The notes beneath the pieces are model-generated. The model ran no database searches. It saw nothing but the letters and a program-made list of their open reading frames with translations, and had not been told where the DNA came from. Shown piece by piece: positions 1 to 35,236 of a DNA stretch of 35,236 bases. The stretch lies in the IMG/VR virus record IMGVR_UViG_3300029305_011606; one strand, written 5' to 3'. The DNA comes from an uncultured virus (IMG/VR IMGVR_UViG_3300029305_011606) (taxonomy: Duplodnaviria > Heunggongvirae > Uroviricota > Caudoviricetes). Position 1 is the first letter of the stretch; every line of letters starts with the position of its first letter. The translations under genes were made by a program, and so were the position numbers.

Positions 1-1
1 G

Positions 2-1207
2 AAGGAGAACATCGACACGCTGGACAGCAAGGGCGAACTGCTGATTACCATCATGTCCTCTCTGGCGCAGGAGGAAAGCCGATCCATTTCGGAAAACGTT
101 ACCTGGGGCTGGCGCAAGCGCATCTCGGATGGTAAGGTTTCTGTGGGATATGCCCACTTCCTTGGCTATGAGAAAGGCACAGGCGAAAAGGATAACCAGA
201 TGCGGATTGTTGAGGACGAGGCGCGAATCGTCCGTGAGATATACGCCCTCTTTCTGGACGGACAGACGCCCTCCAGCATCGCGGCCATCCTGACGGAGCG
301 CAGCATCCCGACCCCGGCCGGGAAGGTGAAATGGACGAACAGTACGGTACGATCCATCCTGACCAATGAAAAATACAAAGGCGATTCCCTTCTGCAAAAG
401 ACCTTCAAGCCTGATTTTCTGAGCAAAACGCAAGTAAATCGCGGCGAAGTGCCTCAGTTTTACGTAGAGAACAGCCACCCTGCCATTGTTACACCGGAAG
501 TATTCGATCTGGTGCAGTATGAGATGACGCGCCGTAGTCAGAAGGGTCGGCACACCAGCGCGGCCAGTATTTTCTCCAATCGCTTAGTTTGCGGTGGGTG
601 CGGCGCGTACTTTGGCAGCAAGGTTTGGCACAGCAACGACCCTTACCGCTGCGTTGTGTGGCGGTGTAATAGGAAGTACGACAAAGGCGCAGAGCGTTGT
701 CATACGCCCCATGTTCGAGAGGAAGAGGTCAAGACTGCTTTCCAGAAGGCCCTTGAGCAGATGCTTGAACGAAAGCAAGAGATCATTGCAGCCTACGAGG
801 CAGTGATCATGTGCCTGACCAATACGGATAAGCTGAACCGTGAGGCTGAACGGATTCAGACAGAACTGGACAGCTTTTATCTGGAGCTTAACCAGATGGT
901 GCGCAGAAACGCTGAAATGGTGCAGGATCAGGATGAGTACAACCGATCTTTCGATGCTTTGACCGCCAAATGCGAAAGGCTCAAGGAGCAGCAGCGCAAA
1001 ATCAACGATCAGCTGGCTGAGAAAGCCGGCAGAAAGATGAAACTGGAAGCCTTCATTGAGAGGATCAGGAATACAGATGGGCTTACTGAGTTTGACGAGC
1101 ATCTGTTCGCGGGAACGGTTGAACAAGTTATCGTCAATCGCAGCGAATCGAAAAACAAAAAAAGGCTGACCTTCTGTTTCAAGGATGGAACAGAGGTCAC
1201 CGTATAA
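2..1207 (+). CDS. Large serine recombinase (integrase) with recombinase and Zn-ribbon domains; 5' end lies outside the window
   Basis: The frame is open from base 2 (KENIDTLDSKGELLITIMSSLAQEESRSISENVTWG). It has the recombinase-domain motifs ILTNEKYKG and ENSHPAIV, a Zn ribbon CGGCG...WRC...C, and a C-terminal coiled coil. Confidence 0.93.
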   Translation, partial: KENIDTLDSKGELLITIMSSLAQEESRSISENVTWGWRKRISDGKVSVGYAHFLGYEKGTGEKDNQMRIVEDEARIVREIYALFLDGQTPSSIAAILTERSIPTPAGKVKWTNSTVRSILTNEKYKGDSLLQKTFKPDFLSKTQVNRGEVPQFYVENSHPAIVTPEVFDLVQYEMTRRSQKGRHTSAASIFSNRLVCGGCGAYFGSKVWHSNDPYRCVVWRCNRKYDKGAERCHTPHVREEEVKTAFQKALEQMLERKQEIIAAYEAVIMCLTNTDKLNREAERIQTELDSFYLELNQMVRRNAEMVQDQDEYNRSFDALTAKCERLKEQQRKINDQLAEKAGRKMKLEAFIERIRNTDGLTEFDEHLFAGTVEQVIVNRSESKNKKRLTFCFKDGTEVTV

Positions 1208-1214
1208 GCAATAA

Positions 1215-1277
1215 CCCCGCAAGCGGAGCTGGTGGCTGAGTGTTTCAGCTGGTGGCTTAGCTTGCGGGGCTTTTTTT
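1215..1277. terminator. Long hairpin terminator between convergent genes
   Basis: CCCCGCAAGC (1215-1224) pairs with GCTTGCGGGG (1260-1269) and is followed by C and T7. An inner GCTGA/TCAGC stem is also present. Confidence 0.75.
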
Positions 1278-1578
1278 ATTTCATGGAGGTTACCAGGTTC
1301 ATGAGCATTTCCTTCTGCTCTGGCGTCAGCGCCGCCCAACGCATAAAGAATTGCTGTTGTTCTGGGGTGAGTTCAACCAGTTTACCTTCTGCAAAGAACT
1401 GCGCAAGAGTAATGCCGAAGCCATCGCATATGGCCCGGAGCGAAGGAATCGTCGGCTCGGTGTTGCGCTTCCACATATTAGAGATAGTTGTCTGGGCAAG
1501 GCCAGACCGCTTGGCCAGTTCATAAATCGTCCAACCGCGTTCATCCATGAGCTCTTTAATACGGGTTTTAGCGTCCAT
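1276..1578 (-). CDS. XRE-family helix-turn-helix transcriptional regulator
   Basis: RIKELMDERGWTIYELAKRSGLAQTTISNM...PTIPSLRAICDGFGITLAQFF. The start was moved to 1578 because an AGGAGAG RBS precedes it. Confidence 0.92.
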   Translation of the reverse strand: MDAKTRIKELMDERGWTIYELAKRSGLAQTTISNMWKRNTEPTIPSLRAICDGFGITLAQFFAEGKLVELTPEQQQFFMRWAALTPEQKEMLMNLVTSMK

Positions 1579-1654
1579 AGCAACTCTCCTGATCATCATT
1601 CATACTGGTATAATTGTACTAATCATTTGAACTGTAAAAAAGAAATCATAAGGG

Positions 1655-1684
1655 TTGCTAATTACACATCATATGAGTTATAAT
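1655..1684 (+). promoter_or_regulatory. Putative sigma-A promoter upstream of the resolvase
   Basis: TTGCTA (1655-1660), 18 nt, then TATAAT (1679-1684). An extended -10 TGgTATAAT also occurs at 1606-1614. Confidence 0.45.
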
Positions 1685-1847
1685 TAGGATGGTAAATGAT
1701 ACGCATTCGAGGGTTTCGGACCGTTCGAATATGTACGGAGGTGATGGCAGAAATGTAATGATACCAAGTGTTTCCTCAACTTCATATATAGTTTCAGGCG
1801 CTTTCTGTAGAATAAGGGTTACACCCGAATGTACAGGAGGCAAGAAA

Positions 1848-2444
1848 ATGAACACAACAACTTACGGATATGTCCGTGTCTCGACCCGTGAGCAGAATGA
1901 AGATCGCCAACTCATCGCAATGCGGCAGTTCGGAGTTGATGAGGATAGCGTTTTCATTGACAAGCAGTCGGGAAAGGACTTCAATCGCCCACAATACCGA
2001 AAGCTGGTCAGAAAGCTGAAATGCGATGATACACTGGTAATCAAGAGTATTGACCGGCTCGGGCGCAATTATGAGGAGATCATTGAGCAGTGGCGGATTA
2101 TCACCAAAGAAAAAAAGGCAGCCATCGTAGTGTTGGACATGCCTTTGCTGGATACTCGGCAGGGACGGGATCTGACCGGGACACTGATCGCTGATATTGT
2201 TCTTCAGTTGCTCTCGTATGTGGCGCAAACCGAAAGAGAATTCATTCGGCAAAGACAGGCCGAGGGCATTGCCGCCGCAAAGCAGAAGGGCGTTCGGTTT
2301 GGGCCGAAACCGAAGGATCGCCCCGATAAGTACCAATATTGCTACGAGAAGTGGCAGCGAGGAGAAATGTCGGCAAGAGAGGCCAGTCGAATACTCGGAA
2401 TATCACATACTACTTTTCTCCGTTGGACTGAAAGCGGCGCTTGA
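1848..2444 (+). CDS. Small serine recombinase (resolvase/invertase family)
   Basis: Catalytic YGYVRVST motif, DKQSGK..RP, SIDRLGRN, ERE.IRQRQ.EGI and a C-terminal HTH. AGGAGG at 1835-1840 supports ATG 1848. Confidence 0.95.
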   Translation: MNTTTYGYVRVSTREQNEDRQLIAMRQFGVDEDSVFIDKQSGKDFNRPQYRKLVRKLKCDDTLVIKSIDRLGRNYEEIIEQWRIITKEKKAAIVVLDMPLLDTRQGRDLTGTLIADIVLQLLSYVAQTEREFIRQRQAEGIAAAKQKGVRFGPKPKDRPDKYQYCYEKWQRGEMSAREASRILGISHTTFLRWTESGA

Positions 2445-2775
2445 GTCACACGTCAAAAAATGAGCTATTTCAACAAAATTTGGTGTGGGTAGTAGGAATC
2501 GTGAACCAGCTTATTCTATGAACCATACCAAGCTATTTACCCAGCATATCCCCTCGAAAGTGCCTGATTCGCCTACTTATAAGTATACAAAATAATTATA
2601 CTACGGATGGCCTATAAAGTCTACAATTTGAACCAGTGACTATTCTAAGATAAGAGGAAGGATGTGGTTTTTTGTAAGTAACTCGTTTAATGGGTATTTG
2701 TTCGGTGTGAGAAATTTGAAGGTTGTCAGAGCATAAAAGTCCCTACACTCTAAGAAGGCATATAGGAGGATCATT

Positions 2776-5493
2776 ATGAACAATGTAACTGCTAGTGACG
2801 AAATGGTATTGTTTGATAAATACAGAGTCAAGTTGCATTCCTTGGTCAGCGATTCGGTGAGGTATGCTGAAGAACTGCAAGAAGACGCCGACTTTTCAGG
2901 ATATAGTGCGAAAATCATTGATGAATTGCGCTATTCACAGAAGATTCTCGCTGATAACATTATGCCGACATCGTTGTTTTCTGCATTTCAGAAAGGTAAG
3001 TCTACGACAACAGTTGCAATGGCTGATGGGCATGAAATTACGCCCTGTGGAAAAGGTGGCGGCGGCATTCGCCTAAGTGCTGTTCCGTTAACAATCTATC
3101 ATGATCGTCATGCTACTCAGGTGACAGTCAACACTTATTCAAAGGAGAAGTTAGTCCGAAGAATTATGGAGGTGGCTGGAGAGCACTTAGATGCACAGGA
3201 TTTTGAATATGATCTTGATAATGAAGAACATAGGAGATTCTTGAAAGCTGCGATATGCAAAGAGATTGCATTATTTCAGCAGTTGAATCCAAAGGAAGAT
3301 ACCTATGATATCGATAAGATGAACATGCTAAGGAGTGCCATACTGACTATTGCACTGTATGGATCACCAGAACATAAAAACCTATGTGCAGGCGCATATA
3401 AGTCGATTGACGATATTCAGTCTTTTATCAGTTTTTCTACAGAATTGGAGAAAAAGTGGGAAAATCTGAGACGAATGGGCTTTGATGTTGTCTATGCAAA
3501 AGATGAACAGGGCACTTCACTCTTCGTTCCTAAAGAGCATCTTTATGTATTTGTGGAAAGCATTATCGTTCCTGTGCACTCTGAATTTATGGAAGAAACA
3601 GGAACTGCCGTGATTGATGCGCCAGGCACTATGGCTAGCATTGAAGACACGGAGCGTGCACTAAAAGCTGCAAATGAAGCCGCCGTGGTACTCTACATTC
3701 TCGATGGTGAGTCACAGCTTTCTCAGTCCGATACTAACATGTTGAAGATACTTCGAAATGCTGGTATGGCTGAAAAGGTGGTCTTTGTAATCAATTTCCG
3801 GAAAAATCCCTTGATTATTCAACAAGCAGGTGGAATTGGGGAAGCTATCTTAGCGGGTATTCAGCAACAGGGTTATACAATGCCTCATCATAGCTATCTG
3901 CTATATTATAATGCCTTTTTAGCAGTTCGCGCAGCTCAGGGCAAACTGCTTATGGAAGGCAAGCTTGACAAATTGTCTGAAGATGCGATCATGGAAGATG
4001 CCCGGAAACGGCTTCTTAAGTGTGAGACAGTAATGGATGCGTGGAAAAAGACGACATCACGTGTTCTAAGAGCGGTAGATGCAGATGACGCTGCCGATAA
4101 TCTGGCGCAGAATGGTCTGTGTAAAGAAACAGTAGCTGAAATATTAGAAGTAAGCCAGTGGCGAGAGATGATTGATAAATTGCGGGCTCATGTAATGAAT
4201 AACCGAGTAGCAGGCATTTTGCGCGATTTAGGTGCAAGACCAGTCATTGGAGCTCTCAAAGGAATAGAAAGTTCTCTTAGCAGTACCGAGAAGGCTATGA
4301 GTAACAATCTAGAAGAAGCTCGTAAGCGTTATGCCGAAGCTCGGAAGAAGCTCGATCAATTTGCTGAGAAAACGGATAGCTTGTTGGATAGGCATCTTCC
4401 GGAGAGTGTCGATGAGGAAATTGCAAAGGATTATTTTGATCATGTAATTCTAGGGGCCATTGATATTGCAGCTACGGAAGCCGCGCCGGAAGTGTTCAAG
4501 GAATCTGGTGTGGTTGGTCAGGCGAAGAATTTAGGCAACAAGATTGTAACGGGTCTAAAAAGAGTTGGTCGCGTTGCAAAGCATGCGGTGACAGGCCAAT
4601 CACTGTCTGCTGCATGGGAGATCGATGAAGATGCTCCGGAATGGTTACAGGAAAGATGTCAGAGCATCATTAAGAAGCACCTTCAGAAAGCAATGGTGCA
4701 GACAGCATCGAGTTGGGCTGGAAAACTAGAGAAAACCTCTGTGTATCAGCTTAATATTCGTAACAAAGTTTTGGATATTAGTGATGCCATGAAACAACTT
4801 TGGAAGGATCTTGGGCTCGAACAAGATGAGAAGCTGTCAAGCATCAAACCAGTTCCTGATGGATTGACTGGTAAAATGTCGGTAGATATCGTCAATTCTG
4901 AGATTCGAACGATTCTAGTAAATACGACTCTTTCTGCCAATTTAACCGTGACTGCTATGCTCAAGTCAGTTGGTGCAGGTGTGGGAACTGCGGTTGGACT
5001 TACATATCTATACTATTTCGTTTTGCCATTGGACTTTGTAATTCCGGGTTTTGCGGAGTTGCTGTTAATTGTTTCTGCAGCAGTGGCGGCTATTGTATTT
5101 GCTGTCAGCAAAAAGAAAAAGGCAAAGCATATCGCTAAGCTGGCAGAAAATATTTCCAAGGAACTTTATGCGAATTTCCAGAAAAAGAAGGATGATATTG
5201 TCCAAATGATTGCTACTGGGATGGATGAGGATGGAAATCCTCTGAATCAGGAGGATGAACCAGGGATTTCCTCAATTCGTTTGTTCTACATTTCTTTGTT
5301 CAAGTCGATTTTGGAAATGCAACGCAATGATTTGTCCACGAATGAAAAGAATGAACTGGCGCTCCTTAAGATGTCCGATAAGCAGCGGAAAGAAGTTGTT
5401 GAAAAAGCAAAGACATGGCGTGTGAAGAAGATAGAACCTCTTCGCAGGAAGCTTGATAGTACATTGGAAGAAATCACTCAGATTTGGTCATGA
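2776..5493 (+). CDS. Bacterial dynamin-like GTPase, full length
   Basis: G1-like SAFQKGKST, G3 VIDAPG and G4-like VFVINF, followed by a helical/coiled-coil stalk and a hydrophobic hairpin (VGAGVGTAVGLTYLYYFVLP...LLLIVSAAVAAIVFAV) ending in KKKK. AGGAGG RBS. Confidence 0.82.
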   Translation: MNNVTASDEMVLFDKYRVKLHSLVSDSVRYAEELQEDADFSGYSAKIIDELRYSQKILADNIMPTSLFSAFQKGKSTTTVAMADGHEITPCGKGGGGIRLSAVPLTIYHDRHATQVTVNTYSKEKLVRRIMEVAGEHLDAQDFEYDLDNEEHRRFLKAAICKEIALFQQLNPKEDTYDIDKMNMLRSAILTIALYGSPEHKNLCAGAYKSIDDIQSFISFSTELEKKWENLRRMGFDVVYAKDEQGTSLFVPKEHLYVFVESIIVPVHSEFMEETGTAVIDAPGTMASIEDTERALKAANEAAVVLYILDGESQLSQSDTNMLKILRNAGMAEKVVFVINFRKNPLIIQQAGGIGEAILAGIQQQGYTMPHHSYLLYYNAFLAVRAAQGKLLMEGKLDKLSEDAIMEDARKRLLKCETVMDAWKKTTSRVLRAVDADDAADNLAQNGLCKETVAEILEVSQWREMIDKLRAHVMNNRVAGILRDLGARPVIGALKGIESSLSSTEKAMSNNLEEARKRYAEARKKLDQFAEKTDSLLDRHLPESVDEEIAKDYFDHVILGAIDIAATEAAPEVFKESGVVGQAKNLGNKIVTGLKRVGRVAKHAVTGQSLSAAWEIDEDAPEWLQERCQSIIKKHLQKAMVQTASSWAGKLEKTSVYQLNIRNKVLDISDAMKQLWKDLGLEQDEKLSSIKPVPDGLTGKMSVDIVNSEIRTILVNTTLSANLTVTAMLKSVGAGVGTAVGLTYLYYFVLPLDFVIPGFAELLLIVSAAVAAIVFAVSKKKKAKHIAKLAENISKELYANFQKKKDDIVQMIATGMDEDGNPLNQEDEPGISSIRLFYISLFKSILEMQRNDLSTNEKNELALLKMSDKQRKEVVEKAKTWRVKKIEPLRRKLDSTLEEITQIWS

Positions 5494-5516
5494 CAAAGTG
5501 AAAGAAGGCGAATCTC

Positions 5517-6416
5517 TTGCGGAAATGGGCGGATTTTATCAATGAAGGCCACATTGATAAGGAACTGACGAGAGAAAAACCCATTATTGCCATTATGGGA
5601 TGCTACCAAATTGGCAAATCAACGCTTCTTAATTGTTTGTTACACGATTATGTGGCTTTGACAGGCAAGGGACTGGCTACTACATCCCTTACGGCTAGGT
5701 ACAGGTATGGGACAGAGCGATCAATTGCTTATCGTAGCCGTAAGGGACAACTTGTTTCAACAGATATTGCGTTATTGCAGACTCAAGCCGTTCTTAACGA
5801 TATCTCAGAAGAAAGCGCCTTTCATGTGGAGGCTCGTTTCAAACACGAGTTACTACATAGCTTCGATGTCGTAGATACCCCCGGCTTTAATGCAAATGAA
5901 TCGGACACCCATAAAACAATGCAATCGATGTCGGATGTGCATTATGTATTATTCATGATGCCAAATCGCTCTTTTACGCAGATAGAAAAAAGTATCTTGA
6001 CAACTCTTTACCAGAGAAAGATACCTTTTTCGGTCATCATGAATTGCGTCAACGGAAGACGAGAAGAAAGATGGCTTCCACACCATCAATTGAATCAAGC
6101 AATCTGTCAAGAAAACAGTGCATGGCTTCAAGCGAATATCTTGGATAATGTTATTCAAATAGAAGGACGGAATGTCTTTCCATTCAACGCCATGTTTTAT
6201 TGGTCGCAACAGAATGCTTTTGAATCGAGCTTTAAATATATTGATAGACCGGAAACTGTGCATAAGCATATTGCTGGCCTTTTTAGCGAGGAAGGTATTA
6301 ACTATACTTCTGCAAGCGTTATAGAGCAAAGTAATGTTCCGCAGTTGACAGAGCATTTGCAGAAAATGGTTGAAAGATATGACCCAATTACGCACGCATG
6401 GAGAGGGATGAAATAA
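5517..6416 (+). CDS. Dynamin-family GTPase, G-domain only
   Basis: IAIMGCYQIGKSTLLN (G1), ATTS (G2), VVDTPGFN (G3), SVIMN (G4). No stalk or TM region. TTG start. Confidence 0.85.
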   Translation: MRKWADFINEGHIDKELTREKPIIAIMGCYQIGKSTLLNCLLHDYVALTGKGLATTSLTARYRYGTERSIAYRSRKGQLVSTDIALLQTQAVLNDISEESAFHVEARFKHELLHSFDVVDTPGFNANESDTHKTMQSMSDVHYVLFMMPNRSFTQIEKSILTTLYQRKIPFSVIMNCVNGRREERWLPHHQLNQAICQENSAWLQANILDNVIQIEGRNVFPFNAMFYWSQQNAFESSFKYIDRPETVHKHIAGLFSEEGINYTSASVIEQSNVPQLTEHLQKMVERYDPITHAWRGMK

Positions 6417-6868
6417 TGAGTCGCTATTACAGTTTTAATGATTTTATGAACGATGTATTGGATCGGGCAAATGAGGTGTGTCAAGCACAGCATCAAGTTT
6501 CTCTGGAGGATTACTACAAAGTATCAAACCAAACTATGCGAACAATCCGAAAACTCATCAGTTCAGGATGGTACGTGTTTGCTGCTGTTGTTGCTCTGTT
6601 TGCTGCAGGAGGATTGGGCTTAGGTGTAGCAATTGTAGCATTTCTTTCAACCCCACCAGGAATGATTGTCGCCGCTGTTCTTGGTGTAACCGCTGTTGCG
6701 TCTATCAGGAAAATGTATCAGGAAAGAGTATTGCCAAATGCGGTTCGTGATGTTGGCAATCAATACAAGGGCAAATGGGAGATGATAGAAGGCAATCGTT
6801 CTGCAATTGATAGTCTTGTCTATGAAGCAGCAGATCAACTTCTAAAAAAGGCTGCTGCCAACTACTGA
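6416..6868 (+). CDS. Small membrane protein with a hydrophobic hairpin
   Basis: TAATG stop/start overlap with the GTPase. Hydrophobic Gly/Ala-rich segments WYVFAAVVALFAAGGLGLGVAIVAFL and MIVAAVLGVTAVASI. Confidence 0.8.
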   Translation: MSRYYSFNDFMNDVLDRANEVCQAQHQVSLEDYYKVSNQTMRTIRKLISSGWYVFAAVVALFAAGGLGLGVAIVAFLSTPPGMIVAAVLGVTAVASIRKMYQERVLPNAVRDVGNQYKGKWEMIEGNRSAIDSLVYEAADQLLKKAAANY

Positions 6869-6881
6869 TTGAGGTGCTGTT

Positions 6882-7883
6882 ATGAAGATTGTATTGTATT
6901 CGGCACCATATTATACGAAACACTGTCAATGTACATATATCGGTATCGAAGGCATTGATTATACGGTAGATGACAAGCGTTTCCGTTCCTTTGTTGCAGA
7001 CAGACCAATGACACAGTGGTTGTTACCTTATACGGTACGCTTGTTTCACTGGCGTGGGATATTGGCTGAGCTTCTGGATGCCTTGAATGACACTTGTCTG
7101 GATTTTGTCTTTTACGGTTTGAAATCAGATTTTGAGGTGTTTTGCCGCGAAATAAGAATTCAAGAGCAATCTCTGGCTTGTGAATATAGAACTGCGCTTC
7201 AAATTAGTGTAATGTATGGATGTAACCCTTGGGATGAGGCGCTTGTTGAGAAAATTGTTCCTATGCTTACGCAAACAATTGATGCCTCTGCAAGTTCCAA
7301 TATAGCACAATTAATTGAAGCGAAGCGTGACCTGTTAAAGCAGCCAACAAGCATGTGTGGGAAATGGATAGCACAATCTGATCCCTCAGATGAAGACAAG
7401 AAGTTACTTATGGAAGTCGGAATGACAGAGGGCAAACATGAAGTTCTGCTTGATGCATTCATATTAGACGGTGAGCGCGATGCAGACGAACAAGCACTAT
7501 TTTGCATCAAGTATGCTTCCTGTCCTTGGGAAGATTTACAGTGCAATAAACGTATATATATGCTTGTTGAAGACCAACAGAATGGAAAGAACGCAGTTGA
7601 ACGGTTGCTGTCTGTAATGCGCGAGAAAGGCCATTACATACAGAATATTGTTGCCGTTACTTCGTACAAGGAAATCGTTAGCGATATAAAGTCTGTAAAT
7701 TATTTGATGGACTGTTATATTCCGCGAATGCTTGCTGCGGCTATTGATGAATTGATGGTAGCTTGGAATGAGATTCCATCAGATATCGTCGATCAGGAAC
7801 TATATGAAGTACGCAACCGTCTAGCGACAATTCAACGACCGCGTGATTGGATCAACTCCTTAACTAGTAGGCTAATCGACTGA
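6882..7883 (+). CDS. Hypothetical protein of the dynamin operon
   Basis: 333-aa ORF with a GAGGTG RBS and tight spacing to its neighbours. No catalytic motif recognised. Confidence 0.75.
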   Translation: MKIVLYSAPYYTKHCQCTYIGIEGIDYTVDDKRFRSFVADRPMTQWLLPYTVRLFHWRGILAELLDALNDTCLDFVFYGLKSDFEVFCREIRIQEQSLACEYRTALQISVMYGCNPWDEALVEKIVPMLTQTIDASASSNIAQLIEAKRDLLKQPTSMCGKWIAQSDPSDEDKKLLMEVGMTEGKHEVLLDAFILDGERDADEQALFCIKYASCPWEDLQCNKRIYMLVEDQQNGKNAVERLLSVMREKGHYIQNIVAVTSYKEIVSDIKSVNYLMDCYIPRMLAAAIDELMVAWNEIPSDIVDQELYEVRNRLATIQRPRDWINSLTSRLID

Positions 7884-7899
7884 TAGAAGGAGAGTTAAT

Positions 7900-8256
7900 A
7901 TGGAATTTGGGAAACTTGGGATTGAGCGGGTGAATGGACAAGAAGTTAACGAGATTAAGGAAGCGATAGAAGAAATCTCCAACGTTTCCGACTATGAAGC
8001 GGTACTTGATGAAATAATGGAAAGTCTGGAAGGCCGAGATTTCCAAATTCCATCAGAAGAAGAAGTCTCAGAAATGGCAGAATTTCTCGGCATTTCTGGA
8101 CAAGATCTTCAAAAGCTGGTTGATTTTGTCGCAGATCCACGATCCGCATTAGAAGATGTAATCATGCAAGATGTAAAACCCAATGACAATTACCTTGCGT
8201 ACTGCACATTTGCTGGTTGTCAGGGAACCTGTCGTGGATGCGCAGGACGACACTAG
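7900..8256 (+). CDS. Putative RiPP precursor: long acidic leader and Cys-rich C-terminal core
   Basis: AAGGAG RBS. About 100 acidic, Cys-free residues are followed by CTFAGCQGTCRGCAGRH. The gene lies 11 nt upstream of a radical SAM/SPASM gene. Confidence 0.72.
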   Translation: MEFGKLGIERVNGQEVNEIKEAIEEISNVSDYEAVLDEIMESLEGRDFQIPSEEEVSEMAEFLGISGQDLQKLVDFVADPRSALEDVIMQDVKPNDNYLAYCTFAGCQGTCRGCAGRH

Positions 8257-8267
8257 GAGATGGTTGT

Positions 8268-9389
8268 ATGATATGGCCTACCAAAGGACACAAATCTCGT
8301 AAGGAGCTTTGTTTACTGATCAGTCATAAGTGCAACTTAAATTGTACCTATTGCTACGTTGATAAATCGGCAAATAAGACAGAATTGATGCCGTTGAAAG
8401 TGGCTCAGCAAGCTATAACAGAACTGTTTGCAGATCCAGATTATGAAGAAGTCGAAATTTCTTTCCTGGGTGGCGAACCACTGCTATGCTTTGAGAGAAT
8501 TGCAGAAATCGCTCAATGGGTGATGGATCAATCTTGGAATAAGCCGTATATCCTATTTGCAACAGTAAACGGAACATTACTGAACAATGAGATGAAAGCG
8601 TGGTTTCGAGAAAGGAAAGATAGGTTTTATCTTTGTGTGAGTTATGATGGAAAGTATCACGCACAGGATATAAACAGGAGCGAATCTAACCATCAAATCG
8701 ATATAGATTTCTTTGTAGAGACATGGCCAGATCAGCCGATAAAAATGACTTTGTCTGAAGAAGCTGCCCCCTATCTTGCTAGAAACGTAATCGATTTGCA
8801 TGAAAGGAATGTTGAAATCGATGCGAGTATTGCGCTAGGAACTCCGTGCTGGAAAAAGGATTCCGTCCGTGTTTTCCGCCAACAACTTGACTTGCTAGCG
8901 GATTATTATCTCACAAAGCCAGATGTGATACCAATTGCATTTCTGAGGCATGATTTGCGTGGAATATGGGCAAAAGAGGACAAGAATACCCGATACTGTG
9001 GTGCAGGCAAACAGTTTTCAGCTGTGTATTTGGATGGAAGTAAGCATCCGTGTCATTTGTTGTCGCCACTGGTACTTTCGTCTGAGAAAATGAAAAAAGC
9101 CGAAGCACTGGATATTTGGAATACAGTTATTTCAGATATGCCTGTATGCAATGATTGTATGATTCGAAGATTTTGCCCCATGTGCATTGGAATGAATTTT
9201 AAGTGCATGGGTCATCCTGCGATGCGTGATAAAAACAGTTGTATGCTGGTTAAGCAGCAACTTCTTGCTGCCTGTCGTTTTCAGACACACTTGATGATGC
9301 GTAATCCTAACAAGGATAAAAGTGATCTGGAAATGGCAAAAGCAGTGGTCGTCTTATCACAAGCATTGAAGAAAATGGATATTGACTAA
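8268..9389 (+). CDS. Radical SAM/SPASM peptide maturase 1
   Basis: CNLNCTYC, FLGGEP, TVNG, VSYDG and SPASM cysteines YCGAG...PC...CNDC..RRFCPMC...C. AGGAG RBS before ATG 8268. Confidence 0.92.
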   Translation: MIWPTKGHKSRKELCLLISHKCNLNCTYCYVDKSANKTELMPLKVAQQAITELFADPDYEEVEISFLGGEPLLCFERIAEIAQWVMDQSWNKPYILFATVNGTLLNNEMKAWFRERKDRFYLCVSYDGKYHAQDINRSESNHQIDIDFFVETWPDQPIKMTLSEEAAPYLARNVIDLHERNVEIDASIALGTPCWKKDSVRVFRQQLDLLADYYLTKPDVIPIAFLRHDLRGIWAKEDKNTRYCGAGKQFSAVYLDGSKHPCHLLSPLVLSSEKMKKAEALDIWNTVISDMPVCNDCMIRRFCPMCIGMNFKCMGHPAMRDKNSCMLVKQQLLAACRFQTHLMMRNPNKDKSDLEMAKAVVVLSQALKKMDID

Positions 9390-9402
9390 GGAGGAGATCA
9401 TT

Positions 9403-12400
9403 GTGGGTACACAGCAAAATGATCTGATGCAAATCAATCAGGCTCTAATGGAGATGCCTTCGGCAGATGGGCTATCAAAAGCTCTTGATATGGCTGACAT
9501 TACTGTGCGCTGTCGATATCTAAGTGTTCTTGAAAATGCACCTGTGTTAATTCCAGAAAATAGAATGCAAACGGAACTTGGCAGAAATGTCAGGGTATTT
9601 CATTTGGGATGCATCACATATGCAGAGAATGAAAATATAGCCAGGAAATGCTCGGCGTTGTTTCATGCTCTAGCCGATTATAATGCATCAGCAGTGTATT
9701 GGCTTCGTAGCGATGGAGACAAAATTGATGTGTATCTTGGTACGGCAAGTGATAACCCGGCAGACTTGAGCATGGTTTTCAAGACTTTGAAGGGAGCATT
9801 CGAAGGAAATTTTCCCGGAAGTGAAGTCACGAACGAGACGGTATCTTCTAATGTTGACTTGCTGAACAGCATGCTGACATATGATGAGCAGTATCCACCA
9901 ACAATAGCGGCAGTATCTTGCTTGACAGAAGCTAATGCAGATAGTGTGCAACATGAGTTGCGTGGCTTGGAAACGCTTGTGGACAGTATGCGTGGTGAAC
10001 GGTATGACATTTTAGTCCTAGCTTCCTCGGTTTCAAGTGCAGAACTGTCAGAAATTCGTGACAACTACGAAACTCTATATACACAGCTTACACCATTTAG
10101 CAAGAATACGGTGTCGATTTCACAGAGTAATGCCGAGAGCTATACTCACGGCATTTCAACGTCAATTTCAAAGTCGGTTACTAAAACAAGGGGAACATCT
10201 CGTAGTTTCAGCCAAGGACAGAGTGTGTCCAGAAGTATGGAAGACCAGTCCTCTAGAGGCAAGGCTCTTGAGATCGGCGGTACCCTTTTGAGCATTGCTG
10301 GGATGGGAATGTTGGGATCTGCTGGTTTACTCGGGGAGGGAGTTGCTGCATTAGGTGGTTTAAGTACGGGCGTATTTATGGGTGGTGGTGTATCGAGGCT
10401 TCTTCAGCTTGCATTTGATGAAAAAAAAGCAACGGAAACCAAGGGAGACACCAAGCAGTTTACTACTGGTGATCATGAGGATGAAGGGCATACGGATGGC
10501 ACTGTAGATGGAACAAGTGATTCGTCAAGCAATTCGGTAACGAATGGACGTACTTGCCAGCTAAGCTATGAGAACAGAGCTATAAGAAGTATGCTTGATG
10601 AAATTGATACTCAAATCCAACGTCTAGAATACTGTGAAAGTGCAGGAGCATTTCGATGCGCGGCTTATGTGGTAGCCCCTGATGAGCCAACTGCCCGTAG
10701 AGTGTCTGGACTTTATCGCTCCATCATGACAGAGTCTTCATCAAGTAGTAGTAAAGTACACATCAATATCTGGAATGATCACCGTGATACGGCTGTAATC
10801 TGCGATTGCTTAAAGCAGATGAAACATCCATACTTTCAATTTTCCAATACCAACGGATTCAAGGAATTTGCGACCGCAGCGACCGTGATTCCAACGCTGG
10901 ATATGCCGCGTTTCTTCGCACTTCCTCAAAAATCATTACCAGGACTCATGGTAACCAAACATGCAGAGTTTTCTAGGAATATTCCGGAAAGCGGCAAACA
11001 AGCAGATCAGTTAATTAGGATTGGAAAATTGGTGCACATGGGAAAGGAGGAAAAGAGCACCGTTCTTTTCGACTTGGAGCAGTTGCGAAAACACGTTTTC
11101 ATCGCAGGAGCACCTGGATCGGGAAAATCAAATTTTTGCTATCATTTATTGAACTGCTTGATGAAAAAAGGCGTGCACTTCCTTGTAATAGAACCTGCAA
11201 AGGGAGAATACGCATCGGTTCTCGGTGGATGTAAGGGAGTTCATGTATATGGAACAAATGCGAGTCGGGCACCTCTTCTTCGCATTAATCCTTTCGCGTT
11301 CCCGGAAGGAACAGATTTATCAGAACATTTAGATAAGCTCATGCAGGTCTTTAATACATGTTGGCCGATGTATGCAGCAATGCCAGCAATTCTTAAGGAT
11401 GCACTAGAAAAATGTTATGCGTCCTGTGGATGGGATCTCGATGAAGGTACATGCAACCGGGAGAAACCTTTATTTCCGACTTTTAGAGATCTTATGCGCA
11501 TACTACCAGACGTAATAGAGGATGCAGGGTACTCAAGTGAAGTTCAATCAAACTACAAAGGTGCATTGCTTTCACGTGTTAAGTCTATGTCAAACGGCAT
11601 TCTTGGTCGTATTTTTTGCGGAAACGAAATACCGGATGAAATGCTGTTCGACAAAAACGTTTGCGTGGATATCAGCCGCCTAGGATCCGAAGAAACTAAG
11701 TCTTTGATCATGGGTATGTTGATTATCAGAATGACGGAGTATCGTGTTCAGCAGCATCACGGTATCAACGAAGATCTTCAACATGTCACTTTGCTTGAGG
11801 AAGCACATCATTTGCTAAGGAAGCATACGGCTTCAGCGTCAATGGAATCAGCAGATGCGGCAGGATTATCTACAGTTTTGCTTACGAATGCAATTGCTGA
11901 AATGCGTACATATGGTGAGGGATTCCTAATTGCAGATCAAACACCATCGTGCATGGAGGAGGCAGTAATAAGCAACACGAGTGCAAAAGTAGTTTTTAGA
12001 TTGCCGAACGTGATCGATAGAATGCCAGTAGGAAATGCGATGGGATTGAATGAAGAGCAGATGAGAGAACTATCCCTACTGGATACGGGAATCGCTGTTG
12101 TACATCAAGGCTCTTGGTCGGAGCCAGTTCTTTGCAAGATTGATTTTTATTCTCCTGATAGGTATCAACCCTATATTCATGATCAGAAGAATAATACAGA
12201 TCAATCGGAACTAAGAGCGGCTCGAAGTTTGGCTCTGAGTATCTTCTTAGCAAATAGAACTAAGCGGCGCTACGAGAATCATAAATTGATGAAAACTTCC
12301 TTGGAGACGTTGAGTCTTGGGCGGCGTGCTTCTGACAGGATACTATATAGTTGTCTTGATGAGTATGTGAAACGAGGGACTATTCCGGAATGGAAGATGT

Positions 12401-12660
12401 TATCAACTCAATGTGGATGTGCAGATGCTATTCTAGATGGATTTATCCTATTTGAGGAGATGGATATTTCTCTGAAAGAGTGGAATCAGCGTGCGGAAAA
12501 GCATATATCAAGATCTTTCGACTTGGATTCCGAAGATATGGCGGCGGCAATTAGTCTTTTGATAATGGGAAGAAGCTCTGGTTCCGAATCAATGACCTTG
12601 TTCTACACCCAATGGTTTATGTATAGTAAGAAACAACGTGCTAGCAAGAGAAAGGAGTAA
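9403..12660 (+). CDS. Large HerA/FtsK/VirB4-superfamily P-loop ATPase
   Basis: HVFIAGAPGSGKS (Walker A), VIEPAKGEY, VTLLEEAH (Walker B), EMRTYG, IADQTP and ISNT. AGGAGG precedes GTG 9403. Confidence 0.88.
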   Translation: MGTQQNDLMQINQALMEMPSADGLSKALDMADITVRCRYLSVLENAPVLIPENRMQTELGRNVRVFHLGCITYAENENIARKCSALFHALADYNASAVYWLRSDGDKIDVYLGTASDNPADLSMVFKTLKGAFEGNFPGSEVTNETVSSNVDLLNSMLTYDEQYPPTIAAVSCLTEANADSVQHELRGLETLVDSMRGERYDILVLASSVSSAELSEIRDNYETLYTQLTPFSKNTVSISQSNAESYTHGISTSISKSVTKTRGTSRSFSQGQSVSRSMEDQSSRGKALEIGGTLLSIAGMGMLGSAGLLGEGVAALGGLSTGVFMGGGVSRLLQLAFDEKKATETKGDTKQFTTGDHEDEGHTDGTVDGTSDSSSNSVTNGRTCQLSYENRAIRSMLDEIDTQIQRLEYCESAGAFRCAAYVVAPDEPTARRVSGLYRSIMTESSSSSSKVHINIWNDHRDTAVICDCLKQMKHPYFQFSNTNGFKEFATAATVIPTLDMPRFFALPQKSLPGLMVTKHAEFSRNIPESGKQADQLIRIGKLVHMGKEEKSTVLFDLEQLRKHVFIAGAPGSGKSNFCYHLLNCLMKKGVHFLVIEPAKGEYASVLGGCKGVHVYGTNASRAPLLRINPFAFPEGTDLSEHLDKLMQVFNTCWPMYAAMPAILKDALEKCYASCGWDLDEGTCNREKPLFPTFRDLMRILPDVIEDAGYSSEVQSNYKGALLSRVKSMSNGILGRIFCGNEIPDEMLFDKNVCVDISRLGSEETKSLIMGMLIIRMTEYRVQQHHGINEDLQHVTLLEEAHHLLRKHTASASMESADAAGLSTVLLTNAIAEMRTYGEGFLIADQTPSCMEEAVISNTSAKVVFRLPNVIDRMPVGNAMGLNEEQMRELSLLDTGIAVVHQGSWSEPVLCKIDFYSPDRYQPYIHDQKNNTDQSELRAARSLALSIFLANRTKRRYENHKLMKTSLETLSLGRRASDRILYSCLDEYVKRGTIPEWKMLSTQCGCADAILDGFILFEEMDISLKEWNQRAEKHISRSFDLDSEDMAAAISLLIMGRSSGSESMTLFYTQWFMYSKKQRASKRKE

Positions 12661-12665
12661 GGACA

Positions 12666-12992
12666 ATGAAACGAATCATTTTGTTTGACTCGACTCGCAA
12701 GGAACTTGGAGATGTAAGGATTGACTCCATTGTAGGCCGCATTGAAGCAAACCTACGGAATGATTCTTCAGCTGTGGAAAGTGCATTGAATGAAATGCTG
12801 ACTTCTATTGCGGAAGATGGTGTGCTGTTCGTTTCAAAAGCACAACGACAGAATGATATGATTCTTGAAACACGCGAGAAAATCACACTGAAGCATCCAC
12901 AAGCTTTGAATGCATTGGCTGATGCAATCAATCACTATACAAACTGGCCGCAGCGGATATTTGCTGTAATTCAAAACAGGGAGGAGGAATAA
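12666..12992 (+). CDS. Hypothetical protein (108 aa)
   Basis: AAGGAG/AAGGA RBS. Lies 5 nt after the ATPase stop and 2 nt before the next gene. Confidence 0.75.
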   Translation: MKRIILFDSTRKELGDVRIDSIVGRIEANLRNDSSAVESALNEMLTSIAEDGVLFVSKAQRQNDMILETREKITLKHPQALNALADAINHYTNWPQRIFAVIQNREEE

Positions 12993-12994
12993 TC

Positions 12995-13744
12995 ATGAAT
13001 CCTTTTGAGAATTTCGAACGTAATTCCTTTTCCCCTGAGCGCAACATCCTCAATATTGAAGGGTTTGATGAGTACTCTGATTTGTCTAAAGCGGAAGTAG
13101 AAGGAATAATTAAGGATTTGGTTCCTGAAGATCACTTGGAGAAATGCGAGAATATTACATGCTCTGTTGATCGCGCTTTGTGGGATTCTTTTCCAGAAGC
13201 ATTGGGTCTATATAACATTGAAACAAGAGATATTACATTGGCCAGTAGCAAAGTGTTTGACATAACCGGTGAAAATGAAATTGAAGTTTTGTTCCATGAA
13301 ATTGGACATAACGCTCACGCTGTTTTAATGGATCATAACCCAGAAGCGGCTGCCGAATGGGCAGAGTTGCATGAAAGTACGCTCGAAACGAATGCACTGG
13401 ACGGCTTTGGATTTGTTTCAGAGTATGCAAAAACGGATGTATATGAGGATTTTGCGGAAAGCTATTCGCAGTACATTGCAAATCCAGCTTTGCTCGAATT
13501 TATGTCTCCTGAGAAGTATGCTTTTATGAAAACGCAGGTATATGATGGAAGGGAGTATGGCCGAGTAACAGTAGGCAGTGGTCAGTATGCAATGTACGAA
13601 AAGAGCGTGGCTGATGCCTTGCAGGCTGCTGTAAGAGACGCTGGTGTTGATAGTAGGTATACAACTATAGAGGTGGGCGGCAAATTCGAACCGATCAAGG
13701 ATACCTATCGATGCTTCAGTATTGTTGCAAGCAGCGCTAGTTAA
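12995..13744 (+). CDS. Zincin-like (HExxH...E) metallopeptidase
   Basis: VLFHEIGHN plus FVSEYAKTDVYEDFAESY...PEKYAFM, a pattern typical of lethal-factor-like gluzincins. GGAGGAGG RBS. No signal peptide. Confidence 0.85.
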   Translation: MNPFENFERNSFSPERNILNIEGFDEYSDLSKAEVEGIIKDLVPEDHLEKCENITCSVDRALWDSFPEALGLYNIETRDITLASSKVFDITGENEIEVLFHEIGHNAHAVLMDHNPEAAAEWAELHESTLETNALDGFGFVSEYAKTDVYEDFAESYSQYIANPALLEFMSPEKYAFMKTQVYDGREYGRVTVGSGQYAMYEKSVADALQAAVRDAGVDSRYTTIEVGGKFEPIKDTYRCFSIVASSAS

Positions 13745-13846
13745 GCCGTTTTGTCTAGAAGTGCATATTGACCTTACGTGTGAGTATGCACTTCTAAGAC
13801 ATGAATTTGAATATGAAGAAGAAATACGGAAAACGGAGGGGAGAAA

Positions 13847-15232
13847 ATGGGAGCAAGAGAAATTCACTTTCATAAGGCTGTTCACGCCTATAAACGTGGT
13901 TCTCATGTGTATTTTCTCAATTCTGCGAATGGCGCATGGGTTGCCATGCCATCGAGTTATGCAAAATGCTTGATGGAAGAACAGGATATTGTGAATCATA
14001 GTAAGGAATATATGTACGCCTATGATACCCTCGCTAATGCGTCAATTATACAAGATGTTCAACACGCGGAAAAGCAGAGTATATGCGAGCATAAGCCGTT
14101 GATTGTTCAGTTTCAAACAACAGGCGAGTGTAATTTACAGTGTATCTATTGTTTTAATGAGCCATCATTACGTACACATGTAATGAGTGAAACGATAATG
14201 AAGCAGTCGGTAGATTATGTCTATTCCCACCCTCAGGCTTGTTATGGAGTTCACTTTAGCATATATGGCGGAGAGCCCCTAATGCAACGAGATTTGCTTT
14301 ATAGTACGATCCGTTACATTAGAAAAAAGCAACCTGATAAGAATACAACTATTAGTGTTATAACCAATGGAACATTGTTAACGAGTGAGGACGTTTCCTT
14401 TTTCTTATCACAGAATGCAATAGTTAATGTCTCTTTTGATGGTTTGCCATGTTTTCAGGATCAGAACAGAAAGGATAAGAATGCGCGAAATACAAGTGAA
14501 CAAGTATTGAGTGCAATAGGAAAGCTTAAGCATCTTCCGAATTTGAGCATTCTGACAACAGTGACTCATGAAATGTCGTCCAAATTGTTAGACATTGTGC
14601 TCTTCGCAGAAGAAAATGGATTTCCGGGCGTAGAATTTATGCCACTTCGTATGTTAGGCACAGCGGAAAATAACAATTCGCTAACAGTTGATGTCAAAGC
14701 ATATATCAAAGCTATGATGGAAATTGTTGAAGCAATTGAGGAAAAACAGATTAAACAAACCGCTGTACGTGCGCTTTTAAGAATGCTCTATCCCTTGGAA
14801 ACTATGCAGACGGTACACGGCGAGATAGGATGTGCTCGATGTGGTGCGGGGCGTGATACTATTCTTATTACTTGCAGTGGTGAAATTAAGGGATGCGACA
14901 TGCTTCCAGAACATCATTCTCCGGTGATAGGAAATGTATGGGATGGAATAACGGCTTTGGAAAAGCTTGATTGTATTGTTCAACCTGGATATACTAAACT
15001 TAAAGCATGTTCTCAATGCATATGGAATAGATACTGCCGTAGCGGATGCACAGGAGCAAGTGCCAGTGACCAAGATGATTATTTGTCGAAGCATGAAATG
15101 ACTTGCATGATAAATAAAGCACTATATCCTTATTTGTTGGAAAAGCTTGCAACTGATGGAGGTGTGTTGCACGAATATTTCTTGACGCATACTACATCAA
15201 TCTATGACCACGATGGAGTAGCGAAGGAGTAA
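13847..15232 (+). CDS. Radical SAM/SPASM maturase 2 with an N-terminal extension (possible RRE)
   Basis: CNLQCIYC, YGGEP, ITNG, VSFDG and SPASM cysteines RCGAG...GC...CSQC.WNRYCRSGC...C. About 85 residues precede the rSAM core. Confidence 0.92.
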   Translation: MGAREIHFHKAVHAYKRGSHVYFLNSANGAWVAMPSSYAKCLMEEQDIVNHSKEYMYAYDTLANASIIQDVQHAEKQSICEHKPLIVQFQTTGECNLQCIYCFNEPSLRTHVMSETIMKQSVDYVYSHPQACYGVHFSIYGGEPLMQRDLLYSTIRYIRKKQPDKNTTISVITNGTLLTSEDVSFFLSQNAIVNVSFDGLPCFQDQNRKDKNARNTSEQVLSAIGKLKHLPNLSILTTVTHEMSSKLLDIVLFAEENGFPGVEFMPLRMLGTAENNNSLTVDVKAYIKAMMEIVEAIEEKQIKQTAVRALLRMLYPLETMQTVHGEIGCARCGAGRDTILITCSGEIKGCDMLPEHHSPVIGNVWDGITALEKLDCIVQPGYTKLKACSQCIWNRYCRSGCTGASASDQDDYLSKHEMTCMINKALYPYLLEKLATDGGVLHEYFLTHTTSIYDHDGVAKE

Positions 15233-15291
15233 TTATCAATGTTTTTGTTTTTAGTCGTCAAATGGTTTTCGACTAATACGATCTCTAGTAG

Positions 15292-15318
15292 AAAAGTGCG
15301 GGATTATCTCGCACTTTT
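15292..15318. terminator. Bidirectional-type intrinsic terminator closing the dynamin/rSAM operon
   Basis: AAAAGTGCGGGA-tta-TCTCGCACTTTT (one G-U pair), followed by GTT. Confidence 0.75.
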
Positions 15319-15391
15319 GTTATAGACGCTATGTGATATTAATCAAAAGGTGTCGTATCCCAGTAAAAATCAAGAAGGAGACAAAGCGTAT

Positions 15392-16387
15392 ATGCCGCTA
15401 CAAATCATCAGAGAAAACATAGTCCATATGAAAACTGATGCTATCGTCAATACAACCAATACTTCCTTGCAGGCTGGTGGTGGCGTATGCGGCTCGATCT
15501 TTGACTCGGCTGGATATGAAGCTATGAAAAAAGCTTGCCAGACAATTGGACGCTGCGAAATCGGTATGGCGGTCATAACTCCTGGCTTTGATCTGCCTGC
15601 AAAGTATGTGATCCATACCGTTGGCCCTGCATGGCATGGCGGTACATATGGAGAGGAAACCATATTGCGCTCATGCTATCGTTCTGCGCTGATGCTGGCC
15701 GTAAGGAATCATTTAGCATCGATATCCTTTCCTCTGATTGCAACCGGCCTGTTGGGTTATCCAAAGGATGAAGCTTTGTCGGTGGCCGTATCAGAGATTT
15801 CGCTATTCTTGATGCGCCATGAATTGCTGGTCAATATTGTCGTATATGACAGGAACTCCTTTCAGCTGTCTCAAAAGCTATTTGACTCAGTTTCAAGCTA
15901 TATTGATGACAAGTATGTAGATGAACGCATGAATCTTGCACATCTACTGCCTGTGATGGGTATGCCAGCCGCTGCGTATATGCCCAAAACAGCTATTTTT
16001 GCCGGAGCTGCGTTACAAAGAAAACTTAAGGATGTTCTAAAACAGTTGGATGAGACCTTTTCTGAATCGTTAATCAGGATGATTGATGATAAGGGAAAAA
16101 CGGATGTAGAAGTTTATAAAAAGGCAAATATTGATCGGAAGCATTTTTCAAAAATCAAGAACAACAAAGAGTACAAGCCTAAAAAGGAAACTGCATTGGC
16201 TTTGGCTATTGGGCTGGAGCTTTCTCTGGATGAAACAAAGGATTTGCTCTCGCGCGCTGGCTTTGCCCTTTCACATGCGAGTAAGCAAGATTTGGTAGTT
16301 GAGTATTTCATTGAAATAGGAAACTATGATATCAACCAGATCAATGAAGCACTGTTTGCTTTCGATCAGCCTCAGTTAGGCGGCTGA
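15392..16387 (+). CDS. Macrodomain fused to a C-terminal XRE-like HTH (putative ADP-ribose-sensing regulator)
   Basis: Macro motifs DAIVNTTN..L.AGGGVC, YVIHTVGP and SISFPLIATG. The C-terminus VEVYKKANIDRKHFSKIK...P.KETALALAIGLEL is HTH-like. AAGGAG RBS. Confidence 0.88.
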   Translation: MPLQIIRENIVHMKTDAIVNTTNTSLQAGGGVCGSIFDSAGYEAMKKACQTIGRCEIGMAVITPGFDLPAKYVIHTVGPAWHGGTYGEETILRSCYRSALMLAVRNHLASISFPLIATGLLGYPKDEALSVAVSEISLFLMRHELLVNIVVYDRNSFQLSQKLFDSVSSYIDDKYVDERMNLAHLLPVMGMPAAAYMPKTAIFAGAALQRKLKDVLKQLDETFSESLIRMIDDKGKTDVEVYKKANIDRKHFSKIKNNKEYKPKKETALALAIGLELSLDETKDLLSRAGFALSHASKQDLVVEYFIEIGNYDINQINEALFAFDQPQLGG

Positions 16388-16390
16388 AAA

Positions 16391-16435
16391 TGTCGCCTGG
16401 CATGCGACCATTTTGAGAATGCGATGCGGTATAAT
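16391..16435 (+). promoter_or_regulatory. Palindromic operator and -10 box upstream of the vWA/NADAR genes
   Basis: TGTCGC-ctggcat-GCGACC (16391-16409), 20 nt, then TATAAT (16430-16435). The same architecture recurs at 26494. Confidence 0.65.
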
Positions 16436-16481
16436 ATGTGTGGCGGATATATTACACGAATTGCATTGGAGGAAATGCGTC

Positions 16482-17126
16482 ATGAAAAAAGATCTTACTG
16501 AATTGGTTTTTATTCTGGATCGTAGCGGCTCAATGTCTGGCCTTGAGAGCGATACTATCGGTGGCTATAATAGTTTGCTGGAAAAGCAGCGAAAGGAAGT
16601 TGGCGCTGCAATTATTACAACCGTGCTGTTTGACGATAAGTATGAGTTGCTTCATGACAGGATCGATATCAAGGGTGTTGCTCCTATTACAAACAAAGAT
16701 TACTATGTACGTGGCTGTACAGCGTTATTAGATGCAGTAGGCAAGACTGTTGCAAAGATTGAAAATGCGCAGCTGCATACCATGGAAATAGAGCGTCCTG
16801 AAAAAACGCTGGTAGTCATTACAACGGATGGTATGGAGAATTCCAGTCATGAGTTTTCCAAGGAGAAGGTCAAAACCTTGGTTGAACGAATGCAGAGTGA
16901 ATACGGCTGGGAATTCATATTCCTAGGGGCAAACATCGATTCTATCAAAACTGCTGGTGGTATCGGGATTGGAGCACACAGGACAGCGAACTACCATGCT
17001 GATCATGCAGGAACAGCTATGAACTTTAATGTTGCAGCAAATGTCATATCACAATTACGAACCAAACGCAGCGTAAGCGACGACTGGAAAGATGAAATTG
17101 ACCGTGACTATACTGAAAGAAAGTGA
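16482..17126 (+). CDS. von Willebrand factor A domain protein
   Basis: MIDAS motif FILDRSGSM, GCTALLDA and VVITTDG.EN. GGAGG RBS. Confidence 0.92.
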   Translation: MKKDLTELVFILDRSGSMSGLESDTIGGYNSLLEKQRKEVGAAIITTVLFDDKYELLHDRIDIKGVAPITNKDYYVRGCTALLDAVGKTVAKIENAQLHTMEIERPEKTLVVITTDGMENSSHEFSKEKVKTLVERMQSEYGWEFIFLGANIDSIKTAGGIGIGAHRTANYHADHAGTAMNFNVAANVISQLRTKRSVSDDWKDEIDRDYTERK

Positions 17127-17132
17127 TCATAT

Positions 17133-18125
17133 ATGATGTCCAATGAACCTATCACCCGCTTCCGACTTACCTACGACTTTTTGAGCAATTTCTATCCAAC
17201 TACGGTAATCATTGATGGTATAGAATACCTCAGCTCGGAAGCGGCGTTTCAGGCGTACAAGTGCAAGGATATCGGGGATCGGCATCAGTTTACCAAGATT
17301 TCTGCGGATGAATCCAAGCGGCTGGGGCGCAAGGTTGAGCTCCGTACTGACTGGGATCTGGTGAAGCTGGACGTGATGCGCAGAGTGGTTCGCGCAAAGT
17401 TCGAACAGCATCCGAACCTGGCGCAGTATCTGCTTGATACCGGGGATACCGATCTGATCGAAGGAAACACTTGGCACGATGTCTACTGGGGCGTGGATCT
17501 GAAAACCGGCGAAGGAGAAAACAATCTTGGAAAGATCCTGATGGCCTTGCGTCAAGAGTTCAGGGAGAATGGGCTTCCGAAGCCTGATGTCTCCTTGCAG
17601 AATTACATGACTTTTGAAGCAGACGATGGCATCTGCCTGCAATTCCGCGACATAACGGAAATCAAGTGCGACTGTATCGTAAATGCCGCCAATGAAACCC
17701 TGTTGGGCGGCGGTGGCGTGGATGCCGCGATTCATCGTGCAGCAGGCCCGGAACTGCTGGAGGAGTGCCGCACGCTGGGTGGGTGCGGCGTAACGGATGC
17801 GAAGCTGACCAAGGGTTATCGCTTACCTGCAAAGTATGTAATCCATACGGTTGGGCCGCACTATGGCGTTAAGGGAGACGCCGAATTGTTGGCGCTGACT
17901 TACCGTAATGTGCTGGATCTTGCGGCAGAGCGCGGTGTTCACAGCATCGCATTCCCTGCGATTTCTGCGGGCAAGTTCAGCTATCCCAAGGAGGCAGCAA
18001 CGAGCATTGCTGTACAGACCATTCGGGATTGGAAGAATGAACATTTGGATTATGAGATGCAAGTAATTCTGACTTGCGTGGATATGGGAATCTACAACGG
18101 TTTCCAGCAAGCATTGAAACAATGA
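17133..18125 (+). CDS. NADAR (YbiA-like) and macrodomain fusion protein
   Basis: NADAR: FLSNFY, SEAAFQAYK, AKFEQH, LIEGN.WHDVYWG, GENNLG.ILM. Macro: DCIVNAAN..LLGGGGVD.AIH.AAG, SIAFPAISAG. Confidence 0.93.
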   Translation: MMSNEPITRFRLTYDFLSNFYPTTVIIDGIEYLSSEAAFQAYKCKDIGDRHQFTKISADESKRLGRKVELRTDWDLVKLDVMRRVVRAKFEQHPNLAQYLLDTGDTDLIEGNTWHDVYWGVDLKTGEGENNLGKILMALRQEFRENGLPKPDVSLQNYMTFEADDGICLQFRDITEIKCDCIVNAANETLLGGGGVDAAIHRAAGPELLEECRTLGGCGVTDAKLTKGYRLPAKYVIHTVGPHYGVKGDAELLALTYRNVLDLAAERGVHSIAFPAISAGKFSYPKEAATSIAVQTIRDWKNEHLDYEMQVILTCVDMGIYNGFQQALKQ

Positions 18126-18145
18126 ACAAGTGAGAGGTGAGGAAC

Positions 18146-19237
18146 ATGATGCTTGCGCAAGAACAATGTATCGTAGTGCTGGGAGGCTCTTTTAACCCAC
18201 CTACGATTGCACATCTTCGCCTGATGGAAGCAGCTATGGAAGCTGTTGGCGCTGAAAAGGGCATCTTTGTTCCTGTAGGTGAAGCGTACCTGAAACGAAA
18301 GATGCGCAAATCTGAGGATCATATTCGACTGAGTGAACAGATGCGAATGGACATGCTTCAGGCCATGTGCGAAGGTCGACCTGAACTGCTGATCAGTGAT
18401 TTGGAGATTCAGAATCAACTGATCTATACCCGGCAGACTATGGGGTTGCTTCAGGAGGATTATCCGTCCGCGAAGCTCTACTTTATCGCAGGCGCGGATA
18501 AGCTTCCGATGCTGAGAAGTATGGCTTCAGGAAATGACTTTTTTAAACATTTTCGCATCGTGCTGTTTACGCGGGAGGGATTGGATTCGGAAGAGCTTGT
18601 TCGTCAAGATGAAAAACTGTCCCCCTTTGCATCCTCCTTTATTCACGCAAAACAACCGGAAGGCATGGATGGGATCAGCTCCACTGCCGTTCGGAAACTG
18701 ATTGCAAATCGGGAAACGGAGATGGCGTATCCTTATCTGCATGAGGATGTCTGGAAAATGATTCGTCACCTGACGCCTGATGATTTTCCGCCAGAGATCG
18801 AAAGATTCCAAGGGGAATACGAATTTCTTTCCAACAGCTACCCCTCACCCATTTTCTTTGATGGTTTGTCCTTCTCCTGTGCAGAGGCAGCTTTTCAGGC
18901 CGCGAAGTGTGAACTTCTCAGCGACAAAAAGCGCATTGCCCAAGGTGATGGCAGCCGGGCGAAGAGCATCGCGGCAAGGATCGAGCCGAAGCCGGGCTGG
19001 GAGGATGAAAAGCTCGACATCATGGAGGCGGTGCTGCGGGCGAAATTCACTCAGGCGTCTGAACTCGCCAAGAAGCTGATATCCACCGGCAATGCGCTCC
19101 TGATATATGGCAACAACAAAAAGGACTATTATTGGGGTAAGGATATGTACACCAACCGGGGTGAAAACCGTCTGGGACAGCTTCTGATGAAGCTGCGGTC
19201 AGAATTACAGGGTGAAACGGAGCGTGATATGCAATGA
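18146..19237 (+). CDS. NadD-like nicotinate/nicotinamide-nucleotide adenylyltransferase fused to NADAR
   Basis: NadD-like: GGSFNPPTIAH, YFIAGADK, ISSTAVR. C-terminal NADAR: FLSNSY, AEAAFQAAK, DYYWG, GENRLG.LLM. Confidence 0.9.
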   Translation: MMLAQEQCIVVLGGSFNPPTIAHLRLMEAAMEAVGAEKGIFVPVGEAYLKRKMRKSEDHIRLSEQMRMDMLQAMCEGRPELLISDLEIQNQLIYTRQTMGLLQEDYPSAKLYFIAGADKLPMLRSMASGNDFFKHFRIVLFTREGLDSEELVRQDEKLSPFASSFIHAKQPEGMDGISSTAVRKLIANRETEMAYPYLHEDVWKMIRHLTPDDFPPEIERFQGEYEFLSNSYPSPIFFDGLSFSCAEAAFQAAKCELLSDKKRIAQGDGSRAKSIAARIEPKPGWEDEKLDIMEAVLRAKFTQASELAKKLISTGNALLIYGNNKKDYYWGKDMYTNRGENRLGQLLMKLRSELQGETERDMQ

Positions 19238-19785
19238 AGCACAAGCTTGAAGAATTGATCCGACGCGTGGATCAGGGAGAAGAACTGAGCTTTGTCCTTT
19301 TCTGGGGCCACACCGAGAATCCTGGAAAGGTTACAAAAGCCTGTCTGAGCCAATGGTATCCGTGCCGTTTCGTCATTGACGATATTGAGTATTGCTGTAC
19401 GGAGCAGTACATGATGGCGCAGAAAGCTCTCCTGTTTGATGACAAGAAAACCTACGAGAAGATCATGGCATCCGAACATCCCAAGGAGATCAAAGCCCTA
19501 GGACGAGAGATCAGGAACTTTGAACAAAGCAAGTGGGACGAGCATAAATATCAGATCGTCCTGAACGGTAATATTGCAAAGTTCTCTCAGAACGAACGCC
19601 TCAGAGACTTCCTGCTGGGAACAGGTTTTGCCGTACTTGCAGAAGCAAGCCCCTACGACCGCATCTGGGGCATCCGCTTGTCGGCAGACGATCCGTTGGC
19701 AAAAGACCCGAAATGCTGGCAGGGCGAAAACCTTCTGGGCTTTGTGCTGATGGAAACGAGAGACATTTTGAGAAGACACGATTAG
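19234..19785 (+). CDS. Stand-alone NADAR family protein
   Basis: LFWGH, CLSQWY, EQYMMAQKA.LF.D, K.LGR, AEASPYDRIWG, GENLLG..LM. ATGA overlap with the upstream gene. Confidence 0.94.
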   Translation: MKHKLEELIRRVDQGEELSFVLFWGHTENPGKVTKACLSQWYPCRFVIDDIEYCCTEQYMMAQKALLFDDKKTYEKIMASEHPKEIKALGREIRNFEQSKWDEHKYQIVLNGNIAKFSQNERLRDFLLGTGFAVLAEASPYDRIWGIRLSADDPLAKDPKCWQGENLLGFVLMETRDILRRHD

Positions 19786-19793
19786 AGGTGACA

Positions 19794-21242
19794 ATGATGC
19801 AGAGAAAGGCTGCAACAGCCAGCGACTGGAAGACAACGCCCATGCCGGAAACGCATACGGAGTTTACTTTCCATCGCAGCTTTACGCAGGAGCAGATGGA
19901 GCTGCTCCGATATGGAAACATCCCCCAGGCTATGGAGGATAAGTGGTTCTGGTATTATGAGGATGACAAGCTATACATCCACCGAAGCTGGACGGGCTTT
20001 TGTATTTTCGTCGTAAGTTTCACACCGGGCAGCGATGAACTGCATGCACTGGTCAATCGAGATCCGGAGCAGTATCGCAGCACGGACGTGAATCAGGACG
20101 AGTATGAGCTGAATCGGCTTCTGACCTGGTGGACGCAGTCTGATTATGATCCGTACAATCAGTTCCTGGCAGATACCTATCGCGCGCTGCTTCCGCTGAT
20201 GCAAAAGGATCAAAAGCCGACCATTCAAGAGAAGAAGCAGGGCTGTCTGTATGGTGGTGCGGCAGGTGACGCGCTGGGATATCCGGTCGAGTTCATGAGC
20301 TTGGACGAAATTCAAGCAAAGTATGGGCCTGATGGAATCCAGTATTATGAACTGAAGGACGGAAAGGCGCGCATTTCGGATGATACGCAGATGCTGTTGT
20401 TCACGCTGGAGGGTATCTGCCTGTGGCAGGACAAGCTTAGGAAGGGGCATGACGGCACAAAGCTGAAGAATTGTCTATTTGACGCATATCGAGACTGGTT
20501 TTATACTCAGGTGAACGATGACCCACGCAAGGAGCGGCATAAGCCATGTACCCAGCTATATCTGATTCATGGCATGCATCGCAGCATGGCTCCCGGACTC
20601 ACCTGTATCCGCGCCCTGCGCAATAAGTGGCCGGGCAGTATTGAGAGCCCTCGTAATGATAGCAAGGGCAATGGCGGCGTAATGCGTGTTGCGCCCATCG
20701 GTTTCTATTTCCCTCGGAATATCTATTCGATGGAAGATGTCATGCAGATGGGCGCAGAGAGTGCGGCGCTCACGCACGGCCATCCGCTGGGTTACATCAG
20801 CGCAGCCATGATGGCGGCCCTTGTCAATGAATGTGTCTACGGCACGTCTGAAACGCTCAAGGATGCGGTGTTGCTGTCGCTGGATGCCACGTCGAAGATG
20901 TTTGTGCATATCCCGGAAGTACACGAGTTGCACACACTCGTTACTGCCGCTATGGAACTGGCCCAGGATAATGGTGATGCTGTTGCCCATATCGCCATGC
21001 TTGGTCACAGCGCATGTGCTGAATCCACCATGGCTATCGCGATCTACTGCGCACTCCGATATGAAGATAGTTTCGATCAGGCGATCCGGACGGCAGTCAA
21101 TTTCAATGGCGACAGTGATACCGTCGCTGCCGTGACCGGCAACATCCTGGGCGCATGGAAGGGCATCAAGTGCATCGACCAGAGATGGATCGAGCCGCTG
21201 CATCTGGATGAATATCTGAAGGTTCTGGAAGTTTATTCCTAA
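19794..21242 (+). CDS. ADP-ribosylglycohydrolase (ARH/DraG family) with an uncharacterised N-terminal domain
   Basis: G.A.GDALG.PVEF, SDDTQM, GNGGVMR.AP, LTHGHP and GDSDT.AA.TG. GAGGTG RBS (start 19794 or 19797). Confidence 0.92.
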   Translation: MMQRKAATASDWKTTPMPETHTEFTFHRSFTQEQMELLRYGNIPQAMEDKWFWYYEDDKLYIHRSWTGFCIFVVSFTPGSDELHALVNRDPEQYRSTDVNQDEYELNRLLTWWTQSDYDPYNQFLADTYRALLPLMQKDQKPTIQEKKQGCLYGGAAGDALGYPVEFMSLDEIQAKYGPDGIQYYELKDGKARISDDTQMLLFTLEGICLWQDKLRKGHDGTKLKNCLFDAYRDWFYTQVNDDPRKERHKPCTQLYLIHGMHRSMAPGLTCIRALRNKWPGSIESPRNDSKGNGGVMRVAPIGFYFPRNIYSMEDVMQMGAESAALTHGHPLGYISAAMMAALVNECVYGTSETLKDAVLLSLDATSKMFVHIPEVHELHTLVTAAMELAQDNGDAVAHIAMLGHSACAESTMAIAIYCALRYEDSFDQAIRTAVNFNGDSDTVAAVTGNILGAWKGIKCIDQRWIEPLHLDEYLKVLEVYS

Positions 21243-21269
21243 GAGCATCGAAATAACTGCGATATTCAA

Positions 21270-21300
21270 GACCTCTTGCCGGAGAACCCGGCAAGAGGTC
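21270..21300. repeat. Perfect 13-bp inverted repeat directly 5' of the tRNA-like gene
   Basis: GACCTCTTGCCGG-agaac-CCGGCAAGAGGTC, with no T-tract on either strand. Confidence 0.85.
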
Positions 21301-21304
21301 ATAT

Positions 21305-21381
21305 GGGGAGGAACGCGATGCGGTACGTCGCCCCCGTCTTATAAGCGGGCCTTCAGGGTTCGACTCCCTGTCTCCCTACCA
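21305..21381 (+). tRNA. Non-canonical tRNA-Ile(UAU) or tRNA-like RNA with encoded CCA
   Basis: Acceptor stem GGGGAGG/TCTCCCT followed by A-CCA; D arm GCGA(TG)...(CG)TCGC; anticodon arm CCCGT-CT[TAT]AA-GCGGG; 4-nt variable loop; T arm CAGGG-TTCGACT-CCCTG. Confidence 0.82.
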
Positions 21382-21418
21382 TTTTAAATATATACGATCA
21401 ATACAGGAGGAAGCCATC

Positions 21419-22039
21419 ATGAGCAATGGAAAGACCTTTGATCACGAGAAGATGTACACCTATATCAGGGGCTATGCCTCCGGAGCAAAGATGGATCAGG
21501 CCCTTCGCGCACTGTCCTTTGCGCGTGCTAAGCATGAAGGACAGAAGAGAAAGAGCGGCGAGCCCTATATCACGCATCCTCTGACAATGGCCTGCAATGC
21601 GCTGAGCATGGGGATTCGGGACGATGCGGTCATTGCAACGATCCTTCTGCACGATGTCTGTGAGGACTGTGGTGTCGCTATTGCCGAACTGCCAGTCAAT
21701 GCCGAGGTTAAGCGCAGCGTCGAACTGATGACTTTCTCTGTCATGGATGGAGAGACGAAGGACATGGCCAAGGTCAGATACTATAATATGATGCTTGAAA
21801 GCCGTCCGGCTACGTTGTGCAAGCTGATTGACCGATGCCATAATGTGTCGAGCATGGCGGGGACTTTCTCAAAGGAAAAGCTGATCGCCTATACTGAGGA
21901 GACGCGCAGATTTGTGCTTCCTCTGCTGAAAAAGGCGAAGGTCGCCTACCCTAACGACGCTGACATATTGTTTGTGCTGAAGTATCACATTTGCAGTGTA
22001 GTGGATTCCATTGAAGCAACCATGATGGCCTACGAATGA
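21419..22039 (+). CDS. RelA/SpoT-type HD hydrolase, stand-alone (small alarmone hydrolase/Mesh1-like)
   Basis: [26 protein letters not shown] and [17 protein letters not shown]. Confidence 0.88.
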
Positions 22040-22051
22040 GGAGGATGCAAA

Positions 22052-22372
22052 ATGATCGACTATGAGAAGCTGGTTCGTTTTGAAGGAGACTCACTCATCC
22101 CTGTTATGAAACTGCTATCTGACAATCCCAATGCATCGATTGGAGAAATACAGCATGCGCTTAACCTCGGATACGCGCGTGTAGGAAGAATCAAGGAATT
22201 GCTGAGTGAGGTCGGAATTTATGCCAAGCCTCCAAGGAAATATAAAATGATTCTCGGTGAAGATGGCAAACGTCATAGACAGTACCTTCCGTTGGAAGTA
22301 CTTATATCGCAGGAAGAATTCAAGGAATGTATCAGGATGTTGGAGCGCCGGAAGACAGAAGAAAAACTGTAA
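22052..22372 (+). CDS. Small protein resembling a stand-alone FtsK/SpoIIIE gamma winged-helix domain
   Basis: ASIGEIQHALNLGYARVGRIKELLSEVGI...EVLISQEEF resembles the gamma-domain pattern AS.S.LQR...IGY.RA.R....LE..G....EVL. GAGGAGG RBS. Confidence 0.62.
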   Translation: MIDYEKLVRFEGDSLIPVMKLLSDNPNASIGEIQHALNLGYARVGRIKELLSEVGIYAKPPRKYKMILGEDGKRHRQYLPLEVLISQEEFKECIRMLERRKTEEKL

Positions 22373-22401
22373 TATAGAAAGCGACGAGGTGAAGCAATCA
22401 T

Positions 22402-23571
22402 ATGGAGCTGAAAGTAAATCTATACAATCCGTCTTGTGCAGATGGCAAGTATTATGTGACTGCGCGCGGATATATGGTTGCTTCTCTGTATTGGGCGGAT
22501 CAGGACGGCCCTCTGGCTGACTGGACCGCTCTCGCCCATCTTCCGCTAGATGTGTCAGGCCGGGCGAGCTTCTCTTATACGGGCGGCCGGGCAGTTCCGC
22601 CCGAGGCAACCCATGTTGCGGCGAAGTTGATTTCTGCTGATTTTCAGCGGCAAGAAACACTGCTTATTCCACTTCCCAAGGGATACTCAGTTCCAACCTT
22701 TGAAGCAGATACAACCTTTGCTGTTATGAGCGATCTGCATACAGCGGCGAAGCCGGGCAGAATCCGGCGCGCACTTGGCTATGCCGCTGAAGCTGATTGT
22801 GTTCTGCTGCCAGGTGATCTGACGAATGACGCAACACCGGAACAGTTTGGCTGTCTGTGGCAGCTGATCGAAGAAGTGATTCCTGACACGCCTCTGCTGA
22901 CGGTGTGCGGCAATCATGATTTCCCCATTAAGCCTCTTCCAATGGTTTGGCAGAACATCGATCACTACTACGCTTTTCAGGAAAAGATGCTGAACCGGGC
23001 CGTACAACTGGGTGTGTGCTGTACGGCGGATGAAAGCGGCGCGTACAGCGCGACGCATCGAGGAATAGAGATTCTTGGACTCAATGCTGTATCGCATTGG
23101 CGGAGGTTTACATTCCCAGAGGGCAAGCAGCTGGATTGGCTGAAGGCTCAGTTGAGTAAGAGCACGGACAGGCGAATCGTGCTGTGTCATGCGCCGCTGA
23201 TCAAGCACAATCCGCAGCGAAGCGAAGGTGAAGCAGCGTATCTCAGCCGGGACGCGCAGCTTCAGCAGATCATCGATGACGCAGGAAATGTGATCTTTCT
23301 GTCCGGGCATACGCATATTTCCCTGAATGAAACAGGCGGCTGTGTGGAGTATGACGCAGAGCGAGGCAATCTTTATCTGAACGATTCCAGTATCACGCCG
23401 ACCATGCCCTGCAAACAGGAGATTCTTGCTGATCGGGAATGGGCAGATGGCGCAGTATGCTATCTCTCGCTGAACAAATCAGAAATAGAGATCAAGGCCC
23501 GCTGTCTGTCGAACGGAAAGTGGATTGCACGAGGATATTACCGATATGGCGTATCCTCCACCAAATCATGA
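22402..23571 (+). CDS. Calcineurin-like metallophosphoesterase with an N-terminal extension
   Basis: SDLH, PGDL, GNHD, LCHAP and SGHTH motifs. Confidence 0.92.
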   Translation: MELKVNLYNPSCADGKYYVTARGYMVASLYWADQDGPLADWTALAHLPLDVSGRASFSYTGGRAVPPEATHVAAKLISADFQRQETLLIPLPKGYSVPTFEADTTFAVMSDLHTAAKPGRIRRALGYAAEADCVLLPGDLTNDATPEQFGCLWQLIEEVIPDTPLLTVCGNHDFPIKPLPMVWQNIDHYYAFQEKMLNRAVQLGVCCTADESGAYSATHRGIEILGLNAVSHWRRFTFPEGKQLDWLKAQLSKSTDRRIVLCHAPLIKHNPQRSEGEAAYLSRDAQLQQIIDDAGNVIFLSGHTHISLNETGGCVEYDAERGNLYLNDSSITPTMPCKQEILADREWADGAVCYLSLNKSEIEIKARCLSNGKWIARGYYRYGVSSTKS

Positions 23572-23590
23572 ACAACTGGAGATGAAATAG

Positions 23591-24310
23591 ATGGTTATGA
23601 CCGATTTACATATGCATGTTGTCCCACATGTGGATGACGGCTCAAAAGATATGGAAATGTCGCTGGAAATGCTGAAAATGGCCTATGCCCAAGGAGTCAG
23701 GAAGGTTCTTTGTACTTCACACAGCAGCTGGCGGCCGGAAGCAACTGTGAGGTACAGCAACAATTTTGAGAAACTCAAGGCTGAAGCGGAGACGGTTCTT
23801 CCTGAAATGCAGCTGTTCACAGGCTGTGAGGTATTGTTTGCCAAGCGCACCCTTCAGGACGTTCTGCGCAAGCTCGATGACGGGGAGTTTCTCACCCTGA
23901 ATGGCACGAATGCAGTGCTGACCGAGTTCCAGTCCTATGCGTCTGCGGATGAGGTAGAACAGGTCGCAAAGAAGCTGCTTTCAAGAAAATATGTGCCTGT
24001 GGTTGCACATGCTGAGCGCTGCGACGCATTCGAGGATGAGGGGTTCGTGAAGCGACTGGTTGAGGCTGGCTGTCTGCTTCAGGTCAATCTGTACAGTCTG
24101 GTTAAGGAACCGGACGAGCAACTCAAGGTGCGCGCCCACAGGATGGTGGATGCACACCAGGTATCCTTCGTAGGCTCGGATGCTCACGGTTCCGAACGCC
24201 GCGCGCCCGAAGTGAAAGATGGCATGGCGTATCTCTATGAGAACACCGATCAGGCATATGCGGATGCTGTGTGCTTTGGCAATGCCGAGAAGTTGCTGAA
24301 CCTTTGTTAA
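23591..24310 (+). CDS. CpsB/CapC-like PHP-family protein-tyrosine phosphatase
   Basis: DLHMHVVP.VDDG, CTSH, GCE, VAHAER, LQVN and GSDAH. Confidence 0.9.
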   Translation: MVMTDLHMHVVPHVDDGSKDMEMSLEMLKMAYAQGVRKVLCTSHSSWRPEATVRYSNNFEKLKAEAETVLPEMQLFTGCEVLFAKRTLQDVLRKLDDGEFLTLNGTNAVLTEFQSYASADEVEQVAKKLLSRKYVPVVAHAERCDAFEDEGFVKRLVEAGCLLQVNLYSLVKEPDEQLKVRAHRMVDAHQVSFVGSDAHGSERRAPEVKDGMAYLYENTDQAYADAVCFGNAEKLLNLC

Positions 24311-24341
24311 AATGAACCGGAACGGAGAGAGGATGGGATGT

Positions 24342-25757
24342 ATGAATTTCTTGAAGCTGTTTGAACGGTTTTCTCACGGAAAGCAGAATCAATCACAAGG
24401 TTCGAGTAAAACAGAACTCAGTACACCAGTTCAGCCCTCTCCTGTCAAACAGAGGTATCCAGAAGGGACGAGACTTTGCGACATGCTGAGTGATTTGATT
24501 TCTTTGGTTCAGGATGGACGGCTTGTGATTCCTGATGGGATGTCGGAGATCCCGAATAGACTGTTTGACGGCTTTGTCCACGGAAAAGAGAGCGGTGTCA
24601 ATCGACTGGTTTCGATTGTAGTCCCCGGAACCGTCAAAAGCATCGGTGAACGCGCCTTTGGAAACTGTAAAAATCTCGAAGAAGTCACTCTCTGCGAAGG
24701 GGTCGAGAGGATTGGATCAAATGCGTTCACGGGATGCGAGAAGCTCAAGCGGCTTCAACTTCCTGCCAGCGTCAAAGAAATCGATGGAAGGGCCTTTATT
24801 CACTGTGGCATCAACGAACCTGTATTCAGCGCAGATGGTAAAGTGCTCATCTGCTATCCGCCCGAATGGGAAAATGCAGAATACACTGTTCCGGAGGGCG
24901 TAGAAAAAATCGTATGGGGCGCATTCTGGGACGCAAAACATCTAAAAACGGTAACGCTTCCTCAAAGTTTGAAGCTGATTTGCAGCAGAGCCTTTATTGA
25001 ATGCGGTTTTACGGAGATCACAGTCCCTCAGAATGCAGAGATAGAGGATGACGCATTTTCCTTTTTCAATCGTGGCATTCGGATTATCCGTGAAAACAAA
25101 TTGAATGCTTTGGAAGAGAAAATGGAGTATTGCAGAGTCAATGGCATGTCTTTTTTAGGCCGCCAGCGAATGAAGCTTCCGCAAGCACAGTATTGGAAGG
25201 ATGAAGAATTCCAATTGCTCACGAAGCAATGTGCAGCGGGTGATGTAGGCGCAATGGAGCGAATGAGCGACTACTTCTTCGAAAAAGCCGCGCATGAAGA
25301 AGAAAGTGTCTTTTATCAATGCGCTGCACAGTTTTGGCGGACGAGGGCATACCGATACGGAAGCGAAGAGGCAAAAGAGTACCTGCTTGCATGGTGCGAA
25401 AACAATCCGAATGCGCGTATGGCTTCTCCCGGCCTTGATGAAAACCTAAGTGGTACGGCATACGGAGAACTTCTGAATGCGCTCGGTTTTCCGTTCTTCG
25501 AATCCGACAGAGAATACAGTCTGTCAGGCGTAGATAAGGATGGCGTTGTGGAAGTATCTTCTTGGGAAAGTGATGAAGGCCCGGATGAGGATGGCTATGG
25601 AAGAGAAGAATTCTACGACTGGTGGTATCTCAATGAATACCTAGTTCTTCCTGAAGGGGCTGGATATATTCACAGCTACTCACATCTTGACAAGCGATGC
25701 AATGAGAAGAAGTTTCTTTCCCTGCATGATCAGGTGGCGATAATGAACAAAATCTGA
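24342..25757 (+). CDS. BspA-type leucine-rich repeat protein with an uncharacterised C-terminal region
   Basis: Repeats such as VPGTVKSIGERAFGNCKNLEEVTL, GVERIGSNAFTGCEKLKRLQLP and SVKEIDGRAF. Start uncertain (24312, 24333 or 24342). Confidence 0.87.
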   Translation: MNFLKLFERFSHGKQNQSQGSSKTELSTPVQPSPVKQRYPEGTRLCDMLSDLISLVQDGRLVIPDGMSEIPNRLFDGFVHGKESGVNRLVSIVVPGTVKSIGERAFGNCKNLEEVTLCEGVERIGSNAFTGCEKLKRLQLPASVKEIDGRAFIHCGINEPVFSADGKVLICYPPEWENAEYTVPEGVEKIVWGAFWDAKHLKTVTLPQSLKLICSRAFIECGFTEITVPQNAEIEDDAFSFFNRGIRIIRENKLNALEEKMEYCRVNGMSFLGRQRMKLPQAQYWKDEEFQLLTKQCAAGDVGAMERMSDYFFEKAAHEEESVFYQCAAQFWRTRAYRYGSEEAKEYLLAWCENNPNARMASPGLDENLSGTAYGELLNALGFPFFESDREYSLSGVDKDGVVEVSSWESDEGPDEDGYGREEFYDWWYLNEYLVLPEGAGYIHSYSHLDKRCNEKKFLSLHDQVAIMNKI

Positions 25758-25798
25758 ACCAAACGAATCGGAATCTGTTTGATACAAAGGTGATGAAC

Positions 25799-26479
25799 AT
25801 GAAAGCAGAAATCCTGAGCGCTGCCTATGTTCGCGGCTATGCGGAACGAACTGGCACGCCTGAGATCCCGGAATCTATAAGAGAAAAGCAGCTTGATGAT
25901 CTTACGGACGAGGAATTGGTGCAGCTTTACGCTGTCGGTAAAAAGGCCGAGCTGAAGATGTACCGCTTTAAGAATCACGAAGATTTACCTCGTGTACATA
26001 AGGTGCTTGGTTTTTTGCGAAGCATCTGGCCGGAGAATCTGCTGGATGTAGGCAGCGGACGCGGTGTATTCCTGTTTCCGTTTCTTTGTGCATTCCCAGC
26101 CACGCCTGTCACATCCGTTGATCTGCTGGATTATCGTATGGAGTTTCTAAACGACATCCGGCGCGGCGGAATTGATCAGTTAACTGCTATGCAGATGGAC
26201 ATATGCAGCGGCACGCTTCCTGAGAAGTCATTTGATGTGGTCACGATGCTGGAGGTGCTGGAGCATATCCCGGATGTGCAGAAGGCTGTTTGCAGCGCAG
26301 TACGGCTGGCAAAACGTTATGTCGTGGTCACTGTGCCGTCCAAACCGGACAATAACCCGGAGCATATCCATCTGCTGACAAAGGATCGCCTGACTGAACT
26401 ATTCGCCAACGCTGGATGTACAAGGCTGCAATTTGACGCCGTTCCGGGACATCTGTTCATGGTAGCTACTATCAAATAA
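25799..26479 (+). CDS. Class I SAM-dependent methyltransferase
   Basis: LLDVGSGRG, TSVD and SFDVVTMLEVLEH. AAGGTGA RBS supports ATG 25799. Confidence 0.9.
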   Translation: MKAEILSAAYVRGYAERTGTPEIPESIREKQLDDLTDEELVQLYAVGKKAELKMYRFKNHEDLPRVHKVLGFLRSIWPENLLDVGSGRGVFLFPFLCAFPATPVTSVDLLDYRMEFLNDIRRGGIDQLTAMQMDICSGTLPEKSFDVVTMLEVLEHIPDVQKAVCSAVRLAKRYVVVTVPSKPDNNPEHIHLLTKDRLTELFANAGCTRLQFDAVPGHLFMVATIK

Positions 26480-26493
26480 AGATACGATTTAAT

Positions 26494-26538
26494 TGTCGCT
26501 TGCTGGGCGACCCAATTCAAAACAAAATATGCTATCAT
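26494..26538 (+). promoter_or_regulatory. Palindromic operator and extended -10 box upstream of the RNA ligase
   Basis: TGTCGC-ttgctgg-GCGACC (26494-26512), 20 nt, then TATCAT (26533-26538) preceded by TGc. Confidence 0.65.
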
Positions 26539-26586
26539 ATTGTTGGCGGAACTTATACCCTTTGAAAGAAAGATAGGTGAAACAGC

Positions 26587-27405
26587 ATGGATTTCAGCAT
26601 CATCAAATATCCCCGCACGCCCCATATCGAGGGTTCGCGTCTGCAACCGGGGGACGAGGATCTTTCTCAGATCCCATTTGAGAATATTGCAGGCAAATAT
26701 CTGGTTATCGAGGAGAAGATCGACGGTGCGAATTCCGCTGTTTCCTTCGACGATCAGGGGAATCTGCTTTTGCAGAGCAGAGGCCACTATCTGCATGGCG
26801 GTTATCGCGAGAAGCATTATAACCTGCTTAAACAGTGGGCCGGCGTCCATCGGGACGCGCTGTGGAGCGTACTTGGATGCCGCTACATCATGTATGGCGA
26901 GTGGATGTACGCCAAGCATACGATCTATTATGATTGCCTGCCGCACTACTTTATGGAGTTCGATGTGTTGGATCGGGAGACGGATCGTTTCCTGGATACG
27001 CCTTCCCGTCATGCGCTGCTGGCAGAGCTTCCTGTGGCTCATGTGCCTATCCTGAAGACAGGTGTTTTGAAGAACAAAGAAGAACTGCTGGGGCTGCTTG
27101 GCCCCTCCCTCTACATTTCAGATACGCATATCGAACATTTGCGCGAGACCGCCCGCCGCGAAAAGCAGGACGAGGAGCGCATCTGCCGGGAAACGGATGC
27201 CAGCACCACGATGGAGGGACTCTACATCAAGGTCGAGGAAAACGGCGAGGTGACGGAGCGCGTGAAGTTTGTGCGCCAGAGCTTTTTGCAGACTGTGGAA
27301 CAGTCCAACTCACACTGGCTGGAGCGCCCCATCATCCCCAATGGTATCATTTGTTCCGTGGCTGATCTGTTCGCTCCCACCTTATGCACCAAGGATGGTG
27401 AGTGA
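26587..27405 (+). CDS. ATP-dependent RNA ligase family protein
   Basis: KYPRTPH, motif I EKIDGAN, GEW, FMEFDV, motif IV EGLYIK and motif V RVKFVR. Confidence 0.9.
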   Translation: MDFSIIKYPRTPHIEGSRLQPGDEDLSQIPFENIAGKYLVIEEKIDGANSAVSFDDQGNLLLQSRGHYLHGGYREKHYNLLKQWAGVHRDALWSVLGCRYIMYGEWMYAKHTIYYDCLPHYFMEFDVLDRETDRFLDTPSRHALLAELPVAHVPILKTGVLKNKEELLGLLGPSLYISDTHIEHLRETARREKQDEERICRETDASTTMEGLYIKVEENGEVTERVKFVRQSFLQTVEQSNSHWLERPIIPNGIICSVADLFAPTLCTKDGE

Positions 27406-28577
27406 GCATGCCGAAGCTGGAAACCTTACTGAATACCTGTCCACATGCGCCTGATTTCGTCTGGAATTGGTCGAGACTAATGAATACGCCTGTCGGAAAC
27501 TTGCTGTCCAGGATGGATGAAATTCAGCAGAATCCTGTATGGCATGGAGAAGGCAATGTTGGCCAGCATATAAGGCTGGTATGTGAGACACTGGCGGCTG
27601 ATCCTGCGTTTCGTGCGCTGTCTGTGCGTAGTCAGCAAGAGCTATCCGTGGCGGCGCTGCTGCATGATATCGGGAAGATACCCAACACGAAGCTGGAGGA
27701 TGGTCAATGGGTCTCACCCAATCACAGCACGACCGGCGCACGGATGGCACGCGAGCTACTGTGGAAAGAGTTCGACCTGTGTGGGACGCCGGAGCACCAG
27801 TCTTTCCGGGAAACGGTGTGCCTGCTGATCCGCAATCACATGTTGCCCGGACATATTCTGGATCAGGCCGATCCTGAAAAGCGCCTGCTTCGTATGGCTG
27901 CGGATAAGGAGCTGTGTCATGACTTCTCTATTGAGCAGCTTTGCATATTAGCGCGGGCAGACGTTCAAGGGCGAATCGCCCCGGATACGGCGGAACTGCT
28001 TGAAAAGGTGGAACTGTGCCGTCAGGAGGCGGAAGCTGCAGGCTGTCTGTATGAGCCGGGAAGTTTTGCGGATGCCTATACCCAGAGAGCGTACTTCCAA
28101 GGCCGCAAGGTATGGCGGGAGCAGCATCTCTACAACGACGGCTGGGGTGAGGTGATCTTGCTTTCGGGGCTTCCTGGAACGGGCAAAGACACATGGATCA
28201 GGGAACACGCTTCTCATTTGCCGGTGGTCAGCCTGGACGAGCTTCGCAAGATCATGGACGTATCGCCTACTGACGAGCAGGGGCGAGTTGCGCAGGTTGC
28301 AAAAGAGCAGGCTCGGAAGTATCTGCGCGCCAAGCAATCGTTCATCTGGAATGCCACAAATCTGACTGAACAAATGCGCAGCAAGCTCATCAGTCTGTTT
28401 GAGGATTATGGCGCAGCGGTGCGCATCGTATATCTGGAAACGGGCTGGGAGGAGAATCTGCGCCGCAATGCAGAGCGTGCGGAAGCGGTACCTGAACATG
28501 TGGTAAAGGATATGCTGGGTAAGCTGGTTCCGCCACAGCGGTGGGAAGCACAGCATGTAGAATGGCACTGCGTATAA
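27402..28577 (+). CDS. HD phosphohydrolase fused to a P-loop (polynucleotide kinase-like) domain
   Basis: HD domain: WHGEG.V..H, LLHDIGK, RAD. Kinase: LSGLPGTGKDT, SLDELR, WNATN. GTGA overlap with the ligase stop. Confidence 0.9.
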   Translation: MSMPKLETLLNTCPHAPDFVWNWSRLMNTPVGNLLSRMDEIQQNPVWHGEGNVGQHIRLVCETLAADPAFRALSVRSQQELSVAALLHDIGKIPNTKLEDGQWVSPNHSTTGARMARELLWKEFDLCGTPEHQSFRETVCLLIRNHMLPGHILDQADPEKRLLRMAADKELCHDFSIEQLCILARADVQGRIAPDTAELLEKVELCRQEAEAAGCLYEPGSFADAYTQRAYFQGRKVWREQHLYNDGWGEVILLSGLPGTGKDTWIREHASHLPVVSLDELRKIMDVSPTDEQGRVAQVAKEQARKYLRAKQSFIWNATNLTEQMRSKLISLFEDYGAAVRIVYLETGWEENLRRNAERAEAVPEHVVKDMLGKLVPPQRWEAQHVEWHCV

Positions 28578-28598
28578 GTGACAAGAGGTGATTTACGC

Positions 28599-29684
28599 AT
28601 GAAGAATTTGGACAAGTACAGAGGCTGCCTGATCGGCGGTGCCGTGGGCGATGCTCTGGGCTACGCTGTAGAGTTTTTGCGCTGGCGAGACATTCAGAAA
28701 AGATATGGAGCGAATGGTATTCAGGCATATGATCTGGATGTTGAAGAGGGCGGGGCCATCATATCGGACGATACCCAGATGACGCTCTATACGGCGGTCG
28801 GAATGATGGTTGCAGATGTACAGGGTAAAAGAGAACAGATGGTGGACTACATTTACAGAGCCTATCTGGATTGGTACTACTGTCAGCGGAATCCCATGAG
28901 CATGCCGCCCCACAATATTTCCTGGATTTCAGAGCTTTTTGAAATGCACGAACGGCGAGCACCGGGAAATACCTGCATGAGCGCGCTGTGTTCCGGAGAG
29001 AAGGGAACCCTGGAGAATCCTATCAACAACAGTAAAGGCTGCGGCGGCGTGATGCGTGTCGCACCCATTGGGTTGTATTTCGATTATCAGGATGGAACGG
29101 CTTCCCGAATCGGCGCGGAAGCGGCAGCTCTGACGCACGGTCACGAACTGGGATATATCCCTGCGGCTGCTCTTGCCTATCTGATTTCGCTCGTTTTACG
29201 CGATGAGCATATTACTTTGCGAAACGCTGTGCTGATGATGCGCAGGTCTTGGCAGATCGATAGCCTGTTCAAAACCGATGAATACCGGCAGTCCTTTAAT
29301 CGGTTGATAGATGCAGCCCTTGGACTTTCATTGACCGCTGAAGATGATGTTGCGGCGATCGGCCAGCTTGGCGAAGGTTGGGTCGGTGATGAGGCGCTGG
29401 CGATTGCGCTGTATTGTGCCTTGAAATATGAAAATGACTTTGAAAAGGCCATTATCGCATCCGTCAACCACAGCGGTGACAGTGATTCTACCGGCGCGAT
29501 CACTGGTAATATCCTTGGCGCGTATCTGGGGTTGGAGCGTATCCCGAAGAGATTTCTTGAGCATCTGGAACTCAGAAACATCATTTTGGAAGTGGCAGAC
29601 GATCTCTGCCGGGTTCAGGATAACGCGTATACAGTCGACTCAGATCCTATGATGGATGAGAAATATATGAACCATCTATCCTAA
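28599..29684 (+). CDS. ADP-ribosylglycohydrolase (ARH/DraG family)
   Basis: GCLIGGAVGDALG..VEF, SDDTQM, RAPGNTC, SKGCGGVMRVAP and GDSDSTGAITG. GAGGTG RBS. Confidence 0.95.
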   Translation: MKNLDKYRGCLIGGAVGDALGYAVEFLRWRDIQKRYGANGIQAYDLDVEEGGAIISDDTQMTLYTAVGMMVADVQGKREQMVDYIYRAYLDWYYCQRNPMSMPPHNISWISELFEMHERRAPGNTCMSALCSGEKGTLENPINNSKGCGGVMRVAPIGLYFDYQDGTASRIGAEAAALTHGHELGYIPAAALAYLISLVLRDEHITLRNAVLMMRRSWQIDSLFKTDEYRQSFNRLIDAALGLSLTAEDDVAAIGQLGEGWVGDEALAIALYCALKYENDFEKAIIASVNHSGDSDSTGAITGNILGAYLGLERIPKRFLEHLELRNIILEVADDLCRVQDNAYTVDSDPMMDEKYMNHLS

Positions 29685-29720
29685 AACAAATGACATTCAT
29701 ACGAAAGGCGGTATCTGAAA

Positions 29721-30773
29721 ATGAAGAAGTGGTTTGCGATGTTCCTGGTTTCCCTGATGCTCATGACCTGCTGCGGAAGTACGATTGCCGTGGCTGCGGA
29801 GGAGGTACCTGAAAATTTCACCTTTGAAATGTTCTATTCGGATGTAGGGCTGCCCTATGAAGGTGAGTGGGCTTGCTTTGATGAGGCTCTTTACGTCTAT
29901 CTTCCCACGGAACTCACAGAGGAAGCAGTCACTGAAGAAATGCAGGCTGCTGGAATGCTTGCCAATTATTCTTCTACCGACGAACAGGGCATTACGCTCC
30001 AAATCCAGATTGCTAAACAGGGCAAGAAGGATTCCATTGCAGCGATCCAGGCGGAATACGAGGCTTTCTGTGATCAGACCGTCTATATCACGCTCAATGA
30101 CATTCCTGTTGTAGCTGCATATAGCGGAAGTGAGCTCTACGCAGAGGCATTGATGGAAAACGGAGAAACCTATCTTATGAAGGTGGGTTTTGCCAACGAT
30201 CTTGAGGATATGGACATCGACAACGAACAGGGCATGTATGTGTATGGGATGCTCTATTCTATCTCGGCAATGCCGCTGGAAATTGACGAAGAAAAGATTG
30301 GCATTGGAGCCTATCGTATGGAACAGGAGGAAGAAGCAATGCGAGAAGAAGTACCTGTTCGCTTGAGCAGCGAAATCAAAATTCAGTTTGAGTATAAAGA
30401 TGGCAGAGCGGAAGATCTTGACCAGATCAATCAAATGCTTGCTACAATGAAACTGACGGATCTTGATGTGGATGATCTCTCGGTTTACCTTTGTGAAACG
30501 CAGCACTTCGATCAGGAAGTTGTGGTAGGCACTACCTACCGCTGTGGACTCAGCAGTGGTGTCCTGGTATGCAAGGAGGCTGATTTTGAAAAGACCTATC
30601 GCTATCAGATTGCAACAGAAGTCTTCGAGGGTACTGATGCTATGGAAGACGGAACGTTTGCGGATTACTGGCGTGCGAATTATCCCGGACGTAAGCTCAG
30701 CACGGTTGCTACCTATGGATTTGATACGCATACGGCGGTCGTCGTGGTGTACTTTGAGGAGATCGTCGAATAA
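29721..30773 (+). CDS. Acidic exported protein of unknown function
   Basis: Signal-peptide-like N-terminus MKKWFAMFLVSLMLMTCCGSTIAVAA. Mature region very rich in Glu/Asp. Confidence 0.75.
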   Translation: MKKWFAMFLVSLMLMTCCGSTIAVAAEEVPENFTFEMFYSDVGLPYEGEWACFDEALYVYLPTELTEEAVTEEMQAAGMLANYSSTDEQGITLQIQIAKQGKKDSIAAIQAEYEAFCDQTVYITLNDIPVVAAYSGSELYAEALMENGETYLMKVGFANDLEDMDIDNEQGMYVYGMLYSISAMPLEIDEEKIGIGAYRMEQEEEAMREEVPVRLSSEIKIQFEYKDGRAEDLDQINQMLATMKLTDLDVDDLSVYLCETQHFDQEVVVGTTYRCGLSSGVLVCKEADFEKTYRYQIATEVFEGTDAMEDGTFADYWRANYPGRKLSTVATYGFDTHTAVVVVYFEEIVE

Positions 30774-30813
30774 AGCCTGGTTATTTCGTCGAGATAATGG
30801 AGCGGGGTGAAGC

Positions 30814-31938
30814 GTGATGCAGGAAACATTGCAGCAGTATCGTGAGCGAACAGGATTTATGTGGGACAGTCTTGCGCAATACGGTGGCTTGCGTACCAGC
30901 GGCGGATTAGCGATGAAGGTTGATCCGGATGGCCGCTTCAAACCGTTCTACGGCGATACGGTCATTTTCTCGCTTCCCCAGCCCATGATCCATTGGCTGG
31001 AAGGAATCCAAGACGAGCTGTACACGGCATGCGGAGAATGCTTGGCTGAGCGTATCGCCCCAGAGACCTTCCATGTCACGCTTCACGATCTGCTCAGCCA
31101 AGCGGAAAGTATGCCGGATGGCGTTGCTCGAAATCAGCAGGAAGCAATGCTGGCCATCGAGGAGGCGCGTGGACTGTGTACTCGTTCCATTGCAATCCGC
31201 AGCAATTGCATGTTCAGCATGGTCGGTACAAGCATTGTCATGGGCTTTGAGCCCGCAACGGAATATGACTGTGCCATGCTGATGACCATGTATGAACGCT
31301 TCCAGCAGATCGTATCTCTTTCCTATCCGCTGACACTGCATGTGACGCTGGCTTATTACAAGCCCGGCGAGTACGATGATAATATGTTGTTCAGGCTGAG
31401 AGAAGCCTTGCAGCACATCGGACGGGAACGACGTGAATGGCTGCTGGACATGCAGGAACTCCTTTACGCTACCTTTGAAAGCATGGCGAAGTATCATCTT
31501 ATCACCAACGACGATCCCTGGAAGCTCTCTCGTTTCGTTCAGGCTCAGGCGACGCAGTATGCCTGCGCACTGCATGAAATTCAGAACGGACGCAAGCAGA
31601 GCCATTGGATGTGGTATATCTTTCCTCAACTGCGCGGCTTGGGCCATAGCGGTATGGCATATACCTATGGGATTGAGAATCTTGAGGAGGCCCGCGCCTA
31701 TCTGTCGCATCCTGTTCTGGGGCAGCGGTTGATTGAGATCACGAGGGCGCTTCTATCTCTCAATGAGAATGATCCCGGCAAGGTCATGGGCTATCCCGAT
31801 AACCTGAAGCTTCGTTCCTGCATGACGCTGTTTGCCCAGATCGAAGGAGAAGATCCTGTGTTTGAGGCTGTTATCGACAAGTATTACGGAGGGAAACAGG
31901 ATGAACGCACACTCGTCCTGCTCGGTAAAGGGATGTAG
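30814..31938 (+). CDS. 2H phosphoesterase fused to DUF1810
   Basis: Two HxT motifs (FHVTLHD, LHVTLAY). The C-terminus LSRFVQAQ...EI..GRKQSHWMWYIFPQL.GLG.S...YGI...D.LKL.SCMTLF matches DUF1810. Confidence 0.85.
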   Translation: MMQETLQQYRERTGFMWDSLAQYGGLRTSGGLAMKVDPDGRFKPFYGDTVIFSLPQPMIHWLEGIQDELYTACGECLAERIAPETFHVTLHDLLSQAESMPDGVARNQQEAMLAIEEARGLCTRSIAIRSNCMFSMVGTSIVMGFEPATEYDCAMLMTMYERFQQIVSLSYPLTLHVTLAYYKPGEYDDNMLFRLREALQHIGRERREWLLDMQELLYATFESMAKYHLITNDDPWKLSRFVQAQATQYACALHEIQNGRKQSHWMWYIFPQLRGLGHSGMAYTYGIENLEEARAYLSHPVLGQRLIEITRALLSLNENDPGKVMGYPDNLKLRSCMTLFAQIEGEDPVFEAVIDKYYGGKQDERTLVLLGKGM

Positions 31939-31954
31939 TTAGTGAGGTGAGAAT

Positions 31955-32425
31955 GTGTATCGAGTTTTATTCGTCTGTCATGGCAACATCTGTCGAAGCC
32001 CTATGGCTGAAGCTATCTTCAAGCACTTGCTTGAGCAACGTGGGCTGAGCGATCAGTTTCAGGTGGATTCGGCAGCGGTTTCGGAAGAAGAAGTAGGCTC
32101 TCCTGTGGACTTTGGAGCCAATGCAGAGCTCGAAAAGCGAGGGCTCCCCAAGAGTGAACACATCGCCTGGCATCTGGCACGAGAGGACTATGATCGTTTC
32201 GATTACATCCTGGGTATGGACATGGACAACTATTATCGCATGAAATACTTGTTCGGTGGCGATCCACAGAAGAAGGTCGGACTTCTGATGGGATACACAG
32301 ATCGCCCCAGAGAGATCGAAGATCCGTGGATGAGCGGACGCTTTGCACATGCCTATGATGAAATTGAGGAGGGCTGTAAGGCGTTCCTCGCAGAACTGAC
32401 TCGGGATCGTGGGGTCGGAACTTGA
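31955..32425 (+). CDS. Low-molecular-weight protein-tyrosine phosphatase
   Basis: VLFVCHGNICRSPMAE, VDSA, FDYILGMD and IEDPW. Confidence 0.95.
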   Translation: MYRVLFVCHGNICRSPMAEAIFKHLLEQRGLSDQFQVDSAAVSEEEVGSPVDFGANAELEKRGLPKSEHIAWHLAREDYDRFDYILGMDMDNYYRMKYLFGGDPQKKVGLLMGYTDRPREIEDPWMSGRFAHAYDEIEEGCKAFLAELTRDRGVGT

Positions 32426-32473
32426 TGTTCAGAGAATCCCATGCTGTCCCGTGAAAAGAGGTGCTTCCCATTC

Positions 32474-32974
32474 ATGTACAGAATTGAAATCTGTCCACTG
32501 AAAAGGCTATACCAAATTGATAAAGAACTCGATAAGAGTCGTGCTGCTGTTCTTGCCGTTTCGTCATACGCCATCAAGACAGAACTGCTGTCGGGCTTCG
32601 TGAGCCTTCTGACAATGCAATTCGCAGACACGACTGTAGAAAGATCAGCAGATGCCTTTGACCTTCAAAAGGCAAAGCAGATCAAAGCATTTGTGGATGC
32701 GCTTCCGAATCAGGTGGATACGCTGTTTGTATGCTGCGACAGCGGTGAATCACGCAGTACGGCAATGGCAGCCGCAATCCTGCGGTATCTGAAGCTGGAT
32801 GAATGGGTGATCTGGAAAAATTCCCATTATCATCCCAATCCGTTGGTATATAGTCGCCTTTGCGCCGCCTTTGGTATCCGTGTGTGGAAGTATGGATTGC
32901 GTCGCAGAGTGAAATGCAGTGAGAATGCGTTCAGAAACGCGATCAAGGCAAACGAGCGGAAAGCGCGTCGATAA
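32474..32974 (+). CDS. Cys-dependent (PTP/DSP-like) phosphatase
   Basis: Cx5R loop VCCDSGESRSTA, F.D, and PN..VY. GAGGTG RBS. Confidence 0.78.
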   Translation: MYRIEICPLKRLYQIDKELDKSRAAVLAVSSYAIKTELLSGFVSLLTMQFADTTVERSADAFDLQKAKQIKAFVDALPNQVDTLFVCCDSGESRSTAMAAAILRYLKLDEWVIWKNSHYHPNPLVYSRLCAAFGIRVWKYGLRRRVKCSENAFRNAIKANERKARR

Positions 32975-32993
32975 ACTACGAGGAGTGATATGC

Positions 32994-34115
32994 ATGAAGA
33001 GTACAACAGAGATCATCGACGATGGTCGTCGCTATGAAGCAGCAGGAGAACTGGATAAGGCCTATGAAGCATATTGCTTGGCAGCAGAAGCTGGAGATGC
33101 CGAAGGCATGTTTGCCGTGGGTAACCTGTACTTCCACAAAAAGTATAAGGGTATTCCTAAGCTGCAATCCGTCATGTTTCCGTGGCAAAAGCAGGAATAC
33201 ATCCCAGACCTAAAGACTGCCTTCTCGTGGTTCCTGAAGGCAGCGGAAGCCGGCAGCGTGAACGGAATGAGTAATACCGGCGTTATGCTCTATCAAGGCA
33301 TGGGCTGTCAGAAGAATGATGAAGCATCCAGAGGCTGGCTGCGAAAAGCGGCAGAAGCCGGGCATCCTTTCGCAAGAAAGGCGCTGAAGGACTTCTTTGG
33401 CGAACAGCTTCAGGACGATCTTTCCGATGCAGATTACGATAAGCTGCTTGATGCGTTTTGCGCGCTTGTTGATCAGGGTGATATGGAAAAGGCATCGAAA
33501 TGCTATATGATTCTGATGAACGGTACGGACGACCAGCTGTGCCGTCTGGGACTGCAGCTTGCCGTGGGACAGTATAACAAGAGCCTAGCATACCGGGAAT
33601 TTCCCTATCCTTCCAAGAAAAACGGACGTTCCTGTGCGCCGGTATCGTTCATGCGAGTGGGATGGGAATCGTGGCTGGTGGTAAACCTTGCTGCGTTCCC
33701 CAACGGAACGGCAACGCTTGGTTTCGCATCCGATATCTCACAGGGACTGTATCCCATTGCCGGCGTGCAATATGGCAAAAGCGCCACATATCACGCTACA
33801 GAATTCGGCTGGCTGGGCGGCAAGCGGGAAGCACATCTTCTGCATGTCGGACCGTGGAAGGCTGATGAGATTGATGGCAATCTGCAAAAAATGATTTGGC
33901 GCGAAAGCGACCTCGAAAAATACCAGCAGATCGTCCAAAGAATTGATCTGCAACCCAATGAGGCGCTTTTTGCCGAAAATGGTGAAAAAGAGTTTTCGGT
34001 AGAGATTACATGGGTAGAAAACAACACCGCACAGGTGCTCTGCCGCTATACGATTGGTGCCCCTGATCAGGGAAAAGATCATCTCGCACAGGTTTCAGAT
34101 TTCTGTTTACTATAA
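32994..34115 (+). CDS. SEL1-like repeat protein
   Basis: AAEAGDAEGMFAVGNLY, AFSWFLKAAEAG...GVMLYQGMG and WLRKAAEAGH. GAGGAG RBS. Confidence 0.88.
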   Translation: MKSTTEIIDDGRRYEAAGELDKAYEAYCLAAEAGDAEGMFAVGNLYFHKKYKGIPKLQSVMFPWQKQEYIPDLKTAFSWFLKAAEAGSVNGMSNTGVMLYQGMGCQKNDEASRGWLRKAAEAGHPFARKALKDFFGEQLQDDLSDADYDKLLDAFCALVDQGDMEKASKCYMILMNGTDDQLCRLGLQLAVGQYNKSLAYREFPYPSKKNGRSCAPVSFMRVGWESWLVVNLAAFPNGTATLGFASDISQGLYPIAGVQYGKSATYHATEFGWLGGKREAHLLHVGPWKADEIDGNLQKMIWRESDLEKYQQIVQRIDLQPNEALFAENGEKEFSVEITWVENNTAQVLCRYTIGAPDQGKDHLAQVSDFCLL

Positions 34116-34131
34116 AAGCATGTGCTTTTAT
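34112..34131. repeat. 9-bp inverted repeat with a 2-nt spacer
   Basis: ATAAAAGCA-tg-TGCTTTTAT, overlapping the stop codon of the SEL1 gene. Confidence 0.5.
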
Positions 34132-34159
34132 CTGCTGAAATTGAGGAAGGAAGCTCCAA

Positions 34160-35236
34160 ATGAAAAAAATCTGTATGCTGCTCTTACTTGTTGCGTTGAT
34201 GATGACCGACATCTGTTTCGCACAGGCTGAAGTCTCTTCTTACGACAAAGGAAGAGAGGCATTCAATGCGGGAAAATACACCGAGGCCGCACTCTGGTTT
34301 GAAAAATACGTGGAAGAACAGGAAAGTCAGCATGCGTTGTTCTACCTCTATCGGATTTACAGCGATCCAGCATTCCCTGACGCAGATGAAGATAAAGCAA
34401 ATGAGTGGCTTCAACGGGCAGCAAAAGCAAAACATCCGGAAGCTATGGAAATCCTAGGCATGCCGCCATTGTGGAAATTCCAATCTGCCCATTATGATGA
34501 ATTGTCTATGGATGAGATTCCTGAAGGAGAACTGACGGAAGAATTGTTGGATGACATTGAAGAGAAACAGGAGAATCAACTTTTTGAAGAACTCCTGCCG
34601 TGGCTGATTGAAAAAGGCTACGTTCAGGATTTGCCGCGTTCTGCGTTTCTGAATTACGAGGGAACGCTTTGGATCGAGGATGTCGACTCATTTTATGATT
34701 TATCAGTTCAATATGACACATATGAGCTGGTTGAGAACCCTGACACATTCGATACAAGTAAGCTGCCGACATATTATGCACATCTTTCTCCGGAATGCAC
34801 GCCAGAAGCGTCCCAAAACTGCAACTATTTTGCCATGTATTTCTGGTCTGTCGATATGCTATTCAAGCCATGCCCTAAATGCTTTCCCGAGGGGTGGGCG
34901 TATGACTATCTCTTTTCCTTTGCCTTTGATGGCATGAATAGAATGCGGGTCAGTTCATGGACTAAAGCCGTACCGGGAAAGTATGATCAGCCAAGGTCTA
35001 TCGTGGCCTATTATGACCATGAAACTGACGAGTGCCTTACTGTTGCCGTTCTGTATTATAAGCAGGGCTATATCATTGTCTATCAGAAGGAGGGCCTTGC
35101 GATAAAGGGCATCCTGGATCGCTGCGCATATTGTGATCGAGAAGATGAACATCGTGAAAGCTGGTCAGACTTGGGAGACGGCTTGTGGCATTGTAGGTGG
35201 TGCGGAACGATTACGAAAATACCGGAGGATCGGTGA
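34160..35236 (+). CDS. Exported protein with TPR/SEL1-like repeats and Cys-rich motifs
   Basis: Signal peptide MKKICMLLLLVALMMTDICFAQA, KANEWLQRAAKAKHPEA, H...C...PCPKC and CAYC...CRWC. The stop codon is the last three bases of the window. Confidence 0.78.
   Translation: MKKICMLLLLVALMMTDICFAQAEVSSYDKGREAFNAGKYTEAALWFEKYVEEQESQHALFYLYRIYSDPAFPDADEDKANEWLQRAAKAKHPEAMEILGMPPLWKFQSAHYDELSMDEIPEGELTEELLDDIEEKQENQLFEELLPWLIEKGYVQDLPRSAFLNYEGTLWIEDVDSFYDLSVQYDTYELVENPDTFDTSKLPTYYAHLSPECTPEASQNCNYFAMYFWSVDMLFKPCPKCFPEGWAYDYLFSFAFDGMNRMRVSSWTKAVPGKYDQPRSIVAYYDHETDECLTVAVLYYKQGYIIVYQKEGLAIKGILDRCAYCDREDEHRESWSDLGDGLWHCRWCGTITKIPEDR

What the first reader, a model, noticed from the sequence alone, without database searches (positions are those of the whole stretch)
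2776..15232. Candidate new system: dynamins, radical SAM RiPP machinery, HerA/FtsK-like ATPase and zincin in one operon
Seen: ten co-oriented genes with short gaps (an overlap up to 23 nt, plus one ~100-nt gap) and one downstream terminator. The order is dynamin, GTPase, 2-TM protein, unknown, Cys-tailed peptide, rSAM/SPASM, large ATPase, small unknown, HExxH protease, second rSAM/SPASM. There is no ABC or peptidase-containing exporter. Known: rSAM/SPASM enzymes form thioether crosslinks in Cys-rich peptides (sacti-/ranthipeptides); bacterial dynamins remodel membranes, and LeoABC/Eleos-type and DynA dynamins are linked to anti-phage activity; HerA/FtsK ATPases are ring translocases. Inference: either a crosslinked peptide and protease are exported by a non-canonical ATPase/dynamin route, or this is a defence system that uses a modified peptide. 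I do not recognise this combination as described.
Basis: partly seen in the sequence, partly recalled or inferred. Interest (0 to 1): 0.92.

Follow-up and report, generated by a model that had tools for sequence, protein, structure and literature searches.

The report
Dynamin–ATPase toxin system carrying modified peptide
This ten-gene operon is a rare version of a very widespread but seemingly undescribed bacterial machine (dynamin-like GTPases plus a giant HerA/FtsK-type ATPase) that normally sits beside a toxin and its antidote, and here carries a cysteine-rich peptide, two radical-SAM enzymes and a metalloprotease instead.

Summary
In detail: ten co-oriented, tightly packed genes (2776-15232) end at a strong hairpin on a low-GC island beside serine recombinases. 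The ATPase family is huge (7421 hits). In 93 other loci its neighbours are conserved. Dynamin-like GTPases lie upstream in 64 of 78 loci with enough flank. A small tail-anchored membrane protein often follows. A short polymorphic toxin lies directly downstream (58 of 77), then an immunity gene (42 of 70). None of the 93 has a radical-SAM gene, the peptide or the zincin nearby, so this combination is a rare cargo swap. It is still not accidental. A relative with a 75%-identical ATPase appears to keep the peptide and its rSAM. The peptide's last 17 residues are invariant in 5 of 5 homologues that are otherwise 31-54% identical. Two cyanobacterial plasmids place a related ATPase, a small protein and a homologous zincin with a Cys-rich tail next to an MbnB-type enzyme. 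Best reading: an effector-deployment, probably export, machine with a peptide-processing module as cargo. Export versus intracellular defence is unresolved. No description was found in nine literature searches, PADLOC or NCBIfam.

The parts
53..1207 (+). Large serine recombinase (Recombinase + Zn-ribbon domains). It gives the mobile-element context at the island's left edge.
   Evidence: Pfam Recombinase 1.9e-23 and Zn_ribbon_recom 3.3e-10. GC falls from 0.53 to about 0.42 between 1 and 17 kb.
1689..2444 (+). Resolvase-type serine recombinase with an HTH domain.
   Evidence: Pfam Resolvase 1.4e-28.
2776..5493 (+). g1, a 905-aa divergent dynamin-like protein with a hydrophobic paddle/TM segment near residue 760.
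   Evidence: PADLOC LeoBC 4.1e-13 and LeoA 3.5e-7. Pfam Dynamin_N and MMR_HSR1 score below cut-off. One TM segment is predicted at 759-777. It matches my HMM of mid-size dynamins from related loci at 1.2e-6.
5517..6416 (+). g2, a 299-aa dynamin-family GTPase domain protein.
   Evidence: Pfam MMR_HSR1 1.7e-10 and Dynamin_N 5e-9, both above cut-off. It hits the GTPase region of the roughly 760-aa dynamins of related loci. The P-loop and DxxG motif were read from the translation.
6398..6868 (+). g3, a 156-aa membrane protein with a hydrophobic hairpin.
   Evidence: Hydropathy segments at residues 53-97. There is a weak PADLOC LeoBC hit to its membrane region, 0.001. It shows no sequence match to the tail-anchored small protein of related loci.
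6882..7883 (+). g4, a 333-aa protein. Its first ~135 residues are the N-terminal domain of the ~760-aa dynamin of canonical loci. I saw no P-loop when reading it.
   Evidence: Homologues lie directly upstream of the ATPase in L001, L006, L009 and L019. The L009 homologue aligns with residues 1-139 of the large dynamins. The nearest Atlas models are dynamin-family clusters, but at TM of only about 0.3.
7900..8256 (+). g5, a 118-aa precursor-like protein with an acidic variable N-terminal part and an invariant C-terminal peptide, YCTFAGCQGTCRGCAGR(H).
   Evidence: It has 4 homologues at 31-54% identity, and the last 17 positions are identical in 5 of 5 sequences.
8217..9389 (+). g6, a radical SAM/SPASM enzyme (373-390 aa; likely start at 8268). 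It is paired with g5.
   Evidence: Pfam Radical_SAM and Fer4_12. NCBIfam PapB scores 2.2e-32 (112.6 bits, cut-off 340). CX3CX2C lies at residue 39 and CX2CX5CX3C at 311. Homologues P0127 and P0128 share contig lengths with the g5 homologues.
9382..12660 (+). g7, a 1092-aa ATPase. It has a conserved N-terminal domain, a Ser/Thr- and Gly-rich weakly hydrophobic linker (~240-400), a HerA/FtsK/TraG-type P-loop domain (545-925) and a C-terminal domain.
   Evidence: Pfam DUF87 3e-10 and FtsK_SpoIIIE 1e-5. PADLOC HerA scores 2e-17 over part of the protein. The best PDB matches are HerA chains. There are 7421 full-length relatives. The alignment shows 150+ invariant columns, including GxGKSN and EEAHHLL.
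12666..12992 (+). g8, a 108-aa protein of unknown family in the first slot after the ATPase.
   Evidence: It hits no family. It gives a weak ungapped match of 15.5 bits to the 101-aa protein at the same position on two cyanobacterial plasmids. The best of 200 shuffles reaches 5.9 bits, and BLASTP sees nothing. The Atlas structural neighbour is a cluster of 101-aa proteins at TM 0.65.
12995..13744 (+). g9, a 249-aa gluzincin of the M34/MtfA/Peptidase_Mx type with a disordered C-terminal tail that carries a conserved YRCF motif.
   Evidence: 527 homologues, which hit ATLF, Peptidase_Mx1 and M90. HEIGHN and EDFAE are conserved, and the RCF/VCF tail motif occurs in 12 of 24 aligned rows. The model has pLDDT 84.9, with the tail 227-249 below 50. 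Foldseek top hits are 4l7a at 8e-5, lethal-factor-type and Pro-Pro endopeptidase catalytic domains, at TM 0.4-0.5.
13847..15232 (+). g10, a 461-aa radical SAM/SPASM enzyme with an ~85-residue N-terminal extension.
   Evidence: Pfam Radical_SAM 1.5e-13. NCBIfam PapB 4e-45 (154.5 bits, cut-off 340), CcpM 1.9e-35 and anSME 6.5e-34, all below cut-off. Cys motifs lie at residues 95 and 388.
15292..15322 (+). Terminator-like hairpin that closes the operon.
   Evidence: A 12-bp stem followed by a U tract. The 103-nt stretch around it has z -4.08, and 0 of 200 shuffles fold as well.

Best explanation
The operon is a cargo-swapped member of a widespread module that deploys effectors at the membrane and travels on mobile elements. 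The module's constant part is a ~1,050-1,100-aa HerA/FtsK/TraG-type ATPase. Usually one to three dynamin-like GTPases and a small membrane-anchored protein precede it. Its variable part, directly downstream, is normally a ~190-aa protein followed by a cognate immunity gene. That protein has a short acidic N-terminal region and a polymorphic toxin domain, such as a WHH, LHH or NS_2 nuclease, or a TNT domain.

I infer that the ATPase ring recognises and translocates the effector, as the T7SS EssC and type IV coupling proteins do, while the dynamin-like proteins remodel or vesiculate the membrane.

In this window the toxin/immunity cassette is replaced by a peptide-processing module:
- g5 is a precursor whose invariant Cys-rich C-terminal 17-mer is crosslinked by the SPASM enzyme g6, and perhaps also by g10.
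- g9 is an M34/MtfA-like zincin with its own Cys-bearing tail, next to g10. It is either the protease that releases the peptide or a second effector.
- g8 is its small partner.

What is shown: gene content, synteny, family sizes and motif conservation. What is inferred: translocation, the membrane role, the crosslink chemistry and who cleaves whom.
For: The family is large and its synteny is conserved. The ATPase has 7421 hits. Of 600 pattern matches in genomes, 528 were confirmed and the best 80 were kept. Another 13 loci come from viral contigs.
- Dynamin-like ORFs lie upstream in 64 of 78 loci that have at least 4 kb of flank.
- The small protein is present in 43 of those 78 loci, and 45 of 48 cluster members have a C-terminal TM segment.
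- The +1 gene carries a toxin domain in 58 of 77 loci.
- The +2 gene is SUKH, DUF6985 or YezG-like in 42 of 70 loci.
- RefSeq annotation on E. coli, Lactococcus and Bacillus plasmids agrees.

The window-specific genes are integrated into the module, not appended to it. g5-g6 lie between g4 and g7 with 16-nt and 11-nt gaps and an 8-nt overlap, and g8-g9 occupy the effector slot.

The g5 core is invariant in 5 of 5 homologues. The homologues of g5 (48%), g6 (73%) and g7 (75%) each sit on a single 15,223-bp contig.

Two cyanobacterial plasmids carry a GTPase or AAA protein, then a g7 homologue (about 1e-60), an unknown gene, a 101-aa protein, a g9 homologue (about 1e-39) that ends in FCCDCxxYCSYDPNGCSP, and then an MbnB-type enzyme with its partner.

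The whole block is intact in strain variants from 4 runs.
Against: None of the 93 other ATPase loci has an rSAM, g5 or g9 homologue nearby, so coupling rests on one close clade and one distant parallel.

The module occurs in monoderms, diderms and one archaeal MAG without any outer-membrane component. That argues against a dedicated trans-envelope secretion machine.

WYL regulators lie upstream in several loci, and Sel1/TPR-S repeat proteins replace the dynamins in 4 loci. Both features are usual in defence systems.

g7 itself has no segment that reaches my hydropathy threshold. g8's homology to the cyanobacterial protein is weak. g5's N-terminus shows no significant likeness to the effector N-termini of the nearest loci (E 0.086). 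g9-like zincin domains also occur away from any such ATPase, in 5 of 5 viral loci. No immunity-type gene is recognisable in the window.
Confidence: 0.5

Rival explanations
1. This is an intracellular conflict system (anti-phage or anti-plasmid, abortive infection). The dynamin-like proteins, or Sel1/TPR proteins in some relatives, sense an insult at the membrane. The ATPase then frees the toxin from its immunity protein inside the producer cell. In this window the processed, crosslinked peptide is a toxin or alarm signal, as proposed for the zincin + small-peptide + rSAM/SPASM 'peptide-processing systems' attached to NTP-dependent conflict systems.
For: The two-gene LeoA/LeoBC (Eleos) dynamin system protects against jumbo phages (passages of 10.1101/2022.05.11.491447), and g1/g2 hit its PADLOC models. 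HerA-type ATPases are cores of known defence systems (PADLOC and PDB hits). WYL regulators lie upstream. A repeat 'sensor' protein replaces the dynamins in 4 loci. The module occurs across all envelope types and on plasmids and prophage-like contigs beside integrases. The cyanobacterial parallel lies beside Hsp70 and DO-GTPase genes. The peptide-processing precedent is described in PMC7159879 (passages read).
Against: The downstream pairs are the classical toxin/immunity families of intercellular antagonism. Some loci carry extra effector/immunity pairs (L019), which makes most sense if toxins reach other cells. Only 9 of 49 sampled loci had any PADLOC hit at E<=1e-10 among 119 flanking proteins, and about 6 of these were specific systems; there was no control set. 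No PADLOC or NCBIfam model covers the ATPase at full length.
Confidence: 0.3
2. Two unrelated modules share one operon on a mobile island: an ordinary sacti-/ranthipeptide-like RiPP cluster (g5, g6, g9, g10) and a dynamin/HerA module that has lost its toxin. There is no functional coupling between them.
For: 0 of 93 other ATPase loci carry rSAM, g5 or g9. g6 has about 300 homologues, many from taxa in which the module was not seen. g9-like domains occur without the ATPase. The island is low in GC and flanked by recombinases.
Against: g5-g6 are inserted inside the core, between g4 and g7, with translational-coupling distances. The homologues of g5, g6 and g7 appear together on the 15,223-bp contig. 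An independent lineage joins a related ATPase, a g9 homologue with a Cys tail and a different Cys-modifying enzyme class. No transporter is present for a stand-alone RiPP.
Confidence: 0.12
3. The ATPase is a DNA translocase of a conjugation- or Ced-like transfer apparatus, and the neighbouring genes serve DNA transfer.
For: There are weak hits to CedD (1.3e-20, 73.6 bits against a cut-off of 600), VirB4-like models and the TraG P-loop. More distant DUF87 relatives on actinobacterial plasmids lie beside relaxase and T4SS genes.
Against: Those actinobacterial proteins match only the ATPase domain. The canonical loci contain no relaxase, pilus or other T4SS genes among the conserved neighbours. 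The conserved downstream partners are toxins and immunity proteins.
Confidence: 0.04

Closest known systems
Eleos / LeoABC dynamin system (LeoA + LeoBC; ETEC tia island; anti-phage in Bacillus)
   Same: It has paired dynamin-like GTPases in one operon, sometimes split into pieces, with a membrane-binding hairpin. g1 and g2 hit the PADLOC LeoBC and LeoA models. LeoA was first linked to toxin release through vesicles (abstract and passages of PMC4159319).
   Different: Eleos is a two-gene system with no HerA/FtsK ATPase, toxin/immunity pair, rSAM or peptide (passages). In H10407 the genes flanking leoABC are reported as not conserved. The hits here are partial: LeoA profile positions 103-171 of 559, and LeoBC 263-589 of 601.
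Type VIIb secretion (EssC FtsK/SpoIIIE ATPase exporting LXG polymorphic toxins with immunity proteins)
   Same: An FtsK/HerA-class ATPase is encoded beside small polymorphic toxins. Many are nucleases, paired with SUKH or YezG-type immunity proteins, and they lack Sec signals. This is the functional analogy I lean on (passages of PMC3113570 and PMC3482391).
   Different: There are no WXG100, LXG, EsaA, EssA or EssB genes. g7 has a single ATPase domain with a different ~530-aa N-terminal half. Dynamin-like GTPases accompany it. The module also occurs in diderms and one archaeal MAG.
HerA-based defence systems (Sir2-HerA, DUF4297-HerA; NurA-HerA)
   Same: The P-loop domain is HerA-like (PADLOC HerA 2e-17; PDB HerA chains 7e-14 to 1e-5). 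An effector gene lies next to the ATPase.
   Different: The matches cover only about residues 660-925. The protein is twice as long. Its partners are dynamins and toxin/immunity pairs, not Sir2, DUF4297 or NurA. NCBIfam HerA_antiphage scores 56.9 bits against a cut-off of 800.
Peptide-processing systems of NTP-dependent conflict systems (zincin + small fast-evolving protein with a conserved C-terminal peptide + rSAM/SPASM; FxSxx-COOH type)
   Same: The same three parts and the same conservation pattern are present: a variable body and a conserved C-terminal peptide. Both are attached to an NTPase-centred core with variable effectors (passages of PMC7159879; g5 alignment).
   Different: The peptide motif differs (a Cys-rich 17-mer, not FxSxx). 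g6 scores 32.7 bits on the FxsB model against a cut-off of 370. The zincin family differs (M34/MtfA-like). The core is a dynamin/HerA module rather than MoxR-vWA.
Sacti-/ranthipeptide RiPP clusters (PapB, SCIFF/CteB, CcpM)
   Same: A SPASM-type radical SAM enzyme lies next to a short Cys-rich precursor. The best NCBIfam hits are PapB, SCIFF, CcpM and CXXX-repeat maturases.
   Different: All scores are far below the family cut-offs. The core peptide is invariant while the 'leader' diverges. There is no ABC or C39 exporter. Two maturases are present, and the cluster is embedded in a dynamin/ATPase operon.
MNIO (MbnB/TglH/ChrH, DUF692) RiPP systems
   Same: In the cyanobacterial parallel, an MbnB-family enzyme and a small partner follow a g9 homologue with a five-Cys tail. 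MNIOs modify Cys in precursors (abstract of PMC12452194, listing).
   Different: The window has no MNIO. In the passages I searched, the published MNIO landscape mentions HExxH neighbours only for a different group (267-386 aa, with MNIO-nitroreductase fusions) and has no occurrence of DUF87, GTPase or 'cyanobacteri'.

Membership tests
Eleos (LeoA + LeoBC) defence system | Two adjacent genes that match the LeoA and LeoBC models over most of their length | tested here: not met
   g1 matches LeoBC at 4.1e-13 over profile positions 263-589 of 601. g2 matches LeoA at 3.2e-9 over profile positions 103-171 of 559 only.
Eleos (LeoA + LeoBC) defence system | A self-contained two-gene operon | tested here: not met
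   The dynamin-like genes are the first of ten co-oriented genes, and in 64 of 78 related loci they precede the large ATPase.
Bacterial dynamin-like proteins | A dynamin-type GTPase domain with a P-loop and DxxG | tested here: met
   g2 scores above cut-off on Dynamin_N (36.8 bits, cut-off 27). g1 scores below cut-off (16.7 bits), and its P-loop reads as a variant in the translation.
Radical SAM/SPASM peptide maturases | A CX3CX2C radical SAM cluster motif plus a C-terminal Cys-rich SPASM motif | tested here: met
   g6 has motifs at residues 39 and 311. g10 has motifs at residues 95 and 388. Both hit Pfam Radical_SAM and Fer4_12.
PapB-family ranthipeptide maturase (NF047865) | A score at or above the curated cut-off of 340 bits | tested here: not met
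   g6 scores 112.6 bits and g10 scores 154.5 bits.
Sacti-/ranthipeptide biosynthetic cluster | A Cys-rich precursor gene adjacent to the maturase | tested here: met
   g5 ends 11 nt before the likely g6 start. The pairing recurs for P0122/P0127 and P0123/P0128, judged by shared contig length.
Sacti-/ranthipeptide biosynthetic cluster | Thioether crosslinks in the product | not testable with these tools
   This needs mass spectrometry of g5 co-expressed with g6 and g10.
HerA (anti-phage or repair) helicase | A full-length match to a HerA equivalog model | tested here: not met
   HerA_antiphage scores 56.9 bits against a cut-off of 800, and HerA_Thermprot scores 42 against 800. The matches cover only the C-terminal part of the ATPase domain.
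Type VIIb secretion system | EssC with FHA and multiple FtsK domains, together with WXG100/LXG substrates | tested here: not met
   There are no WXG100, LXG or FHA hits in the window's genes or in 24 neighbours of four related loci.
Polymorphic toxin system | [quoted passage not shown] | tested here: not met
   The feature is met in relatives: 58 of 77 +1 genes and 42 of 70 +2 genes. It is not met in this window, where the slot holds g8 and the zincin g9 and no known immunity family.
Peptide-processing system (zincin + conserved C-terminal peptide + rSAM/SPASM) | A small, fast-diverging protein with a conserved C-terminal peptide | tested here: met
   Five g5-family sequences are 31-54% identical overall, and their last 17 residues are identical.
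Peptide-processing system (zincin + conserved C-terminal peptide + rSAM/SPASM) | The zincin cleaves the precursor | not testable with these tools
   g9 has an intact HExxH...E and an M34/MtfA-like model. Its substrate is unknown.
FxsB family (TIGR04269) | A score at or above the cut-off of 370 bits | tested here: not met
   g6 scores 32.7 bits.

The most novel reading that the evidence does not exclude
The dynamin + tail-anchored protein + giant HerA/FtsK-type ATPase module is a previously unrecognised class of effector-delivery machine that does not depend on envelope type. The ATPase would load toxins, and dynamin-like GTPases would bud or fuse membrane to release them. It is spread by plasmids, ICEs and prophages across Bacillota, Spirochaetota, Pseudomonadota, Fusobacteriota, Synergistota and at least one archaeal MAG. 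The window would show that its cargo slot can also take a ribosomal peptide with an invariant, enzyme-crosslinked Cys-rich core. This would link RiPP maturation by rSAM here, and by MNIO in cyanobacteria, to a non-ABC export route.
Probability: 0.33. Interest if true: 0.95.

Novelty: new variant of a known kind. Interest (0 to 1): 0.8.

Why it matters
Thousands of genomes and plasmids carry a large ATPase annotated only as 'ATP-binding protein' or 'DUF87'. They include an ETEC-type E. coli plasmid and dairy Lactococcus plasmids. Beside this ATPase lie dynamin-family genes and a nuclease/immunity pair.

If the module exports toxins, it would be a new route of bacterial antagonism that works in both Gram-positive and Gram-negative cells. 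It would also give bacterial dynamins a concrete job, which is a long-standing open question. If it is a defence system, it would be a new membrane-linked one with swappable effectors.

The window adds a testable twist: a peptide whose 17 C-terminal residues are frozen while the rest drifts, made by radical-SAM enzymes and wired into this machine. It offers a handle on both the machine's cargo rules and a possibly new RiPP.

Tried and rejected
- No whole genome is held for the window, so I could make no genome-wide census.
- The metagenome scan with g7 returned only two near-identical pieces of the same element (L081, L082).
- A degenerate pattern for the g5 tail found one IMG/VR contig, again the same element (L086). 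The same pattern could not be run on genomes because no G handle was available.
- Earlier-findings look-ups returned nothing.
- No RNA holder was listed for the stretch, so I can say nothing about transcripts.
- g5's N-terminus compared with the effector N-terminus of L009 gave BLASTP E 0.086, which is not significant.
- HMMs of the canonical small membrane protein, of two further conserved upstream clusters and of the toxins did not match g3, g5, g8 or g9.
- g9 against PDB by sequence gave nothing better than E 0.38.
- The Atlas gave no usable feature hits for g8 or g4.
- The nearest loci's +1 proteins hit Peptidase_C39_2 only at 0.005-0.016, below cut-off, so that is a lead only.
- The actinobacterial DUF87 hits turned out to be conjugation ATPases, not this module.
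- Nine literature searches and passages of six papers yielded no description of a dynamin + HerA/FtsK + toxin/immunity operon. Subscription journals are not in the library, and Iyer et al. 2004 on FtsK-HerA ATPases was not held.

Full report
**What is in the window**

Ten + strand ORFs fill 2776-15232. Their spacings are 23, -19, 13, 16, 11, -8, 5, 2 and 102 nt. Most have GGAG-type ribosome sites.

A 12-bp hairpin with a U tract lies at about 15292-15322. The 103-nt stretch that holds it has z -4.08, and 0 of 200 shuffles fold as well. My simple terminator scan had missed it.

The block lies in a stretch of about 0.42 GC from 2 to 17 kb, between flanks of about 0.51. Two serine recombinase genes lie directly upstream.

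- g1 is a weak dynamin-like protein, with PADLOC LeoBC at 4e-13 and one predicted TM segment.
- g2 is a Dynamin_N GTPase.
- g3 has a hydrophobic hairpin.
- g5 has a Cys tail.
- g6 and g10 carry CX3CX2C plus SPASM-type motifs.
- g7 has a DUF87/FtsK-type ATPase domain.
- g9 has an HExxH motif.

No ABC transporter family was hit.

**The ATPase defines a large, conserved module**

g7 has 7421 relatives with E<=0.001 among 7996 scored candidates. Most are 1,030-1,130 aa and align over 95% or more of their length.

Of these, 528 were confirmed and the best 80 were kept. The hosts include:
- Paenibacillus, Bacillus and many Clostridia
- Brachyspira and Treponema
- Campylobacter and Succinivibrio
- Fusobacterium and Leptotrichia
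- Synergistaceae
- a Lysobacteraceae strain
- a Methanospirillum MAG

Thirteen more loci come from IMG/VR.

Gene order around the ATPase is strikingly regular.
- Dynamin-like ORFs lie upstream on the same strand in 64 of 78 loci with at least 4 kb of flank. Of these, 45 have two, 11 have one, 7 have three and 1 has four. Pfam Dynamin_N confirmed them in four loci.
- A ~184-aa protein lies just before the ATPase in 43 of those 78 loci. Of the 48 members of its cluster, 45 have a predicted C-terminal TM segment.
- The gene directly after the ATPase is short and has a C-terminal polymorphic-toxin domain in 58 of 77 loci. The count is 31 Colicin-DNase/WHH, 12 Endonuclea_NS_2, 10 LHH, 2 weak HNH, 1 weak NERD, 1 TNT and 1 SprT-like. 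Eighteen have no hit and one has only Big_2.
- The next gene is a known immunity family in 42 of 70 loci: 29 SUKH/SMI1_KNR4, 7 DUF6985 and 6 YezG-like.

RefSeq annotation shows the same order on three plasmids: E. coli pTW10590_133, Lactococcus cremoris pB26B and a Bacillus plasmid. The order is dynamin, dynamin, one or two hypothetical genes, ATP-binding protein, HNH nuclease, and then an SMI1/KNR4 protein, or a hypothetical protein on pB26B. The Lactococcus and Bacillus plasmids also have a WYL regulator upstream.

Of the 14 loci without detectable dynamins, 4 have a WYL regulator plus a 730-800-aa Sel1/TPR-S repeat protein in that place. One has a TPR protein. Several start right after integrases.

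**How the window relates to the module**

At phmmer E<=1e-4, the 80 genome loci share only two things with the window besides g7. A g4 homologue lies directly upstream of the ATPase in L001, L006, L009 and L019, and g2 gives one weak hit. No locus has an rSAM, g5, g8 or g9 homologue. The 13 viral ATPase loci also lack all of them at E<=1e-3. The ten-gene combination is therefore rare.

The loci with a g4 homologue hold the closest ATPases, at 41-43% identity in L001, L009 and L019. The g4 N-terminal ~135 residues correspond to the N-terminal domain of the ~760-aa dynamin of canonical loci. g2 corresponds to its GTPase domain. In this clade the second dynamin seems to be broken up and rearranged; that is my inference.

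**Evidence that the extra genes belong**

g5 has four homologues, P0122-P0125. They are 31-54% identical overall, yet the last 17 residues, YCTFAGCQGTCRGCAGR, are identical in all five sequences.

The g5 homologue P0122 (48%), the g6 homologue P0127 (73%) and the g7 homologue P0002 (75%) are each recorded on one contig of 15,223 bp from the same source. I infer that this is a single contig, but I did not see it. P0123 and P0128 likewise share 47,703 bp.

g9 has 527 homologues, of the ATLF/Peptidase_Mx1/M90 kind. HEIGHN and EDFAE are conserved. A C-terminal [YFI][RV]CF motif occurs in 12 of 24 aligned rows, and one homologue ends in a CSGx-repeat Cys tail.

The g9 model is confident (pLDDT 84.9, pTM 0.80) except for the tail at 227-249. 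It resembles Peptidase_Mx (4l7a, 8e-5), lethal-factor-type catalytic domains, Pro-Pro endopeptidases and MtfA-like hydrolases, at TM 0.4-0.5.

The most telling result comes from two cyanobacterial plasmids, Anabaena pANACY.04 and Planktothrix p1. In order, they carry:
- a GTPase or an AAA protein
- a g7 homologue (7e-60 and 9e-63), which matches both the N-terminal domain and the ATPase domain
- an unknown 248-272-aa gene
- a 101-aa protein
- a g9 homologue (7e-39 and 3e-39) ending in FCCDC..YCSYDPNGCSP
- an MbnB/TglH/ChrH-family enzyme with a small partner

So a different class of Cys-modifying enzyme sits beside the same ATPase-zincin block. The two plasmids are close to each other and count as one lineage.

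g8 aligns with the 101-aa protein only weakly. The match is 15.5 bits, ungapped, over 68 residues. The best of 200 shuffles reaches 5.9 bits, and BLASTP sees nothing.

**Spread of the element**

Near-identical copies occur in a metagenome (L081, L082) and in an IMG/VR contig (L086). Twenty runs from 16 studies hold at least half of the sampled words. They are mostly animal gut or faecal metagenomes plus two coded isolate labels.

Contigs from four of these runs cover the block. For example, one 8,409-bp contig spans 2626-10870, and another spans 12548-15918. They carry scattered substitutions and one diverged 91-nt patch in g1. This is one element family, not independent evidence of conservation.

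**Mechanism**

My best reading has confidence 0.5. The module deploys effectors at the membrane. The ATPase acts as the recognising translocase, by analogy with EssC and type IV coupling proteins. The dynamin-like proteins remodel the membrane. The window's variant carries a peptide-processing module as cargo.

The toxin/immunity families, and an extra effector/immunity pair in L019, favour delivery to other cells.

Several observations go against a dedicated secretion machine and favour an intracellular defence reading (0.3):
- The module occurs in every envelope type without outer-membrane parts.
- WYL regulators and Sel1/TPR-S substitutes are present.
- Known relatives have defence roles.
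- The cyanobacterial parallel sits among Hsp70 and DO-GTPase conflict genes.

Flanks of 49 loci held PADLOC hits in only 9. This is modest, and I had no control set.

Kaur et al. (PMC7159879; passages read) describe 'peptide-processing systems'. These combine a zincin, a small fast-evolving protein with a conserved C-terminal peptide and, in one type, an rSAM/SPASM enzyme, all attached to NTPase conflict systems. They propose that the peptide is a toxin or a signal. This is the nearest published logic for g5, g6, g9 and g10.

**Novelty**

PADLOC-DB 2.0 and NCBIfam 20.0 have no full-length model for the ATPase. The best scores are 57-74 bits against cut-offs of 600-800. Nine full-text searches and passages of six papers gave no description of the dynamin + HerA/FtsK + toxin/immunity operon. 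The library lacks most subscription journals, and supplements were not consulted.

I file the window as a new variant of known kinds: polymorphic-toxin or conflict systems, and rSAM peptide maturation. I keep open the bolder reading that the core is a new class of delivery machine.

Noticed in passing
window 15350-29684: Just after the operon comes a dense run of ADP-ribose, NAD and RNA-repair genes: Macro, NADAR+Macro, NMNAT-like+NADAR, NADAR, two ADP-ribosylglycohydrolases, HD proteins, a metallophosphatase, an RNA ligase and an HD+AAA_33 kinase. It looks like a detoxification or counter-conflict island.
   Followed up: no
window 4544-4636 (in g1): A 91-nt patch of the dynamin-like gene g1 is replaced by diverged sequence of the same length in contigs of two runs. 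In L082, g1 is 89% identical while g2-g6 are 98-100% identical. This is local diversification of the dynamin.
   Followed up: partly
L012, L023, L096, L103 (upstream of the ATPase): In these loci a WYL regulator and a 730-800-aa Sel1/TPR-S repeat protein take the place of the dynamin pair. The ATPase and the toxin slot are kept, with an immunity-family hit only in L023's neighbours not tested; L012's +2 gene is an HTH protein.
   Followed up: partly
L083 (E. coli plasmid pTW10590_133, locus 4796-13195): The canonical module sits on a conjugative IncI-type plasmid beside etpB. Its order is dynamin, dynamin, hypothetical, ATP-binding, HNH/ENDO VII nuclease, SMI1/KNR4. It is distinct from the chromosomal leoABC locus discussed in PMC4159319.
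   Followed up: no
P0270 (g9 homologue); L087 11911-12627; L088 12001-12720: Some g9-family zincins end in long Cys-rich tails: CSGx repeats in P0270, and FCCDC..YCSYDPNGCSP on the cyanobacterial plasmids. The enzyme itself may therefore carry a RiPP-like core peptide.
   Followed up: partly
L019 13268-15300: Two tandem effector/immunity-like pairs follow the ATPase. The +1 and +3 genes are paralogues, and so are the +2 and +4 genes.
   Followed up: no
window 10100-10580 (g7 residues ~240-400): The ATPase has a Ser/Thr-rich low-complexity stretch around a Gly/Ala-rich, weakly hydrophobic segment. The equivalent segment passes my TM threshold in 36 of 80 relatives but not in g7. NCBIfam's 'serine-rich protein' model NF033849 aligns over residues 243-889 at 61 bits, against a cut-off of 650.
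   Followed up: no
L087 1006-8036: Upstream of the cyanobacterial ATPase lie an Hsp70-family gene, a protein with weak DO-GTPase hits, a GUN4-domain gene and a Dynamin_N/MMR_HSR1 GTPase.
   Followed up: no
L091-L095: g9-like zincin domains also occur in five IMG/VR contigs, inside proteins of 169-711 aa, with no related ATPase or rSAM within the fetched flanks.
   Followed up: partly

Follow-up and report, generated by a model that had tools for sequence, protein, structure and literature searches.

Why does a single gene with the shape of an isoleucine tRNA lie between protein genes whose predicted products reverse molecular damage, and is it kept there as a decoder or as a shape? In the window, i.e., the whole analysed stretch of 35,236 bases, ARAGORN identified one tRNA, a tRNA-Ile with anticodon tat at 21305-21381 (+), which coincides exactly with the 77-nt cloverleaf of the original prediction. 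A scan of 501 bases with the Rfam tRNA model (RF00005, gathering score 29) aligned 21305-21378 to model positions 1-71 of 71 with 34.8 bits (E = 1.2 × 10−5), so that the element clears the threshold on the local scan; a scan of the whole window with fast filters missed the element and listed nothing. No other Rfam family matched the element at E < 0.1 on the local scan, and the mascRNA model was aligned to its T arm only (14.9 bits vs. a gathering score of 42.5). Of the two RNA families to which the original prediction had pointed, the tRNA model was thus matched, whereas the Y RNA model gave nothing at E up to 10 over 21100-21600. The ARAGORN call, the Rfam match, the fold and the pair-preserving variation described below all identify the + strand at 21305..21381 as a tRNA-type gene with anticodon UAU (Ile), and this element is a genuine, non-canonical tRNA-type gene. 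The fold energy of the 77 nt alone is unexceptional (z = −1.37, with 17 of 200 shuffles equally good); the intergenic region 21243-21418, which comprises a hairpin and the cloverleaf, folds at −62.9 kcal/mol (z = −3.68), and 0 of 200 shuffles were as good.

The sequence, ARAGORN and Rfam agree on the cloverleaf, the T arm (CAGGG-UUCGACU-CCCUG, with a 5-bp stem), the 7-nt anticodon loop CU-UAU-AA (with A37 and A38) in the arm CCCGU-CUUAUAA-GCGGG, and the 3′ end, where A73 is followed by an encoded CCA; the variable loop has 4 nt. The three oddities that had been noted at the outset are all visible in the Rfam alignment and the minimum-free-energy fold. The linker AAC consists of A8-A9 and an inserted C in place of U8-N9 (Rfam alignment), the D stem GCGAUG/CGUCGC has 6 bp and closes a 5-nt loop, CGGUA, that contains GG (minimum-free-energy structure), and the acceptor stem of 7 bp has a G-U pair at each end (G1-U and G7-U). 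The extended D stem is real. In addition, positions 14 and 21 are U and G in the Rfam alignment, so that A14 and A21 are absent; in working tRNAs, U8, A14 and A21 are near-universal. The element therefore has the stems, anticodon loop, T loop and curated score of an elongator tRNA cloverleaf, and lacks the canonical core (U8, a 2-nt linker, a D stem of 3-4 bp, a D loop of 7-11 nt, A14 and A21). The anticodon arm, A73 and CCA of this allele match those of a decoding tRNA-Ile(UAU).

The original prediction regarded tRNAs with a UAU anticodon as rare, which stands for bacterial chromosomes, where tRNA-Ile(UAU) is unusual according to the accessible text of PMC3575796, and fails for viral contigs, on which it is common. 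The same text describes Mycoplasma mobile as decoding AUA with tRNA-Ile(UAU) without TilS. We identified the 17-nt anticodon arm CCCGT-CTTATAA-GCGGG, identical at 17 of 17 positions, in 23 IMG/VR stretches, 19 of which carry it within ARAGORN tRNA-Ile(tat) calls, many in large phage tRNA arrays; the identical arm sits on at least 12 different tRNA bodies. Among 12 distinct viral sequences, T8 was found in 9 and A8-A9 in one (L027), and in the remaining two the script did not assign position 8. The A8-A9 copy lies in an array of 27 tRNAs and has a 5-bp D stem, a 6-nt D loop and a score of 37.7 bits; because it shares the combination of A8-A9 and a long D stem, the odd core of the element has a precedent among presumably working phage tRNAs. 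When 11 viral tRNA-Ile(UAU) genes that share the identical arm were scored with this model, they reached 37.7-71.6 bits (median 64.7); the 34.8 bits of the element are lower than all 11 of these scores and exceed just 3 of the 107 tRNA hits from those loci. By sequence comparison, then, the anticodon arm of the element is typical of viral tRNA-Ile(UAU), while the body that carries this arm is atypical and has one known viral parallel.

We annotated the 33 ORFs of the window with Pfam, PHROGs, PADLOC and NCBIfam. Nearly all long ORFs are on the + strand. The far left holds two serine recombinases (53-2444), and the recombinases of the window are of the serine type only, 19 kb from the element. 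The left part (GC 0.40-0.43) encodes LeoA/LeoBC-like GTPases, two radical-SAM/SPASM proteins and a HerA-like ATPase, and the right part (GC about 0.5) is a run of reversal enzymes with 16 ordered items including the tRNA: a Macro protein, NADAR+Macro, NMNAT-like+NADAR, NADAR, an ADP-ribosylglycohydrolase, the tRNA, a RelA/SpoT-type hydrolase-only HD protein, a calcineurin-like phosphoesterase, a CpsB-type PHP phosphatase, an LRR protein, a methyltransferase, an RNA ligase, an HD + Pnkp-like kinase, a second ADP-ribosylglycohydrolase, a 2H-like+DUF1810 protein and a low-molecular-weight phosphatase. The gene immediately upstream of the element is the first ADP-ribosylglycohydrolase (19713..21242, +; Pfam PF03747, E = 1.2 × 10−67), whose N-terminal part (175 aa) is unassigned, residues 1-176 having no family match at E up to 1. 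The gene immediately downstream encodes the RelA/SpoT-type, hydrolase-only HD protein, which is small-alarmone-hydrolase-like (21419..22039, +; Pfam HD_4, E = 1.1 × 10−9) and matches the NCBIfam spoT_relA subfamily in the hydrolase part only (73.6 bits). The CpsB/CapC-type PHP phosphatase of 239 aa follows at 23591..24310 (+; Pfam PF19567, E = 9 × 10−56), and the RNA ligase (PF09414) and the HD phosphohydrolase fused to a P-loop Pnkp-like kinase occupy 26587..28577 (+); judged by their domains, these two form a heal-and-seal RNA repair pair. The placement of the element inside a repair gene cluster was thus borne out, the cluster being an array of genes for ADP-ribose removal, phosphatases and RNA repair that share one orientation.

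This array looks like a mobile ‘damage-reversal’ array. Many ORFs match PHROG families, no phage structural genes were found in the 35-kb window, and neighbour proteins have identical copies on contigs of up to 110 kb; in Logan, ENA and JGI, these proteins occur on 12-67 contigs. As described in the accessible parts of PMC9503650 and PMC10264068, phages counter tRNA-cleaving nucleases with their own tRNAs together with ligase, 2H, Macro and NADAR repair genes, and phage-borne tRNAs that replace cleaved host tRNAs are explicit among these counter-measures. As far as those parts describe them, the gene content of the island matches the NAD/ADP-ribose and RNA-repair counter-measures of phages.

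Searches for further copies of the element were largely negative. Loop-anchored and exact DNA patterns found no other copy in IMG/VR or metagenome contigs, the loop-anchored pattern had one chance match, without a tRNA, in GTDB genome contigs, and blastn of the slot with its surroundings found no match in phage and plasmid records. An 8-kb query gave short Macro-domain matches only (1-3% coverage) in plasmids, and the phage matches of the ARH protein in tblastn did not exceed 41.6% identity. An ARH relative also occurs in one viral locus (L038). The original prediction had the element working with the adjacent alarmone hydrolase, and we compared loci that carry relatives of that gene. In 14 viral loci with HD_4 relatives there were 0 tRNAs. 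In the metagenome set, which consists of the best 80 of 482 relatives of the downstream gene (protein identity 96% to 45%), ARAGORN called 4 tRNAs (Arg, Val, Arg and Met), and found no Ile tRNA and no tRNA within 600 nt of the HD_4-relative gene. A T-loop-like motif within 400 nt upstream of the HD_4 relative was present at 1 of the 80 loci (L040), in a scan for which one locus (L091) has no upstream sequence and several have less than 400 nt. Of the loci with relatives of the hydrolase gene, 1 of the 80 from metagenomes and none of the 14 from viruses thus carry the element, and with a single syntenic locus in the former set and none in the latter, a partnership between the tRNA and the hydrolase would be specific to this island and is no general rule. 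We accordingly set aside the idea that the element is functionally paired with the alarmone-hydrolase-like gene in particular.

The one syntenic locus found, L040, aligns with the window over about 6.1 kb at 90.8% identity, and its tRNA slot has only 75% identity. Its copy of the element is called by neither ARAGORN nor the Rfam tRNA model, and its best Rfam match is tRNA-Sec (19.1 bits, E = 0.29). Folded alone, it forms a four-arm cloverleaf at −30.6 kcal/mol (z = −3.66 to −4.39). In a structure-guided comparison of the two full sequences, with the alignment set by hand from the two folds, 15 of the 23 pairs are unchanged. Double substitutions that restore pairing are seen in 4 others (two of the anticodon stem and one each of the acceptor and T stems), 2 pairs are G-U in the window and A-U in L040, and the 2 broken pairs both lie at helix ends. 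Of the 46 stem positions, 12 changed, and 10 of these 12 keep pairing. The four-fold-site divergence of the flanking genes between the window and L040 is 21.6% (121/559), so that the stems change at about the neutral rate and yet keep their pairs. The probability that such pairing would be kept by chance in all four helices is p = 9 × 10−5 with unbiased substitutions, p = 4 × 10−4 with a 2:1 transition bias, and p = 6 × 10−3 with transitions only; with the anticodon arm omitted, in case it was swapped as a block, it is p = 0.019 under transition-biased substitution.

The loops and ends of the two alleles differ in another way. The D stem and D loop differ at 1 of 17 nt, the fifth D-stem pair being U-G in the window and U-A in L040, and the 7-nt T loop carries one change; this conservation of the D arm and T loop is not significantly below the neutral expectation (p = 0.08). 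Conversely, 8 of the 11 positions in the anticodon and variable loops differ when gap positions are counted (p = 4 × 10−4), and 5 of the 11 when only mismatches are counted (p = 0.068). The anticodon loop of L040 is CAAGAG (or a tetraloop, AAGA), without the 7-nt loop, U33 or UAU; its variable loop has 2 nt, its linker is AA, and GCU stands in place of CCA. Because L040 keeps the four helices without the UAU loop and CCA, it is the fold that is conserved between these two copies and not the anticodon, and the fold itself appears to be what is preserved. Moreover, because the L040 copy lacks the anticodon loop, UAU and CCA and yet folds better than the element, decoding is not what keeps this copy, and the absence of the anticodon argues against a function that rests solely on decoding AUA.

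Further variants were found in public sequencing runs. Among the runs listed, 24 contain the stretch 20600-22100; they come from 15 studies of the gut or faeces of animals. Assembled contigs from four of these runs were compared, and two of the four (X8 and X21) have no contig over the element. One contig (X15) has 10 differences and 3 gap positions over 21270-21429. Among the 7 of these 10 differences that are listed, 4 lie in the tRNA gene, all of them in stems and all pair-preserving (G-C to G-U; C-G to U-A, by two changes; and U-G to U-A); the anticodon loop is kept, with no loop change among the 7 listed differences, and the other 3 may lie in the gene. A second contig, from an RNA library (X24), runs from the upstream gene through the slot into the downstream gene with 79 letters replacing 89, which is exactly the length of the L040-type allele; that allele is therefore present in a second data set. 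This contig is a weak sign of transcription across the element, as DNA in the RNA library is possible. The original prediction had named structural conservation in homologous loci as the point at which a decayed relic would part from a functional gene, and the helices are kept both in the X15 variant and in L040. The pattern of substitutions indicates selection on the four-helix fold in at least two lineages.

Immediately upstream of the element, at 21270..21300 (+), a scripted hairpin scan identified a perfect 13-bp hairpin with the loop AGAAC; with loops of 3-8, the window has no other perfect hairpin of at least 10 bp. The 13-bp hairpin is separated from the tRNA 5′ end by 4 nt (AUAU), no U tract follows it, and prediction of intrinsic terminators did not call it. 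In L040 the hairpin is kept with 3 changes, two to wobble pairs and one to a mismatch. Downstream, a spacer of 37 nt (21382..21418, +) contains AGGAGG before the ATG of the next gene. Neither a sigma-70-like promoter nor an intrinsic terminator was predicted at the element, the 21382-21418 spacer included. The element would therefore be expected to be co-transcribed with its neighbours in one long co-oriented transcription unit, from which RNase P and a 3′ tRNA-processing nuclease could excise it, leaving an upstream mRNA that would end in the 13-bp hairpin.

We further compared the use of isoleucine and its codons across the window. In the window ORFs, 94 of the 628 Ile codons are AUA, which is much commoner in the AT-richer left part; near the element, AUA accounts for 7 of 95. 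Across seven orthologous ORFs, AUA is used 7 times in the window and 10 times in L040, and since L040, which has no anticodon, has not purged AUA, supply of the island's nearby genes is unconvincing as a role. We therefore rejected codon supply for the island's own nearby genes, where AUA is rare. The PHP phosphatase encoded at 23591-24310 contains 0 Ile vs. 13.4 expected (p about 1 × 10−6), the strongest depletion among 660 ORF-by-residue tests, whereas the other 32 ORFs of the window contain 3.5-10.2% Ile. The orthologue in L040 likewise has 0 Ile. Among 90 database relatives of the phosphatase, Ile is absent from the 6 with identities of 92% or higher; the relatives at 86% and 74% contain 3 and 5 Ile, a relative at 44% identity contains a single Ile in 249 residues, and in most others Ile makes up 2-10%. 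Ile occurs in at least 30% of 76 ordinary relatives at 9 alignment columns, and at all 9 the Ile-poor proteins carry V, L, T, P or A. Taken together, these observations suggest that the phosphatase may have been selected to stay translatable when isoleucine decoding fails, which would lend circumstantial weight to the Ile identity of the tRNA. L040 combines an Ile-free phosphatase with the absence of the UAU loop.

Of the explanations considered, the one that we tentatively prefer is that the element is a substitute tRNA-Ile(UAU) in the style of phages, embedded in an operon, with a fold that also has a role independent of decoding. The ancestor would have been a tRNA-Ile(UAU) of the phage type that became embedded in the operon; the window allele would be charged with isoleucine and read AUA without lysidine, and both this allele and the X15 variant may still decode AUA as a substitute tRNA borne by the element. 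Retention of the fold in L040 after loss of the anticodon loop and CCA implies that the fold also serves a role other than decoding. The most economical candidate for this second role would be the processing site that any operon-embedded tRNA provides, and a processing role would explain why L040 retains the fold. Against a substitute tRNA stand the low score, the missing U8, A14 and A21, the anticodon-less L040 allele and the lack of any sign of codon supply.

A serious rival, although we consider it unlikely, is that the element is purely a trans-acting tRNA mimic, i.e., a decoy, bait or scaffold for proteins that recognise the tRNA shape, with a variable ‘anticodon’ end. The possible targets would be tRNA-targeting toxins or the repair enzymes of the island itself. 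The L040 comparison, in which the fold is kept and the anticodon lost, is as a mimic would predict, and so are the non-canonical core and the low tRNA score. The near-invariant D arm and T loop would keep the tRNA elbow, while the anticodon and variable loops changed at 8 of 11 positions, gap positions counted, against the neutral 21.6%; however, the conservation of the former is, as stated above, not significantly below neutral. The surrounding genes, which reverse ADP-ribosylation, phosphorylation and RNA breaks, also fit a mimic, and toxins that act on Ile-tRNA exist, ItaT being an example according to the accessible text of PMC6125619. On the other hand, a mimic has no obvious need for an anticodon arm that is letter-identical to that of viral tRNA-Ile(UAU) or for an encoded A73-CCA, a decoy must compete with the whole tRNA pool, and no toxin or partner was identified.

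A purely cis-acting module for processing and stability, in which the element provides a site for RNase P and the 3′ nuclease and the excised RNA has no job, seems to us similarly doubtful. Such a module would split the long transcript, and the upstream mRNA would gain a protective 3′ hairpin, consistent with the unique 13-bp hairpin that both alleles have 4 nt upstream of the 5′ end and with the lack of a predicted promoter or terminator at the element. The free change of the anticodon loop, variable loop and 3′ tail while the helices stay points in the same direction, as does, weakly, the RNA-library contig that spans both genes across an element of L040 length. RNase P requires little of a substrate beyond the acceptor and T arms. 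Despite these small needs, the anticodon stem is held by two compensatory double changes and the D arm is near-invariant; moreover, the window allele keeps a perfect anticodon loop and CCA, and the changes of the hairpin in L040 show no clear selection.

A more elaborate combination, which we regard as improbable, is that the element is a bait or decoy with an ‘anticodon’ end that is swapped between alleles, part of a mobile antidote toolkit against attacks on isoleucine decoding, in which the PHP phosphatase without isoleucine, encoded 2.2 kb downstream, would act as a first responder, its translation being possible even when Ile-tRNA is lacking. If this were true, a look-alike of tRNA-Ile would soak up a toxin or replace its target. 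That the element is a functionless, decaying pseudo-tRNA or integration scar is very improbable: it would account for the low tRNA score, the non-canonical core, the lack of a homologue of the loop-anchored pattern in IMG/VR, metagenome contigs and GTDB genomes, and the loss of the anticodon loop and CCA in L040, but 10 of 12 changed stem positions keep pairing at neutral-level divergence, the listed changes in X15 are all pair-preserving, the L040 copy folds at z = −4.39, no att-like direct repeat of the tRNA 3′ part was found in the window (its 26-nt 3′ part occurs once there, against none in 100 shuffles), the element belongs to no repeat family, and the only recombinases are the distant serine-type ones.

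Comparison with known systems separates what is new at this locus from what is familiar, the element being a tRNA or tRNA-like RNA of what looks like a mobile element. In tRNA-Sec, the D arm has a 6-bp stem, a very short loop and no core of the U8-A14 type. The element shares this D-arm architecture with tRNA-Sec (RF01852) and nothing else: it has acceptor and T stems of 7/5 (not 8/5 or 9/4), a 4-nt variable loop in place of a long arm, and the anticodon UAU instead of UCA, and the 19.1 bits of the L040 copy are far below the gathering score of 47. The stems, variable loop and anticodon thus rule out a tRNA-Sec identity. Known tRNA-like non-coding RNAs include the YrlA modules that lie beside RNA-repair genes, RNase P signals of the mascRNA type, and the Bacillus cereus pseudo-tRNA ‘tRNA-Other’. 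The element resembles these in its tRNA-shaped fold, in an anticodon end that is dispensable in at least one allele, in the nearby RNA-repair genes, and in the stable structure just upstream of the would-be RNase P site; in contrast to them, the window allele has every anticodon-arm feature of a decoding tRNA. A bacterial Y RNA of the YrlA type was rejected, as Pfam found no Ro/TROVE domain among the 33 ORFs and the Y RNA model had no match. With the tRNA-Ile2(UAU) of Mycoplasma mobile, the element shares the UAU anticodon and A37 and A38, which could in principle read AUA without lysidine (as far as the accessible text of PMC3575796 describes that tRNA); the Mycoplasma type is, however, a chromosomal and essential gene with a canonical cloverleaf, in genomes without tilS, whereas the core of the element is non-canonical.

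The closest comparison is with the substitute tRNAs of phages. Substitute tRNAs and tRNA repair are already known as phage counter-measures, and the element has the 17-nt anticodon arm of viral tRNA-Ile(UAU), shares A8-A9 and a long D stem with the phage copy L027, and lies beside an RNA ligase, a kinase-phosphatase, 2H, Macro and NADAR genes on a mobile-looking element, similarly to what is described in the accessible text of PMC9503650. It differs from the phage tRNAs in that it is single, between protein genes and outside a tRNA array, in a 35-kb window without phage structural genes, and in that it scores below all 11 viral copies and has a sister allele without the anticodon. The Ile-free neighbour suggests isoleucine decoding as the process under attack, which, if so, would be a new kind of evidence on the targets against which such islands defend. 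The L040-type allele provides a natural experiment that separates the tRNA as a decoder from the tRNA as a shape. Set against the arrays of phages, the locus would thus represent a counter-measure of the same kind outside such an array, with one deviant tRNA-Ile(UAU) wired into a damage-reversal operon of animal gut bacteria.

The right part of the window (positions 15,350-35,236, plus strand) is an array with an unusual concentration of 'undo' enzymes. The ADP-ribose hydrolases encoded in this array belong to three unrelated families, namely Macro (two copies), NADAR (three copies) and ADP-ribosylglycohydrolase (ARH; two copies), and the phosphoesterases represent at least five types (HD, calcineurin-like, PHP, low-molecular-weight PTP and a DSP-like protein at 32,441-32,974, the latter identified by a weak match). 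The array further encodes a 2H+DUF1810 protein, a RelA/SpoT hydrolase and an RNA ligase-kinase pair. As listed, one NADAR ORF (19,234-19,785) and the ORF for a 509-aa ADP-ribosylglycohydrolase (19,713-21,242) overlap by 73 nt, and the true start of the latter may lie further downstream than listed. The first 175 residues of this ADP-ribosylglycohydrolase matched no Pfam family and have a relative, with 51% identity, encoded on the viral contig L038.

A perfect 13-bp GC-rich hairpin, without a U tract, is located at 21,270-21,300 (plus strand), with its 3' end 4 nt upstream of the 5' end of the tRNA gene; no other perfect hairpin with a stem of at least 10 bp and a loop of 3-8 nt occurs in the window. 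The hairpin is retained in L040, the syntenic metagenome locus, where two changes yield wobble pairs and one yields a mismatch.

The array gene at 23,591-24,310 (plus strand) encodes a CpsB/CapC-type PHP phosphatase of 239 aa that contains no isoleucine codons, compared to 13.4 expected (p about 1 × 10−6). The absence of isoleucine is shared by the L040 orthologue (7,056-7,772) and the six closest database relatives, and the isoleucine content of more distant relatives is graded, with 3 residues at 86% identity, 5 at 74% and 1 at 44%. At the positions where ordinary relatives carry isoleucine, the phosphatase contains V, L, T, P or A. Between the genes for the calcineurin-like phosphoesterase and the isoleucine-free phosphatase, L040 carries an insertion of approximately 900 bp (6,021-7,004) compared with the window; this insertion contains two small ORFs with hydrophobic stretches.

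To the left of the array lies an AT-richer block (2,776-15,232, plus strand; GC 0.40-0.43), in which AUA accounts for 9-39% of the isoleucine codons, compared to 0-22% further right. This block encodes LeoA/LeoBC-like dynamin-type GTPases, two radical-SAM/SPASM proteins, a HerA/FtsK-like ATPase of 1,092 aa and a putative zinc peptidase, and has the appearance of a module for defence or peptide modification that is attached to the array of reversal enzymes.

In the viral contig L027, a tRNA-Ile(UAU) gene (5,969-6,043, minus strand) that belongs to a 27-tRNA array has A8-A9, a 5-bp D stem and a 6-nt D-arm loop, and scores only 37.7 bits with the Rfam tRNA model. Low scores (35.9-50 bits) were likewise obtained for several further members of this array. 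In five other viral contigs (L016, L017, L025, L034 and L036), the same UAU anticodon arm is followed by an insert of approximately 25 nt (GGATTATAATGCCGTAATTGGTCCATGT) and then by the T arm, and the acceptor stem is poor. ARAGORN made 90-nt calls in L016, L025 and L036, and no call in L017 and L034. These insert-bearing sequences may be intron-containing tRNA-like genes or tRNA-like genes with a long variable arm.
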